Of a stretch of DNA of 64,000 nucleotides, positions 1 through 64,000 are shown piece by piece. A program made the position numbers and the translations under genes. Origin of the DNA: an uncultured Candidatus Saccharibacteria bacterium (lineage in GTDB: Bacteria; Patescibacteriota; Minisyncoccia; Phycocordibacterales; PALSA-1337); NCBI GenBank assembly GCA_964561875.1, contig CAZLQL010000002.1, forward strand, positions 23,613 to 87,612. Reading direction: 5' to 3'. The number at the start of each line of letters is the position of its first letter. Positions within the stretch are counted from its first letter, which is position 1. The notes below the pieces were generated by a model. It had not been told where the DNA came from and ran no database searches. It was given only the letters and a program-made list of their open reading frames with translations.

Positions 1-13
1 AAAGCTTTTAGTA

Positions 14-414
14 GTGCCCCACCACCTTCTCTAAAAGAGGGTACCTAAGGTGTAACTAATTACTACTTAGTTCATAACCGCTTGGTGCCCTACCACCTTC
101 TCTAAAGTAAGGTATCTGAGGTTGAGAAAAACAAGAAATGGAGGGAGGTTGTCTTGTGCCCCACCACCTTCTCTAAAGGAGAGTACCTGAGGTTTCATCC
201 AGTTTTTTTGTATAAAGCTTTTAGTAGTGCCCCACCACCTTCTCTAAAAGAGGGTACCTAAGGTGTAACTAATTACTACTTAGTTCATAACCGCTTGGTG
301 CCCTACCACCTTCTCTAAAAGAGGGTACCTAAGGTGCATTTATTGCACTACTATCCCCTTGTGCCATTGTGCCATTGTGCCCCACCACCTTCTCTAAAGT
401 AAGGTACCTGAGGT
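14..414. CRISPR. CRISPR-like repeat-spacer array (degenerate, possibly orphan/decaying); 6 repeats of 38 bp separated by spacers of 33, 33, 33, 33 and 41 bp; continues upstream beyond the window edge
   Basis: Repeats at 14-51, 85-122, 156-193, 227-264, 298-335 and 377-414 (consensus gtgccccaccaccttctctaaaagagggtacctaaggt). The 5' half is conserved and the 3' half degenerate (3-6 mismatches). Spacer 1 (52-84) equals spacer 4 (265-297). Spacer 2 resembles the trailer at 415-447. Bases 1-13 match the end of spacer 3. No cas genes in the window. Confidence 0.45.
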
Positions 415-713
415 TAGTAAGGAAAAACAAGGAGGGTGGTTTTCTGAGAATTTTCATCTCAGCTTCATGAAGCCATTTCAAGCTTCCGGCCCGGGCACGG
501 GGCATACTAGAGAATCCATCATCCTCTAGCTGCTATTTTAGAGAATGATACCTGGGCTTCCGAAGAAGTGTTAGGTATCCTTCTCAAATCTTTAGTTCTG
601 TCGAGGAACTGACAATAACTTACATTAAATATATAATCTTGTCAAATTATCTTTGCATTTTACTAAGATTTAAGGTAATCTAACTGTTACTTCTTAATAA
701 TTAATTTTAATTT

Positions 714-2858
714 ATGAATCGCGACTACCCATTAGAAAAAGTTAGAAATTTTGGAATCATAGCCCATATTGATGCAGGTAAAACTACTACATCAGAACGT
801 ATCCTTTACTATACAGGTATGATACATAAGATTGGTGAAGTTCATGATGGAGAAACTACTACTGACTGGATGGAACAGGAAAGAGAGCGTGGTATTACAA
901 TTACCGCCGCTGCTATTACATGTTTTTGGAATCCTTCATATATGCCAAAGGAGGATACTTCAAAGAAAGTTCGTTTCAATGTTATCGACACTCCGGGACA
1001 CATTGACTTTACTGTGGAAGTAAAGAGATCTCTTCGTGTGCTAGACGGTGCTGTTGTGGTATTTGATGGAGTTGCTGGAGTAGAACCTCAATCAGAAACA
1101 AACTGGAGATATGCTGATGAAAGCAATGTGCCACGTCTATGTTTTATAAATAAAATGGATAGAATGGGTGCGTCATTTGAAAGATCATACGCATCTATAT
1201 TAGAGAGACTAAATAAAAGAGCTGTAAGATTTCAAATTCCTATAGGAACAGAAGGAGAACACAATGGTGTTATAGATCTTCTAAAGATGAAGGCTTATTA
1301 CTTCGATGGTGAAAAGGGAATAAATGTTATTGAAAAAGAAATTCCTGAAGCTTATCTTGCTGATGCAAAAAAGTATCATGCTGAGCTAGTAGAAAAATCT
1401 GTTGAGCATAATGATGTCCTAATGCAACAGTACCTTGATGGAAAAGAAATTCCAGTTGATGTTCTAAAGACAGAAATAAGAAAGTTGGTTATAGAAAATA
1501 AAATTTTCCCAGTATTCACTGGTTCTGCTCTAAAAAATGTTGGAGTTCAACTTGTACTAGATGCAGTTGTTGACTATCTACCAGCACCTACAGATCTAAA
1601 AGCTGTAAAAGGAATTGATCCAAATACAGGCGAAGAAATATTCAGAGGCCCATCTGACAATGAACCTTTTGCTGCGCTTGCTTTCAAACTTCAAAACGAT
1701 CCATTCGTAGGACAACTTACTTTCTTTAGAGTTTATTCAGGAACAATTGAAGCAGGTACATATATATACAACTCAACTACAGGAAAAAAAGAGAGACTAG
1801 GACGTATTGTTCGTCTTCAAGCTGATAAGAGAGAAGAAGTTAAAAAAGTCTTTGCAGGAGAGATCGCAGCTGCAGTAGGTCTAAAGGATGCACTTACTTC
1901 ACACACATTCTGTGACGAAGAAAAACCAATCATACTAGAAGCAATAAAATTCGTTGATCCAGTGGTATCACTACGTATTGAACCAAAGACAAAGGCTGAT
2001 CAAGAAAAAATGGGTATGGCACTTCGTAAACTTACAAATGAAGACCCTACTTTCAAAGTAAGTTCAAATCCTGAAACTGGCGAAACACTAATCGCAGGTA
2101 TGGGAGAGCTACATCTTGAAATTATGGTTGATCGTATGAAGAGAGAGTTTGGTGTCGAAGCAAATGTTGGTAAACCTCAAGTAGCATACAGAGAAACAAT
2201 TCTTGGTACTGCTGAAGCTGAACACAAATACATCAAGCAATCTGGAGGTAAGGGACAATACGGTCACGTAAAGATTACAATATCTCCAATGAAAGCTATT
2301 GAACCTGGAGCAAAAATTCCAAAGAATGTAAGTCGTTATGATGATTTCGAATTTATCGACTCAATCAAGGGAGGAGTTATTCCACAAGAATTCATCCCAG
2401 CAGTTGAAAAGGGAGTACATGAAGCTATGGATAGAGGTATAGTCGCTGGATACAAGATGGTAAATGTAAGTTGTGAACTAACATTTGGTTCATACCACGA
2501 CGTAGACTCTTCAGAAATCGCTTACAAGATAGCTGGTTCTCAGGCTTTCCAAGAAGCTGCAAGAAGAGCAAGACCAGTTATTCTAGAACCTATCATGAAG
2601 GTTGAGGTTCTATTCCCAGAAAAATACATGGGAGATATCACTGGTTCTATATCATCAAAGAGAGGAACTATAGAAGAAATGACAGAGAGAGGACAAGCAA
2701 AAGTGCTTCATGCCAAGGTTCCTCTATCAGAAATGTTCGGCTATACAACTCAACTACGTTCTATGACTTCAGGACAGGGAAGCTCTACAATGGAATTTGA
2801 CCACTATGAGGTAGTTCCACCAAATATAGAGAAAGAGATAGCTGAAGCAAGAAAATAA
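714..2858 (+). CDS. fusA: translation elongation factor G
   Basis: 714-aa ORF with an N-terminal G-domain (AHIDAGKTT, DTPGHIDF) and full-length EF-G architecture. Confidence 0.95.
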   Translation: MNRDYPLEKVRNFGIIAHIDAGKTTTSERILYYTGMIHKIGEVHDGETTTDWMEQERERGITITAAAITCFWNPSYMPKEDTSKKVRFNVIDTPGHIDFTVEVKRSLRVLDGAVVVFDGVAGVEPQSETNWRYADESNVPRLCFINKMDRMGASFERSYASILERLNKRAVRFQIPIGTEGEHNGVIDLLKMKAYYFDGEKGINVIEKEIPEAYLADAKKYHAELVEKSVEHNDVLMQQYLDGKEIPVDVLKTEIRKLVIENKIFPVFTGSALKNVGVQLVLDAVVDYLPAPTDLKAVKGIDPNTGEEIFRGPSDNEPFAALAFKLQNDPFVGQLTFFRVYSGTIEAGTYIYNSTTGKKERLGRIVRLQADKREEVKKVFAGEIAAAVGLKDALTSHTFCDEEKPIILEAIKFVDPVVSLRIEPKTKADQEKMGMALRKLTNEDPTFKVSSNPETGETLIAGMGELHLEIMVDRMKREFGVEANVGKPQVAYRETILGTAEAEHKYIKQSGGKGQYGHVKITISPMKAIEPGAKIPKNVSRYDDFEFIDSIKGGVIPQEFIPAVEKGVHEAMDRGIVAGYKMVNVSCELTFGSYHDVDSSEIAYKIAGSQAFQEAARRARPVILEPIMKVEVLFPEKYMGDITGSISSKRGTIEEMTERGQAKVLHAKVPLSEMFGYTTQLRSMTSGQGSSTMEFDHYEVVPPNIEKEIAEARK

Positions 2859-3093
2859 AATATAGTTAAAATAAATAGCAGTTGTGGATAACTACGATTG
2901 CAAAGAAAAATATAAGTAGTATTCTTATCACTAAGAGACACTACTCGAAAATCGGGCACAGGAAACTGGCTCGAATTTTTCTTTTTATAAACTGCTTGGA
3001 TATATAAAATATCTATATCTTATCGATAATTTATATAGTATTTAAAGGCAGATGTATTGATCAGTGTAAATTATAAGTTATTAAAAAATAAAA

Positions 3094-4509
3094 ATGTTCT
3101 CACAGCACCACAAACATGTAATTGCAGTAGCTATCCTTATGGTAGCTTCTTATTCATTGCCTCAAGTAAAACAGGCTTTAGCAGTTACAAATATAGATAT
3201 GGCAAGTTGTCCGATAGGGTATATATGTGAACCAAAGGTAAATACTTCATATTCTACTGTGACACCAAAAGTTGAACAGTCTGCTCCAACTGCTGTTCCA
3301 ATAATAGTGGCAAGTCAGAAAGAGGTAGGTCAGAAGTATTGTTATACATTTAATCAAAACCTAGATTCAGATAATCTAGGTAATGGTATATCTATAGAAA
3401 AGAGTAGTGGTGTATCTCTTTTCAATCTTCAAACAATTTTGCAAGATAAAGAAAATATAAATGTAGATAATAATGAGAGAGATATAAAAAATCCAAAATT
3501 TGGTAATTCAACAAAATCTGCTGTAATAGCTTTTCAAAAGAAGTATGGTATTCCTGCAATAGGGGTTGTAGGACCAATGACTCGTGCAAAATTAAATAAG
3601 ATATATGGTTGTGGTAATGATAATGTTTTATTAAATAAAGTTTTGCCAACTACTACACTATCAAATAGTGCAAATAATGTAGGACCACAAAATAAAACTC
3701 TACCAGTATCTGAAAAAGCAAAATATTATTCAAATACATCTATAAGTAATGTAAATATCATAGATTCAAAGACATATTCTAAACTTGTTGATGGATCAGT
3801 GGTTACAAAGGGAAATACATATAGAATAACTTGGGATGCATCAGAAGTCCCTGAGAGTGCAAGATTTACTATAATATTTCAGTCACCAACAGATCCAAGT
3901 GTTTATGGTGTTATGAGAACTGGTTTGATCGATGCAAGTAAGAGATATTATGATTGGAAAGTTGAAAGTACATTCCAAGATAATGTAAATATAAGAATAA
4001 TAGTAGAGGTAGGTAGTTTGAGAGCGTATTCACCATTAATAAAAATATCATCGCCTACTGCTAACAGTACTATATTGGATGCGGGATTGGACTCAACTGC
4101 AAATCCTAAAACTTCAGAATATAAGAAGACTGAAGTTGAAAAATCTCCCTCATCTATATCATTGATACCAGGTATCAAAACTATGTATCCAAGTTCAGGT
4201 GCACCAGGTACAAAAGTAACACTTACACTTTCAAATCCAAAAAGGGAAATAGTGTCTTATGGCGATTTTAACTTCGGAAATTTTGGCTTACCAAATTTCA
4301 CAAATACAAATAATGAAGTTATAACATTTACAGTTCCAAACGATGCAAAAGCAGGAATTTATGAAGTTGTTTGGTTTAGTTCAACAGATATGTATGTAAC
4401 AAAATTCAATGTTATTTCACAATCTGCTCCTGTATCTAAAGCTGGTGGATGGCATTATGTAGCGTCAGTTTTCGACACAGTCATTACTCTCGCTTCTATA
4501 GTTATGTAA
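3094..4509 (+). CDS. secreted protein with a putative peptidoglycan-binding (PG_binding_1-like) segment and a C-terminal Ig-like (IPT/TIG-like) domain
   Basis: Signal-peptide-like N-terminus. The motif AVIAFQKKYGIPAIGVVGPMTRAKL resembles PG_binding_1. The C-terminal ~90 aa (SGAPGTKVTLT...VVWFSS) is paralogous to the C-terminus of ORF 46026-47846. Confidence 0.55.
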   Translation: MFSQHHKHVIAVAILMVASYSLPQVKQALAVTNIDMASCPIGYICEPKVNTSYSTVTPKVEQSAPTAVPIIVASQKEVGQKYCYTFNQNLDSDNLGNGISIEKSSGVSLFNLQTILQDKENINVDNNERDIKNPKFGNSTKSAVIAFQKKYGIPAIGVVGPMTRAKLNKIYGCGNDNVLLNKVLPTTTLSNSANNVGPQNKTLPVSEKAKYYSNTSISNVNIIDSKTYSKLVDGSVVTKGNTYRITWDASEVPESARFTIIFQSPTDPSVYGVMRTGLIDASKRYYDWKVESTFQDNVNIRIIVEVGSLRAYSPLIKISSPTANSTILDAGLDSTANPKTSEYKKTEVEKSPSSISLIPGIKTMYPSSGAPGTKVTLTLSNPKREIVSYGDFNFGNFGLPNFTNTNNEVITFTVPNDAKAGIYEVVWFSSTDMYVTKFNVISQSAPVSKAGGWHYVASVFDTVITLASIVM

Positions 4510-4576
4510 TTGTTAACACAATATAATTGTCTTATTGTGTTAAAATAGTTGGGTAATATTATTTATAATTATTTAT

Positions 4577-5773
4577 ATGAAAATTAAAAATAGATTTTTT
4601 GTGGTAATGCTTGCATTTTTGATAGTAGGTATTCCACTTGTTTCTTTTGGACAAAATCAAACTATTACTTGTCCTCAAAATTTAATATGTACACCTATAC
4701 CTCCACAACCCGCTGGTTGTCCTGTAGGTTTTACTTGTAAGTTAAATATAGTCGGTACAGATCCTAATGTGGCTGTTCTAATTACTAATACAAGTACATA
4801 TTCACCGGTTGCTAAGTCTGTTTTACCTGATAGTAATGTCTTACTAGGTGTATTTGAAATAACAGATATGAATAAGACATCTACCTTAAAGTCTATATCT
4901 TTTAATATACCAGTTTCAGGGAGATTACCTGCGGATATATTTAATAATCTATACATAAAATCTGGAGACAAAATTGTACCCGCTGATTCTATAAGTTCAA
5001 ATCCTAAATTCTCAAATATCGATAAAATTTTAAGTAGAGATACTACATATACTTTAGCTGTATATGGAGATGTTAAGTCAAACACACCAGATAATACAAA
5101 AGTGTATGTTAGATTGAATGCTGCCAACTCAACAATATATGCCGTTGACTCTGATGGTGTAGCAGCAAAGGTGACTGAGCAGATATCAACATCTAGCACC
5201 ACGACATTTGTGGGTAAGGTTGCTGTATCTAATGTAAGTGCAAAAGCAGAATCAATAGATAATGGAACTTCTCGTCCTAATTTAGCTTCTATCAATATTG
5301 AATTTAATGTAGATAATCTATCTAATAAAGATGTGTTTATAAGTAAGAATCCAAATATAGCACTATCAACATCTTCAACACCAATTAATTCAATTGTGGG
5401 ATTAAAATTCGCTACACCTAATCCTCAAATTTTATCTGGTGACACAGCTGAATCTTATGTGATACCAGCAAATTCTTCAAGAAAATTCTCTTATCTTGGA
5501 GTTATGCTTAGACCAGTAAATGGTGGAGCTGTTTCATTTAAGATATCTCGTCTAAAGTATGGATTTAATTCAAAAAATGGTTTACCAGAACCAGTATTAG
5601 CTACACCAAATACAAATACTGAAAGTAATACTACTTATGATTTTAGAAATATTGGTATTACATATACCCTGGCAACAAGTGACGATGATAATAATATTCT
5701 AGCAACTAGAAATCTTCGCGATAGTTTAGTTGCTTCTGTGTTCGGTTTTGCTAAATTGATATTAGGTTTCTAG
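4577..5773 (+). CDS. secreted hypothetical protein (Cys-rich N-terminal motif)
   Basis: Signal peptide MKIKNRFFVVMLAFLIVGIPLVSFG. CP..C motifs similar to those in the preceding ORF. Low GC, so it is native-looking. Confidence 0.5.
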   Translation: MKIKNRFFVVMLAFLIVGIPLVSFGQNQTITCPQNLICTPIPPQPAGCPVGFTCKLNIVGTDPNVAVLITNTSTYSPVAKSVLPDSNVLLGVFEITDMNKTSTLKSISFNIPVSGRLPADIFNNLYIKSGDKIVPADSISSNPKFSNIDKILSRDTTYTLAVYGDVKSNTPDNTKVYVRLNAANSTIYAVDSDGVAAKVTEQISTSSTTTFVGKVAVSNVSAKAESIDNGTSRPNLASINIEFNVDNLSNKDVFISKNPNIALSTSSTPINSIVGLKFATPNPQILSGDTAESYVIPANSSRKFSYLGVMLRPVNGGAVSFKISRLKYGFNSKNGLPEPVLATPNTNTESNTTYDFRNIGITYTLATSDDDNNILATRNLRDSLVASVFGFAKLILGF

Positions 5774-5932
5774 TACTAACATATATATTTGACTTTAAAA
5801 TGTGTACTGTGCTACTATAGCCAGTACGCATTTTTCTTTGCGTTCATTACTTATTAATTAACAATTTATCTTTAGTCTTGCTTCAACTGGCATTCACGCC
5901 CGATTGAAAAAGGACTAAAGCACTAAAATCAT

Positions 5933-7117
5933 ATGGCAGAATTCAATCGTACAAAGCTTCATGTAAACGTTGGTACAATCGGTCACGTTGACCATGGTAA
6001 GACTACTCTTACTACATCAATTTTGGCTGTTCAAGCTAAGGATGGTCTTGCTCAAAACAAGGCTTATGCTGATATTGCAAAGGGAGGTACAGTAAGAGAT
6101 GCTTCAAAGATCGTTACTATTTCTCTAGCTCACGTAGAATATGAGTCAGCAGCTCGTCACTATGCTCACATAGATGCACCAGGACACGCAGACTACATAA
6201 AGAACATGATTACAGGTGCCGCTCAGATGGACGGTGCTATTCTAGTAGTTTCAGCACAAGATGGAGTTATGCCACAAACAAGAGAGCATATCCTTCTAGC
6301 AAAGCAGGTTGGTGTTCCAAGAGTTGTAGTTTTCCTAAACAAGTGTGATATGGTTCCAGAAAAGGACCTTATAGACCTAGTTGATGAAGAAGTGCGTGAA
6401 CTTCTTACAAAGAACGGTTTTGATGGAAAAAATGCTCCAGTTATACGTGGTTCAGCCCTAAAGGCTCTTGAAGGTGATCCAGAGTGGGTAGCAAAGATCA
6501 AGGAACTTATGAACGCTCTTGATACATATATACCAAACCCAGTTCGTGAAGTTGATAAGCCATTCCTAATGCCTATAGAAGACATCTTCTCAATAGAAGG
6601 TCGTGGAACTGTAGTAACAGGACGTATTGAAAGAGGTGTGATAAAAGTTGGAGAAGAAGTTGAAGTTATAGGTTTCAGAGATACTTCAAAGACAACTATC
6701 ACAGGTATAGAAATGTTCAATAAGTCTCTAAAAGAAGGTATTGCCGGAGACAATGCTGGACTTCTACTAAGAGGTACATCAAAGGATGATGTTACTCGTG
6801 GTATGGTTCTTGCAAAGACAGGATCAGTTAAGCCTCATACAGAATTCGAATCAGAAGTATACATCCTAAAGAAAGAGGAAGGAGGAAGACATACACCATT
6901 CTTCACAGGATATAAGCCTCAGTTCTATATCAGAACAACAGACGTAACAGGAGAAGTAACACTAGCTACTGGAGTAGAAATGGTTATGCCAGGAGATACA
7001 GTTACATTTAAGGTTAAGCTTGTTTCACCAGTTGCCCTAGAAGATAAGCAAAGATTTGCTATTCGTGAAGGAGGTAAGACAGTAGGTGCTGGAGTTATAA
7101 CAAAGATAGTTGCATAA
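5933..7117 (+). CDS. tuf: translation elongation factor Tu
   Basis: [15 protein letters not shown] and NKCD motifs; 394 aa. Confidence 0.95.
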
Positions 7118-7126
7118 TACAATCTC

Positions 7127-7507
7127 ATGACTACTGCTACAAAAGAAGTAAAAAAGAAAGTAACACGAGCAAAAGCTATAAAGGCACCAGTAGAAGGTGA
7201 TGGAGCAAGACTACGCATACGTGTACGTGCTTATGAGCACAAGATTCTTGATGCTTCTTTGAAGCAGATTATGGATACTGCTATCAGATATGATATGAAG
7301 TTCTATGGTCCTATACCACTCCCAACAGAAATAAAGAAATATACAGTAAACAGAGCTGCATTCGTATACAAAAATACTCGTGAACAGTTCGAAATGAGAG
7401 TACACAAGAGACTTATAGACATAATAAATCCAAATCAGAAGATCATCGAAGCACTTACAAACCTTAGTCTACCTGGGGGTGTAAACATAGATGTAAAAAT
7501 GATGTAA
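7127..7507 (+). CDS. rpsJ: 30S ribosomal protein S10
   Basis: [13 protein letters not shown]...[10 protein letters not shown] is S10-like; first gene of the S10 operon order. Confidence 0.9.
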
Positions 7508-7530
7508 TCATTATATTAATTAATACTGCA

Positions 7531-8136
7531 ATGAAATTTATTCTTGGACGAAAGCTAAATATGACTCAGATATTCGACAAAGATGGTGTTGTTCAACCAA
7601 CAACTCTAGTTGAAGCTAGTCCTATAGTTGTAACACAAGTTAAGACAAACGAGTCTGATGGTTACAATGCTGTACAAGTTGCAAGTGGAGCAAAAAAGGT
7701 AGAAAGACTAAATAAGGCTCTTAAGGGACATATGAAAGATCTAGGTGCTTTTGCTTCTCTTAGAGAATTTAGAGTTAATGAAGTAAATCATAAGGTTGGA
7801 GATAAGATAGACTTAGCACAATTCAAAGAGGGTGATTCTATAGAAGTTAGTGCAATTTCAAAGGGAAAAGGCTTCCAAGGAGTAGTTAAGAGACATGGTT
7901 TCGGTGGAGGTCCTCGTACACACGGTCAGAAGCACTCAGAGAGAGAGCCAGGATCTATCGGAGGAGGTCTTAGAAATAAGGTTCCAAAGAAAATGAGAAT
8001 GGCAGGAAGAATGGGTAGTGATAGAGTTACAATAAAGAATTTGAAAGTATTACACGTAGATCAAAATACAAATATTCTTTATATCTCTGGTGCAATTCCT
8101 GGTAAAAGAGGAACACTGGTTGAAATAATCGGATAA
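7531..8136 (+). CDS. rplC: 50S ribosomal protein L3
   Basis: GRKLNMTQIFDKDG...KGKGFQGVVKRHGF is L3-like. Confidence 0.9.
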   Translation: MKFILGRKLNMTQIFDKDGVVQPTTLVEASPIVVTQVKTNESDGYNAVQVASGAKKVERLNKALKGHMKDLGAFASLREFRVNEVNHKVGDKIDLAQFKEGDSIEVSAISKGKGFQGVVKRHGFGGGPRTHGQKHSEREPGSIGGGLRNKVPKKMRMAGRMGSDRVTIKNLKVLHVDQNTNILYISGAIPGKRGTLVEIIG

Positions 8137-8157
8137 AAATGATAGAAAGACAAAACA

Positions 8158-8823
8158 ATGGAAACAAAAATGGAAACAAAAATACATAATCAAAGAGGAG
8201 AAGAAGTTGGAAAGATAAGTCTACCAACAGAAGTATTTGGTCTACCATGGAACTCAAACCTAGTTCATGGAGTGGTTGTTTCTATGATGTCATCTAGTCG
8301 TGATCCTATTGCTCATACAAAGACTCGTGGTGAGGTAAGTGGAGGAGGTAAGAAGCCATGGCAACAGAAAGGTACTGGTCGTGCTCGTCACGGATCTACA
8401 AGATCTCCTATATGGGTAGGTGGAGGTATCGCTCATGGTCCAAGAAATGATAAGAATTATGATAGAAAGATAAATAAGAAGACTAAAGCAAAGGCTTTGT
8501 ACACTATTCTCTCAAAGAAATTTAAAGACGGTGAATTGCTATTTATAGATTCAATATCTTTTGAAAAGCCAAAAACAAAAGACGCAAAGGTTACTGTTGA
8601 GTCATTTGGAAAAATAAAAGGTTTTGAAAAGTTTACAACTAAACCAAAAAATGTAGCCATAATAGCTATGGATAAAAAATCAGATAATGTTTCAAAGAGT
8701 TTTGGTAACTTCGGAAATATTTCTATAGAAGAATTTAGAAATATAAATCCAGTTTCTATCCTTAACCACAAGTATCTGGTTATTGTTAATCCAAAGGATA
8801 GTCTAAAAACTTTTAATAAATAA
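8158..8823 (+). CDS. rplD: 50S ribosomal protein L4
   Basis: KKPWQQKGTGRARHGS is L4-like. The start is duplicated (METKMETK), so the true start may be the second ATG at 8170. Confidence 0.9.
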   Translation: METKMETKIHNQRGEEVGKISLPTEVFGLPWNSNLVHGVVVSMMSSSRDPIAHTKTRGEVSGGGKKPWQQKGTGRARHGSTRSPIWVGGGIAHGPRNDKNYDRKINKKTKAKALYTILSKKFKDGELLFIDSISFEKPKTKDAKVTVESFGKIKGFEKFTTKPKNVAIIAMDKKSDNVSKSFGNFGNISIEEFRNINPVSILNHKYLVIVNPKDSLKTFNK

Positions 8824-8828
8824 AATAT

Positions 8829-9245
8829 ATGGCTTTATTCGGAATAAAAAAGAATACTGAAAGTAAGGTTGAGACAAAAAAGCCTGCTTCAAAAATAGCA
8901 AAGGTTACAAAGACTACAAAAAAGCCAGTTGTTAAGGCTGTAGCAGAAAGAGTAAATAAAGGAACAACAATTCAAAGTGATGTAATCATAAGACCTAGAA
9001 TAACTGAGAAATCAGGTTTAGCAATAGAATCAAGCAATATTTACACTTTCGAAGTAAAGAAAGATGCTACAAAGGAATCTATTTCTAAGGCAATAAAGAA
9101 TATGTATAAAGTTACACCTATAAAGGTTAGAACTATTCATCTTCCAGCCAAGGCAGTTTTTGTTAGAGGAAAACATGGTGTTCAATCATCTATAAAGAAA
9201 GCTCTAGTCTATTTAAAGAAGGGAGATAAGATAGAAATTGCATAA
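8829..9245 (+). CDS. rplW: 50S ribosomal protein L23 (Lys-rich N-terminal extension)
   Basis: IIRPRITEKS...VRGKHG core; operon position. Confidence 0.85.
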   Translation: MALFGIKKNTESKVETKKPASKIAKVTKTTKKPVVKAVAERVNKGTTIQSDVIIRPRITEKSGLAIESSNIYTFEVKKDATKESISKAIKNMYKVTPIKVRTIHLPAKAVFVRGKHGVQSSIKKALVYLKKGDKIEIA

Positions 9246-9264
9246 ATAAATTTATAATAAATAT

Positions 9265-10122
9265 ATGAAACACTATCACCCAACAACACCATCAAGACGT
9301 CACATGACAACACTTCCTTTCAAGAAGTATTTGACTACATCTGAACCTTATAAACCTCTTACAAAAGGTATGAAGAGAGACGTTGGAAGAAATAGCCAAG
9401 GTCGTATCACAGTAAGACACCAAGGAGGTGGACATAAGAAACTATATAGAGAAATAGACTTCTTCTACAATAAGAAGGATATGAAAGCTACTATAAAGAC
9501 TATTGAGTATGATCCATTTAGAACAGGCTATATTGCTCTAGTTCAATACGCTGACGGAGAAAGAAGATACATACTTGTACCAAAGACAATGAAGGTCGGT
9601 AATACATTCATGGTATCTGAGAATGCTCTAGTAGAAACAGGAAATAGATTACCTCTAAAGAAGATTCCAGTTGGAACATTTGTTTACAATATAGAAGTTA
9701 AGCCAAATGGAGGTTCAAAATTGGTAAGATCAGCTGGAACATTTGCTCAGGTTATTGCAAACGATGCTGGATATACACATATCAAACTTCCTTCAACAGA
9801 AGTTAGAAAAGTTCATGAAACTGCTTGGGCAAGTGTTGGTACTGTATCAAATGAAGAATCTCGTCTAGTTAATATAGGAAAAGCTGGACGTTCACGCTGG
9901 TTGGGTATACGTCCAACAGTTAGAGGATCTGCTCAGAACCCTGTGGATCACCCATACGGAGGAGGAGAACAGAGAACAGGTCGAGGTCTACGTAGACTAA
10001 AAACTCGTTGGGGTAAACCAGCAGGAAAGGGTCAGAAGACAAGAACACCAAAGAAATATTCAAATGTGTTCATTGTTTCAAGAAGAAAGGTTGGAAAAAA
10101 GTCAGCAAATGATCAGATATAA
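9265..10122 (+). CDS. rplB: 50S ribosomal protein L2
   Basis: GGGHKKLYREIDF, HPYGGGEQRT. Confidence 0.95.
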   Translation: MKHYHPTTPSRRHMTTLPFKKYLTTSEPYKPLTKGMKRDVGRNSQGRITVRHQGGGHKKLYREIDFFYNKKDMKATIKTIEYDPFRTGYIALVQYADGERRYILVPKTMKVGNTFMVSENALVETGNRLPLKKIPVGTFVYNIEVKPNGGSKLVRSAGTFAQVIANDAGYTHIKLPSTEVRKVHETAWASVGTVSNEESRLVNIGKAGRSRWLGIRPTVRGSAQNPVDHPYGGGEQRTGRGLRRLKTRWGKPAGKGQKTRTPKKYSNVFIVSRRKVGKKSANDQI

Positions 10123-10198
10123 TATCAAAAAAAGCTTATATTTCTTGACTTTAATCAATGATTTGCTAGTATTTGAAGACTTCAAACAAAAATAAAAC

Positions 10199-10546
10199 AT
10201 GTCACGATCACTAAAAAAAGGACCATATATCGAAGAAAGACTGCTAAAGAAAATAGCAGGTAAAAAGCCAATAGAGACTGGGGTTATTAAGACATGGTAT
10301 AGAAGAAGCCAGATTGCTCCTGAAATGGTCGGTTTTATTTTTGGTGTATACAATGGAAAGCAACATATAGAAGTTCTAGTCACCGAGGAAATGGTAGGAC
10401 ACCGCCTTGGTGAATTTTCTCCTACAAAGAAATTTATAAGACACGGAGGAAAGATGCAGAAGGAACTTGAAATGAAAGCTAAGGAAGCTGAGGTTAATGC
10501 TGCAAAAGCTGCTAAGGAAGCTGTTGCTTCACCAGCAAAAAAATAA
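10199..10546 (+). CDS. rpsS: 30S ribosomal protein S19 (C-terminal Lys/Ala-rich extension)
   Basis: [10 protein letters not shown]...[10 protein letters not shown]. Confidence 0.9.
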
Positions 10547-10560
10547 TTTAAATAAAAGCC

Positions 10561-10968
10561 ATGATCAACGCTTCACTAAAAAACTACAGACAATCACCAC
10601 GTAAAATGAGAGGCGTGGCAAATCTAATAAAGGGTAAACCAGTTACTATTGCTTTAGATACATTGGCACATATAAATAAGAAGGCAGGAGATCCACTATA
10701 TGCTCTACTTGCTTCTGCAGTTTCAAATGCAAAAAATAATTTTAATATGGATAAAGAAGGTTTGATAGTAAAGGATATAAGAATAGACTCAGGTTTTATA
10801 TTGAAAAGAAATATGCCAAGAGCTCGTGGTATGGCATATAGAATAAATAAGAGAACAAGCCATGTAAATATAACATTGGCTCCTAAGCCAGAAAAAGCAC
10901 CTAAAGTAAAAGTTGCTTCAAAGGTAGAAGATAAAAAAGAAGTAAAGGTTAAAAAAGAACAAAAATAA
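10561..10968 (+). CDS. rplV: 50S ribosomal protein L22
   Basis: YRQSPRKMRGVANLIKG; operon position. Confidence 0.9.
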   Translation: MINASLKNYRQSPRKMRGVANLIKGKPVTIALDTLAHINKKAGDPLYALLASAVSNAKNNFNMDKEGLIVKDIRIDSGFILKRNMPRARGMAYRINKRTSHVNITLAPKPEKAPKVKVASKVEDKKEVKVKKEQK

Positions 10969-10969
10969 C

Positions 10970-11674
10970 ATGTCAAAATCAGTCCACCCATATTCACATA
11001 GACTAGGAGTAATACGCGATTGGAAAAGTCGTTGGTTTAGACAGAACAAAGACTATAGAGATTCACTAAAAGCAGATTTACTTATAAGACAGTTTCTTAC
11101 AAAAGAGCTTAGAACATTTTATCTATCAGATGTTCAAATAGAAAGAAATCAAAAATCACTTAAGGTTATAATCAGAACTTCACGTCCTGGAATGATAATA
11201 GGAAGAAGTGGTGATGGTGTTGTAAAACTTAGAGAAAAAATACTTTCAATACTAAAAAAGAATAAGGTAGATCTACAAGGACAAGAATTGAAGCTTGATA
11301 TAGAAGAAGTTAGAAATCCAGAAGCAAATGCAGCTATAGTTGCTATGATGGTTGCTGAAGGACTAGAGAAGAGACTTCCTTTCAGAAGAGTGTTGAAGCA
11401 AACTATCGAAAAGGTAATGGCAAATAGAGAAGTTCAAGGAGTAAAGATAAAACTAGGTGGTCGTCTTGGTGGAGCAGATATGGCTCGTACAGAAGACTTG
11501 AAGAGAGGACGTATTCCACTTCAGACTTTGAGAGCAGATATTGACTTTGCTCGTGAAAAAGCAAATATGACATATGGTGGAATAGGTATAAAGGTTTGGA
11601 TATATAAAGGTCAGATATTCGAAAGAGATCTAAAGACAGCACGTGAGAGAGAGGCTGTTAATAACAGATCATAA
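10970..11674 (+). CDS. rpsC: 30S ribosomal protein S3
   Basis: HPYSHRLGVIRDWKSRWF and a KH domain. Confidence 0.95.
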   Translation: MSKSVHPYSHRLGVIRDWKSRWFRQNKDYRDSLKADLLIRQFLTKELRTFYLSDVQIERNQKSLKVIIRTSRPGMIIGRSGDGVVKLREKILSILKKNKVDLQGQELKLDIEEVRNPEANAAIVAMMVAEGLEKRLPFRRVLKQTIEKVMANREVQGVKIKLGGRLGGADMARTEDLKRGRIPLQTLRADIDFAREKANMTYGGIGIKVWIYKGQIFERDLKTAREREAVNNRS

Positions 11675-11688
11675 TTTATTTAAATATC

Positions 11689-12120
11689 ATGTTTTTTCCT
11701 AAAAAAGTAAAATTCAGAAAGTGGCATACAGGACGCAAGAATGCAAAAAAGCTTGCAGTTGCTGTTGAGACACGTGGTACAAAACTAGCATTCGGATCTT
11801 TTGGTTTGAAAGCACTTGAATTTGGAAGATTGACTTCAAATGAAATTGAAGCAGCAAGAAAAGTTATGGCACGTTATGCTACAAAGTCTGGAAAGGTTTG
11901 GGTTAGAATTTTCCCAGATAGACCATACACACAGAAGCCACCTGAAGTAAAACTAGGAAAAGGAAAGGGTGATCCAGTAGGATTTGTTGCGGAAGTTAGA
12001 GCTGGAAGAATACTTTTTGAAGTAGATGGAGTTACAGATGTAGTTGCGGCAGAAGCATTGAGAAAGGCTGGTACAAAGATCTCTGTAAAGACAAAAGTTG
12101 TAAATCGTAACTTAATATAG
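11689..12120 (+). CDS. rplP: 50S ribosomal protein L16
   Basis: PKKVKFRKWHTGR. Confidence 0.95.
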   Translation: MFFPKKVKFRKWHTGRKNAKKLAVAVETRGTKLAFGSFGLKALEFGRLTSNEIEAARKVMARYATKSGKVWVRIFPDRPYTQKPPEVKLGKGKGDPVGFVAEVRAGRILFEVDGVTDVVAAEALRKAGTKISVKTKVVNRNLI

Positions 12121-12129
12121 TATAAACAT

Positions 12130-12327
12130 ATGAAAGAGTATAAGAATAAAACAATAGAAGATCTAAACAAGCTAATCAATGAAAAGAGAGCTTCAATACG
12201 TGATTTCCGCTTCGGTTCTACAGGAAGCAAGACAAAGAACGTAAAGTTGTCAGCTACTCTTAGAAAAGATATAGCTAGAATAATGACTGAACTTACCCTA
12301 AGAAGGAAAGCAGAGTCAAAGAAATAA
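12130..12327 (+). CDS. rpmC: 50S ribosomal protein L29
   Basis: 65 aa; ELRELS-like N-terminal helix; operon position. Confidence 0.85.
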   Translation: MKEYKNKTIEDLNKLINEKRASIRDFRFGSTGSKTKNVKLSATLRKDIARIMTELTLRRKAESKK

Positions 12328-12342
12328 AGGATTATAAACAAA

Positions 12343-12606
12343 ATGGAAACAAAAACAACACAAAACAATATATCAGCACCAAAGAGACAGAAACTTTCTG
12401 GGGTTGTTGTATCTGATAAAATGAAAGATACAGTTGTTGTACTAGTAGAAAGATTTGTTAAAGATCCTAAATACCAAAAGTATATGAAGCTTAGAAAGAG
12501 ATATAAGGTTCATGATGCTGGTAATACAAAGAAGATAGGTGATAAGGTTGTTATAGAGTCATGCAGACCTATATCAAGACATAAGTCTTTCAAAATTTCA
12601 GCATAA
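12343..12606 (+). CDS. rpsQ: 30S ribosomal protein S17
   Basis: GVVVSDKMKDTVVVLVER...HD..N. Confidence 0.9.
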   Translation: METKTTQNNISAPKRQKLSGVVVSDKMKDTVVVLVERFVKDPKYQKYMKLRKRYKVHDAGNTKKIGDKVVIESCRPISRHKSFKISA

Positions 12607-12624
12607 TAATTTAAATAAACTTCC

Positions 12625-12996
12625 ATGATACAGCCACGTTCAATAGTAAGAATAACAGACAATTGCGGAGCAAAAATAGGCCGTATATTCAAGGTGCTAG
12701 GAAGCTCAAAGAAGAGATATGCAACAATAGGCGATCTAGTTGTACTTTCTGTACAAAAAGCAGAACCTAGAAAAACAATAAAGAAGAAGGATGTTCTACA
12801 AGCAGTTGTTGTAAGACAAGTTCAACCATTTAGAAGAAAGGATGGTTCATACATAAAGTTTGATGAAAATGCAGTTGTTATAGTTGAAAAGGGTAAGAAG
12901 GAACCTGTTGCAGGACGTATATTCGGTCCTATACCACGCGAAATAGCCGAACAAGGTTTCCAAACTATTGCTTCACGTGCACCAGAAATAGTATAA
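12625..12996 (+). CDS. rplN: 50S ribosomal protein L14
   Basis: MIQPRSIVRITDNCGAK. Confidence 0.95.
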   Translation: MIQPRSIVRITDNCGAKIGRIFKVLGSSKKRYATIGDLVVLSVQKAEPRKTIKKKDVLQAVVVRQVQPFRRKDGSYIKFDENAVVIVEKGKKEPVAGRIFGPIPREIAEQGFQTIASRAPEIV

Positions 12997-13003
12997 AAAT
13001 TAT

Positions 13004-13246
13004 ATGAATATCAAGAAAGACAACAATGTAATAGTGCTTGTAGGAAAAGATAAGGGTAAAACTGGAAAAGTTTTGAAAATGCTTCCTAAAGAAAATAAAC
13101 TTATAGTATCTGGTTTAAACATGGTCAAAAAGCACCAGAAGCCAAGACAGAAAGGACAGAAGGGTCAAACAGTAGAAGTTTCAATGCCAATTCACATTTC
13201 AAATGTTGCACTAGAGTCAGAATATAAGAAAGGAAAGAAGAAATAA
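13004..13246 (+). CDS. rplX: 50S ribosomal protein L24
   Basis: KOW-like VIVLVGKDKGKTGKVL. Confidence 0.85.
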   Translation: MNIKKDNNVIVLVGKDKGKTGKVLKMLPKENKLIVSGLNMVKKHQKPRQKGQKGQTVEVSMPIHISNVALESEYKKGKKK

Positions 13247-13271
13247 GATATTGTAAGGTAGAAATAAAAAC

Positions 13272-13832
13272 ATGAAAAAAGAAACAGTAAAAAATACATA
13301 CGAATTAAACAAAAACTCTTTTGAAAATCTAAAGGGTAAGCTTGAATTTAAAAATAAGATGCAAGCACCAAGACTAGTAAAAGTTGTAATATCTTCAGGT
13401 ATAGGTTCACTTAAGGATAAAAAGAAGATGGAACTTATTGCAGACCGTCTTGCAAAGATAACTGGACAAAAGCCAGCTCTAAGAGGTGCAAAGAAATCTA
13501 TTGCAACATTTAAAGTTAGACAAGGAGATCCTGTTGGATATCAAATAACCCTAAGAGGAAAGAGAATGTGTGATTTTGTAGATCGTCTTATAAATATCGC
13601 CCTTCCTCGTACAAAGGACTTCCGTGGTATATCTAGAACAGCAGTAGATGAAATGGGAAACTACAATCTAGGAATAAAGGAACATACAATATTTGCTGAA
13701 ACTTCAGACGAAGATTTGAAAGATGTATTCGGAATGGGAATAAGCTTTGTTGTTTCTTCTAAGAAAGAAGAAGACACAATAGCTTTTCTAGAATACCTAG
13801 GTTTTCCATTTAAGAAGGTTGGGGTTAAATAA
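13272..13832 (+). CDS. rplE: 50S ribosomal protein L5
   Basis: NKMQAPRLVKVVISSGIG...GMGISF. Confidence 0.95.
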   Translation: MKKETVKNTYELNKNSFENLKGKLEFKNKMQAPRLVKVVISSGIGSLKDKKKMELIADRLAKITGQKPALRGAKKSIATFKVRQGDPVGYQITLRGKRMCDFVDRLINIALPRTKDFRGISRTAVDEMGNYNLGIKEHTIFAETSDEDLKDVFGMGISFVVSSKKEEDTIAFLEYLGFPFKKVGVK

Positions 13833-13861
13833 ATCTATTTAATAAAAATTATTTTAATAAA

Positions 13862-13898
13862 AAAACAACCGCTGGACGAACCATGCGGTGTTTTGTTA
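13862..13898. terminator. hairpin plus T/A tracts between rplE and the antisense lipoprotein gene (bidirectional terminator); member of a two-copy hairpin family
   Basis: aaaaacaaccgctggacgaaccatgcggtgttttgtt. The reverse complement (aacaccgcatggttcgtccagcggttg) matches 32461-32490 at 24 of 27 positions. Confidence 0.5.
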
Positions 13899-13916
13899 AA
13901 TTTCTTCCTTAACCTC

Positions 13917-14282
13917 TCACTTTTCCTTGATAAAGTAGGTGTAGGTGGAGATACCGAATGGATTGCTTTTCAATCCAATCTGCTCCGCCTCGATTTCTGA
14001 TCCGATTACCTGTGGTTTTGCACTTAGTGCTGACCACAGACTTTCGCGGGAATGGTTATTTAGGTCCTTGAAAACCACATTGTATAGCCCGCTCCTCACT
14101 TGGACGTTGGTAATAACCACTCCAGTAACAGTAATTGGTACGATATTTACCTTCGAACTATCAATTCCTCCACTGCTGATGAAATCAGTTTGGATCTTTT
14201 CATGCTCGGACCAGTCGCGCTTGCAACCAGTAGAGAAGAAAAGTGTTCCGACAAATACAGACAACAAGAAGAACATTTTCAT
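13917..14282 (-). CDS. lipoprotein (hypothetical), inserted antisense within the spc ribosomal operon
   Basis: Signal peptide with lipobox MKMFFLLSVFVGTLFFSTGC. GC content visibly above the flanking r-protein genes. It sits in a 640-bp gap between rplE and rpsN on the opposite strand. Confidence 0.55.
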   Translation of the reverse strand: MKMFFLLSVFVGTLFFSTGCKRDWSEHEKIQTDFISSGGIDSSKVNIVPITVTGVVITNVQVRSGLYNVVFKDLNNHSRESLWSALSAKPQVIGSEIEAEQIGLKSNPFGISTYTYFIKEK

Positions 14283-14475
14283 ACGCCCATAAGATATCAT
14301 GCATATATTAACAAGTCAATAGATATTAACTTGCCTTATTTGAGCCACTCTGCTAGTATATTGAGACGTTCGAAATAAGTATACAGGCCCTAAAAAGCAT
14401 AGTGATTGGAAGCCCATACCGCAAGGTCAAGCTAACCAATCCTCGTTTGTTTATAAAATTGTTTATAAAATAAAA

Positions 14476-14661
14476 ATGGCAAAGACATCAGTAAAAGCAA
14501 GAGCAAAGAAAGCCCCAAAGTTCAAATCAAGGGTTGTTCGTCGTTGCTTCAGATGTGGCAGAAAAAATGGATATATGAGAGATTTCGATCTTTGCCGTAT
14601 TTGTTTCAGAGAGTTCGCAAATGAAGGTGTTATTCCAGGAATAAAGAAATCATCATGGTAA
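14476..14661 (+). CDS. rpsN: 30S ribosomal protein S14, type Z (zinc-binding)
   Basis: 61 aa with a CxxC...CxxC motif (RCFRCGR...CRIC). Confidence 0.9.
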   Translation: MAKTSVKARAKKAPKFKSRVVRRCFRCGRKNGYMRDFDLCRICFREFANEGVIPGIKKSSW

Positions 14662-15047
14662 CAGACCCAATCGCAAATTTAATAATTTCAATAAAGAATG
14701 CCAATAAAGCAGGTAAGGCAAGTATTTCAATACCTTATTCTGCTCTAAAGGAATCAATAGCTCATGTCTTACTAAAGGCAGGATATGTTTCAAGTGTTGA
14801 AGCTAAAGGAAAGAAGATCGATAAGACACTTGAGATAGGACTTTCATACATAGGTGATATGCCTCGTGTAAGTGATGTTTCTCGTATATCAAAACCATCA
14901 AGAAGAATATACCAAAAGGCAAAAGATATAAGAATATTTAAGAGTGGTTACGGAAACACTGTCTTTTCTACACCAGAAGGAATACTTATAGATATCGATG
15001 CAAAGACAAGAAAGGTCGGAGGGGAAGCATTATTTAAGATCTGGTAA
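14655..15047 (+). CDS. rpsH: 30S ribosomal protein S8
   Basis: DPIANLIISIKNA; operon position. Confidence 0.95.
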   Translation: MVTDPIANLIISIKNANKAGKASISIPYSALKESIAHVLLKAGYVSSVEAKGKKIDKTLEIGLSYIGDMPRVSDVSRISKPSRRIYQKAKDIRIFKSGYGNTVFSTPEGILIDIDAKTRKVGGEALFKIW

Positions 15048-15057
15048 TATAAAAAAC

Positions 15058-15591
15058 ATGTCACGTCTAGCAAAAAAACCTATAGCAATTCCTGAAAAGA
15101 TACAAGTTACATATACTGGTGGTGTGTTTACAGCAAAAGGACCACTTGGAGAAATAAAGAAAGATCTACGTCCTGATGTAAATATCAAGATTGAGAATAA
15201 TGAAATACTTCTTACTCCAGCAAATAACTCTATACAAACAAAAGCCTTACTTGGTACTTATGCTTCTCATATAAAGAATATGATGTCAGGTGTAAATAAA
15301 GCATATGAAAAGAAACTTATAATAGAAGGAATTGGTTTCAAATCTGAAGTTAAAGGAAAAGAATTGCACCTAGCACTAGGTTTTTCACACCCAATAAAGG
15401 TTACTATACCTGATGGTCTAAAGGTTACAGCAGAAAAAAACATCGTTACAACATCAGGAATAGATTGTGAAATGGTGGGTCAGTTTGCTGCAAAGATAAG
15501 AGCAATGAAGAAACCTGAACCATATAAGGGTAAGGGTATAAGATATGAGAAGGAAGTTATAAGACGTAAGCAAGGTAAGAAAGCTGCATAG
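15058..15591 (+). CDS. rplF: 50S ribosomal protein L6
   Basis: MSRLAKKPIAIPEKIQV... The ORF track extends upstream into rpsH; the start at 15058 removes the overlap. Confidence 0.9.
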   Translation: MSRLAKKPIAIPEKIQVTYTGGVFTAKGPLGEIKKDLRPDVNIKIENNEILLTPANNSIQTKALLGTYASHIKNMMSGVNKAYEKKLIIEGIGFKSEVKGKELHLALGFSHPIKVTIPDGLKVTAEKNIVTTSGIDCEMVGQFAAKIRAMKKPEPYKGKGIRYEKEVIRRKQGKKAA

Positions 15592-15604
15592 TATTTGAAA
15601 ATAT

Positions 15605-15955
15605 ATGAATACAAGTAAACAAAAACAATTAAAGATAGCTAGAAGACACAAGAGAATTCGTGCAATACTTTCTGGTACAACAGAACGTCCACGTCTATCT
15701 GTATTCAAGTCTCATAAATACATATCTGCACAAATAATAGATGATACAAAAGGACATACACTAGTTTCATTCTCATCAAAGGATGCAAAATCAAAGACAC
15801 CCGCAGAAAAAGCCTTTGAAGTGGGTACAGAGATTGCAAAAAAAGCAAAAGCAAATAAAATTACAAAAGTAGTTTTTGATCGTGGTGGATATCTGTATAC
15901 TGGAAAGATAAAATCTGTAGCAGATGGAGCTAGAGAAGGTGGTCTAATATTTTAA
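15605..15955 (+). CDS. rplR: 50S ribosomal protein L18
   Basis: RPRLSVFKSHKYISAQIIDD. Confidence 0.9.
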   Translation: MNTSKQKQLKIARRHKRIRAILSGTTERPRLSVFKSHKYISAQIIDDTKGHTLVSFSSKDAKSKTPAEKAFEVGTEIAKKAKANKITKVVFDRGGYLYTGKIKSVADGAREGGLIF

Positions 15956-15961
15956 ATAAAA

Positions 15962-16594
15962 ATGGAACAAGAAATAAAACAACCAAATACAGAAATAAAA
16001 GTAGTAGGAAATGCTCCAGTTGCTCCTTCTGCTAATCCAACTGATGCAAGATCATTTGATAGAAGATCTCGTGGCCCAAAGAGAGATGGAAGCAGACCAC
16101 CTCGTGAGCAAAAAGAAAGAATAAAACCAGAATTTGATACAAAGATCATAAACATAAGACGTGTGACTCGTGTTGTTTCTGGAGGAAGAAGATTTACATT
16201 TTCAGTAGCAGTAGTTTCTGGAGATAGAAAGGGTAGAGTTGGTGTTGGTCTAGGTAAATCAGGAGATACTTCAATGGCTATAGACAAAGCTACTCGTGAT
16301 GCAAAGAAAAATATGATAAGGATTCCACTTTCTTCAAACATGACTATTCCTCATGCTATACAAGCAAAATACTCAAGTGCAGTTGTTATGATGATGCCCG
16401 CAAAAGGAAGAGGAGTTGTAGCAGGAAGCTCAGCTAGAAATGTTGTTGAGCTAGGAGGTGTTAAGGATATTTGTGTGAAGCTTTTGTCAGGTAGTAAAAA
16501 TAAACTAAACATTGCAAAAGCTACAATAAAAGCCCTATCACTTCTTTCAAAGAACTCTGTTACAAAAATGACAAAGTCACCTGAAAAGAAATAA
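15962..16594 (+). CDS. rpsE: 30S ribosomal protein S5 (N-terminal extension)
   Basis: INIRRVTRVVSGGRRFTFSVAVVSGD. Confidence 0.9.
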   Translation: MEQEIKQPNTEIKVVGNAPVAPSANPTDARSFDRRSRGPKRDGSRPPREQKERIKPEFDTKIINIRRVTRVVSGGRRFTFSVAVVSGDRKGRVGVGLGKSGDTSMAIDKATRDAKKNMIRIPLSSNMTIPHAIQAKYSSAVVMMMPAKGRGVVAGSSARNVVELGGVKDICVKLLSGSKNKLNIAKATIKALSLLSKNSVTKMTKSPEKK

Positions 16595-16612
16595 AAATTT
16601 AATTAAAATACC

Positions 16613-17056
16613 ATGCAGATACATACACTTATACCAAAAGATAAAAACAAGAAGACCATGATAGTTGGTCGTGGTGGAAAACGTGGAAAGACATCTGGTC
16701 GTGGTGGAAAAGGTCAGACAGCAAGAGCAGGTAACAAGCGTCGTCCAGAACTAAGAGATTTTATAAAGAGAATTCCAAAGCTTCGTGGTCGTGGTGTTAA
16801 CTCAAATAAATCTATAGAAAAAGATGTAGTTCCAGTAAATCTATCTATTATAGATTCAAAGTTTAAGGCTTCAGATATAGTATCTCCAAAGACTATGGTT
16901 GAAGCAGGTGTAATTTCTACATTTAATGGTAAAATTCCTAGTGTAAAGATTTTAGCAACAGGTGAAATAACAAAGAAACTTACATTCACTGACTGTATAA
17001 TTTCAGAGAGTGCAAAAGCAAAAATAGAGAAAGCGGGTGGAAGTTTCGGTAAATAA
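16613..17056 (+). CDS. rplO: 50S ribosomal protein L15
   Basis: GRGGKRGKTSGRGGKGQ. No rpmD (L30) lies between rpsE and this gene. Confidence 0.9.
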   Translation: MQIHTLIPKDKNKKTMIVGRGGKRGKTSGRGGKGQTARAGNKRRPELRDFIKRIPKLRGRGVNSNKSIEKDVVPVNLSIIDSKFKASDIVSPKTMVEAGVISTFNGKIPSVKILATGEITKKLTFTDCIISESAKAKIEKAGGSFGK

Positions 17057-17059
17057 AAC

Positions 17060-18334
17060 ATGAATTCATTCATACAAAAGATTTCTACAGTTCTCAAAGA
17101 TCCAATGATGAGAAAGCGTATAGCTTTTACTTTAGGAGCATTGGTAGTATTTAGATTGATATCAACAATTCCTATACCTGGAATAGATGTCGCAAATCTA
17201 GAAAGATTATTGGCTGGGAATCAATTTTTCGGTCTATTAGACATATTTTCTGGTGGAGGTATATCTAGACTTTCTATAGTTATGCTTGGAGTAGGACCAT
17301 ACATTACAGGTTCTATTATTATCCAGCTGTTTACAATGATGTTCCCAAGAATGAAAGCTATGATGCAAGAGGAAGGGGATGCTGGTAGACAGAAACTTTC
17401 AAATTACTCAAGATTACTTGCAGTACCATTGGCTGCACTTCAAGGTTTTGCTTTTCTTTCATTACTTAAAACTCAGGGAGTAGTTTCAGCATCTATAACT
17501 CCTATGGAAATGATTGTAAACGTATTTGTTATAACTGCAGGATCACTATTTCTAATGTGGTTGGGTGAATTGGTATCAGAATTCGGTATAGGAAACGGAG
17601 TTTCACTTATAATATTTGCAGGTATTATTGCAGTTCTACCAACACAGATAATGCAATTCTTTGCAGGATTTGATTCTACACAAATACCACTTTATCTAGT
17701 ATTTGCTGTTATATCTATTCTAGTTATATTGGCAGTTGTTGTTGTTACAGAAGCAGAAAGACCTGTTTCAGTTACTTATGCAAAGCAAGTTAGAGGAAAT
17801 AAAGTGTATGGTGGAGTTTCAACATATCTTCCACTAAGATTAAATCAAGCAGGAGTTATTCCTATAATATTTGCTCTATCAATACTTCTATTCCCACAAA
17901 TAATCTCTAACTTCCTATCAAAAGTATCAAATACTCAGATAGCTGAAATTGCTACAAAAGTTTCAGTTTTCCTAAACGATGCTTGGGTCCATGGAATACT
18001 TTATTTCCTATTAGTGTTTGTATTTACCTACTTCTATACTGCAGTGACATTTGATCCAAAGATGATATCAGAAAATCTACAGAAGGGTGGGGCCTTTATT
18101 CCAGGAGTACGTCCAGGAGAATCTACACAGATATATCTAGGAAAGATAGTAACTCGTATAACTCTAGTCGGCGCTGTATTTCTAGGTTTTGTAGCTGTAT
18201 TACCAGTTATAATGCAAGGATTTAGTGGTAATCAATCTCTAGCTATTGGGGGTACAGCATTACTTATCGTTGTTTCTGTAGTTCTAGATCTATTGAAGAA
18301 AATCGACGCTCAAGCAAGCATGAGACAGTACTAA
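17060..18334 (+). CDS. secY: preprotein translocase subunit SecY
   Basis: 424 aa, 10-TM profile, operon position. Confidence 0.95.
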   Translation: MNSFIQKISTVLKDPMMRKRIAFTLGALVVFRLISTIPIPGIDVANLERLLAGNQFFGLLDIFSGGGISRLSIVMLGVGPYITGSIIIQLFTMMFPRMKAMMQEEGDAGRQKLSNYSRLLAVPLAALQGFAFLSLLKTQGVVSASITPMEMIVNVFVITAGSLFLMWLGELVSEFGIGNGVSLIIFAGIIAVLPTQIMQFFAGFDSTQIPLYLVFAVISILVILAVVVVTEAERPVSVTYAKQVRGNKVYGGVSTYLPLRLNQAGVIPIIFALSILLFPQIISNFLSKVSNTQIAEIATKVSVFLNDAWVHGILYFLLVFVFTYFYTAVTFDPKMISENLQKGGAFIPGVRPGESTQIYLGKIVTRITLVGAVFLGFVAVLPVIMQGFSGNQSLAIGGTALLIVVSVVLDLLKKIDAQASMRQY

Positions 18335-18381
18335 AATATCATAACTAGGTTTTTATCTAATTATGGATATAATATAGGCAT

Positions 18382-18978
18382 ATGAAAATGCCACAGAAAT
18401 CATTTATATTTACAGGAATATCTGGTTGCGGAAAAGGTACTCAGATAAATAATTTATTAAAATATTTTGAAGGTAAGGGTGAAAGTGTCCTAAATATTGA
18501 AACAGGTCATGAATTTAGGGAATTTATAAACGGTAATAGTCAAACTCAAATACTTTCAAAAAATATTTATGATAAAGGAGGTATACAACCTGCATTTCTA
18601 GCTTGTCATATTTGGTCACACACACTTATAAAAAAGTTTGATGATAAATCACATCTTATAATAGACGGTGCACCTAGAACTTATCCAGAAGCTTTAGTGA
18701 TGGATTCGGTATTTAAATTTTATTCTATTGAAAAGCCCAATGTTATTCATATTGATATAGATAGGGAACAAGCAACAAAAAGGCTTTTATCAAGAAAAAG
18801 AATTGATGACAATATAGATGATATAAATGCTAGATTAGATTTTTATTACAAAGATGTTGTTCCAGCTCTCGAGTATTATAAAAATGATAGTTTCTATAAC
18901 TATGTTCATATAAATGGTAATAAATCTATAGAGGATATATTTGAGGAAATAAAATCAAAAACAGGTTTAGATAAATAA
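18382..18978 (+). CDS. adk: adenylate kinase-like nucleoside monophosphate kinase (divergent, short LID)
   Basis: P-loop GISGCGKGTQ and IIDGAPRTYPEA resemble the Adk NMP-binding motif; position after secY. Confidence 0.7.
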   Translation: MKMPQKSFIFTGISGCGKGTQINNLLKYFEGKGESVLNIETGHEFREFINGNSQTQILSKNIYDKGGIQPAFLACHIWSHTLIKKFDDKSHLIIDGAPRTYPEALVMDSVFKFYSIEKPNVIHIDIDREQATKRLLSRKRIDDNIDDINARLDFYYKDVVPALEYYKNDSFYNYVHINGNKSIEDIFEEIKSKTGLDK

Positions 18979-18983
18979 AAATA

Positions 18984-19751
18984 ATGATTAAGATAAAGAC
19001 AAAAGAGGAAATAGCCATATTGAGAGAAGGAGGAAAGAGACATGCTGAAATAATGAGAAATATAGTAAAGTTAGTTATTCCAGGTGTTTCAACTTCCTTT
19101 TTAAATGATGAAACAACCAGAATGATAATCGAGGGTGGAGATATTCCTTCACTATTAAATTTTAGACCAAGTGGTTCAAAGAGACCTTATCCAGCTTCGA
19201 TATGTATATCGGTAAATGATGAAATAGTGCATGGTATACCAAATGAAAACCCAAGAATATTGAAGGAAGGTGATATTGTGAGTTTAGACTTTGCCATGAC
19301 TCATAAAGGAATGGTTACAGATATGGCTGTAACCGTACCTGTAGGTAATGTAAGTGAAGAGTGTATGGAATTGATGGAGATAACAAAAAAGGCTCTTATG
19401 GCAGGTATAAAGGCCGGAAAGGGTGGTAAAAAGGTTGGCGATATAAGTTCTGCTATAGAGAAAATCGGTATTATGGGTGGTTATGGGATAGTGGAAGAAC
19501 TATGTGGACACGGTGTAGGTTATGGAGTGCATGAAGAACCCATGGTTCCAAACTACGGTGAACCAAATACAGGTGACAAGCTCGTACCTGGAATGGTTTT
19601 GGCTATAGAGCCGATGTTCAATCTTGGTGATAGAAATTTAACTTTAGATGATGATGGTTATACATATAGAACACAAGATGGAAAAGTCAGTGCGCATTTT
19701 GAGCATACGGTAGTAATAACAAAGAGTGAACCAGAAATATTAACATTATAA
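18984..19751 (+). CDS. map: type I methionine aminopeptidase
   Basis: HGIP...D...CGHGVG...EHT metal-ligand pattern. Confidence 0.95.
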   Translation: MIKIKTKEEIAILREGGKRHAEIMRNIVKLVIPGVSTSFLNDETTRMIIEGGDIPSLLNFRPSGSKRPYPASICISVNDEIVHGIPNENPRILKEGDIVSLDFAMTHKGMVTDMAVTVPVGNVSEECMELMEITKKALMAGIKAGKGGKKVGDISSAIEKIGIMGGYGIVEELCGHGVGYGVHEEPMVPNYGEPNTGDKLVPGMVLAIEPMFNLGDRNLTLDDDGYTYRTQDGKVSAHFEHTVVITKSEPEILTL

Positions 19752-19753
19752 AA

Positions 19754-20350
19754 ATGAAAGAAAGAACACTTGTAATCATAAAACCAGATGGAATACAGAG
19801 ATCGCTAGTGGGTGAGGTTGTAGGTCGCTTTGAAAAAGTGGGATTAAAGATAGTTGCAATGAAAATGATGGTTGCAAACGATAGTTTGATAGAACAGCAT
19901 TATACTCTAGATCCAGAATGGAGAAGAATAACTGGTGAGAAAAATATAAAAGCTTATGAGGATAAGGGTTTAGTTCATCCATTAAAAAATGATCCATTAA
20001 AAGTTACAGAAATTATTCTTTCTAAATTAAAAAAGTATTTAACAAGTGGACCTATAATAGCAATTGTTTTAGAAGGTGCACATTCTGTTTCTATAGTGAG
20101 AAAATTGGTTGGAAGTACTGAGCCTTTGATGTCAGATGTTGGAACTATAAGAGGCGATTTTGTTCTTGATTCATATAAACTTGCAGATGATGGAGAGAGG
20201 GCTGTAAGAAACATCGTACACGCTTCAAGTTCTGTAAAAGAAGCTCAAAATGAGATAAAACATTGGTTTAATGAAAAGGAAATAATAGATTATAGACATG
20301 TAAGTGAGAGGATATTATATGATGTAGATATGGACGGTAAAAAAGAATAA
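19754..20350 (+). CDS. ndk: nucleoside diphosphate kinase (with insertions)
   Basis: ERTLVIIKPDG...N..H.S.S active-site region. Confidence 0.85.
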   Translation: MKERTLVIIKPDGIQRSLVGEVVGRFEKVGLKIVAMKMMVANDSLIEQHYTLDPEWRRITGEKNIKAYEDKGLVHPLKNDPLKVTEIILSKLKKYLTSGPIIAIVLEGAHSVSIVRKLVGSTEPLMSDVGTIRGDFVLDSYKLADDGERAVRNIVHASSSVKEAQNEIKHWFNEKEIIDYRHVSERILYDVDMDGKKE

Positions 20351-20581
20351 ACAGTTTATCCACCTCAGATATTGTTTTCTTTTTTTTAAGTTTTATAATA
20401 ACAATAGGTTACGGGAGTATTAATCCTTAACTTATATTTTGGGAGTTCGAATTGGCATACACCTTGGTGTATAGTCTGAGGACACCCACCTAGTTTTACT
20501 AGGTCTAATACTCCAGTAGCCTAATAAAATCATCTGCTTAATATAAGGCAGGTGTTTTTATTTTTGTGTATAATATATGAA

Positions 20582-20968
20582 ATGAATAAAATATTTCTTC
20601 CCGCAATCCTTGTTCTATTACTGGTTTACGTACTTCATATAATTGGTTTTACTTATGCATTTTATACTACAACATGGTGGTACGATGTTATGATGCATAT
20701 CTTAGGTGGAATAGGCATATCTCTATCTGTATTTTGGTTTTTTAAAACATTAAATAAAAACGTACTGGATAAAGATATATATGTTAAGGTCATTATATTT
20801 ACTATACTTGCTGGACTTTTGTGGGAAGGTATAGAAACTTTTTATGGAATAGCTGGAGCTCCAGTAGGTACTATTGCTTACTATGTAGACACTATAAAAG
20901 ACATAATAGACGATACTCTAGGCGCATTTATAACTTTATTTTTAATAAAACTATTTAAAAAACAATGA
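20582..20968 (+). CDS. small integral membrane protein (hypothetical)
   Basis: Four predicted TM helices; start chosen at MNKIFLP. Confidence 0.45.
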   Translation: MNKIFLPAILVLLLVYVLHIIGFTYAFYTTTWWYDVMMHILGGIGISLSVFWFFKTLNKNVLDKDIYVKVIIFTILAGLLWEGIETFYGIAGAPVGTIAYYVDTIKDIIDDTLGAFITLFLIKLFKKQ

Positions 20969-22335
20969 GTCAAAAGATCACATTTCATAGTGGAGTGGGT
21001 AGTGTAACTGGTGCAAACTTCTTATTTGAATTAGGTGATCAAAAGATTTTGGTGGATTGTGGTCTTATCCAAGGTGAAAAAGAAGCAATGGGTGACAATA
21101 GACTACCTTTTGGTTATGATCCAAAAGATATAGATATATTATTTGTTACCCATGCGCACCTTGACCATGTCGGTAGGATTCCAAGACTTATAAAAGAAGG
21201 ATTTGAGGGTGTTATATACTCTACTCCACAGACTTTAGAACTAGCTAAACTTATATTGGAAGATGCCGTTATGCTTTTGCAAAAAGCAGCACAAGAGGAT
21301 GGTTTGCCACCTATGTACAATGAAGATGACATGAGACGCTCATTTTCTCTATGGAAAACTATAGATTATCATACAGAAACACAATTTGAAGGTTTCTCAG
21401 TCTATCTAAAAGACGCTGGTCATATACTGGGTTCATCGATGATAGAGTTTACATATAAAAATGATAATGGTGAAAATAGGAAAGTAATGTTTACAGGAGA
21501 TTTGGGTAATTCACCAAGTCCGTTACTTAGAGATACTGAATCTATACAAGGTATAGATTATATAGTTATGGAAAGTGTTTATGGAGATAGAAACCATGAA
21601 CCAAAAAGTGAAAGAATAGAGAAATTGCAAAGAATAATAGAGGATATAATAAGAAAAAAGGGCACACTTGTCATACCCGCTTTTTCACTAGAAAGAACTC
21701 AAGTGCTTATATATGAAATGAATAATTTATTTGAAAATAAAGTTTTACCCCCAATACCGGTTTATATAGATTCACCTCTAGCAACAAAGATTACTGAAGT
21801 ATATAAAGACGGGGAAGATCTTTTCAATGAGAAGACAAAAGAGCAGATAAAGAGTGGTGATGATATTTTTTCTTTTAAAGGATTAACCTATACACATAGT
21901 TCAGAAGATTCTAAAGCACTAGAAAGAGTTCCGGGTCCAAAGATTATAATAGCAGGATCTGGAATGTCGGTTGGAGGTAGGGTAATAAGACATGAAGAAA
22001 TATATTTACCAGATCCAAATAGTACTATTTTACTCGTCGGGTACCAGACATTGGGAACTATAGGAAGACATTTGCTCGATGGAGATAAAAAGATTCAAAT
22101 ACATAGGGAGACTGTAAAGGTAAAAGCAAAAATAGAATCTATACTAGGTTATTCGTCACACAAAGATAGCGATCATTTGGTGGAATTGGTATCTCAAGCG
22201 AGTGATACATTGAAAAAGGTATTCGTTGTAATGGGGGAGTACAAAAGTGCAACTTTCCTAAGTCAGAGAATAAAGGATGAATTAAATATAAATACGGTTT
22301 GCCCAGAGATAGACAAACCGTATTTATTGGACTAG
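20965..22335 (+). CDS. MBL-fold beta-CASP ribonuclease (RNase J-like)
   Basis: HAHLDHVGRIP metallo-beta-lactamase motif plus beta-CASP-like downstream motifs; 456 aa. Confidence 0.8.
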   Translation: MSQKITFHSGVGSVTGANFLFELGDQKILVDCGLIQGEKEAMGDNRLPFGYDPKDIDILFVTHAHLDHVGRIPRLIKEGFEGVIYSTPQTLELAKLILEDAVMLLQKAAQEDGLPPMYNEDDMRRSFSLWKTIDYHTETQFEGFSVYLKDAGHILGSSMIEFTYKNDNGENRKVMFTGDLGNSPSPLLRDTESIQGIDYIVMESVYGDRNHEPKSERIEKLQRIIEDIIRKKGTLVIPAFSLERTQVLIYEMNNLFENKVLPPIPVYIDSPLATKITEVYKDGEDLFNEKTKEQIKSGDDIFSFKGLTYTHSSEDSKALERVPGPKIIIAGSGMSVGGRVIRHEEIYLPDPNSTILLVGYQTLGTIGRHLLDGDKKIQIHRETVKVKAKIESILGYSSHKDSDHLVELVSQASDTLKKVFVVMGEYKSATFLSQRIKDELNINTVCPEIDKPYLLD

Positions 22336-22350
22336 CTATTATAAAGTTAA

Positions 22351-22701
22351 CTAAGCTACCTTTCTTGCTATTACTTCAAAAGCCTTTGGAGCAATATTTG
22401 CTAGATTTGAAAGAGATTTTCTATCTAGTGCAATATTATTTTTCTTTAGACCACCTATAAACTTGCTGTATGAATATTTTGGATCTATAGCTCTAAGTGC
22501 AGCATTTATACGAACATTCCATAGTTTTCTGTAGTCACCCTTTTTGTCTCTTCTGTGAGCAAAAGCGTATGTACCTGCATGTGAAATAGCTTCATAAGCA
22601 GCTCTCTCTGTCTTGCTTCTACGGAAACGGTAACCCTTTACCTGTCTTAGTATATTTCTTCTTGTTTTTAGTGCATTTACACCCTTTTTTACTCTTGCCA
22701 T
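22351..22701 (-). CDS. rplT: 50S ribosomal protein L20
   Basis: MARVKKGVNALKTRR. Confidence 0.95.
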   Translation of the reverse strand: MARVKKGVNALKTRRNILRQVKGYRFRRSKTERAAYEAISHAGTYAFAHRRDKKGDYRKLWNVRINAALRAIDPKYSYSKFIGGLKKNNIALDRKSLSNLANIAPKAFEVIARKVA

Positions 22702-22725
22702 TGTATTTCTTTTATTAAATTAAAT

Positions 22726-22914
22726 TTATGCATTTACTAGAAAACGACTCTTCTCCTTTGCTGTCATATGGAAAGGAACCATAGAGTTCTTTTTCTTTAG
22801 TTGTGAACGTCTGCTCTCTTTTGAATTGAAGTGGTTTTGTCCAGCTCTTCTAGACAGAATCTTTCCATTCTTTGTTATCTTCAGTCTCTTTAAATATGAT
22901 TTATTTGATTTCAT
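22726..22914 (-). CDS. rpmI: 50S ribosomal protein L35
   Basis: 62 aa basic protein; infC-rpmI-rplT order. Confidence 0.85.
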   Translation of the reverse strand: MKSNKSYLKRLKITKNGKILSRRAGQNHFNSKESRRSQLKKKNSMVPFHMTAKEKSRFLVNA

Positions 22915-22937
22915 GATATTTTTATTAAATAGAAAAG

Positions 22938-23498
22938 CTATTTTTTCTCAATTATTGCTGTTAAGCCCTTTAGACTCTTTGTAGGTTCGCTAGATATTTT
23001 GTACTCGACCGTTATGAGCTTCAATATTCGCTCCATACGTTCCTTTAGAAAATTTTGGTCCATGTACTTTGATCTTCCAACGAGAAATAGATCTATCTTC
23101 ACTCTATTGCCTTCTTTTAGCCATTCAGAAGCCTTCTTGGCCTTAAGCTCTAGATCGTGCTCTCCAGTACCTATTTTTACCTGTATATTTTTGAGATCTG
23201 ACGTAACAGAGCGGGATTTTGCTACCTTCTGCTTCTTCTTTTCGTCATATTGAAATTTACCATAATCCATGATTTTTGCAACTGGTGGGGTGGCAGTAGG
23301 GGATATTTCAATAAGATCGAGATTTCTTAGTTTTGCTTCTTCAAGAGCTTTAGAAAGTGTAATAACACCCAGATTTTCTCCATCTGTGGTTATTACCCTT
23401 AGTTCAGGTGCTTTTATTTGAAAATTTATTTTTACTCTAGGGGTCAATTTGAGTCTTATTTGAGCCTTATTTATAGCATATATGATAGATTTAGGCAA
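22938..23498 (-). CDS. infC: translation initiation factor IF-3 (non-ATG start likely)
   Basis: IKAPELRVI...LDLIEISP...KIMDYGKFQY. The ORF-track start codon is TTG, and AUA/AUU candidates follow it, consistent with infC autoregulation. Confidence 0.9.
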   Translation of the reverse strand: MPKSIIYAINKAQIRLKLTPRVKINFQIKAPELRVITTDGENLGVITLSKALEEAKLRNLDLIEISPTATPPVAKIMDYGKFQYDEKKKQKVAKSRSVTSDLKNIQVKIGTGEHDLELKAKKASEWLKEGNRVKIDLFLVGRSKYMDQNFLKERMERILKLITVEYKISSEPTKSLKGLTAIIEKK

Positions 23499-23565
23499 TG
23501 TTTATTATAACCTTATATAACTGTAATTTATTATATATAAGGAAGTATATAAACAAGGTCTTTAT

Positions 23566-24672
23566 CTAAAGAAATTTTCTTATCAGAATAATAAGTATTT
23601 CAACTATCTTTTCAAGAAAGAATCGATTTCTCCATTCCACAAGCTTTATTTCACTTGAATCTTTAATATCATTTACAAAGTGGGAAACTATCTCTTCTGC
23701 AAATTTTCCATTACTTGTAACTATATTTGCTTCAAAGTTATATAGTAAACTAGCATTATCCATATTTAGACTACCTACACTAGACCATTTTCCATCTATC
23801 ACTATAGATTTTGTATGTATCATATTGCCAGAATATAGGAATATTCTAACTCCAGATCTAAGTAGTGTGTCAAAGAATGATCTTGCACCAAGATCTACGG
23901 CAACATGATCTGATTTTTCTGGCATTAGTATCCTAACGTCTACTTTTCTATGTGCTGCCAATTTTATAACTCTTGCTAGTCTAGCTGGTGGTACAAAGTA
24001 TGGTGTTGTTATATATATGTAAGATCTGGCATTTCTTATAGCTTCAAGTAGGGCGGAATACATATATCTTCGACCAGGTGTTGGATTGTTTGTAATATAG
24101 TTGAATTCCGGATCCTTTGGGTCCATGTATGGAGGTAGTGGAGTCTGATGTCTCGATCTCATCCACATTCTATTGAAAGCTTGAGACATTTCTTTTACTA
24201 CTAGACCTTCCAACCTCACGTTTGTGTCTCTCCAGTTTTTTAATTTACTTTCTATACATATACTTCCTGTATAACCAATTTTTTTATCAATAACTATAGT
24301 TCTTCTATGATTTCTAAGAAACCATGATCTATAGTCTGGGATTTTGAAATAATTTGGAATAAGTGTTTTCCAAAACATAAGCTCTATTCCTTTTTCTTTC
24401 AATTCATCTGCAATACTAGATCCAGAAAAAGAGAAACTTCCACCAGCATCCCAAAGAAATCTCACTCTAACTCCTGCTTTTGCTCTTTCGCTACAAATAT
24501 CTATGAGCTTTTGCCCAAATTCATCTTTTATAAATATAAACTGTTCAAGATCTATACTTTTTTCAGATTTTTTACAATCTTGCAGGATAGATTCCCAAGC
24601 CTCACTATTGTTTGCATATAGTGTGTATCTCTTTTCTTCTTCCATGTATATAAGGATACCATATTTATACAC
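23566..24672 (-). CDS. phospholipase D / cardiolipin synthase family protein
   Basis: Two HKD-like motifs, including HTKSIVIDGKWSSVGSLNMDNAS. Confidence 0.8.
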   Translation of the reverse strand: MYKYGILIYMEEEKRYTLYANNSEAWESILQDCKKSEKSIDLEQFIFIKDEFGQKLIDICSERAKAGVRVRFLWDAGGSFSFSGSSIADELKEKGIELMFWKTLIPNYFKIPDYRSWFLRNHRRTIVIDKKIGYTGSICIESKLKNWRDTNVRLEGLVVKEMSQAFNRMWMRSRHQTPLPPYMDPKDPEFNYITNNPTPGRRYMYSALLEAIRNARSYIYITTPYFVPPARLARVIKLAAHRKVDVRILMPEKSDHVAVDLGARSFFDTLLRSGVRIFLYSGNMIHTKSIVIDGKWSSVGSLNMDNASLLYNFEANIVTSNGKFAEEIVSHFVNDIKDSSEIKLVEWRNRFFLEKIVEILIILIRKFL

Positions 24673-24746
24673 ATATAAGGCTTATCATTTGCACTATTTT
24701 TCTATAATGGAGTTATAATATATAGGTATTAGACTAATAAAAAAAT

Positions 24747-25214
24747 ATGACAAAATCACAAAGTTTTTTTCTGCTTTTATTAAGACTTACTACAGGGTTT
24801 ATGATGTTTTACGCAGGTATTACAAAAGTCATCGATCCTACATGGTCATCTGTAGGGTATTTGAAAGGTGCAAAAATGCTCACTGGCTTCTATGCTTTTT
24901 TGCAAGGGTCGAGTATTTTACCTATAGTTGATTTTGTAAATGAGTGGGGACTTACACTTTTGGGAATATCACTAATACTCGGAGTCGGAGTAAGACTCTC
25001 AGCTCCTCTTGGTGCTTTGCTAATGATTCTTTATTACATACCACTCGGTTTCCCTTATCCAAACCCACATGCATTCATAGTTGATGAACATATAATATAT
25101 GCAACCATATTACTATTTTTTGCTTCAATAGATGCAGGACAGTATTTTGGTCTATCAAATAAAATGAGAGAAACATTTCTAGCCAAAATTCCTTTTTTTG
25201 GAAAATATGTATAG
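24747..25214 (+). CDS. DoxX family membrane protein
   Basis: LLLLRLTTGFMMFYAGITK DoxX-like helices. Confidence 0.75.
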   Translation: MTKSQSFFLLLLRLTTGFMMFYAGITKVIDPTWSSVGYLKGAKMLTGFYAFLQGSSILPIVDFVNEWGLTLLGISLILGVGVRLSAPLGALLMILYYIPLGFPYPNPHAFIVDEHIIYATILLFFASIDAGQYFGLSNKMRETFLAKIPFFGKYV

Positions 25215-25266
25215 AAAACAATAACTATATAAGTTTATATTTTGATTGTGTGTTAAAATTTAATAA

Positions 25267-28200
25267 ATGAATAAAAGTAACGATCGAGTTCTGATCCCAG
25301 TATTATTTTTAATTATTGTTTTTGTATTTATTACTATTTTTAAGATAGGTGGTATAAATATTTCTGGGATAAATCATAAGGCGATGGTTCATGAAGGTAT
25401 GAGTATTACGTTTAAAGACTCTTATCAACCTTCGTTTTTATCAAATCTAATTTCAAGAGTTGGATTGTCTAGTGCATATACAGCACTAAGTGGTGCTAGT
25501 AATGGAAAAATATCATATATAGAAGTTGTGCAACATGATGATATGGCCCAACTTAAAAGTTCCGAATACAATAAAATAAGAAAAGATTATGTGCCTGATT
25601 ATGCAAATATCGCTACTGTTGCTGCAAAATCTAGTGGTAATTGGAGCGATGTATTTTCTGGTTATACTTTCGATCAATCAACTATAGTACTTATACCTGA
25701 AGGAATAAGTATAAATTATGATATTGATAACAATGTTTTAATAAAAGGAATAGCAATAAAAGGTAAACTGAGTTTTGATCAAAATAAAAATACAAATCTA
25801 AAAATCGGGACAATCGTACTATATCCATCAGGAACTTATGAAGACAAACCAAGTAGTAGCGTAAGTCATAAGATTACATTTTCAGGTGAAATCGATAAGA
25901 ATATTGATCCTTTTCAAATGACTATTGGTTTGGTATCGATAGGTGGTAGGGTTGATATATATGGCAAAGATATAAAAGAATATTCAAAGATAGTTTCAGC
26001 AAATAGTAATTCTATTACAGTAGAAAATGCTTCAGGTTGGAAATCTGGTGATTCGATAATAGTTTATGAATCAGCAAAATTAAATAAGGCGAGTCTAAAA
26101 CAACAAATATTAAATATATCCTCTGTTCAAGGAAATCAGATAACATTAAATAATTCAATAGTTGGAGGTGTTGGGAAGTTTGCAATCTTGGCAACAAGGA
26201 ATGTTACATTTCAAAGTGATAGTAAGGGTGATAGAGGTCATATGATGTTTCTTGGTGATACATTAGTATCAATAAAAAATATTGCAGTGATAGATCTAGG
26301 TAGAACAACTACTAGCGCCACAGTGAGTGTAAAGAAAGTAGGTGATACATATATTCCTGGAGATAATCAGATAGGAAGATATCCGATACATGCACATCAT
26401 CTTCAAAAGAAGTTTGTTATTGAGGGAAGTATTGTTTATGGTTCACGTGACGAAAATATATTTTACTATAAAAATCTCTCAAGAAGGTTTGTAAATAACA
26501 CACCTCTGTCAGTATATATATCCACAGGAAAAGATCCTTTGGGAGATCAGATGGAGTCGGTGGTGTGGCCAACATCACATGATATAGTCGCTTCATCAAA
26601 CGGACGTTGGTGGTTTCTATACAATCCTGTTGGTGAAATGCCTGCACCCACTGCAGAGGCGACAGGATTTGCTCCATACAAAACACGCATAGGTAGCAAT
26701 AACGATGTTGAAATACTTGATTCAAATAATAATTGGGTAAAAACTGGTTGGATAAAGTATAAAGCAGTCATAAAAAATGGAAAGATATATGGCGATGGGA
26801 CTGTGGATTCTAGAATATCAGTAATAGACACACCTATTGCTTCACCAAAATGGGGTATAGTAAGTCATAATAGTTACGGTGATATAAAAAACAATGTAGT
26901 TGTAGGAGCAGAAGGCTCGGGTATAACAACAGAAGAGGGACTAGAGTCAGGCATAATAGATTCAAATCTAGTTGTGGGGTTGGGAGGTGGTACGGGTGAA
27001 CATGATGATAAAAGATGGTGGGGATTCGGTTTGAAAAAGCTTGATCTAGGATACGGTGGTGTAGCATTTTGGCATGCATCTATGGTCCCAGAGATTACAA
27101 ACAATATCGCAGATGGATTGTTTAGATTTGGTGTATATGTTGTTTATCATCCTTATGATGTTAATGGAGCTGTACCATCGATTAATAATTCAAATCAATA
27201 TAGCTTCCCAAATATTCCAGGAATGCCTTATCAATTAACAAATTATAAAGGCTTTACAAATGGAATAATGAAGTTTGAAAACAATACCTCATATGCAGAA
27301 TCTGGTCATGATGCTTCATCACTCATGCTTATAAATATAGGATCGTCAGATATTGAAACTACAAATCCATATAATGTCGTATCAAATTTTACTGCATATC
27401 ATAAAGGTATGACGGTAATTAGTATGGCCCCAATTACATTTACTGGATTGAGGTTATATGGAGATGGGGTGGGTACAGGAATAAATGCTGGTGATACTGA
27501 ATATTCTTTGATAAACAGTGAGGTTAAGTATTTTTCAAAAGGGATAAATTATGACAGGCATTCTCTAAGTATTATTGATTCGGTAGTTGATCATGTTCAG
27601 ACAAATTCACAAGCACAAGGTAAAATATATTATGATTCATTGTCTAAGAAAAGAGATAGAATATCAAAAAATAAGGATACTTATACAAAAGAAGCAATCA
27701 AGGAAAATAAAGATGCGAACTTTATCGCTGTGCTTGATCATGACAATGTATTTAATGCCATAAATAAAGATGAATCATTAAAAGGTTGGGCTACTATAGA
27801 TATAGATAAAGAAAAGCAGACTGTTACTATGAAGTGGAATCTTCATGATGGAAATAGTCCGATAATAAATATAGATGTAGTTGTTCCATCGAATGATATA
27901 GGTATACCTGCTATTATTCCTAATAAATTAAAAAGGGTATTTATGGTTTCTCAAGATAATACAAAATATAGTGGATCTTATGTTGTTACAAAAGCTGATA
28001 TAGAATCTGGAAGGTATTTCCCAGGAAAATATAATGGAGCAAAACCTCTGACATTTGAAGAATTTATAAGTTATTTAAACAAAGGAATGGTTGAGATTAG
28101 ATTTATAACCAATCATATAAACTTTGTTGATTCTGGTGCTTGGATAGAGGCACAAGGAAGTTTTGTTAAATATAAAGGTGTATCAAATTCTGATGATGTT

Positions 28201-28875
28201 AAACCTATTGAAAATAAACCAATTGAAACAACAGTTGATAAGAACAATCAGGTAAATATACCAGTTGGTCAAGTGCCAAAGGCTGTAGAATCTATGCCAG
28301 CGCCTGACACTGGATTACAAAACCTAAATCCAGTACAAACAACTATACCTATTATAAATACCAATACAAACACTAATACCAATACTAATTCTAATCCTAA
28401 TCCTAATACACAAAACACACCTGCAAACACAGACAATTCAAGTTCTAAATATGTAAAAGCATTAAATGGTTTTATTCCAAAAGGTGGAGATTCTAGTGCG
28501 GATGCTTCAAGGGTATCTGTGGATGAAGACAAGGCTTCCGCAAATTCATATTCTTCTGGATCATATAACGGCAATTCAAATGACTGGGTTTGGGATCTTA
28601 ATATCAATACTCCATCAGACAGAAAAATATATAATATAAGAATAACAGATGGAGAAAGTACATGGTCTACAAATGAGGATATTTATTGGCCACTGGTTGC
28701 ATTTAAAGATGGGAAACAAATGCATACAACAAGATCTGATCCTTTTATGATAACTGTGCCAGGGTTAAATAAAATCAGACTCTATGGACAGCAAAAAACT
28801 GCGTCATATAAAACAGTAAAAATATTTATAAACTTTGATCAGACAGACTATATAGAGGTAAGTAATGTGAGGTAG
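25267..28875 (+). CDS. giant secreted/surface protein (1202 aa), probable beta-helix with a low-complexity TNTNTNSNPNPN linker
   Basis: N-terminal TM/signal segment. A GRYPIHAHH segment may be beta-helix/G8-like, with low confidence. A hexanucleotide-repeat-encoded linker lies at 28355-28410. The stop codon falls inside a 22-bp direct repeat. Confidence 0.6.
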   Translation: MNKSNDRVLIPVLFLIIVFVFITIFKIGGINISGINHKAMVHEGMSITFKDSYQPSFLSNLISRVGLSSAYTALSGASNGKISYIEVVQHDDMAQLKSSEYNKIRKDYVPDYANIATVAAKSSGNWSDVFSGYTFDQSTIVLIPEGISINYDIDNNVLIKGIAIKGKLSFDQNKNTNLKIGTIVLYPSGTYEDKPSSSVSHKITFSGEIDKNIDPFQMTIGLVSIGGRVDIYGKDIKEYSKIVSANSNSITVENASGWKSGDSIIVYESAKLNKASLKQQILNISSVQGNQITLNNSIVGGVGKFAILATRNVTFQSDSKGDRGHMMFLGDTLVSIKNIAVIDLGRTTTSATVSVKKVGDTYIPGDNQIGRYPIHAHHLQKKFVIEGSIVYGSRDENIFYYKNLSRRFVNNTPLSVYISTGKDPLGDQMESVVWPTSHDIVASSNGRWWFLYNPVGEMPAPTAEATGFAPYKTRIGSNNDVEILDSNNNWVKTGWIKYKAVIKNGKIYGDGTVDSRISVIDTPIASPKWGIVSHNSYGDIKNNVVVGAEGSGITTEEGLESGIIDSNLVVGLGGGTGEHDDKRWWGFGLKKLDLGYGGVAFWHASMVPEITNNIADGLFRFGVYVVYHPYDVNGAVPSINNSNQYSFPNIPGMPYQLTNYKGFTNGIMKFENNTSYAESGHDASSLMLINIGSSDIETTNPYNVVSNFTAYHKGMTVISMAPITFTGLRLYGDGVGTGINAGDTEYSLINSEVKYFSKGINYDRHSLSIIDSVVDHVQTNSQAQGKIYYDSLSKKRDRISKNKDTYTKEAIKENKDANFIAVLDHDNVFNAINKDESLKGWATIDIDKEKQTVTMKWNLHDGNSPIINIDVVVPSNDIGIPAIIPNKLKRVFMVSQDNTKYSGSYVVTKADIESGRYFPGKYNGAKPLTFEEFISYLNKGMVEIRFITNHINFVDSGAWIEAQGSFVKYKGVSNSDDVKPIENKPIETTVDKNNQVNIPVGQVPKAVESMPAPDTGLQNLNPVQTTIPIINTNTNTNTNTNSNPNPNTQNTPANTDNSSSKYVKALNGFIPKGGDSSADASRVSVDEDKASANSYSSGSYNGNSNDWVWDLNINTPSDRKIYNIRITDGESTWSTNEDIYWPLVAFKDGKQMHTTRSDPFMITVPGLNKIRLYGQQKTASYKTVKIFINFDQTDYIEVSNVR
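28846..28867. repeat. 22-bp direct repeat, left copy (atagaggtaagtaatgtgaggt)
   Basis: Exact 22/22 match to 31222-31243. It overlaps the stop codon of the giant ORF. Confidence 0.85.
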
Positions 28876-28920
28876 AAGGTGTGGTTAAATAAGAAATAAA
28901 GTGTATTGAATTTTGAGTAT

Positions 28921-28958
28921 AAAAAATAACCCCACAGAACGTTTGTGTTCCGTGGGGC
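28921..28958 (-). terminator. rho-independent terminator for the minus-strand GC-rich operon
   Basis: Hairpin ccccacagaac/gttccgtgggg with a T tract on the minus strand. Confidence 0.6.
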
Positions 28959-28980
28959 CGAGCTAGCAAATTAATTTTTA

Positions 28981-29445
28981 CTATCCTAATATGTGACGTT
29001 CGATATCGAGCCAGCTTTCGACTCGAGTGGTGCTTGAGAGCTCCGCTTGCCATTTTTCAGCATCTTCCTGATTCGCTTGGAAAAGTAATCGATGGGTAAT
29101 AAAAGGCATATGACTCATGACTTCCGGTCGGTCGTCAATGAAATGAGTGATTCCAAGACGATGACAGATCGGAGCTTTGTCACGACGCTCTGCGCAGAAA
29201 TGGAGGTGGTCTGTGGCGATTCCGACAGACTGGAGAAATCGAGTCGAGCGTAGCCAAGCCTCAGCTCTGACTTGTTGTTCAGGAGTTACTCGTGAGATGA
29301 TATGCACCCTCTCACCGAATTTCTCTGATACAAGCCTTCGAATGACTCGATCTGCATCTGGGAGTAGAACTTGCATACCGTTTACACGGTGCACAATGGT
29401 TCTTCCCAGATCGATACCAAGAGCATTTTCAGTTTTTATTTCCAT
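28981..29445 (-). CDS. HAD-superfamily-like small protein (degenerate motif I), GC-rich
   Basis: GIDLGRTIV ... HFIDDRPE resembles HAD motifs I and IV, but the second Asp is replaced. Overlaps the upstream gene by 17 bp. Confidence 0.4.
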   Translation of the reverse strand: MEIKTENALGIDLGRTIVHRVNGMQVLLPDADRVIRRLVSEKFGERVHIISRVTPEQQVRAEAWLRSTRFLQSVGIATDHLHFCAERRDKAPICHRLGITHFIDDRPEVMSHMPFITHRLLFQANQEDAEKWQAELSSTTRVESWLDIERHILG

Positions 29446-30313
29446 ACTTTTTTATCCAAGTTCTGATTTCTGGCAGGTGATGCAGGTGGGTGACAAGTGT
29501 GCAGTAAGGATCGTGAGTTATTTTTCGAATGAGTACAGGGTCAAATTCCTCGATCGTTTCTCCTACGTGCAGGAAGCACAATCCAAGTTGTTTCGATAGA
29601 CCGAGCGGGGCTATCAGGTCCCAAGGTGTCTCGAAGTGTGGTCTAACAATCACTGCTCCAACTTCACCCTTCCAGACCTTGGCAAATACCGCTCCGATAC
29701 TTCCAGCAGCTACCTCAGCGTTCTTGAAGAGACCGCTATCAGTTAGGTCTACCATTCTCTGGACAATCTCTGGGTATGCAGTAGGTAGATCCTTGAGAAC
29801 AACATATTGTTTCTTGAGTGGTCGCTTTATATCCGGCTTGAGTAAAAGTCTCTTACCGAAACGAAGTCGAGTCCCCACATCTCTAGTTCCTTTAGCGAAA
29901 CCATAGATTTCTTCGGTATTGATATCTCCAATGTAAGTTGCAATCACTTTGCCATCACAGACGAGGCCCAACATAGTGGTAACTCCTTGCGAGGTATTGA
30001 GTGCGTAGGATTTGGTTCCATCGACCGGGTCGACAGTAAACCAGATATCGTGTTTGCTGTCAGTGCAAGGAATATCCAATTCCTTTTCCTCAGCAATGAT
30101 ACCGAAAGTAGGGAAGCGTTTTCGAAGTTCCCGGATATACATCTGTTGAGCTTTGAGATCACCACTGGTGACCACATCCTCTTTGATGCCATCGTAGGCC
30201 CTCTTGTCGTGGATAACTGTTTTGTGCGATTCGGTACGGATGATAGCGATCGCTTTTCTGACGATGGCGATCATATCATTCCGAATTCGTCTCATATTTG
30301 GTATATTTTTCAT
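29429..30313 (-). CDS. inositol monophosphatase / CysQ family phosphatase, GC-rich
   Basis: WFTVDPVDGTKSY (DPxDGT) plus EE and WD motifs; 294 aa. Confidence 0.75.
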   Translation of the reverse strand: MKNIPNMRRIRNDMIAIVRKAIAIIRTESHKTVIHDKRAYDGIKEDVVTSGDLKAQQMYIRELRKRFPTFGIIAEEKELDIPCTDSKHDIWFTVDPVDGTKSYALNTSQGVTTMLGLVCDGKVIATYIGDINTEEIYGFAKGTRDVGTRLRFGKRLLLKPDIKRPLKKQYVVLKDLPTAYPEIVQRMVDLTDSGLFKNAEVAAGSIGAVFAKVWKGEVGAVIVRPHFETPWDLIAPLGLSKQLGLCFLHVGETIEEFDPVLIRKITHDPYCTLVTHLHHLPEIRTWIKKYGNKN

Positions 30314-30470
30314 TCAATGTCCTTTCTGTTTCTACTATATGTTACTATCTTTAAAATTGCTGTGTTTGTATAAAATCTTGTATAGGTTTACACTTATTTG
30401 TATAAGTTTATTGAAAAATATAGGTAAATATGGTAGATTAGTTGTATAAAATAATTACAACTTATTATAT

Positions 30471-31190
30471 ATGTCAAAACACATATTAGAAAAAATTGGT
30501 TTTCTGGGTCATGAAAAAGAAATCTATCTTGCTCTTTTAGGTGTTGGTTCGTCTTCAGTTTCTGAATTAGTTCGTAAAACAGGTATTCATCGTCCTACGG
30601 TTTACAAAACACTAGCACTTCTTATTGATAAGGGTCTTGTACGCATCATGCCAGTTGGGAAATATAAAAAATATGTTGCTGAGTCGCCAGAACATTTAGA
30701 AACAATTTTTAAAGAACTTGAAGCCGATTTTACTTCAGAGATATTTGATCTAAAGGATATGTATGAAAGTAGAGATAAAAAGCCACGAATTACTTTTGTA
30801 GAAGGGTCAAAGGGTATTACTCAAGTCTTTTCTGATGTGGTTCATCGTCTCAAAAAAGGTGAAATGTACTTACGATATTCTTCACAAAAGGAATTGGATG
30901 TAAAAACATTTGTACCAAAGGACTATCGAGAGGTGAGAGATCGAAAAGGACTTGAACGCCTTATCATTACCAATGAACCGACCAAGAAACGTCATAGTAA
31001 AAAATTAGGTAGGGAAATCAAAGTTATTCCTCCTGATTTTGATTTGTTTGAATACAATATTTCACAGATTATTTATGCTGATAGAGTAGCTTTTATTGAT
31101 TACAATACAAAAACGTCAATCACCATAGAAAATCCTATTTTTGCTGAATTTCAAAGAAAGATTTTTAAGTTGTTATTCAAGAAGCTTTAA
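30471..31190 (+). CDS. TrmB-like HTH transcriptional regulator
   Basis: N-terminal EKEIYLALLGVGSSSVSELVRKTGIHRPTVYKTLALLIDKGLV is winged-helix TrmB-like. Confidence 0.6.
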   Translation: MSKHILEKIGFLGHEKEIYLALLGVGSSSVSELVRKTGIHRPTVYKTLALLIDKGLVRIMPVGKYKKYVAESPEHLETIFKELEADFTSEIFDLKDMYESRDKKPRITFVEGSKGITQVFSDVVHRLKKGEMYLRYSSQKELDVKTFVPKDYREVRDRKGLERLIITNEPTKKRHSKKLGREIKVIPPDFDLFEYNISQIIYADRVAFIDYNTKTSITIENPIFAEFQRKIFKLLFKKL

Positions 31191-31195
31191 AATGA

Positions 31196-31221
31196 GTCAA
31201 AACAAAACAAATCTTGCGAGT
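31196..31221. repeat. hairpin repeat family, copy 1 (gtcaaaacaaaac...tcttgcgagt...tgtttg)
   Basis: Shares an exact 14-nt block and an exact 10-nt block with 32648-32690. Forms a stem-loop with a TTGCGAG loop. Confidence 0.55.
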
Positions 31222-31243
31222 TGTTTGTTCATAGAGGTAAGTA
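31222..31243. repeat. 22-bp direct repeat, right copy
   Basis: Exact copy of 28846-28867. In the giant gene's frame it would read ...IEVSNVRWL*. Confidence 0.85.
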
Positions 31244-31326
31244 ATGTGAGGTGGTTATAAAGTAATAACATTACAAATTATTTATCGATAAATTGATAAT
31301 AATTTATTATGTGATAAACTTTTTTT

Positions 31327-32019
31327 ATGTTTGATAATCCTACTTCTATTAGATATTTAGACGATAATACTATAAACCAGAGTACTAATAATGACTCGAT
31401 AAGAGCAAAATCCGCAGTTTTTGCAAGAAAAAGAAAAGTTGTATCGTATTATTTCGGTACACCTTTGCAGTCTGCTACTCACATAGCAGATGCTAATTTG
31501 GATCAATTTATAACAATACAAGGTGATAAAATTAATTATTTACAACCACCACGTCCAATAGTAAAAGGAGGTCTGAATGTTTCTTTTGGCCTAGGAGGGA
31601 ATTCACCACGTCATGCATGGAAGATTCCTTCAGTAATTTACGTTACCAAGAAATACATACTTATAACCCCATCAGAAGAACAGCTAAATGCTTCAAAGTT
31701 TATATACGGTATTAGTATTGCTATGACTTTCTTATTCCTACTATTAACAATACCTTTCACGTTTATTTTCGGTCCTATTTTCCTCATATTTTCTCTTTTA
31801 TGTATATCGTTACCTATCATCAAATCCTACCTCTTCTTTTTTAAGAAAAGTTACATATCTGTAGCCCCTATTGAAGTAATAAAAAATATAAATGTAGATG
31901 AAAAGACGATTACTGTTGATGGATTTTTTAATACTGGAATTCCATCATTCTTAAAATACAAAGTATCTGCTGAATTATACGTAGGAGACAATATTTCTTT
32001 TTTTAGAGACAATATTTAA
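31327..32019 (+). CDS. hypothetical membrane protein
   Basis: Two TM helices; AT-rich and native-like. Confidence 0.4.
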   Translation: MFDNPTSIRYLDDNTINQSTNNDSIRAKSAVFARKRKVVSYYFGTPLQSATHIADANLDQFITIQGDKINYLQPPRPIVKGGLNVSFGLGGNSPRHAWKIPSVIYVTKKYILITPSEEQLNASKFIYGISIAMTFLFLLLTIPFTFIFGPIFLIFSLLCISLPIIKSYLFFFKKSYISVAPIEVIKNINVDEKTITVDGFFNTGIPSFLKYKVSAELYVGDNISFFRDNI

Positions 32020-32202
32020 ATTAATAGCTTCCGGTACAGTAGCTATTGACATATAGATTTTACTATGATATATCCATAAAGTAAGGTAAGTTCTTTGAAA
32101 GGTGTGTAGTTGAGTACGGAATAAGGGAAATAATTGACTTGCTGGCAATCGCTATGCGGATTAAATTCCTTTACTGTACTCAATACAAGAGAGAAACACA
32201 TC

Positions 32203-32436
32203 ATGAAAAAATTCGAAAAAAAATTGAAGGACGCCCTTAAGAAAATTGAGGGCAAGTCAGTCAGTCTTAGTGGCTCGAGCAACTGCATTCGCATTGTGCT
32301 CAAAGGTGGCAAAGAATACTGGGGAACGGTGAAAGAAGTCTGCAGTGACTCGTTCACGGTCTCGGTCTCGTATACGGGTGGCGGTCGTGAAAACATCGTC
32401 GTGCGTATGAGGGAAGTTGCTTCTTTCAGCGAGTGA
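32203..32436 (+). CDS. small GC-rich hypothetical protein (77 aa)
   Basis: MKKFEKKLKD... reads as a coherent ORF. GC is much higher than the flanks. It is followed by a hairpin terminator. The antisense ORF 32043-32462 is judged spurious. Confidence 0.4.
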   Translation: MKKFEKKLKDALKKIEGKSVSLSGSSNCIRIVLKGGKEYWGTVKEVCSDSFTVSVSYTGGGRENIVVRMREVASFSE

Positions 32437-32460
32437 ACCCTAAAATCCAAAATCCTTAAC

Positions 32461-32495
32461 ACACCGCATGGTTAGCCCAGCGGTGTTTACTTTTG
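32461..32495 (+). terminator. hairpin terminator, second copy of the hairpin family seen at 13866-13892
   Basis: acaccgcatggttagcccagcggtgt followed by ttacttttgc. Confidence 0.5.
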
Positions 32496-32647
32496 CTTAA
32501 ATATTCAAGTCTTTTGATATAATTTACTTTTATAGAATAGTTTTAAATAATGGCGAGAAAAACGTTGTAGTGGAAGACACTCTGGTGAATATCAAGGGTG
32601 CTTATACAGACATTTTACGACTTTCAACTCCCCAAATAGCTTCATCA

Positions 32648-32690
32648 GTCAAAACAAAACCACTCTTGCGAGTGGTCTGTTTTGTCTGTG
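32648..32690. repeat. hairpin repeat family, copy 2
   Basis: gtcaaaacaaaaccactcttgcgagtggtctgttttg forms a ~15-bp stem; related to 31196-31221. Confidence 0.55.
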
Positions 32691-32941
32691 GACACATACC
32701 GAAATACATCGAACCGCCTAAAAGACTATCTTTCTCGGTTCTGGCACTACTATCAAACTAGCCCTGATTTGCAAAAAGTCCTTGCAACAGCATGATAATC
32801 CAGTCCTGAAGTGGTCACAATAAGGGTATTGAATTCTTGTATTGCATTTCTGTACTGGCGCGTAATTTTTTTAAAAACAGATTATCCTGTAATTACATAC
32901 AAAAACGGTGAGTGATATTTTTATTGTTCACTTTATATTAG

Positions 32942-32970
32942 TTGACATAAAACTTTGCTGGATTTAGACT
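32942..32970 (+). promoter_or_regulatory. sigma70-like promoter TTGACA-N17-TAGACT upstream of the GHKL ATPase gene
   Basis: ttgacataaaactttgctggatttagact. A 10-bp palindrome tcgatatcga (33007-33016) and a hairpin (33054-33075) lie in the 5' leader. Confidence 0.4.
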
Positions 32971-33086
32971 ATTAGAGTCCTTGGTGAAGTATTGGTATCG
33001 CTAGTCGATATCGATCACAGACACTAATACAAATCTCTAATTGTATTTTATCTGCAAAACACCTCGCCAAGGGTGTTTATTAGTTT

Positions 33087-34631
33087 TTGGTATCTAGTTG
33101 GATATCGAAAATAGCAAAAATTATTATGTTTATAAAAAATCACCCTAACGCAGCAAAACTCCTCTCCTCGTTGCGTAATACGGGATATGACAGCTATGCT
33201 GCTGTTGAGGACATTATTGATAATTCTATCGACGCTGATGCTCGAAGAATTAAGATCGGTATTAGTATTGTCGGAAAAGAGCCCCGCGTTACAATTGCTG
33301 ACGATGGATCAGGAATGACGAAAGAAATTCTTGATGAGGCTTTGAAGTTGGGATCAGAAACAGAAAAAGATGAGATGTCTGATCTTGGTAAATATGGCAT
33401 GGGTCTTTGTACTGCCTCAATCTCGATGGCGAAAAGACTTAAGGTTATTACTCGAAAAGTAGATGGTGGATATTGGTCAAGTGTCCAAGATCTCGATGAA
33501 GTCGTGAAAGCAAACGATTTTATTAAGGAGTTGCAAGAATCAGACAATGATGACATTGCTCTCTTTAAAGAATTGGTAGAGAGCGATCATGGAACCCTTG
33601 TTATCTTGAGCAAAATTGATCGCCTGTCAAACACAAATGTTTCTATTTTTGCGACTACTCTTTCAAAAGAAATCGGTCGTATATACAGAAAATTCATTGC
33701 AGCCGGTATTGAGTTCAGAGTAAATGATAAGAAGGTTGAAGGCATTGATCCCCTAATGCTTGATGTTGAAGGTACACAGGTTTATTCTGACGAAGAATAT
33801 GAGGTGCCATCACACAAAGGAAAAGAAAAGGTTAATGTGCGAGTTGTGTTTCTGCCAAGTGTAAATGAACAGCTTGAAAAGGAGTATAAAATGAATATCT
33901 CATCTCAAGGGTTCTATATACTAAGAAATAATCGTGAGATCGCTAATGGAGTTACACTTGATGTTTTTAAGAAGCACAACGATCTTAATAGATTACGTAT
34001 CGAGCTTTCTTTCACTTCAAATCTCGATAATGAGATGGGTGTTCGTTTCACAAAAGATGGCGTATCTCCTAATCAGGCCATAAGCGATTTCCTTAAACAA
34101 GAAATCGGTGGCCAGATTGAATCAATTAGAAAAACCGTTGTAAAAAGTCGTGTGACCGACAAATCAAAAGAAATAAACCACGAGGAGTCTGCTGCAGTTA
34201 TTGCGAAGAAATCTAAATTACTCATTACTCCAGACGCAATAATTGAACGTCGATCACCAAAAATAAATAAAAATAACAAGAAAGAAAAAACGGAAAAAGA
34301 CGAAACTCGTGATCGAGTACCAAAGGAGACAAGGATTTCTTCAAGTGGCTTAGGGGCAAGGTTCGAAACCCTTTCTATGGGAAGAGAAGGTGCTCTATAT
34401 GATTGTTATCAGGAAGGTAAGGTTGTTGTGATTCAATGGAATGTAGATCACCCATTTTACGAGAAAATCGTACTCGCGAATAAAGATCGAAAAGATTTGA
34501 CGGCGGGCATAGATTTCTTGATATATGCACTTGCTTCAGCGGAGTTGAAAACAACAAATGATGATAATGTAAAAATTATTAGCCAGATAAAAACAATAAT
34601 GTCCGGAAATCTAAAATCATTACTATCTTAA
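33087..34631 (+). CDS. GHKL-superfamily (HATPase_c_3-like) ATPase, 514 aa
   Basis: N-box EDIIDNSIDA, G1 DDGSGM and G2 GKYGMGL motifs. The C-terminal 300 aa are of unknown function. Confidence 0.75.
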   Translation: MVSSWISKIAKIIMFIKNHPNAAKLLSSLRNTGYDSYAAVEDIIDNSIDADARRIKIGISIVGKEPRVTIADDGSGMTKEILDEALKLGSETEKDEMSDLGKYGMGLCTASISMAKRLKVITRKVDGGYWSSVQDLDEVVKANDFIKELQESDNDDIALFKELVESDHGTLVILSKIDRLSNTNVSIFATTLSKEIGRIYRKFIAAGIEFRVNDKKVEGIDPLMLDVEGTQVYSDEEYEVPSHKGKEKVNVRVVFLPSVNEQLEKEYKMNISSQGFYILRNNREIANGVTLDVFKKHNDLNRLRIELSFTSNLDNEMGVRFTKDGVSPNQAISDFLKQEIGGQIESIRKTVVKSRVTDKSKEINHEESAAVIAKKSKLLITPDAIIERRSPKINKNNKKEKTEKDETRDRVPKETRISSSGLGARFETLSMGREGALYDCYQEGKVVVIQWNVDHPFYEKIVLANKDRKDLTAGIDFLIYALASAELKTTNDDNVKIISQIKTIMSGNLKSLLS

Positions 34632-34689
34632 TAGTCGGTGTGAATTAGAGATTAAAAGACCGCTAGTTATCTAGTGGTTTTTTTAATAC

Positions 34690-35211
34690 ATGATTGAGTT
34701 TGTTGAAACGTCTCATGTTGTGTATAATATACATAACATGGCTACACAATCTAAAAATTTGTATAAGGCCGAAGACGTAGCAAAATATTTTATCTATCTA
34801 GGATCACAACAGGTTGTCGGCGACAACAAAGAAAGAGAGGGAGTAACAAATCTTAAACTCCAGAAGATACTTTATCTTGCTCAAGCGTATTTTCTTGCAA
34901 AAATTGGCAAGCCTCTTTTTGTTGATCCTATCGAAGCATGGGAGTTCGGTCCAGTTGTCCCAAATGTTTACCACAAGTTGAAGAGATATGGTAGTAACCC
35001 TATTATCGTCGAAAAAGATGAAAGCTCTGTGTTACCAGAAGATAAAGAAATTTTAGGTAAAGTTTGGGAAGCTTTTGGTGGCTATTCAGCTAGTCGTCTG
35101 GTTGATATTACTCACGCGCATACGCCTTGGAAAGAGGCTTATAATTCTTCGAATAAAGAAATTAGTAACAAAGCTATCGGTGAATATTATACGCCTTTGC
35201 TAAATAAATAA
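34690..35211 (+). CDS. Panacea (DUF4065, SocA-like) antitoxin-domain protein
   Basis: KLQKILYLAQAYFLAKIGKPLF...AWEFGPVVPNVY is the hallmark of this domain. Confidence 0.7.
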   Translation: MIEFVETSHVVYNIHNMATQSKNLYKAEDVAKYFIYLGSQQVVGDNKEREGVTNLKLQKILYLAQAYFLAKIGKPLFVDPIEAWEFGPVVPNVYHKLKRYGSNPIIVEKDESSVLPEDKEILGKVWEAFGGYSASRLVDITHAHTPWKEAYNSSNKEISNKAIGEYYTPLLNK

Positions 35212-35235
35212 TCCCTTGTATCGGTAAATACGGCC

Positions 35236-35637
35236 ATGGAAGAGATGATTACGCCTAGCAAGATAGATCTTAGATACGCTGAACACAAAGTCTTGTTTTT
35301 AATCTGCGACTGTTCTCTGGATAAACATTATTCATTTTGGAAACTCACGAGAGAACAAGCTGAAAAGTTTATTAAAAAACTTAGATACGTTGAGCAATTA
35401 ACGTGGTCTCAATTTTCAAATTTACCAAGAGATAGTACTGGTCCAACAGTAGAAAAGCAGAATACCGATAGTTTTAATATGATACATAATCAAAATACAT
35501 CAGCGGAAAAAATTGCTGAACAGTATTATTTTCATTTTCGAATTGAACCGAGAGGACTTTTTAGGGTTTTTGGATATCAGAAGAAACAATACTTTTGCAT
35601 AACCCATATTGATTACGAAGGAAGAATTCATCATTAA
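35236..35637 (+). CDS. small protein, candidate RelE/ParE-like toxin
   Basis: The C-terminus FRVFGYQKKQYFCITHIDYEGRIHH resembles the RelE/ParE C-terminal beta strands. It sits directly downstream of the Panacea-domain gene. Confidence 0.3.
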   Translation: MEEMITPSKIDLRYAEHKVLFLICDCSLDKHYSFWKLTREQAEKFIKKLRYVEQLTWSQFSNLPRDSTGPTVEKQNTDSFNMIHNQNTSAEKIAEQYYFHFRIEPRGLFRVFGYQKKQYFCITHIDYEGRIHH

Positions 35638-35711
35638 AAAATACACTGCGAATTCATATTTACAGAGAGATTAGAATATGTAGATAAAGAAGGTTGTCGA
35701 AGTAATAAAAA

Positions 35712-35738
35712 ACACCAGCAAAAGCTGGTATTTTTTTA
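35712..35738 (+). terminator. rho-independent terminator (accagcaaaagctggt plus T7)
   Basis: Perfect 6-bp stem, 4-nt loop and a T tract after the three-gene module. Confidence 0.7.
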
Positions 35739-35871
35739 TTACTGTGGAGATAGTCACGCAAAGTTGGAACCAACTCTATTCTTGGTTTTTTGAATCGTCT
35801 GGGCGATTATAGAAAGTAGGGAACATTGCGTATAAAAGAGAACTCCACAATAAGCAGAGCCTCTTGCGGAG

Positions 35872-36336
35872 TTATTGACCAAGATTTTTGATTCGTTCCA
35901 AGGTTTCGCGTCGTTCAATAGCTTGTCTCGTGATTTTCTGAACTACGTAAACGCATTTCCTCAGGTCAGCTTCACCCTCAGGGGTCGAACAAAGCCTCCG
36001 ATGAAGAACGTCTTTGGGAATTAGAAACGTTATATATTCCGCTAGGTCAGAAAGTGTTGCGTCTGATAAATTACGCAGCTCTTCCACCGTAAACCCTACA
36101 TCGCAGAATTCTTGCGAATCTTTTGCGACTTGAACCAGAAGCTCTTGATAGAGCTCCATTAGGTTTTCCTTCTGCCATGTTTCTAACTGATCCCAATCAT
36201 CAATATTGTCTCGATAGAGAGCAGTGACATCAGGAAGGAGGGTTGGAATGGACGCGATCTTTTTGAGCCCTATAAGCCAAGCCCTAACTTCTTCTTTGGT
36301 TTGCATGTTTAAAACCTTTGGTTGGATTTTTACCAA
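35872..36336 (-). CDS. GC-rich hypothetical protein adjacent to the ssrA 3' end
   Basis: 154-aa ORF with much higher GC than the genome background. Confidence 0.4.
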   Translation of the reverse strand: MVKIQPKVLNMQTKEEVRAWLIGLKKIASIPTLLPDVTALYRDNIDDWDQLETWQKENLMELYQELLVQVAKDSQEFCDVGFTVEELRNLSDATLSDLAEYITFLIPKDVLHRRLCSTPEGEADLRKCVYVVQKITRQAIERRETLERIKNLGQ

Positions 36337-36389
36337 AAAAAGCTGCTATTAAATATGATATCATATCTAGTAATAAATGTCAAATCTGT

Positions 36390-36787
36390 GGAGATGCTGG
36401 GAGTTGAACCCAGGTGCAGATGAAATCTTATACTGATTCTACATTGTATAGAATGCTTTTGCGTCTATCTATCGACAGACTATTTAACCTTTATACTTTA
36501 AAGCAAACAAAATATATAAAAGCGATTCCCAAGAGATTTGAACTATAAACAGGGAAGAGAATATAGTTCTAGTTTAATTTATATCAATCCACCACTTCTC
36601 TAAACAAAGGAGTGACGACCGTCGCTCGAGCCTAAGCTAAAGCGAAAGCAAGATTTGTACTTCCAAAAGGAGATACAACTGCCTTTGCAACTGATTTTGC
36701 AGTTACGATTTCCGTCAGATTAAAGAGTTAACGGTGCTCTACAATGCACAATATGAAGTACCTCAACTGTCGAGGCCTTTCATCCCC
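36390..36787 (-). ncRNA. ssrA: tmRNA (transfer-messenger RNA)
   Basis: On the minus strand the 5' end reads GGGGATGAAAGGCCTCGAC and the 3' end reads CTGGGTTCAACTCCCAGCATCTCCA. The acceptor stem GGGGATG/CATCTCC pairs. The internal tag ORF ends ...GSTNLAFALA*. It lies next to smpB on the same strand. Confidence 0.7.
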
Positions 36788-36830
36788 ATATTAAAATTTT
36801 CAAACAACTAAAATGAAAAATAAAGTCTAA

Positions 36831-37277
36831 TTATAAAGAAAGTTCTCTTCGCATATCGCGATCTGAGTCTCTCTTTTTAATATCTTCTCTTTTATCAAAT
36901 TTCTTTTTTCCTTTGACAATAGCGATTTCTACCTTTATTTTTCCTGATTTATTATATATCAAAATAGGCACTATTGTCAATCCCTTCTTTTGTTCTACTC
37001 CTGCGAGTTGTGAAATCTGAGCCTTATTTAACAAGAGTTTTCTATGTCTTTTTGGATCATATTCGCCTGAGGTATTCTTTTCTTGAAAAGGAGGGATTTC
37101 ACTATTCATAAGAAAGGCTTCACCACCTCTAATAGTCACATATGAACCTAGTATTGAACCTTGTCTCTTTCGCAAGCTCTTTACTTCTGTACCTAGGAGT
37201 TCTATTCCAGCTTCAAAACCCTCGACTATGTCGTAGTTCATTTTTGCCTTTTTGTTTTCTATAAGCGTTTCATTCAT
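36831..37277 (-). CDS. smpB: SsrA-binding protein
   Basis: GTEVKSLR...GGEAFL...KRHRKLLLNK...KGKKKFDKRED. Confidence 0.9.
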   Translation of the reverse strand: MNETLIENKKAKMNYDIVEGFEAGIELLGTEVKSLRKRQGSILGSYVTIRGGEAFLMNSEIPPFQEKNTSGEYDPKRHRKLLLNKAQISQLAGVEQKKGLTIVPILIYNKSGKIKVEIAIVKGKKKFDKREDIKKRDSDRDMRRELSL

Positions 37278-37321
37278 ATTGAAAGTATAGCGTATTTTTC
37301 ACTTTTGGGTATAATCACTCT

Positions 37322-39259
37322 ATGAAAGAAACATCACATATAAAACCACCACAAAATAACAATAATAAAGGTAATAATAAAAAAGGTAAAACACCTAGAA
37401 GATTCGGAATATTAAACTCGTTAATGTTCGGTCTTATAATTTTGTTTTTATTGAGTGGATTGTATTCTGCAATAGTAGAGGGTGTATCTAGTACTCCAGT
37501 TATACCTATATCAGAATTGGTAAACAATATAGGTATGGGTAAGGTTAGTTCTATAACAGTAAGTGGTGATGATCTTACTGTTAACTATTCAGACAACACC
37601 ATAAAGAAATCAAAAAAAGAAACTGATTCTTCTATAACAGAAACACTTACTAGATATGGACTTACTCCAGAAAAATTGAATGCTGTAAAAATCACAGTAG
37701 AAGGACCAAGTGGATTTTGGTTTTGGGTAGGACAATTGGCACCATTTATTGGGCCAATATTCCTTCTATTGCTTATAGTTTGGTTTATGACCAGACAGGT
37801 AAAGGGTGCGGGATTACAAGCTTTTTCTTTCGGTCAATCAAAAGCACGTATTACTTTGCCAGATGATAAAAAACAAAAAGTTACTTTTAAAGACGTGGCG
37901 GGTGCAAAAGAGGCTAAACAAGAATTGTCAGAAATTGTAGATTTTTTGCGTAATCCAAAGAAGTTTCTAGAAATTGGTGCAGTAATTCCAAAAGGGATAT
38001 TGCTCATGGGAGCTCCCGGAACTGGAAAAACATTGCTTGCTCGTGCCGTAGCAGGGGAAGCTGGTGTAGCATTTTTCTCAATATCAGGTTCAGAATTTGT
38101 AGAGATGTTTGTGGGAGTAGGTGCTTCGAGAGTTAGGGATTTATTTAAAATGGCAAAAGAAGCTTCACCATCTATAATCTTTGTCGATGAAATAGATGCT
38201 GTGGGAAGAGTAAGAGGTACTGGTGTTGGAGGAGGAAATGATGAAAGAGAACAAACATTAAACCAAATCCTTGTTGAGATGGATGGTTTCGAACCAAATG
38301 AAAAGGTTATTGTTATGGCTGCCACAAATAGACCAGATGTTCTAGACCCCGCTCTACTTCGTCCAGGAAGATTTGACCGTAGAGTAACTATAGATCTACC
38401 AGATAGAAATGATAGAGAAGAAATATTGAAGATTCATTCCATAAAAAAGCCTTTGGCAGAAGATGTTGCACTGAGAGTTATTGCAGAGAGAACACCGGGT
38501 TTTTCTGGAGCTGATCTATACTCACTTATGAATGAAGGGGCAATACTTGCAGCTCGTGAAAATCGTACAAAAGTCTCACAGTATGATCTTATAAGAGCAA
38601 TAGAAAAAGTGATGCTCGGTCCTGAAAGAAAGAGTCACCTTCTTTCAAAAAAAGAAAAAGAAATAACTGCATACCATGAAGCTGGTCACGCATTAGTTGC
38701 TTCTGTTCTTCCATATGCAGATCCAGTACATAAAATATCTATAATCTCTCGTGGAAGAGCGGCTGGTTATACTCTCCATTTACCTATTGAAGATAGAAAG
38801 ATGCAATCAAAAAATGAGTTTTTAGATGATATCGCTGTTTCATTGGGTGGATATGCTGTAGAGAAAATGATGTTCGGTGATGTTACTACAGGTCCATCAA
38901 ATGATCTTCAAGTTTCAACTGCACTCGCACGAGACATGGTTACAAAATATGGTATGTCAGATAAAATAGGTGCTCTTGCTCTAGAAGGATCAGGCGGAAG
39001 GGCAATGTTTGGAAAGGGTATAGAAGATAAAGAATATTCAGAAAAAGTAAGTGCAGATATAGATGCTGAAGTATCAAAAATCATGTCAGAAGGTATGGCT
39101 AAAGCAAATGAGACTATAGTAAAATATAAAAATGCACTTGATGCTATAGCAAAAAGATTGATTGATGTGGAAACTATAGAAAGAGAGGAATATGAATCAA
39201 TAATTATTTCACATGGTATAACACCAAAACGAAAACTGGATATTGAACATCAATCATGA
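37322..39259 (+). CDS. ftsH: ATP-dependent zinc metalloprotease FtsH
   Basis: AAA Walker A GAPGTGKT and the HEAGH zinc motif. Confidence 0.95.
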   Translation: MKETSHIKPPQNNNNKGNNKKGKTPRRFGILNSLMFGLIILFLLSGLYSAIVEGVSSTPVIPISELVNNIGMGKVSSITVSGDDLTVNYSDNTIKKSKKETDSSITETLTRYGLTPEKLNAVKITVEGPSGFWFWVGQLAPFIGPIFLLLLIVWFMTRQVKGAGLQAFSFGQSKARITLPDDKKQKVTFKDVAGAKEAKQELSEIVDFLRNPKKFLEIGAVIPKGILLMGAPGTGKTLLARAVAGEAGVAFFSISGSEFVEMFVGVGASRVRDLFKMAKEASPSIIFVDEIDAVGRVRGTGVGGGNDEREQTLNQILVEMDGFEPNEKVIVMAATNRPDVLDPALLRPGRFDRRVTIDLPDRNDREEILKIHSIKKPLAEDVALRVIAERTPGFSGADLYSLMNEGAILAARENRTKVSQYDLIRAIEKVMLGPERKSHLLSKKEKEITAYHEAGHALVASVLPYADPVHKISIISRGRAAGYTLHLPIEDRKMQSKNEFLDDIAVSLGGYAVEKMMFGDVTTGPSNDLQVSTALARDMVTKYGMSDKIGALALEGSGGRAMFGKGIEDKEYSEKVSADIDAEVSKIMSEGMAKANETIVKYKNALDAIAKRLIDVETIEREEYESIIISHGITPKRKLDIEHQS

Positions 39260-39294
39260 TATAAAATAGGGGTATAAATAAAATATACCCATAT

Positions 39295-39368
39295 GCGCGT
39301 GTAGCTCAGTTGGTTAGAGCATCGAGCTTATACCTCGAGGGTCCCTGGTTCGAGTCCAGGCACGCGCA
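39295..39368 (+). tRNA. tRNA-Ile with anticodon UAU
   Basis: Cloverleaf with acceptor GCGCGTG/CACGCGC, anticodon stem TCGAG/CTCGA, loop CTTATAC and T-loop TTCGAGT. Confidence 0.85.
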
Positions 39369-39395
39369 CCGAGCGTAGTATATAAAAAAGAAAAA

Positions 39396-39421
39396 CCGCG
39401 TCCAAAAGGGCGTGGTTTTTT
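39396..39421. terminator. bidirectional terminator hairpin
   Basis: A5-ccgcgtcc-aaaa-gggcgtgg-T6. Confidence 0.65.
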
Positions 39422-39450
39422 CGAGGAAAATTCACAGAAAATTTACATCT

Positions 39451-40368
39451 TTACATCATCCAAGCAAATTTTGCGCTCAGTTTTTCGGAAAGCATTTTTA
39501 CGTATACTTCAGAAAAACAAGAACCAATGAAATTTGTCATTAGACCAATGGTCATACCTGACATCATACTAGCTACCACATACCCAGTTCTAATACCGAT
39601 AACTGTACCTACACTTGCACCAACAAGACTCGCTAATCTCCCGTTGTTGTGTGCAAGTAAACAGGTTTTTGCAATAACGAACCAGATGAGCTGAATGATG
39701 ATAGGGATTTGGTGTAATAGTTTCCAGGTGAACTTTGAAACAATAATTATAGCCATCACTACTTTCCATATAGCCGTGAAGGGTAGTGATATGGGATTTG
39801 TAATGAGTAGTATTCTAATTTGATTCTTGAAATCAAAAGGTCCCCAACCATTTACTATTCTATAGTTTAGGGCAAGTGCGCGCCTGTTTTCTTTGCATTT
39901 GATTACTGAATATAAATCATTAAAAGAAAATAAGATTCCAATTGCTATAACTGCCAAATAAAGAAGCAAGCTATACATTAAGAAAGCACCTCCGACTATA
40001 TTTACACGACTTTCCGGTAATTTACTACGTGTAAACATTATAATTATTAAGCAGTGCAAAGCTATTGAACCAATAGCTTGGCAACATATAAATGGTGCTA
40101 GCGAACGTTTTAGGGCTCTCGGTAAGATATCTTTCCAAGGTTCTTCCCAAAGCTCTCGAATATGAGAATGTGTGTTATTAAAGGTCTCTTTGAGTACACT
40201 GAAAAATGTACTAATGAGAGTTATGGGACTGAATACAATCCAGCCACAGGCCCCACCGATAAGGGTTGCGAGAATAAGCCACACTCCCGACATGAATGTC
40301 GTACCCAGACCATATCCAATAGTCGCGCCACAAGCGCTTGCGATCGCTATCCTTTGATTTGTTTTCAT
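39451..40368 (-). CDS. polytopic membrane protein (hypothetical)
   Basis: 305 aa with multiple TM helices. Confidence 0.5.
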   Translation of the reverse strand: MKTNQRIAIASACGATIGYGLGTTFMSGVWLILATLIGGACGWIVFSPITLISTFFSVLKETFNNTHSHIRELWEEPWKDILPRALKRSLAPFICCQAIGSIALHCLIIIMFTRSKLPESRVNIVGGAFLMYSLLLYLAVIAIGILFSFNDLYSVIKCKENRRALALNYRIVNGWGPFDFKNQIRILLITNPISLPFTAIWKVVMAIIIVSKFTWKLLHQIPIIIQLIWFVIAKTCLLAHNNGRLASLVGASVGTVIGIRTGYVVASMMSGMTIGLMTNFIGSCFSEVYVKMLSEKLSAKFAWMM

Positions 40369-40453
40369 GTGACATCCTTACTGTTTTTATTATAAACTCA
40401 AAAAACTTCCTAAGTATTTATATAACTAATAAGTAGGTTTGTCAAACTAGATT

Positions 40454-41284
40454 TTACTTAACAATTATTATTGCTATTATTCCAAGGATTATAAATGATA
40501 ATAGTGCACTATATTTTCCTATATTTTGTTTTATATTTGTCTTTATATAACCAAACTTTCCTTGCTCTGTACTATTGTTTTTATCTGAAATGATATTTGA
40601 CCCTCCACTAGTGTTGTCTGATTTATTATCTATTTTATTTCCATCATTTAAATTTTTGTCTGTAACACTGTTTTTTGTATAGAAGTTTTTATTCTGTATA
40701 GACTCATCAACCTGAGCTTTATTGTCTGTGTTTTTGAAATAATTAACTATTCCATTTGTATAGTCACTTATAAAACCACTTCCACCACTAGTATTGCTTC
40801 CACCAGAGGAACTTCCTGATGAGCCTGATCCAGATGAGCTTGGTCTCCATGTAGTATTTACATTACAGTTTGTACAATCAAAACTAATTCTTCCTCCTGT
40901 AGTATCGACTGTACCAGCTGTTCCAGTAAAAGTACCAGATGAGTTTATACTAGCTCCCGTCATATCTATCCATCCTGTTTGTTCTGACCATGCACTTCCA
41001 CCTAGTGTTCCTGAAGTTGTATTTGTTACACCTTGACCAGAGTTTGTGGGGCTAAAGTTTATCCAGCCATAAAGTGAGCTCCATGCATAACCAGTAATTG
41101 CTGAGTCAGTAATAGTCAATCCAATATAGTTATTTGAACTATCTCTAGGTGCAAAATTTATCCAACCTAGATTTTCTCCCCAAGCGTATTTGTTTGTAGA
41201 ATCTATAGTGCCAGTAGATGCAAGGGCAGTGTTAAAAAAAGATATGGTTAAAATTATAAATAGTATTTTAAAGATTTTATTCAT
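40454..41284 (-). CDS. cell-surface protein with three Trp-rich repeats and a C-terminal membrane anchor
   Basis: Signal peptide; repeats YAWGENLGWINF, YAWSSLYGWINF and SAWSEQTGWIDM; Ser/Gly-rich linker; C-terminal hydrophobic tail. Confidence 0.55.
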   Translation of the reverse strand: MNKIFKILFIILTISFFNTALASTGTIDSTNKYAWGENLGWINFAPRDSSNNYIGLTITDSAITGYAWSSLYGWINFSPTNSGQGVTNTTSGTLGGSAWSEQTGWIDMTGASINSSGTFTGTAGTVDTTGGRISFDCTNCNVNTTWRPSSSGSGSSGSSSGGSNTSGGSGFISDYTNGIVNYFKNTDNKAQVDESIQNKNFYTKNSVTDKNLNDGNKIDNKSDNTSGGSNIISDKNNSTEQGKFGYIKTNIKQNIGKYSALLSFIILGIIAIIIVK

Positions 41285-41356
41285 AGAATAATTTTATCAT
41301 TATATTTTGTATGACGATAGTGTATTGATTGTGTGGATAGTATAGACACAGTTCTT

Positions 41357-43579
41357 CTATTCTAAATGAGTTTCTCTATGTGATTTTTCTACCAATTCCT
41401 TTAATTTAGGATATTTTTTGAATATATTTTCATCTTCAAATAGTTTTTTTGCTTCCTCTTTTGCTAGTTCAACCATCTTTATATTTTTTAGTGATTCCAT
41501 AGCTATATCTGAAACACCCCATTGTTTATTACCTGATAGCTCACCGGCACCACGAAATTTGAGATCGTATTCTGCAAGTTCAAAGCCATTTTTTGCATTT
41601 TTTAAAGCACTTAATCTTTCAAATGTCTTCTCACTTTCTTTTTCTGTAAAAATAAAACAGTATGGTTTGTGGGTTGAACGCATAACTCTACCTCTAAGCT
41701 GATGTAATTGTGCTAGACCAAATCTCTCTGCTCCCTCGATTATTATCATTGTGGCATTTGGTACATTTACACCAACTTCCACAACAGATGTAGAACATAG
41801 TATATCTATCTTTCCATCTTTAAAATCTTTCATAACTTTATCCTTTTCCTCAGTTTTCATTTTACTATGCATAATTCCTATACTAAATTCTGGAAATATA
41901 TCTTTTTTCAATCTCTTTGCTTCTTCTTTTACAGATTTTAATTGAAGAACTTTTTCTTTATCTGGGTCAGGTTCATCTATTCTAGGGCATATTACATATG
42001 CCTGTCTTCCGTTCTTTATTTCCTCACGAATCTTTTCGTACACATCTTTTCTATCATTTGTTTTTACTATTTCTGTAGTTATTGCTTGGCGACCCTTTGG
42101 AACTTCATCAAGAAGTGTAAGATCCAAATCTCCGTATATAGTAAGGGCAAGAGTTCGGGGAATAGGTGTTGCTGTCATTGATAATAAATGTGGTGCACGA
42201 GTTATACCTGCTTCATCTCTTTTTATGAGTGCTCTTCTTGTATTTATGCCGAAACGATGTTGTTCATCTATTATTGCATATGCGAGATTTTTAAATTTTA
42301 CTGTCTTTTGGATAAGTGCATGAGTTCCTATTACTACGGATATTTCACCCTCTTTTATCCACTTTAACAGTTGTGACCTAGATATATCAGTCCAACCTTT
42401 TGGGTTTACTTTTGAAGGGAATTTTCTACAACCACTTCCAGTTATGAGGGCAATTTGAATTCCTAAATATGAGAAATATTGAATAAATGATTCGAAATGC
42501 TGAGTTGCAAGTATTTCTGTAGGACACATATATGCTACCTGAAGACGTCCTGGCCCAAGAAGACTCATCTTACTTTTTACATCAGGTTTTCCTAGATCAT
42601 CTTTTTCCAAACTTGCCTTTGTTGTAACTACGGCATATGTAGTAGTTGCAGCTACCGCAGTCTTTCCTGAACCTACATCACCTTCGAGTAAACGAGACAT
42701 TGCATATCCTTTTCCAAAATCATTTATTATGGCATTTGTGGCTTTTGTTTGTGCGTCAGTTGGTTTAAATGGAAATCTTTTTATGAATTGATCTATGTGG
42801 TCATAACCTGGCTTTATGATAAAGGTTGGATTTTTCCTGTACTCTTTTCTAGAGTATTCATTTTGAAGTTGTATAAAAAATATTTCTTCGAAAGCAAATC
42901 TTTTTCTTGCTGATTCTGCATCAGCTTTTTTCATAGGAGTATGAATCCAGATAAGAGCAGTTTTTATACTTGGTAAATTATATTTTTTTAATATATCTTC
43001 TGGAATAGGGTCTTCGATATTTGAAAGTAAGTCACTTTTAAATATTTCATTTATCTTATGATAAATCCAGTTTGAGGTTATACCATTTGATTCTTTATAA
43101 ATAGGGTATAGGGTATGTGCTTCACCATCTTTACCAAATAGAGAATCACCAACAGCAATAGGTAGTTTGTTCATAACCTCAATTTTCGGATTTGAAAAAT
43201 ATATCTCATTATCCTTTTTTCTTTTTGAAACTTTACCTTGTATTCTAACCATACTTCCATCATTTACCATTTTTGCCATATATGGTTGATTGAACCACAC
43301 ACACTTTATACCCCCAGTTTCATCTTCGACATAACCATTTGCCATGGCTATCTTTGTTTTAAATCCTTTACCAGTTTTTAGACCAGATATTTTTCCAAAT
43401 ATAACAGCATCTTCACCAGCAATTAGATTACCAATACTTTTTGTTTCTGAAGTATCACCATATCTAGTAGGGAAATGATAAAGTAGATCAAGTACAGTAT
43501 TTATACCAAGTTTCGATAGAGCCTTCTTTTGAAAAGGGTTTAGTCTAGATATTTCTGATATTTTTGTAGATATAGTCAT
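41357..43579 (-). CDS. recG: ATP-dependent DNA helicase RecG
   Basis: Wedge domain plus helicase motifs GDVGSGKT and DEQHRFG. Confidence 0.9.
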   Translation of the reverse strand: MTISTKISEISRLNPFQKKALSKLGINTVLDLLYHFPTRYGDTSETKSIGNLIAGEDAVIFGKISGLKTGKGFKTKIAMANGYVEDETGGIKCVWFNQPYMAKMVNDGSMVRIQGKVSKRKKDNEIYFSNPKIEVMNKLPIAVGDSLFGKDGEAHTLYPIYKESNGITSNWIYHKINEIFKSDLLSNIEDPIPEDILKKYNLPSIKTALIWIHTPMKKADAESARKRFAFEEIFFIQLQNEYSRKEYRKNPTFIIKPGYDHIDQFIKRFPFKPTDAQTKATNAIINDFGKGYAMSRLLEGDVGSGKTAVAATTTYAVVTTKASLEKDDLGKPDVKSKMSLLGPGRLQVAYMCPTEILATQHFESFIQYFSYLGIQIALITGSGCRKFPSKVNPKGWTDISRSQLLKWIKEGEISVVIGTHALIQKTVKFKNLAYAIIDEQHRFGINTRRALIKRDEAGITRAPHLLSMTATPIPRTLALTIYGDLDLTLLDEVPKGRQAITTEIVKTNDRKDVYEKIREEIKNGRQAYVICPRIDEPDPDKEKVLQLKSVKEEAKRLKKDIFPEFSIGIMHSKMKTEEKDKVMKDFKDGKIDILCSTSVVEVGVNVPNATMIIIEGAERFGLAQLHQLRGRVMRSTHKPYCFIFTEKESEKTFERLSALKNAKNGFELAEYDLKFRGAGELSGNKQWGVSDIAMESLKNIKMVELAKEEAKKLFEDENIFKKYPKLKELVEKSHRETHLE

Positions 43580-43641
43580 TTATGACAATATATCAGAGTC
43601 ATATAGAAAAATGAATGAGGGTGTGGTAATGTTTATGTGTT

Positions 43642-43731
43642 GGAACCGTGGTGGAGTGGTTTAACATACCTCTTTGCTAAAGAGGCGAGCCCTTTAAAGG
43701 CTCCGAGGGTTCGAATCCCTCCGGTTCCGCA
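43642..43731 (+). tRNA. tRNA-Ser (anticodon GCU), class II with a long variable arm
   Basis: Acceptor GGAACCG/CGGTTCC, anticodon loop TTGCTAA, variable arm GAGCC-TTTAAA-GGCTC and T-arm GAGGG-TTCGAAT-CCCTC. Confidence 0.85.
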
Positions 43732-43962
43732 ATGATCCACAAGGAAGCCTAAATGGCTTCCGAGTGGATTATCATTTCGTAAATCGAAGTGATGAGAAAG
43801 CCGGACTGAGCGAAGGCGAAGGAGGCGGGTGAGCTTGGGTGAGGGACCCAAGCGCAAGACCTTTTGAGATTGTAATCAATCCAAAAGGTATACTGGCCCT
43901 GTAAGGGTCGCGGGCGAGGCTAGCAAGCCGAGACCTGTGACCGAATCCCTCCGGTTCCGCCA
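43732..43962 (+). repeat. structured GC-rich repeat element, copy A (231 nt), starting immediately at the tRNA-Ser 3' end and ending with a 24-nt tRNA-Ser-3'-end-like sequence
   Basis: The first ~80 nt match 45790-45870 at 79 of 81 positions. It shares the 3' block gtcgcgggcgaggctagcaagccgagacctgtgaccgaatccct. It has a ~75-nt extra segment with a perfect hairpin (cttgggt-gagg-gacccaag). It ends in gaccgaatccctccggttccgcca. Confidence 0.7.
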
Positions 43963-44001
43963 TTAGCAGGTAGCACGACATGCTATCTGAAATAGGTAAA
44001 C

Positions 44002-44026
44002 AAAAAGCACCGATCGGTGCTTTTTG
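44002..44026. terminator. bidirectional terminator hairpin (aaaaagcaccgatcggtgcttttt)
   Basis: Perfect palindrome GCACCGATCGGTGC flanked by A5 and T5. Confidence 0.7.
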
Positions 44027-44035
44027 TTTAGTTAA

Positions 44036-44641
44036 TTAAGATATGTCAATACCGATACTTTTAATATATTTAACAAAAGAATCACTATTAGTGTAGATAA
44101 AACCCTGCATACCAAGAGCAATAGCGCTATCCACATTCACTTTACTATCATCAATAAAAAGAGATTCTCCTGGCTGCGAATTTATTTTTTTGAGTGTATG
44201 TTCGTAGATATCTTTGTAAGGTTTTACCATACCCACCTCTGATGAGATAACTATTTCATCAAACAAGTCTTTAAACTCAGGATAAGTTGGGTATATTTTT
44301 CTCTCAAAAAATGAAGCGTTAGCATTGGAAAGGAGGACTGTTTTAAATCCTTTATTTTTTAGTGATTGAATTATTTTTACTAATCCGTTATCAATACCCA
44401 AATAGGAATCAATCTGTTCCCTCATTTCTTCCTTGGTCAAATTAACTCCCTCATACTTCAAGAAATAATCTACAATATCATTCTCTGACAATTTACCTAG
44501 ATCAAACTTTTCAAAAACATTTTTTAAATTTTCATCAACCAATCCTTTTTTGAGTCGATTATCTCTGTACCACCCATTTAAAACAGGGTCACAAATAACC
44601 CCAAAGCAGTCAAATATAATAGTGTTTATTTGAGACTCCAT
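44036..44641 (-). CDS. HAD-superfamily hydrolase
   Basis: IIFDCFGVI motif I-like, LLSNANASF and FIDDSKVNVDSA motifs. Confidence 0.7.
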   Translation of the reverse strand: MESQINTIIFDCFGVICDPVLNGWYRDNRLKKGLVDENLKNVFEKFDLGKLSENDIVDYFLKYEGVNLTKEEMREQIDSYLGIDNGLVKIIQSLKNKGFKTVLLSNANASFFERKIYPTYPEFKDLFDEIVISSEVGMVKPYKDIYEHTLKKINSQPGESLFIDDSKVNVDSAIALGMQGFIYTNSDSFVKYIKSIGIDIS

Positions 44642-44644
44642 AAA

Positions 44645-45343
44645 CTATTTACTTGGTCGCTTAATTATCAAATCAACTTCGGGACTTTCTGATTTTAGAT
44701 TCGTAATTACTTTTTCTACAACAGTTTCAACTTCCATGTAATCCTTGAGATCATCAGGATATTTTTCCTTATAAATATCTGTTTGCATACCACCAGGGAA
44801 TACTCCGTAAACTTTGATATCCGTATCTTGAATTTCCTTGCGGATAGATTCAGTCAAACCTTTGATCGCAAATTTAGACGAAGCATAAGCAGATATGCCC
44901 GGCTTACCATCAAGTCCAGCTGTTGAGTTTATATTTATAATTACACCATTTCCTTGGGTTTTCATTTGAGCCAAAGCCACCTGACAACCGTAGAAATAAC
45001 CGAAGAAGTTTATATCAAATAAATTATGTAGTTTCTTAATATCTACTTCTTCAACTAAACTTGGAGCAATTTGGATCCCAGCATTATTTATCCAACAATC
45101 TAATTTGTCGTATTTCTTAATGACATAATCTGCCAGCTTTTTAATATCTTCAGGTGAAGTTACGTCAGCGAGAAAATGATCTACAGAGAGTTCTTTTGCT
45201 GTAGATTCTAAGTGTTCAATTTCATGACTAGAAATGACAACTTGTGCGTTTTCAGCTTTAAATGCCTTAGCGAGAGATTTACCAAATCCCTGACTTCCAC
45301 CTGTTATTACGATAACTTTGTCTTGGATCTTCATAAAACCCAT
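44645..45343 (-). CDS. short-chain dehydrogenase/reductase (SDR) family oxidoreductase
   Basis: VITGGSQGFGKS, NNAG, YASSKFAIKG. Confidence 0.85.
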   Translation of the reverse strand: MGFMKIQDKVIVITGGSQGFGKSLAKAFKAENAQVVISSHEIEHLESTAKELSVDHFLADVTSPEDIKKLADYVIKKYDKLDCWINNAGIQIAPSLVEEVDIKKLHNLFDINFFGYFYGCQVALAQMKTQGNGVIININSTAGLDGKPGISAYASSKFAIKGLTESIRKEIQDTDIKVYGVFPGGMQTDIYKEKYPDDLKDYMEVETVVEKVITNLKSESPEVDLIIKRPSK

Positions 45344-45359
45344 TTTATCATTTTTGACC

Positions 45360-45701
45360 CTATTTCTCCAGAGTAATCTTCTTCTGCGCCAGAAAGATTC
45401 TACTCTTCAAACACCCAAGCAATTCTCGTTTCTTTTCGTTTGAACCCTCTTTCAGTACATACTTTGCATATCCTCGAATATCTACACTCGGTACGGCAAC
45501 TTTTTCCTTGGTTCCCAGAAAGAATTTCTGCATCTTTGAAAACTGCTCAAGATCAGCTTTGATCTTTTCCTTAACCTCGATTTCATTAAGGGTGATGTTT
45601 TCAACTAACTCCTCAAACTGTTTCAATATATCTTTCTCTTCCGTATATAAAGACTTTAATGACTGGACGATTACACAAATAATGCAGTAATTGGAGCGCA
45701 C
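45360..45701 (-). CDS. hypothetical protein, possibly a truncated gene remnant
   Basis: Lys/Glu-rich 113-aa ORF with an unclear start, next to repeat element copy B. Confidence 0.3.
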   Translation of the reverse strand: MRSNYCIICVIVQSLKSLYTEEKDILKQFEELVENITLNEIEVKEKIKADLEQFSKMQKFFLGTKEKVAVPSVDIRGYAKYVLKEGSNEKKRELLGCLKSRIFLAQKKITLEK

Positions 45702-45789
45702 GAGATGCGTCGATTAAGATTCTGAAAAAGTGCTAAAATGACCTTACAGGGCTTGTCGGCATTTAGTTCTAACACGACGCTCTCCGCAA

Positions 45790-45942
45790 TGATCCACAAG
45801 GAAGCCTAAATGGCTTCCGAGTGGATTATCATTTCGTAAATCGAAGTGATGAGAAAGTCGGAGCGAGCGAAGGCGAGCGAGACGGGGTCGCGGGCGAGGC
45901 TAGCAAGCCGAGACCTGTGACCGAATCCCTAAGGTCTCCGCA
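45790..45942 (+). repeat. structured GC-rich repeat element, copy B (153 nt)
   Basis: Same 5' nested-hairpin block atgatccacaaggaagcctaaatggcttccgagtggattatcat and the same 3' block. Ends gaccgaatccctaaggtctccgca. Also preceded by tccgca. Confidence 0.7.
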
Positions 45943-46025
45943 ACAACAATCCTAACCGAGCATTGCTTAGCAATCACTAGTATCGAGGATAAAGATCTGA
46001 TAATAAACGAGTGTTAAATTTGTAA

Positions 46026-47846
46026 TTGATATATAATATATGTATGTATCAAAATAAAATTAATCTCGAATCTTTTTTTATTACTAAATATATCCTTGTC
46101 ATTTTTTTATTAATCCTATCTATATTTACCTTTGCAAACGCTCAAACAAATAATATTGGTGCTATGCAGTTGAGTCTTGTATCAAACCACGAGGATTCTA
46201 GTGTTCAAATAAAGATAGATATGACTAAACTTAATTATAAAGACTATTTAAGTCTAGGTGTTTATTGTGTTAAAGAAAATGGAAAAACTGATTTTGCTGT
46301 AAAGAATATATCTCCAGTTTGTGGAAATGTTTTAAATAATATTGAAAATAAGATATATACAACAACAGTCTCAAATCTAAATCCAAGTAGTGAATATGAA
46401 TTTTGTCTAAATGGTACAAGTTCAAAATACACATCAACAGGGAATTTTGAATGTGCAAAGATAAATACACAGTCAAAAAAGTCTTCAGTTGCAATGATAT
46501 ATATAAATTATGATGTTTCTCAAAATACTAGGAATTTGATTAAAAGATATGAAGATAGTATTCGTCTTTCAAATCCAGACGTAAGTATTGTCGAATATTC
46601 ACCACAACAAACCGTATCTAGCAGTGAGCTTTTGGAAAAATTGCGTAATACATACAAGAGTTCAAATTTAAAGTATTTATTAATGATAGGATTTGATCTA
46701 CCCGTACCTATGACTCAGGAGTCTGTATATTTTGCTGATCCTTACAGACATTTGTCTATTGATGAAGTAAATATGAAAAGAGATTTTCTGTATACATTAA
46801 ACAGTGAAATATCTATATCTGTTATAAAGGCTGAAGATGAAAAAGAAATGCAGGATTATTTCAATCGTCTTCACAGATTTTATACAGGTGAATTGAAGTT
46901 TGATAAAAAATTGTTTATTGCTGATGCAATGATACCAAGCGAATCATCGATAAACCTTTCAGATGTTCCAGCTCGATACAATCTAACCTCAACTGATTAT
47001 ATAAACGGTATAACTTCTTATTATGATTCAAAGGATATTGATATAACAAAATGGCAAAATGATTACCAAAATTTACTGTCAAAAAGTCATGAAATAACAA
47101 TAATAAACGCTCATGGTGCAACAAATTTTCATATGCCATGTAGGATGAATGCTTCAAATAATGAACAAGGATGTATCTCAAGTAGTTTTATAAAAAATAC
47201 AAAACCAAATTCTCAATTTATAATAGGTGTTTCATGTAATATAGGTAACTTCATGACCAAAGGTTCACCTATGAATGCTTATATATTTTCTGGAAATGCT
47301 TTGGCTGGATTGGGTGCTGAAGTGCCACTATGGGATCAGAATAGTTATTTAGCAAAGAATCTTTTAAAATCTTTGTCTGAAGGTGTGCGAATAGGGGATT
47401 TGTCTTTAAAAAATGGTTTGGTAGTTATAGGCGATCCATTTTTAAAGATTGGTCTTGTACAAAATTATAAATCAAAAATAGAGATTGAAGGAATAAAAAG
47501 CATGTATCCAGTTTCTGGTGCACCAGGCACAAAGGTGACTTTGACTATTTCAAACCCAGATAATATACCTATCGGTGTCGGCGATTTTAATTTTGGGTCA
47601 TATGGTTTAGTTAATTTCTCAAATTCAAACAATACAATTACTTTTAATGTTCCTAAAGATGCAAAATCTGGATATTATGATGTCGTTTGGTTCAGTTCAA
47701 AAGATTCATATAGTGTTAAATTTAATGTTGTTTCAAGTAATTCTCCTGTATCGATAAACACTTCAGATAAAGAAATGTATAAATTTGATTTCGGTAGTTT
47801 ATTATCAAATATTTCTATAGGATTCGGTAATTTGTTTAATAAGTAG
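46026..47846 (+). CDS. secreted clan-CD (C25/gingipain-like) cysteine peptidase candidate with a C-terminal Ig-like domain
   Basis: Signal peptide. His/Cys dyad context INAHGAT and GVSCNIGNF. A GDPFL motif. The C-terminal domain is paralogous to ORF 3094-4509. Confidence 0.45.
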   Translation: MIYNICMYQNKINLESFFITKYILVIFLLILSIFTFANAQTNNIGAMQLSLVSNHEDSSVQIKIDMTKLNYKDYLSLGVYCVKENGKTDFAVKNISPVCGNVLNNIENKIYTTTVSNLNPSSEYEFCLNGTSSKYTSTGNFECAKINTQSKKSSVAMIYINYDVSQNTRNLIKRYEDSIRLSNPDVSIVEYSPQQTVSSSELLEKLRNTYKSSNLKYLLMIGFDLPVPMTQESVYFADPYRHLSIDEVNMKRDFLYTLNSEISISVIKAEDEKEMQDYFNRLHRFYTGELKFDKKLFIADAMIPSESSINLSDVPARYNLTSTDYINGITSYYDSKDIDITKWQNDYQNLLSKSHEITIINAHGATNFHMPCRMNASNNEQGCISSSFIKNTKPNSQFIIGVSCNIGNFMTKGSPMNAYIFSGNALAGLGAEVPLWDQNSYLAKNLLKSLSEGVRIGDLSLKNGLVVIGDPFLKIGLVQNYKSKIEIEGIKSMYPVSGAPGTKVTLTISNPDNIPIGVGDFNFGSYGLVNFSNSNNTITFNVPKDAKSGYYDVVWFSSKDSYSVKFNVVSSNSPVSINTSDKEMYKFDFGSLLSNISIGFGNLFNK

Positions 47847-47875
47847 AATTAGGTTAAATAAAGTAAATAAGGATT

Positions 47876-48529
47876 CTACCTCGCCAAAGATAAAACATCT
47901 ACATTTTTGTATCCAGATTTTATGAAAACCTCATAAGCCTGTTTTGCTGTACTTCCTGTAGTCACCACATCATCTATTATGACTATTGTTTTATCTTTTA
48001 TTTCATTATCTATTTCAATAGAGAATATGCCTTTCGATTCTTGTATTCTTTCATTTCGATTTTTTAAGGTTTGCCTATCTTTATGGATTAATCTCTTTAA
48101 GATGTTGTAATTTTTACTAAATATTTTTTCTTTATCTATTTTTATTATTTGATCTATTAGTATTTCACACTGGTTGTATCCACGTTCTTTACGTCTCTTT
48201 TTTGATATTGGAATAGGGATCAGGATCGCGCCTGATTTATAGGTTTTTAATAAATACTCATATAAATAATATGAAGCAATCTCTACAGCTTTCTTATTCT
48301 TTTTATACTTTATTTGCCAGACAAGTTCTGTGATTATGGGGTGTTTGTATGAATATAAGCTATGTATAAAATCAAAAGGAGGTGTATTGGCAGGTTTTGT
48401 TTCTTTGTAAAAATCAATAATATCAATATTTCTGATCTTTAATTCCATTTCATTTGGTGGAAATATGAAATCGAGTAAAATCTGACATACTTTAAACAAT
48501 CTTGTATGTGTTTTTGATATAAATGTCAT
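47876..48529 (-). CDS. comFC: ComF-family phosphoribosyltransferase-domain protein
   Basis: C-terminal PRTase motif VIIDDVVTTGST. Confidence 0.75.
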   Translation of the reverse strand: MTFISKTHTRLFKVCQILLDFIFPPNEMELKIRNIDIIDFYKETKPANTPPFDFIHSLYSYKHPIITELVWQIKYKKNKKAVEIASYYLYEYLLKTYKSGAILIPIPISKKRRKERGYNQCEILIDQIIKIDKEKIFSKNYNILKRLIHKDRQTLKNRNERIQESKGIFSIEIDNEIKDKTIVIIDDVVTTGSTAKQAYEVFIKSGYKNVDVLSLAR

Positions 48530-48544
48530 GATATAATATTTGTT

Positions 48545-49672
48545 ATGAGTTTTCTTAGTAATATTTTATCTGCTTTCTCAAAGAAGGAACAAAGTGTCTT
48601 GGGTATTGATATTGGTTCTTCTGCTATAAAGGTTGTACAAATAAAAAAGAAGAGAGGAAGAGCTGTTCTTGAGACATATGGAGAATTGGCTCTGGGTCCT
48701 TATGCTGGTGTTGAGGTGGGTAGAGCAACTAGCTTGAGTAATGAAAAGATTATAGAGGCTTTAAAAGATATTTTAAGAGAAGCAAAGACAACTACTTTAA
48801 ATGCGGGTGTTGCATTACCACTCTCTTCTAGTTTGATTTCATTTATAAATCTTCCGAGTGTACCTGGTAAACAAATGGCAGAAGTTGTGGCTCTTGAGGC
48901 TAGAAAATATATACCTGTTCCAATGAATGAAGTAATGCTCGACTGGTCACCAGTTCCAAAAGAAGATGTGGTGCCAAGTAGTGATGAACAAATAAAAGAT
49001 GATTCAAAAAACTCTGTTAAACAGCAAACACAAGATGTATTGATAGTGGCAATTCATAATGAATATTTATCAAACTATCAAAGCATAACTCAAGGCGCAT
49101 CCATTGTACCATCATTTTATGAAATAGAATTGTTCAGTTCAATTCGTGCAGTTGTCGAACAAGGTATACAGACAGTAATGATACTTGATATGGGTGCAAG
49201 ACTTACAAAACTATATATTGTTGAGAGAGGTGTTCTAAGAGCTTCGCATATCATAAATAAAGGATCTCAAGATATAACTTTGGCTTTATCTCAAGCATTG
49301 AGTATAAGTGTAAATGAGGCTGAAAATCTAAAAAGAGTGCATGGTTTAAAGGGTGGTCCTGAACAAAAGGAATTAACAGAAATAATAACTGTAAATCTAG
49401 ACTATATATTTTATGAAGCAAATACTACCTTGTTAAATTATCAAAGAAAATATTCAAAAAATATTTCAAAAGTTATTCTTACAGGGGGAGGGGTCTTGCT
49501 TAAGGGATTTATAGATCTAGCAAAGATCAGTTTTCAGAGCGATATCGTATATGCAGATCCATTCGGTAGGTTGGAGTCACCTGCATTTCTTGAACAAGAG
49601 TTTAAAGAGGCTGGACCTGAATTTTCAGTTGCTATAGGTATAGCACTAAGGAAACTTTCTGAAAACGGATAA
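48545..49672 (+). CDS. pilM: type IV pilus assembly ATPase-like protein PilM
   Basis: Actin-like fold with N-terminal VLGIDIGSSAIKVV. Confidence 0.85.
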   Translation: MSFLSNILSAFSKKEQSVLGIDIGSSAIKVVQIKKKRGRAVLETYGELALGPYAGVEVGRATSLSNEKIIEALKDILREAKTTTLNAGVALPLSSSLISFINLPSVPGKQMAEVVALEARKYIPVPMNEVMLDWSPVPKEDVVPSSDEQIKDDSKNSVKQQTQDVLIVAIHNEYLSNYQSITQGASIVPSFYEIELFSSIRAVVEQGIQTVMILDMGARLTKLYIVERGVLRASHIINKGSQDITLALSQALSISVNEAENLKRVHGLKGGPEQKELTEIITVNLDYIFYEANTTLLNYQRKYSKNISKVILTGGGVLLKGFIDLAKISFQSDIVYADPFGRLESPAFLEQEFKEAGPEFSVAIGIALRKLSENG

Positions 49673-49742
49673 AGATATACACAGTTTCATTAAACGCAAG
49701 TATTTTTGTGTAGTATAATATTGATAATAGCTGTTTTTAAAT

Positions 49743-50444
49743 ATGGAGACAAAATTTCAAACTTCATTTATTCCCAAAAAGCCCTTAACTACAGATGGTA
49801 GTAGTAAGGTTATTCCTAGTCACTCATCTGGTGGTACTAGTATATTTATGATAATTGGGGTGTTGGTATTTATAGCTTCTGTTGCAGGTGCAGTATTTTC
49901 TGTTGTATGGAAGGGTGTTCTAATAAATTCACAAAAACAATACAAGATTTCACTAGCTAGAAATAAAGAAAGTTTCAATATTTCACTAATAGAAGATCTA
50001 AAGAAGGCAAGTGCAAAACTAGATTTAACTAGAAACCTGGTAAAGTCACACGCTTCAGTTTCTGAAGTGTTCAATATAATAGGTGCTTTAACTATCGAAG
50101 GTGTGAGATTTGATAATCTTTCATACGATGGCCCAACTGGTAATGGAGAAAGTGGAACTTTGGCAAAAGTTAGTCTAAAGGGAGTTGCAAAGGGATACAG
50201 TAGTATAGCTTTTCAATCAGATGTATTTGGTAAATCAAGTCAACTCGGTACAAATAAGGTTATAAAAAATCCTTTATTATCTGATATGTCTCTAGATCAA
50301 AATGGAAATGTTGCATTCAATTTTTCTGCAAACATTGATCCGCAACTATTTACCTATGAAAAGGTTCATGGTGATCAGTTTAAGTCAGAAAGTGTAGAAC
50401 AGGATAATTCAGCAAATGCTTCTGATGCATTAAATAATAATTAA
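49743..50444 (+). CDS. pilN: PilN-like pilus assembly protein
   Basis: Single TM followed by a coiled-coil/periplasmic region; position after pilM. Confidence 0.55.
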   Translation: METKFQTSFIPKKPLTTDGSSKVIPSHSSGGTSIFMIIGVLVFIASVAGAVFSVVWKGVLINSQKQYKISLARNKESFNISLIEDLKKASAKLDLTRNLVKSHASVSEVFNIIGALTIEGVRFDNLSYDGPTGNGESGTLAKVSLKGVAKGYSSIAFQSDVFGKSSQLGTNKVIKNPLLSDMSLDQNGNVAFNFSANIDPQLFTYEKVHGDQFKSESVEQDNSANASDALNNN

Positions 50445-50448
50445 TAGT

Positions 50449-51015
50449 ATGAATAAAAATATAACAGCTGTAATACTAATAATTTTGGCAGGAGGTATAT
50501 ATTTTACCTTCACAAGTAGTAAACTTGCTGAGCTTAAGACTATTCAAGCTGTAAATGATCAATATCAAGAAGCAATAAAGAATTCTGAAAATCTAATAAA
50601 AGTGAGAGATGAAGTAAATGCAAAGTACAGCTCGATTTCTATTGAAGATAGAGAAAGATTAAATAAATTATTACCAAACACAGTAGACAATGTGAGATTG
50701 ATAATTGATGTAAAGGATAATATTGCATCAAAGCATGGCCTATTTCTTAAGGGTATAAAGACTACATCACCAGAAGCTACTATGGCTTTAAATGCGCCTG
50801 CAAATAGAGGTGGTAGTCCAAGTACACCATCAAGCTATGGTACAGTAACTCTATCTTTTGATGTTACAACTACTTATGAAACATTCCTATCATTTTTAAA
50901 TGACCTTGAATCTAGTCTTAGAATAATGGATGTTTCTAAATTATCTGTAAAATCAAATCCAAATGGACAGTATGATTTTTCAGTAGAAATAAAAACATAT
51001 TGGTTAAAAGAATAA
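50449..51015 (+). CDS. pilO: PilO-like pilus assembly protein
   Basis: N-terminal TM plus coiled coil; gene order. Confidence 0.5.
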   Translation: MNKNITAVILIILAGGIYFTFTSSKLAELKTIQAVNDQYQEAIKNSENLIKVRDEVNAKYSSISIEDRERLNKLLPNTVDNVRLIIDVKDNIASKHGLFLKGIKTTSPEATMALNAPANRGGSPSTPSSYGTVTLSFDVTTTYETFLSFLNDLESSLRIMDVSKLSVKSNPNGQYDFSVEIKTYWLKE

Positions 51016-51016
51016 T

Positions 51017-51376
51017 ATGAATAATTCATCATCAAAAAATGGAATAATAGTTCTCGTAGTGGCAATAGTGTTTATTGGTGGTATTTACTTTTACATGAAC
51101 GGAAACCCAAGTGGTGATTCAATAAACTCTCTTTCAGCTTCTAGTTTAGATGCTGATGCGGCAAAAGAAGGGGCAGAAATATTGACACTTCTATCACAGA
51201 TAAAGTCATTGAGAATCGATACTTCTATATTTAGTGACCCAGTATATAAAACTCTTATAGATTATACTGTAGAAGTACCCCCACAAAATATCGGTAAAAA
51301 GAATCCTTTTGCAAACTTTGTTGGTACAACTGTAGTTGAGACTAAAACGACTGTTAACCCTAGAACAGGGAGATAA
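51017..51376 (+). CDS. small TM protein, PilP-like by position
   Basis: 119 aa with an N-terminal TM; gene order only. Confidence 0.3.
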   Translation: MNNSSSKNGIIVLVVAIVFIGGIYFYMNGNPSGDSINSLSASSLDADAAKEGAEILTLLSQIKSLRIDTSIFSDPVYKTLIDYTVEVPPQNIGKKNPFANFVGTTVVETKTTVNPRTGR

Positions 51377-51388
51377 AATACTAAAATT

Positions 51389-53104
51389 ATGAGTATTATA
51401 GACATACTCCTTTCAAAAAATTTGATATCAAAAGGTGATATCAAAGAAATAAAAGATAGAACAGGTAAGGGAGAAATCCTGGATCAAGTTCTTATTGAAC
51501 GTGGAATAAAACCAGAAGAAATAGTAAAAGCTAGAGGTGAATTTTTAAATATTCCAGTAAAGTCTTTGGGCGATACTACAGTACCTTTTGAAGCTTTGGA
51601 TTATATACCAGAAGAATCTGCTGCACATTACAAATTTGTTCCTATTGGTATAAAAGATGGAACACTTGAAGTTGGAATAGTGGATCCAGACAATATTGAA
51701 GCTCGAGATGCGCTAAATTTTATCGTCGCAAAGAAAAATATTCCTTACAAGATATACATAATCAGTGTTGATGATTTTAATAAAGTAATCGAATCATATA
51801 AAGGAATTTCTGGTGAAGTATCAAAGGCACTTTCTGAACTAGAAACTGTTCTATCTGTAGATAAAGAGGGTACAGTAGATAAAAAAGATGCAAAAACAGA
51901 TCCAAAATCTGAAGCTTTTATAATTGAAGATGCGCCTGTTGTAAAGATTGTGGCAACAATAGTTAGGTATGCAACAGAGGGAAATGCATCTGACGTCCAC
52001 ATAGAACGTATGTACGATAAGGTTAGAGTACGTTTCCGTGTTGATGGAGTTTTGAATACTAGTCTAGTTTTACCATCGCAAGTTCATGAAGCAGTAGTAG
52101 CAAGAATAAAAGTGCTTTCAAATATGAAGCTCGATGAAAAGAGAAAACCTCAAGATGGTCGTTTTTCTGCTCGTATAGACGGAAGAAAGATAGATTTTCG
52201 TGTATCTACTTTCCCTGCGTATTATGGAGAAAAGGTTGTGATGCGTATTCTGGATCAAGAAAAAGGTGTAAAAAAACTAGATGATATGTATATAACCAAA
52301 AAGAATTTGGATTATATAAAAGAAGCGATACAGAGACCTTACGGACTTATACTTATAACTGGACCTACTGGATCAGGAAAATCTACAACCCTTTATTCTA
52401 TGTTAAATGAAGTAGATAAAGAGAGTACAAACGTACTTTCTCTAGAAGATCCTGTTGAATACAACATGGAAGGGGTAAGTCAGTCTCAAGTTAGACCTGA
52501 GATCGGTTATACATTTGCATCAGGATTGCGTACCACTCTAAGACAAGACCCAGATGTGATCATGGTGGGAGAGATCAGAGATAGAGAAACGGCTCAACTT
52601 GCGGTGCAAGCTGCTCTTACAGGTCACCTTGTGTTTTCAACACTTCACACCAATAATGCTGCAGGTGTTATACCGCGTCTTATAGATATGGGTGTAGATC
52701 CTTATCTTATTGCACCTACTCTTATTATGGCCATTGCGCAGAGACTTGTTGGTTTGCTTTGTCCTGGAGCGGGTAAACTCGTACCAGTAGAGGGAAGTTT
52801 GAAAAAGATAATTGATAAACAATTCGAAGATTTGCCAGAAGAATATAGAAAAGATATTCCATTTTCAAATGAAGTTTATGAAATAGCCCCAACACCAGAA
52901 TGTCCTAGAGGTACAAAAGGTCGTACCTCGGTTCTAGAAGTATTTAAAATGGATAAAGATATTGAAAATGTAATCCTTAAGAGTCCGACAGAATTGGAAA
53001 TATCAAAAATACTTAGAAAGAAGGGAATGTTGACTATGAAAGAAGATGCGATGATAAAAGCTTTCCAGAAAATTATCCCCTTTGAGGAAGTAAATAAACT
53101 CTAG
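51389..53104 (+). CDS. pilB: type IV pilus assembly ATPase PilB (GspE family)
   Basis: Walker A GPTGSGKST, Asp box, His box and C-terminal CxxC tetracysteine-like region. Confidence 0.9.
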   Translation: MSIIDILLSKNLISKGDIKEIKDRTGKGEILDQVLIERGIKPEEIVKARGEFLNIPVKSLGDTTVPFEALDYIPEESAAHYKFVPIGIKDGTLEVGIVDPDNIEARDALNFIVAKKNIPYKIYIISVDDFNKVIESYKGISGEVSKALSELETVLSVDKEGTVDKKDAKTDPKSEAFIIEDAPVVKIVATIVRYATEGNASDVHIERMYDKVRVRFRVDGVLNTSLVLPSQVHEAVVARIKVLSNMKLDEKRKPQDGRFSARIDGRKIDFRVSTFPAYYGEKVVMRILDQEKGVKKLDDMYITKKNLDYIKEAIQRPYGLILITGPTGSGKSTTLYSMLNEVDKESTNVLSLEDPVEYNMEGVSQSQVRPEIGYTFASGLRTTLRQDPDVIMVGEIRDRETAQLAVQAALTGHLVFSTLHTNNAAGVIPRLIDMGVDPYLIAPTLIMAIAQRLVGLLCPGAGKLVPVEGSLKKIIDKQFEDLPEEYRKDIPFSNEVYEIAPTPECPRGTKGRTSVLEVFKMDKDIENVILKSPTELEISKILRKKGMLTMKEDAMIKAFQKIIPFEEVNKL

Positions 53105-53121
53105 TATAATATCTACATATT

Positions 53122-53520
53122 ATGGAAACTCCTGAAAATAAAAAAAGCATATTACTTATAGATGATGATAAATTTCTTATTGAAATGTATGCTCTTAAGT
53201 TTAAAAATAGTGGTTTCGAAGTAAATTCTGCTTTGGGTCCTGAAGAAGCATTAAAAATTATAAGAGGAGGTTTGGAACCTAGTATTATTTTAATGGACTT
53301 AGTTATGCCTGGTATGGATGGGTTGGAACTTCTTTCTGTAATAAGAAAAGAAGAGTTGGTAAAAAAGACTGTGATAATAATGCTTACAAATCAAGGTGTT
53401 CCAGATGATATAGCAAAAGCAAAGAAGTTAAATGTAGATGGATATATCATAAAAGCTACATCTATTCCTTCAGAGGTACTATCAGAAGTTATAAGAATAT
53501 ATGAGTCTTCAAAGAAATAA
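53122..53520 (+). CDS. CheY-like response regulator receiver protein (PilH-like)
   Basis: DDD...DLVMPGMDG...K receiver motifs. Confidence 0.8.
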   Translation: METPENKKSILLIDDDKFLIEMYALKFKNSGFEVNSALGPEEALKIIRGGLEPSIILMDLVMPGMDGLELLSVIRKEELVKKTVIIMLTNQGVPDDIAKAKKLNVDGYIIKATSIPSEVLSEVIRIYESSKK

Positions 53521-53534
53521 AATAAATAAAAATT

Positions 53535-54593
53535 ATGGAATATAAAAAAGAGATTGAAGAATTGGTACAAACTGTAGTTCATGAAGGGGCTTCTGATCTA
53601 CACCTTTCTGAAGGAAGAAATCCTTCTATTAGAGTTTCTGGAAACCTTATTCCTCTCATAAAGAAGCCGGTATTAACCCCTGCAGACATGAAGGGTATAT
53701 CAAATGAATTTCTTAGTGAGAGAAATAGACAGATTTTAGAAAAGGAAAGAAGCGCTGATTTTTCTTACAGTCTCACAAATGTGCGCTTCAGAGGTAATGT
53801 GTATTATAGACAGGGACAACTGTGTATTGCTCTACGTTTAATCCCAAAAAGTATAAGGACATTATCAGAATTGCATTTACCACCAGTACTTGAATCTTTT
53901 ACTAGAAAACCACAAGGATTCTTCCTATGTGTAGGACCTATAGGTCAAGGAAAAACAACTACTCTAGCTTCACTTATTGAAATAATAAATCAAACAAGAA
54001 GTGAGCATATACTTACAATCGAAGATCCTATCGAGTATCTTTATGATTCAAAGAAATCAATAATAGATCAAAGAGAGATAGGTACTGATGCTCCGGATTT
54101 TCACTCTGCTCTTACAGCAATGTTTAGAGAGGATATAGATGTTTGTCTTGTGGGAGAAATGAGAGATATTCAGACTATATCTACTGCAGTTACAGCAGCT
54201 GAGACAGGACACCTTATTTTTTCAACACTCCATACAAACAATGCTGCTCAAACTATAAATCGTATAATAGACTCATTCCCACCATCACAACAAGATCAGA
54301 TTCGTATACAGCTTGCAGGAAGTTTGACTGGTATCTTTTCTCAAAGATTGATACCTAGAGTTTCCGGAGGTTTGGTGCCCGCATATGAACTTCTTATAAA
54401 CAACAGTGCTGTTGCAAACCTAATAAGGGAAAAAAGAATACATGAGATAAATACGGTTATAGAAACAGGTTTAAATGAAGGAATGGTAGATATGAATCGT
54501 TCTTTGGCTGAACTAGTAAGAACAGGGGAAATAACAGTAGATAATGCATTCTTAAATTCATTTAATCCAAAAACATTGGAAAGAATGATATAA
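53535..54593 (+). CDS. pilT: twitching-motility retraction ATPase PilT
   Basis: Walker A GPIGQGKTTT; ~350 aa PilT-size. Confidence 0.9.
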   Translation: MEYKKEIEELVQTVVHEGASDLHLSEGRNPSIRVSGNLIPLIKKPVLTPADMKGISNEFLSERNRQILEKERSADFSYSLTNVRFRGNVYYRQGQLCIALRLIPKSIRTLSELHLPPVLESFTRKPQGFFLCVGPIGQGKTTTLASLIEIINQTRSEHILTIEDPIEYLYDSKKSIIDQREIGTDAPDFHSALTAMFREDIDVCLVGEMRDIQTISTAVTAAETGHLIFSTLHTNNAAQTINRIIDSFPPSQQDQIRIQLAGSLTGIFSQRLIPRVSGGLVPAYELLINNSAVANLIREKRIHEINTVIETGLNEGMVDMNRSLAELVRTGEITVDNAFLNSFNPKTLERMI

Positions 54594-54597
54594 AATC

Positions 54598-55806
54598 ATG
54601 TTATTTATATATAAAGCTATAGACAATACAGGTGTAGAGAAGTCAGGATCAATAGATGCTGTAAATGTTGATATTGCAATATCATCACTACAAAGAAGAG
54701 GTCTTGTTATAACTTCAATACATGAAAGTGGTGAAGGTAATGGATTATTTTCAAAAAATATATCTTTTTTTGATAGAGTTTCAAATAAAGATGTAGTGAT
54801 CTTATCGAGACAGTTAGCAACATTGTTTGATGCTCAAGTATCTGCTTTGAGAATATTTAGATTGCTATCATCAGAAGCAGAAAATAAATTTTTAGGTAAA
54901 TCGCTTGCTACCATATCAGATGACTTACAGGCAGGTAGCTCAGTATCAGCTGCTTTGAGTAAACACCCAAAGATATTTACAGAATTTTATACTAGCATGG
55001 TAAAAGCTGGAGAAGAGTCAGGTAAGTTGAATGATACATTTAACTATCTAGCTGATTATTTAGATAGAACATATGCTCTAGTTTCAAAAGCAAAAGGGGC
55101 TCTTATATACCCAGCTTTCGTTATTGGAACATTCATAACAGTTATGATACTTATGTTCACTACAGTTATCCCAAAGATAAGTGCAATCCTAGTAGATTCA
55201 GGACAGGAAATTCCAATATATACAAAAATAGTTTTAGGTATAAGTAATTTCTTTGTTTCTTATGGATTTATAATGCTTGGAGTAGCTATTGTAGGCGGAT
55301 TCCTACTTATTAGATACATTAGGACAAAAGATGGAAGAGTAGTTTTTGATAGATTTAAACTCTCAATACCATTTGTGAGCACATTATTTAAGAAATTGTA
55401 TCTTTCTAGATTGTCAGATAATATGAATACTATGCTTATGGCAGGTATACCTATGATCAGATCACTAGAACTAACATCTTCGGTTATAAATAACGTAATA
55501 TACAAGGCTATAATATCTGATGCAGTAGAAGGAGTAAAAGCTGGTAAACCAATATCAGAATCACTATCAAACAATACTCAAATACCAGGAATTATGATTC
55601 AGATGATGAAGGTTGGAGAAGAAACTGGAGAATTGGGTAATATATTGAAAACCCTAGCAACTTTCTATTCAAGAGAAGTAACAACTGCAGTAGATGCTCT
55701 AGTGAGTCTTATAGAACCGCTTATGATAGTTCTTCTCGGAGGAGGTGTGGCAGTACTACTAGCATCGGTGCTTATACCTATATACAATATTGCTTCTTCT
55801 CAATAG
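54598..55806 (+). CDS. pilC: type IV pilus platform protein PilC (GspF family)
   Basis: Two GspF repeats; 402 aa. Confidence 0.9.
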   Translation: MLFIYKAIDNTGVEKSGSIDAVNVDIAISSLQRRGLVITSIHESGEGNGLFSKNISFFDRVSNKDVVILSRQLATLFDAQVSALRIFRLLSSEAENKFLGKSLATISDDLQAGSSVSAALSKHPKIFTEFYTSMVKAGEESGKLNDTFNYLADYLDRTYALVSKAKGALIYPAFVIGTFITVMILMFTTVIPKISAILVDSGQEIPIYTKIVLGISNFFVSYGFIMLGVAIVGGFLLIRYIRTKDGRVVFDRFKLSIPFVSTLFKKLYLSRLSDNMNTMLMAGIPMIRSLELTSSVINNVIYKAIISDAVEGVKAGKPISESLSNNTQIPGIMIQMMKVGEETGELGNILKTLATFYSREVTTAVDALVSLIEPLMIVLLGGGVAVLLASVLIPIYNIASSQ

Positions 55807-55914
55807 GTAGGTTTTACACCAGTTATCCACATTATTAAATATGCTAACCATGGTATTTTGTTATAATAGTCCACATAAGAGTATTAAAGGTTAAATTAAT
55901 AGTAATTAAATAAA

Positions 55915-56439
55915 ATGAAAAAATATTTAAATAGAGGATTTACATTGATCGAATTGCTAGTTGTGATAGCAATCATCGGTATATTGTCATCAGTTGTTCT
56001 TGCATCACTAAACACAGCAAGAGGAAAGGGATCTGATACAGCAGTAAAGGCAAACCTTGCAAATGTAAGAGCGCAAGCAGAAATAGTTTATGATGGACAG
56101 GGATGTTATTCAAGTGATCCTTCTACAGCGTGTGCAGCAGGAGCTGTTAGTGCCGCAGTTGCATGTCCAGCTGTCGGAGCAGGTACAGCAGGAACACTAT
56201 TTAGAAATGATACAGTAGCAAATCAGATTGCTTCAGCAAAAGCAGCTGCTGGAGGATTTACAGCTTGTGCTTCTACAGCAAACCAAGCTGCTTGGGCAAT
56301 TGCTGTTCAGTTGAAACAAGATCTTAAGACTGCATGGTGTGTAGATAGTACAGGTGTTTCAAAGCAAATAGGAGACGCTTCAGCATATACACAGGCAACA
56401 TTGAGTGCAGATGTATCTGGAGGAGTTTGTGGTTCATAA
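55915..56439 (+). CDS. pilA: type IV major pilin
   Basis: Prepilin leader and N-terminal helix MKKYLNRGFTLIELLVVIAIIGIL; Cys pairs near the C-terminus. Confidence 0.8.
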   Translation: MKKYLNRGFTLIELLVVIAIIGILSSVVLASLNTARGKGSDTAVKANLANVRAQAEIVYDGQGCYSSDPSTACAAGAVSAAVACPAVGAGTAGTLFRNDTVANQIASAKAAAGGFTACASTANQAAWAIAVQLKQDLKTAWCVDSTGVSKQIGDASAYTQATLSADVSGGVCGS

Positions 56440-56458
56440 TTGATTTAGGATAGTTAAA

Positions 56459-56491
56459 ACAAAAAAACCACCCTTATGGTGGTTTTTTTTG
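56459..56491. terminator. strong bidirectional rho-independent terminator
   Basis: aaaaaaaccacccttatggtggtttttttt. Confidence 0.8.
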
Positions 56492-56501
56492 TTTGTTATA
56501 C

Positions 56502-57887
56502 CTATTGAAATTTATGCCAGTTTATTAAAAGTCTACCGAACATATTTAACCAATTTTTACATATTTCCATCCTATTTTCATTTGGATCTTTTGTAATGTC
56601 AGACATAAAGTTATCAATATCAGGATTGTTTACACTTTTTGATAGTTCTTCCATATCTTTTCTCCATGCTTCTGCTATTTGTGTATTTGTATTTGATAGG
56701 TGTAATGAATAATTGCTGATTGATTTAAGTATCTTATAACAGTAGTCTTGCATTAATAATTCAAACAATTTAGTAGGCCGATCTGTAATATCGATAAGTT
56801 TTCTACCTATTTCATTGATATTAGCTATTGGGTCAATATTATCTATTCTCATATTTGAAATTATATATGAGATAACCCTATCCATTTTTGTTAGTTCATA
56901 TACACTATTATTACCAACAGGTCTAGAACCTCTAGGTCTTTCATGACCGATAATTATAGGTGAGAAATAAGATACTTTATCTACAAAAGCTTTCCATCTC
57001 AATGTTCCATATACTAGTTCATGACCTCTACCATTAGACATAAATGGTGGTGTGGTATTTCTATTATCTATACCCATAACGGTACATATACACATAATCC
57101 CTTGATATATAGTCTCTGACATTGTCGACCAGACGATTCTTCGAGTATTTTTTATATTTTTATACTCATCTGACGTTATGTTTCCTATTTTATTAAATAC
57201 TTGGGGTAATAACATCAATGGAGTATTTGATTCCATAGGTGAGTCACCGTATATACCCATAAATGTATCTAAAATAGTGTTATTACAAATATAATCCGGA
57301 AAAGTTTTTTCATACAATATGTCTGACACTTTTTTACCTAGTGCTTTTTCATGTATCGATAAAATATCAATTTCAATTGGTTTAAATAAATCTGGAACTT
57401 TTTGGTCTTTATTCAAAAACCATGTTTCAAAGGGATTTTCTATTGTAAAACTAGGTTCAGAATCATCTGGTTTAAGTAGGTTAAAAATGACATCATAATC
57501 TATGGAAATTATAAGCTCACCTTTAGTATTTGCTAATAAATAGTTCTGACTAGATCCTACAGTGTATGCAGAATTTTTATCTCCACAAAATGCATATATA
57601 CAAACGTCTTCTGGTATATTTTTTTCTTTTGAGATTTTTATGGCATATTTTTTTCTGTCTTCTCTATCGATAAACTCAATCTTTCCTTTATATTTATCAA
57701 TAAAACCGCTTGTTATCTCTCTATTTTTATCGGTATATTTCTGTTCACTGCAGTCATCTATAACCATTATTCTTGGGGTTCTGTTGTATTTATTTAGATT
57801 GCTCAATAATCCATTTAAGGCTGATTTAACTGTCTCATTATCATTATAAGCAGGTATACAGACTGTAGTAATTTTTTGATTTTCCAT
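56502..57887 (-). CDS. family 2 glycosyltransferase with a large C-terminal domain
   Basis: VCIPAYNDNETV...RIMVIDDCSEQ GT-A N-terminal motif. Confidence 0.6.
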   Translation of the reverse strand: MENQKITTVCIPAYNDNETVKSALNGLLSNLNKYNRTPRIMVIDDCSEQKYTDKNREITSGFIDKYKGKIEFIDREDRKKYAIKISKEKNIPEDVCIYAFCGDKNSAYTVGSSQNYLLANTKGELIISIDYDVIFNLLKPDDSEPSFTIENPFETWFLNKDQKVPDLFKPIEIDILSIHEKALGKKVSDILYEKTFPDYICNNTILDTFMGIYGDSPMESNTPLMLLPQVFNKIGNITSDEYKNIKNTRRIVWSTMSETIYQGIMCICTVMGIDNRNTTPPFMSNGRGHELVYGTLRWKAFVDKVSYFSPIIIGHERPRGSRPVGNNSVYELTKMDRVISYIISNMRIDNIDPIANINEIGRKLIDITDRPTKLFELLMQDYCYKILKSISNYSLHLSNTNTQIAEAWRKDMEELSKSVNNPDIDNFMSDITKDPNENRMEICKNWLNMFGRLLINWHKFQ

Positions 57888-57957
57888 TTCTATATTATAT
57901 CTATATTTATTCGATTATAAAGATGCTCTTTATCTATTTATCTGTTAAAATATACAT

Positions 57958-58422
57958 ATGAAAATATCTTTTAAACATGGTTTTACTTTGATAGAGCTTA
58001 TGGTGGTTATGGCTATTATTGCGATACTTACAGCAGTAGTACTTTCAAATATTGGTCAGTCGAAGATGAAAGCACGTGACGGCAAAAGGGTGTCAGATCT
58101 AGCTCAGATACAGCTTGCTTTGGAATTGTATTTTGATAGATGTAATGCATACCCTGGAAGTTTGGATTTAACAAATTCAAATACTACATGTGCAACAAAT
58201 TCAAATATTAAATTGGGTAATTATATAACTGCAATTCCTACAGATCCTATAACAAAGGTTATGTATGATTATTCTGGATCAGGCAATCCTGTGGTTGACT
58301 ATGTTCTGAGATCAAAACTGGAGACAAGTAATCAGTCACTTAGTGACGATGTTGATGGTACACAACTCACTCTAGATTGTTCTGATTCACCAAATTATTA
58401 CTATTGTGTAAAGCCAAAGTAA
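57958..58422 (+). CDS. type IV pilin-like protein
   Basis: HGFTLIELMVVMAIIAIL prepilin N-terminus. Confidence 0.7.
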   Translation: MKISFKHGFTLIELMVVMAIIAILTAVVLSNIGQSKMKARDGKRVSDLAQIQLALELYFDRCNAYPGSLDLTNSNTTCATNSNIKLGNYITAIPTDPITKVMYDYSGSGNPVVDYVLRSKLETSNQSLSDDVDGTQLTLDCSDSPNYYYCVKPK

Positions 58423-59216
58423 TGAATGTTTTATTTTTAGTATTTTCTTTTATACTTGGTACTCTTATTGGAAGTTTTTTAAATGTTGTATCGTTGAGGT
58501 TTAATACGGGTATGACTCTAGGTGGAAGGTCAAAGTGTTTTTCTTGTGGCAAAACACTTACTTGGAGCGAACTTATACCTGTATTTAGTTTCTTATTTCA
58601 GAGAGGTTCATGTAAAAAGTGTAAATCCAAGATTTCTTGGCAATATCCTATAGTAGAGACAATATCAGGAATAATATTTGTTTTGATTTTTATATATTTT
58701 CCTCCAATCGGTGTGTATGAAAGTATAAATACTATATTTTATTTGCTTATAACTTGTATACTTCTTGTTATAACTGTTTATGATATAAAACATAAGATCA
58801 TACCTGATTCTTTATCTTATAGTTTTGCAATTATTGCTTTTATCCATATGTTTATATCAAAAGATCTAACATTTACGATGCCACCAATATACGATATCTT
58901 AGCAGGACCTATTATTGCTTCACCCTTCGTATTTTTATGGGTTATTTCTAAAGGTAAATGGCTTGGACTCGGTGATGCAAAACTTGTTTTAGGTATAGGT
59001 TTTACATTGGGACTTTTTGCTTCTATATCTAGTCTAATATTATCGTTCTGGATAGGAGCCTTCATTGGTGTTGCGTGGATGCTTTTTGTGGTTAAGAGGT
59101 ATAAGAAAGGTTATGAGGTACCATTTGGACCTTATCTTATTCTTGGAATGTACATCGTTCTTTTTACAAACATTACAATTATCGATATTCCGTCATTAAT
59201 TTCTTTAATTAAATAA
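58404..59216 (+). CDS. pilD: prepilin peptidase (A24 family)
   Basis: N-terminal CxxC...CxxC zinc ribbon plus polytopic A24 core with Asp motifs. Confidence 0.85.
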   Translation: MCKAKVMNVLFLVFSFILGTLIGSFLNVVSLRFNTGMTLGGRSKCFSCGKTLTWSELIPVFSFLFQRGSCKKCKSKISWQYPIVETISGIIFVLIFIYFPPIGVYESINTIFYLLITCILLVITVYDIKHKIIPDSLSYSFAIIAFIHMFISKDLTFTMPPIYDILAGPIIASPFVFLWVISKGKWLGLGDAKLVLGIGFTLGLFASISSLILSFWIGAFIGVAWMLFVVKRYKKGYEVPFGPYLILGMYIVLFTNITIIDIPSLISLIK

Positions 59217-59217
59217 A

Positions 59218-59838
59218 ATGCAATTAATTAATAAAAATAAAATAACATCATATAAAAAAGGTTTTACTCTGGTTGAACTTGTTATATCTATAGGAATATT
59301 TGCTCTTATGACTAGTGTTTTGCTTGCAAAATACGGTAACTTCAATCAAGGTGTGATACTTACAAATCTTGCTTATGATGTAGCTTTGGCAATAAGAACT
59401 TCACAATCTTACGGTATAAATGTTAAAAGTGCACCAACGGCAAGTGCTAGTTATTCAAATAGTTTTCAATATGGATACGGTATGCATTTTAGTACATTAA
59501 ATGATACGGAGAAAAAAAGAATGACCTTTTTTGTTGATAATTTGCCAGTTGATAAGGTATACAATGATAGTCCTGCGCCTGGAGAAATTATCACAGAATA
59601 TTCAGTTAAAAGGGGGCTTAAAATAAACAAATTGTGTGTAGGTGCAGATCTGGCTAGTTGTGTTGCTGTAACATCTATGGATGTTATGTTTCTACGTCCT
59701 GATCCAAATGCTATAATTACTGCAAATGGTAATGGGGGTACAACATATTCTTATGCTTATATAGAGATATTGTCACCAGATGGTAGTAGTAAAAAGATTG
59801 AAATAAGAAAAACAGGTCAAATAGAAATATCAGATTAA
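59218..59838 (+). CDS. minor pilin / pseudopilin
   Basis: KGFTLVELVISIGIFALM prepilin signal. Confidence 0.65.
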   Translation: MQLINKNKITSYKKGFTLVELVISIGIFALMTSVLLAKYGNFNQGVILTNLAYDVALAIRTSQSYGINVKSAPTASASYSNSFQYGYGMHFSTLNDTEKKRMTFFVDNLPVDKVYNDSPAPGEIITEYSVKRGLKINKLCVGADLASCVAVTSMDVMFLRPDPNAIITANGNGGTTYSYAYIEILSPDGSSKKIEIRKTGQIEISD

Positions 59839-59839
59839 A

Positions 59840-60481
59840 ATGTTTTTATTTTTAAATAAAAAAAGTACTTTCAAAAAAGGTTTTACTCTAATAGAGATAA
59901 TAGTTTCTCTAGCTATATTTAGTATTGTTTCAGTTGTGGCAGTCGGGGCACTTCTAAAGATAATTGATGCAAATAAAAAATCCCAATCACTTAAAACGGC
60001 AATAAATAACGTCAGTTTTGCTTTGGAATCAATGTCACGAGAATTAAGAGTTGGGACAAATTATTATTGTACAAAGACTAATTTTAGTTTAGCTAGCGGT
60101 GCATCTTTACCATCAAGATTGGGTTGTTCTGCTGATGTACAGGATTGGATAATTGCATTTTACTCATCAAATACAGTATCGAATGGTTCTGGAGGAAGTT
60201 GCCATCTTGTATATGCTTATCGTTTTGCAAACGGTACCATCGAAAAAGCTGAACAAACAGCATGTTCGGATTCACTCTCAAACTCATCATTTCGTCCAGT
60301 TATATCTAAAGATGTTAAGTTTTCAAAAGCTAGTTTGGCAGTAAATGTTTCAGCATCAGGTTCGTTTGTAGAGAAACAGTCGTATGCACTGATTCATTTG
60401 GTAGGTTATGTTGGAGGAAAAGAAAATGTTCAGACACATTTCGATGTTCAGACTAGCATATCTCAAAGACTTACAGATTAA
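59840..60481 (+). CDS. minor pilin / pseudopilin
   Basis: KKGFTLIEIIVSLAIFSIV. Confidence 0.65.
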   Translation: MFLFLNKKSTFKKGFTLIEIIVSLAIFSIVSVVAVGALLKIIDANKKSQSLKTAINNVSFALESMSRELRVGTNYYCTKTNFSLASGASLPSRLGCSADVQDWIIAFYSSNTVSNGSGGSCHLVYAYRFANGTIEKAEQTACSDSLSNSSFRPVISKDVKFSKASLAVNVSASGSFVEKQSYALIHLVGYVGGKENVQTHFDVQTSISQRLTD

Positions 60482-60482
60482 A

Positions 60483-61091
60483 ATGAAAAAAATAAATTTT
60501 AAAAATAGGATATTTGGTTTGTGTTGCTCAAGCAGTAATTCTGGTTTTACAATTGTAGAAACACTTGTTGCAATAACTATACTTATGATAGCTATTGCAG
60601 GTCCACTTACAATTGCTCAGAAGGGTTTATTGGCATCAAGTTATGCGAGAGATCAAATGATTGCATCTTTCCTAGCTCAGGATGGACTAGAGTATGCAAA
60701 AAATGTTAGGGATAATAATCTTAGAAATAGAGATGTTATAGACTGGTTATATGGACTATCTTCATGTACTTCTCACGATCCTTGCAGTATCAATACACTT
60801 GATGGTGATCCCACATCTGATGCAAACGTTCTAGGAGTGGATATTTGTCCATCAGGTTACGATACGAGTTCAAATTATGAATGTCCTCTATATAAAAGTA
60901 GTACAGACAATATAGGTTATACTCCTGATTCATCAAATATAGATAAAACTCAGTTTAATAGAGTATTTTATATCATACCTGATCAATTAAATTCAAATAA
61001 AGCTAGTATGGTAGTAAAAGTTTTTTGGTATAACGGTACTGTGGCAAATGAAGTTACGTATCAAGATGAAATTTATAATATAAGATTATGA
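60483..61091 (+). CDS. minor pilin / pseudopilin
   Basis: SGFTIVETLVAITILMIAI. The start at 60483 avoids overlap with the previous gene. Confidence 0.6.
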   Translation: MKKINFKNRIFGLCCSSSNSGFTIVETLVAITILMIAIAGPLTIAQKGLLASSYARDQMIASFLAQDGLEYAKNVRDNNLRNRDVIDWLYGLSSCTSHDPCSINTLDGDPTSDANVLGVDICPSGYDTSSNYECPLYKSSTDNIGYTPDSSNIDKTQFNRVFYIIPDQLNSNKASMVVKVFWYNGTVANEVTYQDEIYNIRL

Positions 61092-61591
61092 TAAATAAAA
61101 AACGATTAAATATTATATACAGTAGGGGGTATACACTTTTGTTTGCTGTGCTAGTTTCTTCTCTTGTTTTAGTTGTTGGTGTTTCTATACTTACAATAAG
61201 TAAAAAAGAATATCAATTATCAGCTTCTGCCAGAGATTCAACACTTGCTATATATGCAGCAGATGGTGCTCTGGAATGTTTTGCTTATGCAGATCAAGAT
61301 ACAAACCCTGGTGAGTTTCATTCTGATATGGCTTGTGGTGAAGATAGGGGCACAGTGTCTATTTCAAGTACAGATCCGTTACTACACACCCTTTCATTTA
61401 AAGCAAAAATGGGTAAAGGAGCAGATGATAACTCATGTGCCGATCTTTATGTAGAAAAGAGATATGCAAACAATAGATGGTCAACCGTAATACAATCTAG
61501 GGGTTATAGTACTGGTTGGGATAGTAATAATCAGGATTGTGGAAAGACTAGTGCAAAGAAAGTAGAGAGGGCAATTAGACTTTCTTACTAA
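61088..61591 (+). CDS. pilin-like protein (PilX-like minor pilin)
   Basis: RGYTLLFAVLVSSLVLVVGVSIL N-terminal helix. Confidence 0.5.
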   Translation: MINKKRLNIIYSRGYTLLFAVLVSSLVLVVGVSILTISKKEYQLSASARDSTLAIYAADGALECFAYADQDTNPGEFHSDMACGEDRGTVSISSTDPLLHTLSFKAKMGKGADDNSCADLYVEKRYANNRWSTVIQSRGYSTGWDSNNQDCGKTSAKKVERAIRLSY

Positions 61592-63634
<2,043 letters not shown>

Positions 63635-63642
63635 GTCAATTT

Positions 63643-63960
63643 TTGTTAGACTTCATTTATAAAATTATGATAACAAAAGCTGAAATAGAGAAATTGGCTG
63701 ATTTGGCTAGAATAAAGGTCACAGAAGATGAAAAAGAATCATTAGCAAATGATATAGGTGCTATTCTCTCGTACGTAGATGAAATCAAGAAAATAAATAT
63801 GGACATCGATGCAAAATCAAATATCGGTGCAGTTTCAAATGTTTCGAGAGAAGATACTGTTATATCATCATCTGAAGAAATGGTGGAAGATATAATAAAA
63901 GAATCTCCAGATAGAGAAGGTGATTTTATAGCTGTTAAAAAGATAATATCTCAAGACTAA
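63643..63960 (+). CDS. gatC: Asp-tRNA(Asn)/Glu-tRNA(Gln) amidotransferase subunit C
   Basis: MITKAEIEKLADLARIKVTEDE is GatC-like; ~100 aa. Confidence 0.8.
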   Translation: MLDFIYKIMITKAEIEKLADLARIKVTEDEKESLANDIGAILSYVDEIKKINMDIDAKSNIGAVSNVSREDTVISSSEEMVEDIIKESPDREGDFIAVKKIISQD

Positions 63961-64000
63961 TATGATAGATATAAAAAATTTAACAATTAAAAGTGCGCAT

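Follow-up and report, generated by a model that had tools for sequence, protein, structure and literature searches.

Three co-oriented open reading frames (33087-34631, 34690-35211 and 35236-35637; genes 1, 2 and 3) lie together in the window, as we call the whole 64,000-nucleotide stretch of DNA analysed here, and the question raised by this locus is whether they form one system or are merely neighbours. The initial annotation took them for a candidate undescribed defence or toxin-antitoxin module composed of a GHKL ATPase, a Panacea protein and a RelE/ParE-like small protein. Our results indicate that the segment 33087-35637 probably holds two independent units that merely lie side by side, a PanA-PanT type II pair (genes 2 and 3) and a solitary GHKL gene (gene 1).

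Gene layout and neighbourhoods in other genomes

The probable start of gene 1 is the ATG at 33126, which gives the same 501 aa as an identical database protein (P0121) and corrects the 514 aa proposed before; the 13 additional codons of the longer frame sit within a conserved RNA hairpin of the leader described below. Gene 2 probably starts at the ATG at 34738, giving a length that matches nearly all of its relatives, and the gap between genes 1 and 2 is therefore 106 nt. The shared orientation of the three genes stands, while the spacing of 25-60 bp reported for them probably does not hold for this gap; genes 2 and 3 are separated by 24 nt. Other neighbours in the window include a TrmB regulator and a membrane protein. 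The features are collected in Table 1.

Table 1. Coordinates (window numbering), strand and basis of the features assigned to the two units
Feature	Position	Strand	Basis
Gene 1 promoter: TTGACA, 17 nt spacer, TAGACT	32942..32970	+	Consensus scan; -35 box; edge of homology with L001
Gene 1 structured 5' leader	32975..33112	+	Alignment, covariation, folding, covariance model
Gene 1, predicted MORC/MutL-class GHKL ATPase, 501 aa	33126..34631	+	HATPase_c_3; MzaB-like; PDB profiles
Gene 1 unit terminator: hairpin and U-run	34655..34688	+	Folding compared with shuffles
Gene 2-3 promoter	34703..34730	+	Consensus scan; conserved upstream regions; edge of homology with L153
Gene 2 (panA), predicted stand-alone Panacea-domain antitoxin, 158 aa	34738..35211	+	PF13274; phrog_1281; pairing
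Gene 3 (panT), MAG6450-family putative toxin, 133 aa	35236..35637	+	Predicted RelE/ParE-superfamily fold
Gene 2-3 unit terminator; core hairpin 35714-35729 and T-run	35701..35743	+	Folding

Neither a Panacea gene nor a relative of gene 3 was found near gene 1 in any of the 77 species-representative loci with room downstream, nor in a further 9 loci of close gene 1 relatives, and none of 60 immediate neighbours of gene 1 was a Panacea gene. On the other side, 74 of the 78 loci with a gene 3 relative have a Panacea gene immediately before it, mostly at a gap of 13-21 nt; the four loci without this pairing are contig-truncated or partial. These close loci belong to a narrow clade and cannot be counted as independent in phylogenetic terms. 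Distant branches of the gene 3 family (~22-28% identity) are likewise paired with Panacea (3/3). No conserved third gene accompanies the pair, the commonest other neighbour being present in 7/80 loci at variable distance. Since Panacea and gene 3 are strictly paired and gene 1 stands apart, genes 2 and 3 are best read as a PanA-PanT type II toxin-antitoxin pair. That genes 2 and 3 encode a Panacea antitoxin and a RelE-like toxin of one module, as proposed, is thus supported by the pairing and by the predicted fold. The membership of gene 1 is not supported, and it falls by the condition that the initial annotation itself had set for its refutation, since gene 1 homologues in other genomes did not co-occur with genes 2 and 3.

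Two syntenic genomes lead to the same reading. One of them (L001) carries gene 1 without genes 2 and 3, the other (L153) carries genes 2 and 3 without gene 1, and in both the unit is located upstream of an SmpB-FtsH block, as it is in the window. Nucleotide homology with L001 covers 32941-34631, from the promoter to the stop codon of gene 1, and homology with L153 covers 34720-35613.

A three-gene operon, with the ATPase as a sensor or accessory component, would explain the common orientation and short distances, and the Panacea survey allows for a third, accessory gene at some PanAT loci (PMC8832971). It would also draw on a second, independent juxtaposition (L145), the only GHKL gene near the pair among 33 loci with enough upstream sequence, in which a distant homologue (27% identity over 480 aa) lies 181 bp upstream of genes 2 and 3. 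However, the L145 GHKL protein belongs to an outlier branch (~24-30% identity over longer alignments), and a hairpin-plus-T-run and a -10-like box, seen by eye only, lie between it and gene 2; this locus was set aside as evidence for a three-gene system and is taken as co-location. Besides the absence of co-occurrence in the 77, 60 and 9 gene 1-side comparisons and its rarity on the gene 3 side, the interval from gene 1 to gene 2 contains a terminator and a distinct, conserved promoter, each unit is found alone at a syntenic site, and an HATPase accessory protein is absent from the Panacea dataset in the part of it that was available to us (PMC8832971). We therefore give a three-gene operon almost no weight. 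The GHKL gene and the pair are adjacent twice in 34 pairs, above what random gene placement gives; a preference of both units for variable or defence islands would account for it. A weaker suggestion is that the adjacency in the window and in L145 reflects functional cooperation instead of a shared variable island.

Both units lie in a variable stretch adjoining the 3' end of the tmRNA gene, which faces the module. A classic ssrA island was considered and rejected, as 22000-36800 contained no duplicated att-like repeat and an integrase was not seen either; only the description as a variable region was kept. The non-native composition attributed to the three genes is not apparent in genes 2 and 3, whose GC is 0.354 (window mean 0.343) and whose tetranucleotide distance is ordinary, 82% of random segments deviating as much or more; gene 1 departs only mildly from the rest (GC 0.376; tetranucleotide 1%).

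The panA-panT pair

The Panacea hallmark noticed earlier in gene 2 corresponds to a clear match to PF13274 (SocA_Panacea; 88.9 bits against a cutoff of 25.7, E 5.5e-25), and phrog_1281 also matches (E 3.5e-47). Upstream of the gene are a -35-like TTGAAA (34703-34708) and a TATAAT (34723-34728) located 9 nt 5' of the ATG, so that the gene 2-3 mRNA would be leaderless or nearly so. This arrangement is conserved: a TATAAT box with at least 5 of 6 matches, 4-14 nt from the ATG, is present in 53 of 62 distinct gene 2 upstream regions against ~16% of shuffles, with a TGn extension in 37 and a Shine-Dalgarno-like motif in only one of the 62. The region of the intrinsic terminator behind gene 3 folds with a dG of -26.4 kcal/mol (z -5.3). 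The single promoter and single terminator first assigned to all three genes are not confirmed, since a hairpin and U-run follow the gene 1 stop and a conserved TATAAT precedes gene 2.

Gene 3 matches the MAG6450 family (NCBIfam NF046006) marginally, with 41.2 bits against a cutoff of 40, and 60 of 74 members of the gene 3 family match it at E<=0.01. Mycoplasma agalactiae is the source of the family name, and the literature on MAG6450 gave nothing beyond "conserved hypothetical protein". The predicted fold of gene 3 is that of the RelE/ParE superfamily. The RelE/ParE likeness noted at the outset is accordingly retained for the fold and not for sequence profiles, as neither gene 3 nor any of the 74 family members matches a Pfam model, the RelE, ParE, HigB, YoeB and YafQ profiles included; by sequence, gene 3 has no match among solved structures in the PDB. 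Its only profile link to a named RNase-type domain is to PADLOC NsnC (positions 176-277 of 284, E 9e-6). Residues H100, R102, R110 and D126 are retained throughout the family, joined by H124 and H133 in the close clade; these positions map to the predicted strands beta2-beta4 and to the C-terminus. Gene 3 is a putative toxin, most likely an mRNA endonuclease.

In the mechanism that we favour, genes 2 and 3 would constitute a two-gene PanA-PanT type II module (~34703-35743) with its own promoter and a strong terminator, expressed from a leaderless or near-leaderless mRNA. PanT would act as a RelE/YafQ-type mRNA endonuclease that arrests translation, with the conserved His, Arg and Asp residues placed on the beta-sheet and at the C-terminus, and PanA would neutralise it through direct binding. 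Direct neutralisation of their toxins by stand-alone Panacea domains has been experimentally established (PMC10440598).

Other readings of the pair differ in the action of the toxin, in that of the antitoxin, or in biological role. A ParE-like toxin that poisons DNA gyrase, in place of mRNA cleavage, would leave the pair a toxin-antitoxin system and appears rather improbable. Gene 2 could instead be SocA-like (type VI), a proteolytic adaptor that delivers the toxin to ClpXP and not a binding inhibitor, and NCBIfam SocA_antitoxin is indeed its best named match; however, the score of 83.6 bits is far under the family cutoff of 190, gene 3 is unrelated to SocB, and complex formation with the toxin has been seen for the Panacea antitoxins tested, stand-alone domains neutralising their toxins directly, all of which makes an adaptor role very improbable. 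An abortive-infection system, in which Panacea senses phage infection and frees the RelE-like toxin, deserves more consideration, although we regard it as somewhat unlikely. The authors of the NetFlax study propose a sensory role for Panacea and found many links between toxin-antitoxin and defence systems (PMC10440598), and the pair itself has a patchy distribution, has large serine recombinases nearby in 6 loci and in L161, and occupies a variable region beside another putative defence-type gene. Against this, PADLOC gives no system match for gene 2 and only a domain-level match for gene 3, and the IMG/VR viral contigs contained no gene 3 relatives, for which reason a phage origin of the pair was also discarded. 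The abortive-infection reading concerns biological role and not biochemistry, and it overlaps with the PanA-PanT explanation.

Gene 1 and its structured leader

The GHKL Bergerat fold recognised in gene 1 from the start is confirmed by a match to HATPase_c_3 (E 1.5e-27, residues 36-170) and by N-box, DDGSGM and GKYGMG motifs that are invariant in 25 homologues. Matches to MORC2/3/4 and MutL in PDB profiles cover the ATP-binding core only. Judged from its sequence, gene 1 is a MORC/MutL-class GHKL ATPase with an MzaB-like middle and a conserved C-terminal domain. Its close relatives are solitary and stand in varied contexts, and gene 1 relatives are present in only 4 viral contigs. The sole recurrent partner is a Sigma70_r4/alpha-CTD-like protein, which was rejected as a conserved partner because it accounts for only 7 of 60 neighbours and is missing from the window.

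The gene 1 promoter has a -35 box that is invariant in 9 relatives, and it is followed by a leader of ~140 nt with four hairpins, one of them a terminator. P1 (~32989-33018) and P2 (~33026-33047) precede P3, which is terminator-like (33057-33078 and a U-run), and P4 (~33084-33111) is a near-repeat of P1. A candidate anti-terminator would pair 32978-32986 with 33065-33073, a helix that is 88.9% paired with 1 compensatory pair. In the leader alignment (A8, 15 sequences) 95.4% of cells are paired, 9 pairs have changed on both sides against 3.2 in shuffles (0/500 reach 9), and covariation is 0.148 against 0.02-0.06 in slid controls. The leader folds with an MFE of -42.3 kcal/mol (z -5.1), and a covariance model scanned over 1.09 Mb matched solely upstream of gene 1 relatives; no Rfam family matched the leader, even when the gathering threshold was relaxed to E<=10. 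P1 and P4 could be DNA palindromic operators instead of RNA hairpins, but this is less likely, since their arm spacing varies from 4 to 7 nt, each hairpin has two invariant G-U positions, and their compensatory changes are consistent with RNA. Downstream of gene 1, a 12-bp stem followed by U7 forms a terminator (dG -16.5 kcal/mol, z -3.5) that none of 200 shuffles folds as well as.

Taken as RNA, these elements suggest for the gene 1 unit (32942-34688) a MORC/MutL-class GHKL ATPase gene that stands alone and would move between genomes as a cassette of promoter, ~140 nt structured leader with internal terminator, and open reading frame. Its expression is probably controlled by transcription attenuation, and it would have no functional tie to the panA-panT unit. 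We propose, more tentatively and short of calling it probable, that the GHKL gene and its leader make up a single-gene module of an undescribed kind, mobile by horizontal transfer, regulated by RNA and possibly serving defence. The leader would then be a new cis-regulatory RNA, whether an attenuator, a riboswitch or a protein-binding leader.

The locus thus adds one more PanA-PanT pair and extends the Panacea-RelE-fold pairing to Patescibacteria, and for the MAG6450 family it provides a predicted fold and a probable function, that of a toxin controlled by Panacea. It also cautions that tight spacing and co-orientation of three genes in a small genome need not mean an operon. The more interesting by-product is a MORC/MutL-class ATPase that seems to travel with a conserved, terminator-bearing leader, a candidate new riboregulator from bacteria that have received little study.

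Comparison with known systems

PanA-PanT systems were described by Kurata et al. in 2022 (PMC8832971) and in the NetFlax study of 2023 (PMC10440598). Genes 2 and 3 resemble them in joining a stand-alone PF13274 antitoxin to a small co-directional partner across a gap of less than 100 nt, in keeping this pairing across many taxa without a conserved longer operon and, as far as Dataset S1 was available, in the antitoxin-first order seen in clusters T1, T14 and T28. The same part of that dataset (PMC8832971) catalogues PanA partners whose HHpred matches are HigB, YoeB, RelE and YafQ, antitoxin first, and, under the label "hypothetical", a large cluster T1 in which Mycoplasma agalactiae is represented; the gene 3 family may correspond to this cluster. 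A combination of Panacea with RelE-fold partners was therefore already listed there, and the pair can no longer be called undescribed. The present pair differs in that "Patescibacteria" and "Parcubacteria" gave no match in the available part of Dataset S1, where Saccharibacteria pairs appear only in cluster T14, with an HTH-bearing PanA (PMC8832971). It also differs in a toxin family without a Pfam model and in a leaderless promoter, which is not described for PanA-PanT systems. Type VI SocAB differs from genes 2 and 3 in that gene 2 falls under the SocA cutoff (83.6 against 190 bits) and its partner has a RelE-like fold.

Unlike RelE, YafQ, HigB and YoeB, gene 3 has no sequence-profile match to these toxins, and its partner is Panacea and not RelB, DinJ, HigA or YefM. 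RelE/ParE toxins usually have 85-100 aa, whereas gene 3 reaches 133 aa through insertions in its helical portion and an extended N-terminus. The C-terminal PB-BECR1 effector domain of Menshen NsnC (PMC12065111) belongs to the same BECR/RelE-like class as gene 3, which has a His/Arg/His type of signature in common with it. NsnC, however, has an N-terminal inactive-PIN domain that is missing from gene 3, and is accompanied by NsnA (ParB-DUF262) and NsnB (ABC ATPase), neither of which has its gene beside gene 3; NsnC is an ATPase-controlled effector, whereas gene 3 encodes a free-standing putative toxin under antitoxin control.

For gene 1, the closest comparisons are prokaryotic MORC/MutL-like ATPases and MzaB, the GHKL ATPase of the Mza anti-phage system. 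Gene 1 and MzaB have in common the Bergerat fold of HATPase_c_3 and a middle part that is homologous, gene 1 residues 27-360 aligning to MzaB positions 3-353. Loci of distant gene 1 relatives (L063-L080) share large conserved neighbours, with products of 886, 340 and 603 aa, that are read as Mza-like, and C5-methyltransferase and Vsr genes lie near other distant relatives. However, gene 1 scores 123 bits against an MzaB cutoff of 850, its C-terminal 140 residues set it apart from MzaB, and the partner genes MzaA, C, D and E are absent from the window. In contrast with Mza, the close relatives of gene 1 stand alone and are preceded by a conserved structured leader.

Association of the GHKL gene with the Panacea pair

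The initial annotation proposed that a GHKL ATPase gene, a Panacea antitoxin gene (panA) and a putative RelE-shaped toxin gene (panT) form one undescribed defence/toxin-antitoxin module. This was partly confirmed, since the three co-oriented open reading frames are present where it placed them (33087-35637) and a toxin-antitoxin reading of the second and third genes stands, but neither the three-gene system nor its novelty does. Eighty loci with relatives of the GHKL gene (26-88% identity) were taken from species-representative genomes and their 6-kb flanks were searched with panA and panT profiles. No relative of panA or panT was found at any of the 77 loci with at least 1 kb of downstream sequence, and a Pfam scan found no Panacea domain in 60 immediate co-directional neighbours, which argues against a three-gene system. 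The sole recurrent neighbour was a Sigma70_r4/alpha-CTD-like protein (7/60). Nine further relatives with 51-75% identity are each solitary and occupy different contexts, following ribonucleotide reductase, lying between L10/L12 and a kinase, adjoining gyrA, Vsr/Dcm or SLFN_AlbA_2, or with serine recombinases in the vicinity.

Seen from the pair, 1.7 kb or more of 5' sequence is available for 33 pairs, and a GHKL gene lies nearby in only one of them. At this locus (L145) a 501-aa GHKL protein, 27% identical to ours over 480 residues and an outlier branch, is encoded 181 bp 5' of the pair, and a hairpin-plus-T-run and a -10-like box are discernible by eye between it and panA; we read this adjacency as co-location in variable regions. 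Since two adjacencies in 34 pairs exceed the expectation from uniform gene placement, a facultative link between GHKL gene and pair is retained, though as an improbable one. Two loci that have the L20/IF-3 and SmpB-FtsH flanks in common with the window carry the units separately, L001 having the GHKL gene (88% identity) without the pair, and L153 having panA (87%) and panT (74%) without the GHKL gene. At the nucleotide level the window is homologous to L001 from 32941, at the -35 box, to 34631, exactly the GHKL stop, and to L153 from 34720, just 5' of the panA -10 box, to 35613. The non-native composition ascribed to these genes was not borne out either, the pair not being marked as foreign and the GHKL gene being only mildly atypical.

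The GHKL ATPase and its conserved leader

The GHKL protein matches HATPase_c_3 in Pfam (E 1.5e-27, residues 36-170) and, more weakly, HATPase_c, and its residues 27-360 weakly match MzaB in NCBIfam and PADLOC (123 bits vs a curated cutoff of 850). An identical database protein of 501 aa begins at the internal ATG 33126. Among solved structures, a profile of 25 homologues matches MORC2/3/4 and MutL/MLH1/PMS, and these in their ATP-binding core only; the protein is therefore classed by sequence as a GHKL ATPase of the MORC/MutL class, its C-terminal half being conserved. Directly 3' of the GHKL gene, seven relatives (L008, L012, L013, L044, L048, L049, L050) encode a ~400-700-aa protein with Sigma70_r4 and RNA-polymerase alpha-CTD-like domains, and an HTH protein weakly similar to these is encoded 5' of the L145 GHKL gene (2581-3786); some lineages may thus have a GHKL system of two genes.

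The most novel item of the region is the leader. A non-coding element of ~190 nt, made up of a promoter and a ~140-nt leader with four hairpins (P1-P4), lies 5' of the GHKL gene in all relatives of at least 59% identity, whatever the flanking genes. P1 and P4 nearly repeat each other (UUGGUAUC-N4-7-GAUAUCGA) and have 4 covarying pairs and 2 invariant G-U pairs each; the third hairpin, P3, is a terminator with a U-run after it. In an alignment of 15 leaders, 95.4% of cells are paired, 9 pairs change on both sides vs 3.2 +/- 1.2 in shuffles (0/500 reach 9), and the covariation score is 0.148 vs 0.02-0.06 in slid controls. For the window leader the predicted fold has -42.3 kcal/mol (z -5.1), and in it the loop and 3' arm of the terminator are paired with the invariant 5' UCCUUGGUG; the resulting helix is a possible anti-terminator, paired in 88.9% of the alignment with only 1 compensatory pair. 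Rfam gave no match at the leader; a covariance model found the element only 5' of GHKL gene relatives in 1.09 Mb searched, with 3 weak matches, correctly positioned, at relatives of 36-46% identity from other phyla. Such a conserved, structured leader supports treating the GHKL gene as a putatively autonomous, attenuator-controlled cassette.

Transcription signals and variable surroundings

Relatives of panA are nearly all 155-160 aa long and start with MATQSK, which corresponds to ATG 34738; with the start set there, the spacer after the GHKL gene is 106 nt. In the panA relatives a TATAAT-like box almost always lies 6-10 nt 5' of the ATG (53 of 62 distinct upstream regions; the same -10 score occurs in 16% of shuffles), often with a TGn extension (37), and a Shine-Dalgarno-like motif occurs once. 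This arrangement indicates that the pair has its own promoter, from which a leaderless mRNA would be made.

Features of the region (window coordinates)
Feature	Position	Strand	Remarks
22-nt perfect direct repeat ATAGAGGTAAGTAATGTGAGGT	28852-28873, 31231-31252		brackets ~2.4 kb
38-nt terminator-like hairpins	31192-31229, 32644-32681		87% identical, 1.45 kb apart; flank genes at 31327-32436
Conserved promoter and structured leader	32942-33125		5' of GHKL gene; also L001-L006, L170-L183
Hairpins P1, P2, P3, P4	~32989-33018, ~33026-33047, 33057-33078, ~33084-33111		in leader
GHKL ATPase gene	33126-34631	+	
12-bp hairpin and U-run	34655-34688		between GHKL unit and pair; dG -16.5, z -3.5
TATAAT box of panA	34723-34728		in window
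panA	34738-35211	+	
panT	35236-35637	+	
Strong terminator	35701-35743		after panT; z -5.3
154-aa ORF	35872-36336	-	between toxin gene and tmRNA gene; GC 0.428, 99th percentile of window
tmRNA gene, tag AKSVAKAVVSPFGSTNLAFALA	36386-36787	-	next to smpB
smpB	36831-37277	-	

The stretch 3' of the tmRNA gene behaves, in these sequences, as a variable hotspot, because it differs among the window, L001 and L153; an integrase-type island at the tmRNA gene was rejected, no att repeat being found in 22000-36800 and no integrase being seen. The 154-aa ORF next to the tmRNA gene has no match in Pfam, NCBIfam or PADLOC, and none of the fetched loci contains a counterpart of it. The segment between the 22-nt repeats holds a 154-aa ORF, a 294-aa ORF and a TrmB-type regulator, has a GC content of 0.396 (0.46-0.47 in 500-nt stretches) vs 0.343 for the window, and may be a recent insertion with duplication. 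Large serine recombinase genes occur at variable distances from several Panacea-toxin pairs and some GHKL cassettes (L094, L098, L101, L108, L109, L135, L161, L170, L181), which hints that pair and cassette both ride on mobile elements.

The Panacea pair and described systems

PanA matches SocA_Panacea (PF13274, E 5.5e-25) and phrog_1281. PanT has no Pfam match. It scores just above the cutoff of 'MAG6450 family' in NCBIfam (41.2 vs 40 bits) and is similar to NsnC of PADLOC over the C-terminal 100 residues of the latter (E 9e-6), a region described as a BECR (Barnase/EndoU/Colicin/RelE) RNase domain with YafQ as closest structure and an H-R-H triad (PMC12065111). Among 1.84 billion representatives searched with a profile there were only 80 family members, all stand-alone and 125-155 aa long, and sequence searches linked the family to no solved structure or Pfam family. 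The RelE/ParE-like assignment of the initial annotation was correct at the fold level: in Foldseek, the predicted model (pLDDT 93, pTM 0.87, built with a 74-sequence alignment including family members) ranks RelE/ParE-superfamily families on top at target-normalised TM 0.5-0.62, with non-significant E-values (best 0.18). H100, R102, R110, F112 and D126 are conserved family-wide, and H124 and the C-terminal H133 additionally in the close clade; an mRNase-type mechanism would be the likelier reading for the modelled protein.

Among 80 panT loci fetched from metagenomes, the frame is intact in 78, and a Panacea gene lies directly 5' in 74 of these, typically with a gap of 13-21 nt, the other four being partial or cut by contig ends. 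Three distant family members (~22-28% identity) lie 3-11 nt 3' of a PF13274 gene or overlap it, and the neighbourhood survey of panT loci found no further conserved gene around the pair. A reading of the pair as a PanA-PanT type II toxin-antitoxin module is thus supported, and stand-alone Panacea domains are reported to neutralise their toxins directly (NetFlax, PMC10440598).

The Panacea survey (PMC8832971) names MqsR-like, PemK and ParE partners of PanA in its text, and the entries of its Dataset S1 available to us include clusters T14, T28 and others, antitoxin-first, with HHpred matches to HigB, YoeB, RelE and YafQ. The pair can therefore not be called undescribed, partners of this kind being already catalogued in those entries. 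In the same portion of the survey, T1 is the largest cluster; its proteins are listed as 'hypothetical', their PanA partners are domain-free, Mycoplasma agalactiae is among its organisms together with other Mollicutes, and one member of the cluster is recorded as toxic. The MAG6450 model, matched by 60 of 74 PanT family members, takes its name from an M. agalactiae gene, and, as far as these entries and sequence matches go, PanT probably belongs to, or sits beside, cluster T1.

Follow-up and report, generated by a model that had tools for sequence, protein, structure and literature searches.

A tRNA-Ile gene with an encoded UAU anticodon, linked to ftsH across Paceibacteria, and its likely role in the reading of AUA

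A stretch of 64,000 nucleotides (64 kb, hereafter the window) contains a tRNA-Ile gene in which the anticodon is encoded as TAT, and this raises the question of how the genome that carries it reads the codon AUA. TilS is regarded as essential and nearly universal in bacteria; it serves as a phylogenetic marker and has been put forward as an antibacterial target, and the known exceptions are a handful of species. A tRNA with the UAU anticodon might work beside a lysidine-modified tRNA-Ile2(CAU) or in place of it. Following the analyses described here, we are confident, short of certainty, that the gene specifies a functional tRNA-Ile2 whose U34-A35-U36 would read AUA directly without TilS, and that it is a vertically inherited core gene of Paceibacteria linked to ftsH.

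The first-pass annotation had placed a tRNA-Ile with a UAU anticodon at 39295-39368, and both the reading and the position proved correct. ARAGORN calls a tRNA-Ile (tat) and no other anticodon or isotype, the isotype name being taken by that program from the anticodon alone, and the Rfam tRNA family RF00005 matches 39295-39368 with 73.5 bits (gathering score 29, E = 3.4e-14). The gene, GCGCGTGTAGCTCAGTTGGTTAGAGCATCGAGCTTATACCTCGAGGGTCCCTGGTTCGAGTCCAGGCACGCGCACC, has a standard cloverleaf fold with the acceptor stem GCGCGUG/CACGCGC and the discriminator A73 at 39368. The gene continues past the discriminator with CC at 39369-39370, and the next base is G, which leaves the CCA end of the tRNA incomplete in the gene. 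It is one of three RNA genes that ARAGORN found in the window, together with the tmRNA and a tRNA-Ser(gct) (Table 1).

Table 1. Positions of the features discussed in the text, by locus.
Feature	Locus	Position	Strand	Basis or remark
tRNA-Ile(UAU) gene	window	39295-39370	+	ARAGORN, anticodon (tat); Rfam RF00005; covariation over 70 orthologues
Anticodon loop C32-U33-U34-A35-U36-A37-C38	window	39327-39333	+	anticodon TAT at 39329-39331
ftsH	window	37322-39259	+	translation; Pfam AAA / Peptidase_M41
Short AT-rich palindrome GGGTATAAATAAAATATACCC	window	39270-39290	.	flagged hairpin in the 35-nt ftsH-tRNA spacer
Intrinsic terminator hairpin	window	39390-39421	+	14-bp stem, AAAA loop, A-tract before, U-tract after
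smpB	window	36831-37277	-	translation; Pfam; divergent from ftsH
tmRNA	window	36388-36787	-	ARAGORN, Rfam; divergent from ftsH
tRNA-Ser(GCU)	window	43642-43730		ARAGORN, anticodon (gct)
Segment between core genes and tmRNA	window	28981-36336		GC 0.36-0.37
GHKL ATPase (HATPase_c_3)	window	33087-34631		in the 28981-36336 segment
SocA/Panacea antitoxin-domain protein	window	34690-35211		in the 28981-36336 segment
Predicted secreted protein, 471 aa	window	3094-4509		C-terminal module
Predicted secreted protein, 606 aa	window	46026-47846		C-terminal module
tRNA-Ser(ACU)	L004	14871-14960		
tRNA-Ser(ACU)	L005	17240-17329		
tRNA-Ser(ACU)	L022	17327-17416	-	
tRNA-Ser(ACU)	L030	17638-17725		
tRNA-Ser(ACU)	L034	14396-14485	-	
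tRNA-Ser(ACU)	L044	10729-10816		
tRNA-Ser(ACU)	L074	18163-18250	-	

The tRNA gene and ftsH are separated by 35 nt, counted from the ftsH stop codon, and are probably transcribed together. The palindrome in the spacer between the two may be a processing or attenuation element. The terminator hairpin follows 19 nt 3' of the tRNA gene and is unusually stable for its composition (-20.1 kcal/mol, z = -5.5; none of 200 shuffles folded equally well); it lies between convergent genes and is predicted to act, probably, in both directions. In other bacteria tilS-hpt is often found upstream of ftsH, the position occupied here by smpB and the tmRNA. The linkage of a tRNA-Ile(UAU) gene to ftsH, which tilS adjoins in many other bacteria, may be coincidence or something more. 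The window as a whole has a GC content of about 34% and is part of the core chromosome, since it carries the genes for EF-G, EF-Tu, the S10-spc ribosomal-protein cluster, SecY, a type IV pilus operon, RecG and LigA. Proteins identical to its EF-G, LigA, GatC and EF-Tu were looked for and are not on record, and FtsH gave only a Logan contig of 2.5 kb.

Two other features of the window were observed. Between the core genes and the tmRNA, the 28981-36336 segment has a slightly higher GC content and looks like an island integrated at the classical tmRNA site; in addition to the GHKL ATPase and the antitoxin-domain protein, it encodes a TrmB-type HTH regulator, an inositol-monophosphatase-family protein and several ORFs without a Pfam match. 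The two predicted secreted proteins have a near-identical C-terminal module (…MYPxSGAPGTKVTLT(L/I)SNP…GDFNFG…VVWFSS…KFNV(I/V)S), which looks like a repeated surface-protein domain.

For comparison with relatives we used the best 80 ftsH loci, with one genome per GTDB species. All 80 are from Patescibacteria (the ultra-small CPR bacteria) of the class Paceibacteria, among them Candidatus Taylorbacteria, Kaiser-, Adler-, Zambryski- and Campbellbacteria and others, and many of their records are labelled only "uncultured Candidatus Saccharibacteria". The window genome is itself a member of Paceibacteria and is Candidatus Taylorbacteria-like; one relative (L002) is 98% identical and belongs to the same species. 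A tRNA-Ile(tat) was found beside ftsH in 69 of the 80 relatives, at a distance of 1-3928 nt, and nine of the 11 relatives without an ftsH-linked copy are on contigs that end no more than 1034 nt past ftsH. Including the window, this gives 70 genes, and across the clade they are part of a conserved block in the order tmRNA - smpB - ftsH - tRNA-Ile(UAU) - (recG) - tRNA-Ser(GCU). In 44 of the 70 the tRNA and ftsH share a strand; in the other 26 the tRNA has flipped to the opposite strand with the ftsH neighbourhood kept.

Near the tRNA-Ser(GCU) of this block, a well-formed tRNA-Ser whose anticodon is encoded as ACU was found in seven Paceibacteria relatives (Table 1); it is absent from the window. 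Its loop is UUACUAA, its variable arm is long, position 73 is G, and its anticodon stem has compensatory changes. A34 outside tRNA-Arg(ACG) is very unusual in bacteria, and if this A34 were deaminated, the tRNA would misread AGA. CPR bacteria have been reported to be without the inosine system (PMC8629427).

The 70 orthologous tRNA-Ile(UAU) genes, representing 65 distinct sequences, were then aligned. C32, U33, U34, A35, U36 and A37 (CUUAUA) are invariant, as are A73, the D-stem, U8 and A9; C38 occurs in 68 of the 70. Standard pairs fill 99.8% of the cloverleaf cells, 16 of 21 pairs have changed on both sides, and all pairs of the acceptor stem and the anticodon stem co-vary. The covariation score was 0.72, against 0.17 in shuffles and no more than 0.15 when the 3' partners were slid. 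A pseudogene, which the first-pass annotation had named as a way in which its reading might fail, or a chance match is ruled out by the pairing and the compensatory changes across the 70 orthologues, together with the invariant anticodon. As judged from this conservation, the UAU anticodon is held by purifying selection across genomes of 30-58% GC and the gene is functional. With T at position 34 in 70 of 70 genes, the C34 that TilS requires as the substrate in a lysidine-type tRNA-Ile2 is not present in any of them. The 3' end is more variable: the window gene has A73-C-C-G, and the full CCA is encoded in several relatives (for example L004, L031, L038 and L043). This mixture of CCA-encoding and non-encoding genes in one clade implies a CCA-adding enzyme.

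The codon that such a tRNA would serve is abundant. The first-pass annotation had described AUA codons as frequent, and the counts bear this out, with ATA at 52.5 per 1000 codons in 70 non-overlapping ORFs of the window, making up 56% of the Ile codons and occurring in all 70 genes; AUA is the most-used Ile codon in the window genome. For ORFs of at least 150 aa, the values are 51.7 per 1000 and again 56% of Ile codons, against 46% expected from 4-fold sites. Genes for EF-G, EF-Tu and ribosomal proteins have ATA at 46.9 per 1000 codons and 59% of Ile, where 4-fold sites predict 50% (p = 0.001). In a recent paper on TilS, the 39 per 1000 of Borrelia burgdorferi is put at the "upper end" of bacterial AUA usage (PMC12514573). 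Over 77 loci (the window and relatives) the mean ATA share of Ile is 30% against 33% expected from 4-fold sites, and AUA is not avoided across the relatives. Four of them, L012 (JACRJQ010000007.1), L073, L007 and L077, are GC-rich (55-58% GC), and in these AUA makes up 22-38% of Ile codons against 13-18% expected from 4-fold sites; AUU accounts for only 3-13% in L012, L073 and L007, and for 28% in L077. In L012, the one at 58% GC, the Ile codons are divided into 38% AUA, 3% AUU and 59% AUC. This suggests that selection actively favours, in the GC-rich relatives, the cognate codon of the UAU tRNA.

Whether the UAU tRNA has taken the place of tRNA-Ile2(CAU) and TilS is a separate matter. The first-pass annotation had read the UAU anticodon as an alternative strategy for AUA, often with loss of tilS; this reading is supported, although for the loss of tilS and of tRNA-Ile2(CAU) the support is indirect. 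The presence of a UAU gene does not by itself imply the loss of TilS, because tRNA-Ile(UAU) also occurs in phage arrays whose hosts presumably have TilS. Within the 64-kb window there is no ORF of TilS size with a PP-loop (SGGxDS). A tblastn search with E. coli TilS gave no match in the window and the 80 loci, a total of 1.2 Mb in which each locus represents about 2% of a genome; the same 1.2 Mb showed no CAU tRNA either. These local results point towards replacement, but with so small a part of each genome covered they count for little. With E. coli IleRS as the query, the window and 80 loci contained no IleRS and gave one weak match, to a smaller class-I synthetase in L005.

Complete genomes were approached through Table S2 of Nakagawa et al. 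2026 (PMC13011429), which gives, for each of 95 complete Patescibacteria genomes, the number of tRNAs per amino acid according to both tRNAscan-SE and ARAGORN; the paper does not mention Ile, UAU or lysidine. ARAGORN labels all CAU tRNAs as "Met", and consequently a genome that uses lysidine is expected to show at least three "Met" and one "Ile" tRNA, and a genome that uses UAU is expected to show two "Met" and at least two "Ile". The counts are given per amino acid without anticodons, so that the following typing, in which the genomes divide cleanly, is ours: 40 of the 95 genomes are of the UAU type (at least two non-CAU Ile tRNAs and at most two CAU tRNAs), 50 are of the CAU type (one non-CAU Ile tRNA and at least three CAU tRNAs), and five are ambiguous, with at least two non-CAU Ile tRNAs and three CAU tRNAs, which fits both systems. 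By class, the UAU type accounts for 14/20 Paceibacteria, 12/12 Microgenomatia, 7/7 Dojkabacteria, 1/1 Doudnabacteria, 1/1 WWE3, 1/1 UBA1384, 2/4 ABY1 and 2/5 Gracilibacteria, and the CAU type for 34/36 Saccharimonadia, 7/7 JAEDAM01, 1/1 Kazan-3B-28, 3/5 Gracilibacteria and 5/20 Paceibacteria. Because of these per-amino-acid counts in 95 genomes, together with the 70 directly observed UAU genes, the most likely state of the window genome is that UAU has replaced tRNA-Ile2(CAU) and that TilS is thus without a substrate; we regard this as probable, with less assurance than the functional reading of the gene itself. We infer that the same replacement has occurred in much of Patescibacteria, and the switch would then affect about 40% of the complete genomes.

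The main competing explanation is that the genome has kept tilS and tRNA-Ile2(CAU), and that AUA is read by both the LAU and the UAU tRNAs. Such coexistence is documented in other bacteria and has been proposed for Lactobacillus casei and L. plantarum (PMC3575796), and within Patescibacteria the five genomes with counts for both systems and the five CAU-type Paceibacteria point in the same direction. However, 14 of the 20 complete Paceibacteria genomes have only two CAU tRNAs, which are needed for initiator and elongator Met, and no tilS was found in the window or the 80 ftsH loci. Moreover, AUA is preferred even in highly expressed genes, which is atypical where a minor lysidine tRNA is relied upon. 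We therefore consider the retention of both systems unlikely, and replacement by the UAU tRNA remains the preferred reading.

We also asked what AUA means in these genomes, using a codon-level alignment of 81 ftsH genes. At sites where the window has ATA, the relatives have 63% Ile, 13% Leu, 11% Val and 2% Met, a spectrum indistinguishable from that of ATT sites (63% Ile, 15% Leu, 14% Val and 3% Met) and unlike that of ATG sites, where 62% of the residues are Met. Because of this agreement with ATT and disagreement with ATG, AUA in ftsH corresponds to isoleucine and not to Met, and on this alignment evidence AUA means Ile. The alternative is a reassigned AUA, or a tRNA that carries an amino acid other than Ile (Met, for instance, as in mitochondria). 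It could draw on the fact that the "Ile" label of ARAGORN comes from the anticodon alone, and on BLAST searches with the tRNA body against E. coli and phage tRNAs, which did not single out Ile, with tRNA-Arg and tRNA-Lys scoring similarly. The best E. coli match was tRNA-Arg at 77%, and the phage matches included tRNA-Lys at 80% and tRNA-Ile(GAU) at 84%; we rejected these searches as an isotype test because cross-phylum tRNA similarity does not classify isotype. Against the alternative, the ftsH ATA sites align with Ile, Leu and Val as ATT sites do and interchange freely with ATT and ATC, and a search pattern built on the tRNA backbone retrieves mostly GAU and UAU tRNAs and rarely CAU. The identity elements agree in part. 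In E. coli the determinants of IleRS are A73, C4-G69, U12-A23, A37, A38 and C29-G41, and of these A73, U12-A23 and A37 are invariant in the clade and C4-G69 is present in 62 of the 65 distinct sequences, a match that again argues against another amino acid. Position 38 is C in 68 of the 70 genes, as opposed to the A38 of the E. coli set, and the 29-41 pair varies (G-C in 36 and C-G in 25, against C29-G41). Taken together, a reassignment or a different charging of this tRNA seems extremely improbable.

Under the proposed mechanism, U34 would form a Watson-Crick pair with the A of AUA, with no modification of C34 to lysidine by TilS, and the tRNA would in this way serve the commonest Ile codon of the genome. 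It would stand in for the tRNA-Ile2(CAU)/TilS pair and not work beside it. By analogy with Mycoplasma mobile, the IleRS of the clade would have to accept U34, either through Arg or Lys in place of Trp905 (E. coli numbering) or as an enzyme of the eukaryotic type. Misreading of AUG through a U34:G wobble would presumably be limited by competition with tRNA-Met, together with the context of the anticodon loop and/or the ribosome. In this context the candidate elements are the invariant C32, the near-invariant C38 and A37, which probably carries t6A; C32 and C38 may tune decoding, and C38 is not unique to the clade, being present also in phage tRNA-Ile(GAU) and tRNA-Ile(UAU) genes. Some modification of U34 might act as an alternative brake on the misreading of AUG.

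Unmodified U34 reads whole codon boxes in Mycoplasma and in organelles. It could therefore be argued that the UAU tRNA is the sole Ile tRNA, reading AUU, AUC and AUA after loss of tRNA-Ile(GAU), and indeed no tRNA-Ile(GAU) was seen in the sequence examined. However, the complete UAU-type genomes have two non-CAU Ile tRNAs and not one, four-way reading would misread AUG too, and the GC-rich relatives, heavy in AUC and almost without AUU (59% versus 3% in L012), have the usage that fits a G34 tRNA. We give this explanation almost no credence, and the preferred reading remains a tRNA-Ile(UAU) dedicated to AUA.

A pattern scan of IMG/VR identified at least 120 phage tRNA arrays with an Ile-type backbone and a CUNAUAC loop. 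Among the matches listed, 79 have G at the wobble position, 41 have T and 4 have C, and ARAGORN called at least 47 tRNA-Ile(tat) genes in these loci, so that a gene-encoded tRNA-Ile(UAU) seems to be common in phage tRNA arrays. This abundance, and the probable island beside the tmRNA with its GHKL-ATPase and Panacea-antitoxin cargo, are what a phage- or island-borne origin of the window gene could appeal to, but that origin is highly implausible given that the gene lies across smpB-ftsH from the segment, that its synteny is conserved in 69 species of 30-58% GC with stems co-varying with lineage, that there was no plasmid match and only a generic tRNA level of phage similarity, and that no ftsH was found on viral loci among the matches listed.

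TilS-independent decoding by a UAU anticodon is already a known kind of system, of the Mycoplasma mobile type. What is new here is the scale and the setting, with a tRNA-Ile(UAU) that is fixed and ftsH-linked across a class-level clade of CPR bacteria and with AUA as the majority Ile codon in the window genome. In the open-access literature we found no paper linking CPR or Patescibacteria with tilS, lysidine or UAU; it may have been remarked on in other places, or public annotations may contain it implicitly. A wider proposal can be put forward, tentatively and with more doubt than belief: a large part of the CPR (most Paceibacteria, Microgenomatia, Dojkabacteria, WWE3 and others) would be without the lysidine system and would use a UAU tRNA with a clade-specific C32/C38 loop, AUA would be preferred, the state would possibly be ancestral to the CPR, and adaptations of IleRS and the ribosome, as yet undescribed, would accompany it. 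Taniguchi et al. (PMC3575796) have proposed a pre-TilS decoding for LUCA, and the CPR state could be a survivor of it, as opposed to the result of repeated secondary losses.

If a class-level clade of the CPR, and by our typing about 40% of complete Patescibacteria genomes, does use tRNA-Ile(UAU) in place of TilS, then TilS-independent decoding of AUA would be a major bacterial strategy and not a curiosity, the clade would offer many natural replicates for studying how U34 is tolerated by IleRS and the ribosome with no misreading of AUG, and the question of ancestral versus derived UAU decoding would become directly testable. On the practical side, annotation pipelines and completeness estimates will mis-score such genomes if they count on TilS and a third CAU tRNA, and heterologous expression in E. 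coli will stall on CPR genes, in which AUA exceeds 50 per 1000 codons.

With the canonical system, in which the CAU of tRNA-Ile2 becomes LAU through lysidine formation by TilS, the window tRNA shares the role of a dedicated decoder of AUA as Ile and the elements A73, C4-G69, U12-A23 and A37. It differs in its wobble base, which is T and not C so that no lysidine is possible, in having C38 for the usual A38, and in that no TilS was found near it. A UAU tRNA-Ile is workable in bacteria, as seen from the tRNA-Ile1(G34U) suppressor of tilS in Bacillus subtilis (PMC3575796, PMC3919564), and L. casei and L. plantarum have a tRNA-Ile TAT gene together with tilS (PMC3575796), a transitional or redundant state that the counts of a few Patescibacteria genomes would fit. 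These cases keep or need TilS, or are laboratory suppressors, whereas in the window clade UAU is universal and most of the complete relatives are without a third CAU tRNA.

The phage tRNA-Ile(UAU) genes (IMG/VR loci L090-L209) have the same CUUAUAC loop and an Ile-type D-arm. They are found in arrays, with a median of 10 tRNAs, that supplement the host pool, in contrast to the single core gene with conserved synteny described here. The first-pass annotation had called an encoded UAU anticodon rare; this agrees with the older literature, in which nine species of three clades are listed (PMC3575796), and no longer holds when the Paceibacteria relatives and the phage tRNA arrays are considered. 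Eukaryotic tRNA-Ile(UAU) is also gene-encoded for AUA, but it has pseudouridine at positions 34 and 36, and the intron of its genes directs the pseudouridylation; the window gene has no intron. Some bacteria, namely Bifidobacterium and Neorickettsia, have an IleRS of the eukaryotic type (PMC3575796).

The closest comparison is with Mycoplasma mobile, which the first-pass annotation had rightly cited as a known example, its tRNA-Ile2(UAU) being TilS-independent (PMC3575796). In the survey of Taniguchi et al. 2013, nine bacterial species from three clades were without tilS and had a tRNA-Ile(TAT) gene (PMC3575796). In M. mobile the UAU is unmodified, Arg865 of IleRS stands where a Trp otherwise stacks on the wobble base, and AUG is rejected by the ribosome (PMC3575796). 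The state of U34, the IleRS residue (Arg865/Trp905) and the absence of tilS have all been shown there. Both are chromosomal bacterial tRNA-Ile genes with a genomic UAU that serve AUA in an AT-rich, reduced genome, and by analogy they would have in common the direct U34:A pairing, an IleRS that accepts U34, and misreading of AUG curbed by competition and the ribosome. Unlike the state in the Mollicutes, which is sporadic, recent and confined to few species, that of the window clade is fixed, having been found in 69 of the 80 species sampled; by our typing it extends to some 40% of complete Patescibacteria, and in the window genome it serves a codon that makes up the majority of Ile codons.

Follow-up and report, generated by a model that had tools for sequence, protein, structure and literature searches.

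A family of small folded elements behind tRNA and tmRNA genes of Patescibacteria, and their proposed integration there

A tRNA-Ser gene in the 64-kb stretch of DNA analysed here (the window) is followed at once by a GC-rich sequence with many predicted hairpins, a second copy of which lies downstream, beyond a group of minus-strand genes. The question raised by this arrangement is whether the repeated sequence is mobile, is a gene for a structured RNA, or is simply the product of a local duplication. The preliminary description of the locus offered a miniature integrative element, a cassette-capture site or a noncoding RNA (ncRNA) as options. Judged from sequence, the evidence points to mobility and to a strand-specific, covarying fold alike.

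The features described at the locus are all present (Table 1), and the copies start at a tRNA-Ser end: the unit common to A and B begins within the last 5-6 nt of the tRNA (TCCGCA), a fragment of which precedes copy B as had been noted. The two copies were said to share blocks of 80 and 45 nt. The sharing is real, but by alignment the blocks are longer, the 5' block covering 104 nt at 94% identity (43726-43829 and 45783-45886) and the 3' block 51 nt at 96% identity (43905-43955 and 45885-45935). The extra hairpin module of copy A is 77 nt long rather than 75. It is also found in both copies at locus L002 and, at a different position, in L016, and across loci it shows compensatory changes (ATTG/CAAT against CTCG/CGAG). 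The sequence GAATCCCTCCGGTTCCGC occurs exactly twice in the window, once where the tRNA ends and once at 43943-43960, where copy A closes, with a chance expectation of 0 matches even when 3 mismatches are allowed; the duplicate of the tRNA-Ser 3' end said to close copy A is exact over these 18 nt. Copy B closes with a tRNA-3'-like sequence, as described, here the diverged GAATCCCTAAGGTCTCCGCA, which also closes the single copy in the relative L035. The tRNA-Ser gene has no encoded CCA (…CCGCA|ATG); CCA is encoded in the tail of copy A, which is then followed by a terminator.

Table 1. Features of the tRNA-Ser locus and its two element copies (window coordinates)
Feature	Position	Strand	Basis
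tRNA-Ser(GCT)	43642-43730 (ARAGORN; Rfam 43729)	+	ARAGORN; Rfam tRNA 56.7 bits
Proximal direct-repeat copy, last 18 nt of tRNA-Ser	43713-43730	+	pattern search
Copy A, whole	43731-43962	+	sequence alignment
Copy A spacer: nested hairpin 1 (~43733-43775) and hairpin 2 (43771-43793)	43731-43793	+	folds, locus comparison
Copy A joint GAGAAA and hairpin P2 (43800-43826: GCC-GGA-stem-GAAG-stem-GA-GGC)	43794-43827	+	covariance-model match; P2 covariation
Optional 77-nt two-hairpin insert, in copy A but not copy B	43828-43904	+	alignment
Copy A hairpin P3 (GGTCGCGGGCGAGGCTAGCAAGCCGAGACCTGTGACC)	43906-43942	+	folds, covariation
Copy A tail GAATCCCTCCGGTTCCGCCA, tRNA-Ser nt 57 to 3' end	43943-43962	+	sequence, pattern search
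Bidirectional terminator-like palindrome (AAAAAGCACCGATCGGTGCTTTTT), after copy A tail and after HAD gene	~44002-44029	.	read in sequence
HAD-family hydrolase, cargo	44036-44641	-	Pfam PF00702, 3.9e-18
Short-chain dehydrogenase/reductase (SDR), cargo	44645-45343	-	Pfam PF00106, 3.6e-52
C-terminal remnant (113 aa) of large serine recombinase, not an intact gene	45360-45701	-	homologs carry PF13408/PF07508
TCCGCA, 6-nt tRNA 3'-terminus fragment directly before copy B	45783-45788	+	alignment
Copy B, whole	45789-45942	+	sequence alignment
Copy B spacer, hairpins 1 and 2, 94-100% identity to copy A spacer	45789-45850	+	alignment, folds
Copy B core: joint GAGAAA, P2 (45857-45883), GG, P3 (45886-45922)	45851-45922	+	covariance model 101.5 bits
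Copy B tail GAATCCCTAAGGTCTCCGCA, diverged tRNA-Ser 3' end	45923-45942	+	sequence

The nested inverted repeats at the 5' end had been presented as a key feature of the element. They are predicted to form hairpins, but they belong to a locus-specific spacer, which by locus comparison sits where other loci have terminators or unrelated hairpins, and the conserved part is the two-hairpin core towards the 3' end. Within the spacer of copy A, 43760-43770 (CCGAGTGGATT) could pair with the tail as a 5' arm, were it not taken up in hairpin 1. In the core, P2 of copy B reads GTC…GAC, compensating for GCC…GGC in copy A, and P3 of copy A has two conserved G·U pairs and ends in a C that corresponds to tRNA position 56. 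A full covariance-model scan of the 64-kb window, run without filters, gave no copies besides A and B, and neither the rest of the window nor the far end of the L034 island was found to contain remnants of the tmRNA or tRNA-Ser ends. An alignment suggested that copy B and other distal copies might each be preceded by a full but decayed tRNA; this was rejected, since it scores no better than shuffles (z -0.4 to 1.0); the tRNA terminus at these places amounts to only 6-9 nt. Competence and type IV pilus genes adjoin the locus.

The segment between the copies had been read as a cassette encoding a HAD hydrolase, an SDR and a small protein. Pfam confirms the first two, whereas the small ORF is a C-terminal remnant of a serine recombinase; in the syntenic locus L027, the homologous resolvase ORFs are split. 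A large serine recombinase linked to the element was considered and rejected, four loci with homologs of the remnant having neither element nor tRNA. The strong palindromic terminator reported between the copies can be seen in the sequence but was not flagged by a consensus terminator scan, which missed it because its loop is only 2 nt; weak, sub-threshold Rfam matches to terminator-containing sRNA models overlap it. The cargo of the window also occurs as an isolated 1.8-kb contig in another assembly.

Genomes and metagenomes were searched for relatives of the element using a core 20-mer and then a covariance model. The 20-mer hit 13 loci in genomes and another 13 in metagenomes, and many of these lie at contig ends; the covariance model gave 37 matches with E <0.001 in these loci, with six more in loci fetched later. 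Altogether there are about 40 copies in Patescibacteria metagenome-assembled genomes (MAGs) and metagenomes, most of them 130-230 bp long and with no ORF, and they sit at the 3' ends of 10 tRNA species and of tmRNA, always co-oriented with that gene. The preliminary description had called the element tRNA-Ser-targeting, which is too narrow: each copy carries the end of its own tRNA. The tail agrees with the end of the tRNA that precedes it at Ser-GCT, Ser-GGA, Ala, Leu-TAA, Leu-TAG, Trp, Glu-TTC and Glu-CTC; at the Arg-CCT and Asn-GTT loci only its first 8-10 nt still match, and tmRNA is followed by a divergent copy. One core, varying by 0-1 nt, is found at four different tRNAs, each time with different tRNA-specific arms. 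No description of such an element was found in the literature searched; this is apparently an undescribed multi-copy family of small, GC-rich, folded elements of Patescibacteria (CPR). With so many further copies, a simple local duplication does not account for it.

All copies have a common order: a variable spacer, often with a terminator, a purine joint, a covarying hairpin P2, a conserved hairpin P3, and the tail. The tail reproduces the upstream tRNA from T-loop position 56/57 (C56/G57) to its end, and in about 20 independent loci it duplicates the last 17-30 nt of the tRNA or tmRNA, which bears out the attL/attR-like pattern seen at tRNA-Ser. By reading, the junction is GACC|GAWTCC and the T-loop GTTCGAA. 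In most copies a segment upstream of the core, the linker, is an imperfect, tRNA-specific reverse complement of the tail and closes a three-way junction. It tracks the reverse complement of the tRNA 3' strand and not the tRNA 5' strand, and where it departs from perfect complementarity, the changes are mostly C-to-T and preserve G·U pairing (L003). In L020 identity extends up to 11 nt beyond the tRNA end, which implies that the duplication arose in DNA and not from mature tRNA. The distal tail often retains CCA and locus-specific flank or a terminator. The proximal tRNA end lacks CCA and runs into element sequence; this element sequence is identical at two different tRNA-Glu genes of one MAG (L008, L012). 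In many loci strong terminators lie between tRNA and core.

The element had been described as GC-rich and highly structured, and this is borne out in the window copies, which have 52-56% GC against about 32% in the surrounding sequence and RNA-fold z-scores of -5.9 (B) and -8.2 (A) for the predicted nested hairpins. Folded as single-stranded DNA (ssDNA) with DNA parameters, the sequence is marginally better than shuffles (z = -2.5). In the core, 7 pairs are altered on both sides, giving a covariation score of 0.206 against 0.066 in shuffles (0/500 reach the observed value) and at most 0.031 when the partners are slid; the core also has tandem G·A motifs, and its G·U pairs are conserved. The tRNA-sense strand is the more stable in 19/19 copies, by a mean of 11.3 kcal/mol. 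Linker-tail duplexes are predicted at a mean of -14.0 kcal/mol for cognate pairs and -10.2 for non-cognate ones, and the cognate mean was never attained in 20,000 permutations. The closing helix, of 10-16 pairs, appears in the minimum-free-energy fold of most copies; it is absent from that of A and B. The core is a folded nucleic acid specific to one strand, and most probably RNA transcribed in the tRNA direction.

The element is polymorphic between close relatives. At the recG-tRNA-Ser locus the window has 2 copies, L035 (a relative with 95% RecG identity) has 1 and L034 (a 92% relative) has 0, the homology between window and L034 ending at the tRNA end. At tmRNA, L035 has the element and the window has none. 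The empty sites in these relatives (L034 tRNA-Ser, window tmRNA) have non-collinear flanks. The bracketing of cargo that had been noted at tRNA-Ser recurs, an element-cargo-element arrangement being found in four loci (window, L010, L011 and L014). The cargo across loci includes a KAP NTPase, a UvrD-like helicase, Ldh_2 and a NucS-like protein. L014 and L023 differ by a 4.7-kb block with tails at its bounds. Arrays have at most two or three units.

A cognate recombinase, proposed as a check, was not found near any copy. Out to ~5 kb from each copy there is no integrase, transposase or reverse transcriptase; Pfam detected no integrase in the cargo or in targeted window ORFs flanking the tRNA-Ser and tmRNA loci; and an all-against-all BLAST of the ORFs of 27 loci gave no recurrent neighbour within ±5 kb across non-syntenic loci, the only repeats being syntenic. 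The sole recombinase trace is the dead serine-recombinase fragment of the window, which is unlinked to the element elsewhere. Phage and viral contigs yielded no element with an exact core 20-mer, an exact 20-mer of the window spacer hairpin, two degenerate core patterns or GenBank phage BLAST. No promoter is predicted upstream of copy A or B. With Rfam 15 only the tRNA passes its gathering score in the region, and no family matches the cores even at E of 10 or less, the sole overlap being a 13.8-bit chance match; the earlier failure to place the element in a known RNA family stands. A ribozyme or intron identity was rejected, there being no Rfam match to either and the element following a complete tRNA, as was a hammerhead-like GAUGAG…GAAA motif, which by reading is in the wrong order and absent from many copies.

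On the basis of these observations, we hypothesise that the element is a non-autonomous module with a core of folded RNA or ssDNA, and that tRNA and tmRNA genes are its sites of integration, a reading to which we give a probability of about one half. The incoming unit would consist of a replacement tRNA 3' end, a spacer (often with a terminator), an imperfect reverse complement of the tRNA 3' end, a GAAAG joint, P2 and P3, followed after insertion by the tail, formed by the native tRNA end that has been displaced. Insertion would be by site-specific, Campbell-type recombination with the crossover at T-loop position 56/57, the very point at which P3 ends and the three-way junction branches; such a crossover would leave the tRNA intact and push the old 3' end downstream. 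Catalysis would fall to a trans-acting enzyme, and the folded core would be either a cis-acting recombination structure or the product of the element. The crossover at 56/57, the trans-acting enzyme, the delivery of the proximal tRNA end by the element and the choice of RNA over ssDNA are all points that we infer. Repeated insertion at one tRNA and recombination between copies could make and remodel small islands, the window island then being two units around the HAD, SDR and dead serine-recombinase genes. Island building by successive integrations at tRNA genes, with partial tRNAs left behind, is well established (tycheposon paper).

Several observations sit uneasily with integration. A length of 130-230 bp for most copies is an unusual size for a recombination substrate, no recombination enzyme lies nearby, no phage carrier was found, excised or circular forms were not seen, strong terminators often separate the tRNA from the core with no promoter predicted, and the ssDNA fold is weak. 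In the predicted minimum-free-energy folds of the window copies, the closing helix is missing. A model in which each lineage has its own attP fails, unless there is gene conversion, since one core occurs at four tRNAs with different arms. Moreover 65% GC and covarying hairpins with G·U pairs are not required of a double-stranded att site, and they point to a functional RNA. The main rival is a resident family of structured ncRNA genes, transcribed with or after the tRNA and not primarily mobile, from which tRNA-processing enzymes (RNase P, 3' trimming, CCA addition) would release a stable RNA of 110-190 nt by way of an acceptor/T-stem-like closing helix, to act as a mimic of the tRNA end, whether decoy, sponge or cofactor. 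The tRNA-end duplication would then reflect only the origin of the gene, with copy number shifting by ordinary duplication and deletion between repeats. This is possible, though we doubt it. It would explain elements of 65% GC in a genome of 32%, the covarying P2, the conserved G·U pairs and tandem G·A motifs, a fold specific to one strand and always in the tRNA direction, z-scores of -6 to -8 as RNA against -2.5 as DNA, the C-to-T linker changes, optional modules at junctions as in other structured RNAs, and the retention of tRNA-Trp copies across related genomes (L005, L009, L019, L020). The terminators between tRNA and element in many loci and the lack of a predicted promoter speak against it. 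Close relatives without an element at the same tRNA show that it is dispensable, and the distal tails of copy B and of L035 have drifted from the resident tRNA while the core is intact, so exact mimicry is not maintained. Cores that are almost the same at different tRNAs and in different genomes, and the breaks in assemblies, fit spread better than vertical descent, and no nameable function suits 10 tRNAs and tmRNA.

If the core acts as DNA, it could be a folded single-stranded recombination site like integron attC or the CTX-phage attP hairpin. Linker and tail would pair, for example after natural transformation, to mimic the double-stranded end of the tRNA gene, with P2 and P3 marking the branch; a host tyrosine recombinase would exchange one strand at 56/57, and the units would be cassettes stacked at the tRNA. 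The use of a host enzyme would account for the missing element-encoded integrase, and the imperfect target-derived inverted repeats around a structured centre, the folding of one strand only, the coincidence of identity boundary and junction, the cassette-like arrays with cargo between a tail and the next linker, and the adjoining competence and pilus genes are all in keeping with it. We nevertheless consider it unlikely: the fold is weak under DNA parameters, P3 as DNA would contain two conserved G·T mismatches that lower its stability, reading reveals no attC-type core sites (GTTRRRY; the T-loop is GTTCGAA, with no purine as its fourth base), no integron integrase was found near the copies, the centre is conserved in sequence where attC centres are not, and the arrays stop at two or three units. 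An RNA-guided module resembling bridge RNA or omega RNA is less probable still, and in our view improbable outright. Its core would be a scaffold, and linker and tail would be guides reading both strands of the tRNA-gene end for a recombinase or nuclease encoded elsewhere. A conserved scaffold flanked by segments matching both target strands, and bearing different target-specific arms at different sites as in a programmable system, is what such a module would show; yet the two putative guides are mutually complementary and predicted to pair together, no IS110-type (DEDD recombinase), TnpB or IscB gene adjoins any copy, and Rfam gives no match to known guide-RNA scaffolds. Chance similarity or a one-off tandem duplication at tRNA-Ser might be suggested by the window, with just two copies close together, but can be practically dismissed given some 40 copies at 11 target genes in many genomes, the chance expectation of 0 for the 18-nt repeat and a fold backed by covariation.

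To take the integration reading a step further, the family may be a site-specific recombination module defined by nucleic acid: a three-way-junction scaffold, of RNA or folded ssDNA, in which the target, the 3' end of a tRNA or tmRNA gene, is present both directly and inverted. One scaffold could then be turned towards many different tRNA genes, and a trans-acting or host enzyme would insert or excise it, the element itself encoding no integrase. This is speculative, and we consider it unlikely. If true, it would be a protein-less counterpart of integron cassettes and bridge-RNA systems in ultra-small CPR genomes. These genomes are tiny and have few recognised mobile elements, and their acquisition of accessory genes is poorly understood; through this family, tRNA and tmRNA genes stand out as places where genes are actively gained and lost, with no recombinase in view. 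Should the fold be RNA, it represents a widespread new class of structured RNA with built-in tRNA-end mimicry; if it is a recombination site, a compact and re-targetable integration module. The element also breaks assemblies and strands cargo on orphan contigs, and recognising it would improve CPR binning and annotation.

Among known systems, the element resembles the islands that tyrosine integrases form at tRNA and tmRNA genes (P4-like islands, tycheposons; the T-loop class of integration site). There too the direct repeat is the tRNA 3' end from the T-loop, tmRNA is targeted, the tRNA stays intact, serial insertions push older units out and leave partial tRNAs, the cargo is variable and of accessory or defence type, and the locus is hypervariable in close relatives. 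The present element differs in its size, in having no ORF and no integrase in or near about 40 copies, and in its GC-rich covarying three-way junction, its inverted target-derived arm and its use of one core for many tRNAs. Published tRNA introns of CPR bacteria are a different matter, being group I introns in the anticodon loop (PMC13011429). An intron of this kind would be inserted in the tRNA body (35/36) with exon continuity, whereas the element follows a complete tRNA.

Likenesses to other systems are partial. The predicted one-strand fold of imperfect inverted repeats, a stem that would imitate the partner site, a recombinase that would be encoded outside the cassette and cassette-like stacking recall attC and CTX-phage attP, but the element by reading lacks the attC core motifs (RYYYAAC … GTTRRRY), has no IntI, is not at dif, has a conserved centre and folds much better as RNA than as DNA. 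It shares a structured scaffold and target-matching segments with IS110 bridge RNA and IS605 omega RNA; it has no linked recombinase or nuclease gene, no two-loop bridge and no 3' single-stranded guide, and its target-matching segments pair together. The tyrT-distal repeats of E. coli end in the tRNA 3' end and yield RtT RNA (the Rfam RtT family), which is released by tRNA processing; they are known from a single enterobacterial operon, with no known core common to different tRNAs and no known cargo. The element is like them in lying downstream of a tRNA gene and ending in a copy of its 3' end, and unlike them in having no Rfam match at any threshold. A tRNA-like minihelix (a tmRNA-like or viral TLS-like mimic) would have a helix equivalent to the acceptor and T stems, ending in a discriminator base and CCA; in the element such a helix is predicted in most copies and some tails carry CCA. 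The CIMEs of streptococci are deletion derivatives of a recognisable parent ICE. They and MITE-like derivatives resemble the element in being small and free of recombination genes, with att-like flanking repeats and tandem arrangement with cargo units; for the present family no parent element was found, the structured core is conserved across lineages and the targets are many. A MITE would have fixed terminal inverted repeats and a short target-site duplication of constant length, whereas the inverted arms of the element vary with the target tRNA and the duplication at the element is 17-30 nt and of variable length.

The element downstream of tRNA-Ser(GCT) belongs to a family that is real, reproducible and widespread in CPR bacteria (Patescibacteria) and that is, as far as the searches show, undescribed. 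It consists, in order, of a spacer, a linker (an inverted tRNA-end arm), a short joint, two hairpins, P2 and P3, which form the core, and a tail, which is a second, distal copy of the 3' terminus of the tRNA or tmRNA upstream.

The window holds two copies, A and B, whose layout the preliminary description gave correctly, the shared blocks being slightly longer than it stated. Copy A terminates in GAATCCCTCCGGTTCCGCCA, the initial 18 nt of which exactly duplicate the tRNA-Ser 3' end. Exactly two instances of this 18-mer exist in the window, against a chance expectation of zero even with 3 mismatches. Copy B terminates in GAATCCCTAAGGTCTCCGCA, a diverged form of the same end, and is directly preceded by TCCGCA. 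The GC content of the copies is 52–56%, compared with ~32% for the genome, and both fold far better than shuffled sequences (z = -5.9 and -8.2). A decayed tRNA upstream of copy B was considered and rejected, since it failed a shuffle test.

Coordinates of features in the window and in comparison loci from other MAGs and metagenomes (L numbers).
Source	Feature	Position
Window	Non-coding tandem repeat, directly upstream of fusA	14-415
Window	Accessory island 3' of tmRNA, minus strand	28900-36390
Window	MORC-like HATPase_c_3 protein	33126-34631
Window	SocA/Panacea antitoxin-domain protein	34690-35211
Window	tmRNA	36388-36787
Window	tRNA-Ile, anticodon TAT	39295-39370
Window	tRNA-Ser(GCT)	43642-43730
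Window	Copy A	43731-43962
Window	Shared block, 104 nt, 94%, repeated 2.06 kb downstream	43726-43829 = 45783-45886
Window	Extra 77 nt in copy A, absent from copy B	43828-43904
Window	Shared block, 51 nt, 96%	43905-43955 = 45885-45935
Window	Terminator-like palindrome between the copies	
Window	HAD hydrolase between the copies	
Window	SDR between the copies	
Window	113-aa ORF between the copies, C-terminal stump of a large serine recombinase	45360-45701
Window	Copy B	45789-45942
L016	Composite array (element-oriented)	1911-2260
L021	IS3-family transposase gene 3' end and inverted repeat (element-oriented)	~1800-1930
L024	Composite array (element-oriented)	1040-1340
L035	717-nt insertion (also in L036)	6225-6892
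L035	Divergent element copy, directly abutting the tmRNA gene	14162-14338

A 20-mer from the 3' hairpin was found at 13 loci in Patescibacteria MAGs, labelled Paceibacteria, Taylorbacteria or 'Saccharibacteria', and at 13 in metagenomes. Many matches lie at contig ends, as expected of a dispersed repeat. In the window and these loci, 37 matches at E < 0.001 were obtained with a covariance model of the core, and loci added later gave 6 more; a single MAG contains at least five copies (two in L002, and those of L005, L008 and L012). When the loci are read in register, nearly all copies lie directly downstream of a tRNA gene and on the same strand. The tRNAs are of ten species (Ser-GCT, Ser-GGA, Ala-TGC, Leu-TAA, Leu-TAG, Trp, Glu-TTC, Glu-CTC, Arg-CCT and Asn-GTT), and a divergent member lies 3' of tmRNA in L035 and L036. 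In L035 this copy comprises a terminator, 16 nt of inverted tmRNA end and variant P2 and P3, after which come 19 nt of the tmRNA end in direct orientation and another terminator. The element had been described as targeting tRNA-Ser, which is not borne out; that tRNA is incidental. After the conserved …CCTGTGACC, the tail of each copy reproduces the 3' end of the particular tRNA upstream of it, from T-loop position C56/G57 and over 17–30 nt. In L020 the repeat extends 11 nt past the tRNA end, and the duplication therefore originated in DNA and not in mature tRNA.

Some loci are more complex. The arrays of L016 and L024 are composites of two or three variant units, in which versions of P2 and P3 differ and the 77-nt module is placed elsewhere; they lie downstream of an AT-rich stretch that is conserved and of a fragment resembling a T-arm, and an intact tRNA was not detected there. 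L013 and L026 contain decayed or nested units: after 10 nt the tail breaks off, and behind it come the remains of a core and then another incomplete tail. A tail in L007 is interrupted by a GC-rich hairpin module of 37 nt, and in L021 the 3' end and inverted repeat of the IS3-family gene occupy the exact place expected of the tRNA and abut the spacer of the element.

The spacer is variable: some loci have 25 AT-rich nt, others a long hairpin, which in many loci is a typical intrinsic terminator. The nested hairpin noticed earlier in the window is indeed present, but as one locus-specific spacer rather than a family-wide feature. The joint is purine-rich (GAGAAAG or CGAAAG). P2 has the form GNC-GGA-stem-GAAG-stem-GA-GNC, then GG, and covaries strongly: there are at least 6 different stem sequences, all of which pair, and in 7 pairs both partners change. 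Covariation scores 0.206, compared with 0.066 in shuffles (0 of 500 reach the observed value) and at most 0.031 when the partners are slid. P3 (GGTCGCGGG…TAGCAA…CCTGTGACC) has two conserved G·U pairs and a tandem G·A, and is nearly invariant across copies, partly because it served as the search key.

The linker varies with the tRNA, its sequence being imperfectly reverse-complementary to the tail. Linker and tail are GGAATC/GATTCC in several loci, GAGTC/GACTC in L010 and GGAGAGATTC/GAATCTCTCC in L006, and the Asn and tmRNA copies form 15–16 pairs. Cognate linker-tail duplexes have an energy of -14.0 kcal/mol, compared with -10.2 for non-cognate ones, and none of 20,000 permutations reaches the observed mean. 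Deviations from a perfect arm are mostly C-to-T, which retains G·U pairing. In the linker of the tRNA-Ala copy, the base facing U70 is an A instead of the G3 found in the tRNA itself, indicating that the arm is an inverted copy of the 3' strand and not a copy of the tRNA 5' strand. In the minimum-free-energy fold of most copies, 10–16 linker-tail pairs close a three-way junction. P3 is predicted to stack directly onto this closing helix, so that the branch point of the junction is the exact start of tRNA identity. The tRNA-sense strand folds better in all 19 of 19 copies, by a mean margin of 11.3 kcal/mol. In copies A and B the potential 5' arm CCGAGTGGATT is sequestered in hairpin 1 and the closing helix is absent from the minimum-free-energy fold, which we count as a weakness.

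The order recG, tRNA-Ser, comF, pilM is syntenic in close relatives, and the interval 3' of tRNA-Ser differs in each. In the window it contains an element, the HAD-SDR-recombinase stump block, a second element and a 606-aa protein. In L035 (RecG 95% identity) there is a single element, with P2 of the copy-A type and the diverged tail of copy B, followed by a 208-aa ORF. In L034 (RecG 92% identity) the element is absent, homology to the window ends with the final tRNA base, beyond which lies an Mrr-type island. The tmRNA is occupied in L035 and unoccupied in the window; the window has its accessory island there, and no further copy of the tmRNA end was found elsewhere in the window. L035 and L036 also have, precisely between the recG upstream region and tRNA-Ser, an insertion carrying a LAGLIDADG homing-endonuclease ORF (183 aa, PF14528 2e-12), which is absent from the window and L034.

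Judged by its drifted tail, which is also found in L035, copy B would be the older unit; the younger one, at the live tRNA, would be copy A, whose 18-nt repeat is perfect and precedes CCA and a terminator. The spacers of A and B are near-identical to each other and yet completely different from that of L035, which points to a recent copying or conversion event between the two copies. Identical elements, spacers included, occur in one MAG behind tRNA-Glu-TTC (L008) and tRNA-Glu-CTC (L012), genes that have common 3' ends, and their tails run on into different native flanks, with CCA or CC. In the window, tRNA-Ser ends …CCGCA|ATG and the tail …CCGCCA, then terminator. These patterns suggest that the distal copy is the displaced native tRNA end, and the proximal one that brought by the element. 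The gene block in the window has A's tail on one side and B's spacer on the other, like the cargo of other two-copy loci, which is Ldh_2 and a UvrD-like helicase in L010, a NucS-like protein in L011 and a KAP NTPase in L014. L014 and L023 differ by a 4.7-kb block bounded by tails, and in another assembly the cargo of the window is an isolated 1.8-kb contig, because assembly broke at both element copies.

The duplication of the target end at a fixed T-loop position points to recombinational insertion at tRNA and tmRNA 3' ends, a classic route of island building, as do the tmRNA target, the polymorphism between near-identical genomes, the multi-copy spread and the cargo arrays. The high GC content, covarying hairpins, G·U pairs, strict strand bias and target-specific closing helix argue for a functional single-stranded structure, most probably RNA. 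We hypothesise, with a probability of about 0.5, that the element is a non-autonomous integrative module. It would supply a replacement tRNA end, often with a terminator, and displace the native one, with its folded core located at the crossover, and would be moved by an enzyme encoded elsewhere. The same RNA-like features would also suit a resident ncRNA that mimics a tRNA end and is processed by tRNA enzymes; the rearrangements would then be a side effect of its repeats, and we regard this main rival as rather unlikely, though a serious contender.

Two mechanistic variants were also weighed. A folded single-stranded DNA site, by analogy with attC or CTX attP, would accommodate both the recombination and the strand bias; the fold with DNA parameters is marginal (z = -2.5), and this variant seems improbable. 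An RNA-guided system would accommodate the target-specific arms and is considered very improbable. One and the same 66-nt core (0–1 nt difference) follows Leu, Ala, Trp and Ser tRNAs, its target-specific arms being entirely different at each, and this fits cleanly neither the integrative module nor any of the alternatives: either gene conversion homogenises the cores, or the arms are templated afresh on the target. The kind of event, namely tRNA 3'-end integration with cargo accretion, is already known; new are a structured core that is protein-less, an inverted arm derived from the target, and the wide range of targets.

No recurrent protein family was found near the element copies, and no integrase, transposase or reverse transcriptase in the cargo, adjoining any copy, or in the targeted window ORFs around the tRNA-Ser and tmRNA loci. 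The core was not found in viral contigs or GenBank phages, degenerate patterns included, and promoter prediction gave none. Rfam gives no matching family, in agreement with the initial failure to place the element in a known RNA family, and no description of it was found in the literature. Closest in concept are tycheposons, with their serial integration at tRNA genes, and the anticodon-loop group I introns of Patescibacteria, which are unrelated to the element (PMC13011429).

A link between the element and the serine recombinase was rejected: the stump has many short homologs in CPR metagenomes, and four loci with such homologs contain neither the element nor a tRNA. More than 60 of these ORFs (60–198 aa) occur in CPR metagenomes, L027–L029 included, match the C-terminal zinc-ribbon/coiled-coil part of large serine recombinases and often adjoin separate resolvase-domain ORFs; they are split or decaying recombinase genes that are widespread, or else fragments that have been conserved. 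The tandem repeat upstream of fusA has 4.5–6 copies of 71-nt units, with ~66% matches and a 213-nt super-period; a CRISPR array was rejected here, as the 'spacers' also repeat. The tRNA-Ile gene of the window has the same position in relatives L034–L037; downstream of it there is a plain terminator and no element. A tRNA-Ile with anticodon TAT is an uncommon bacterial means of reading AUA.
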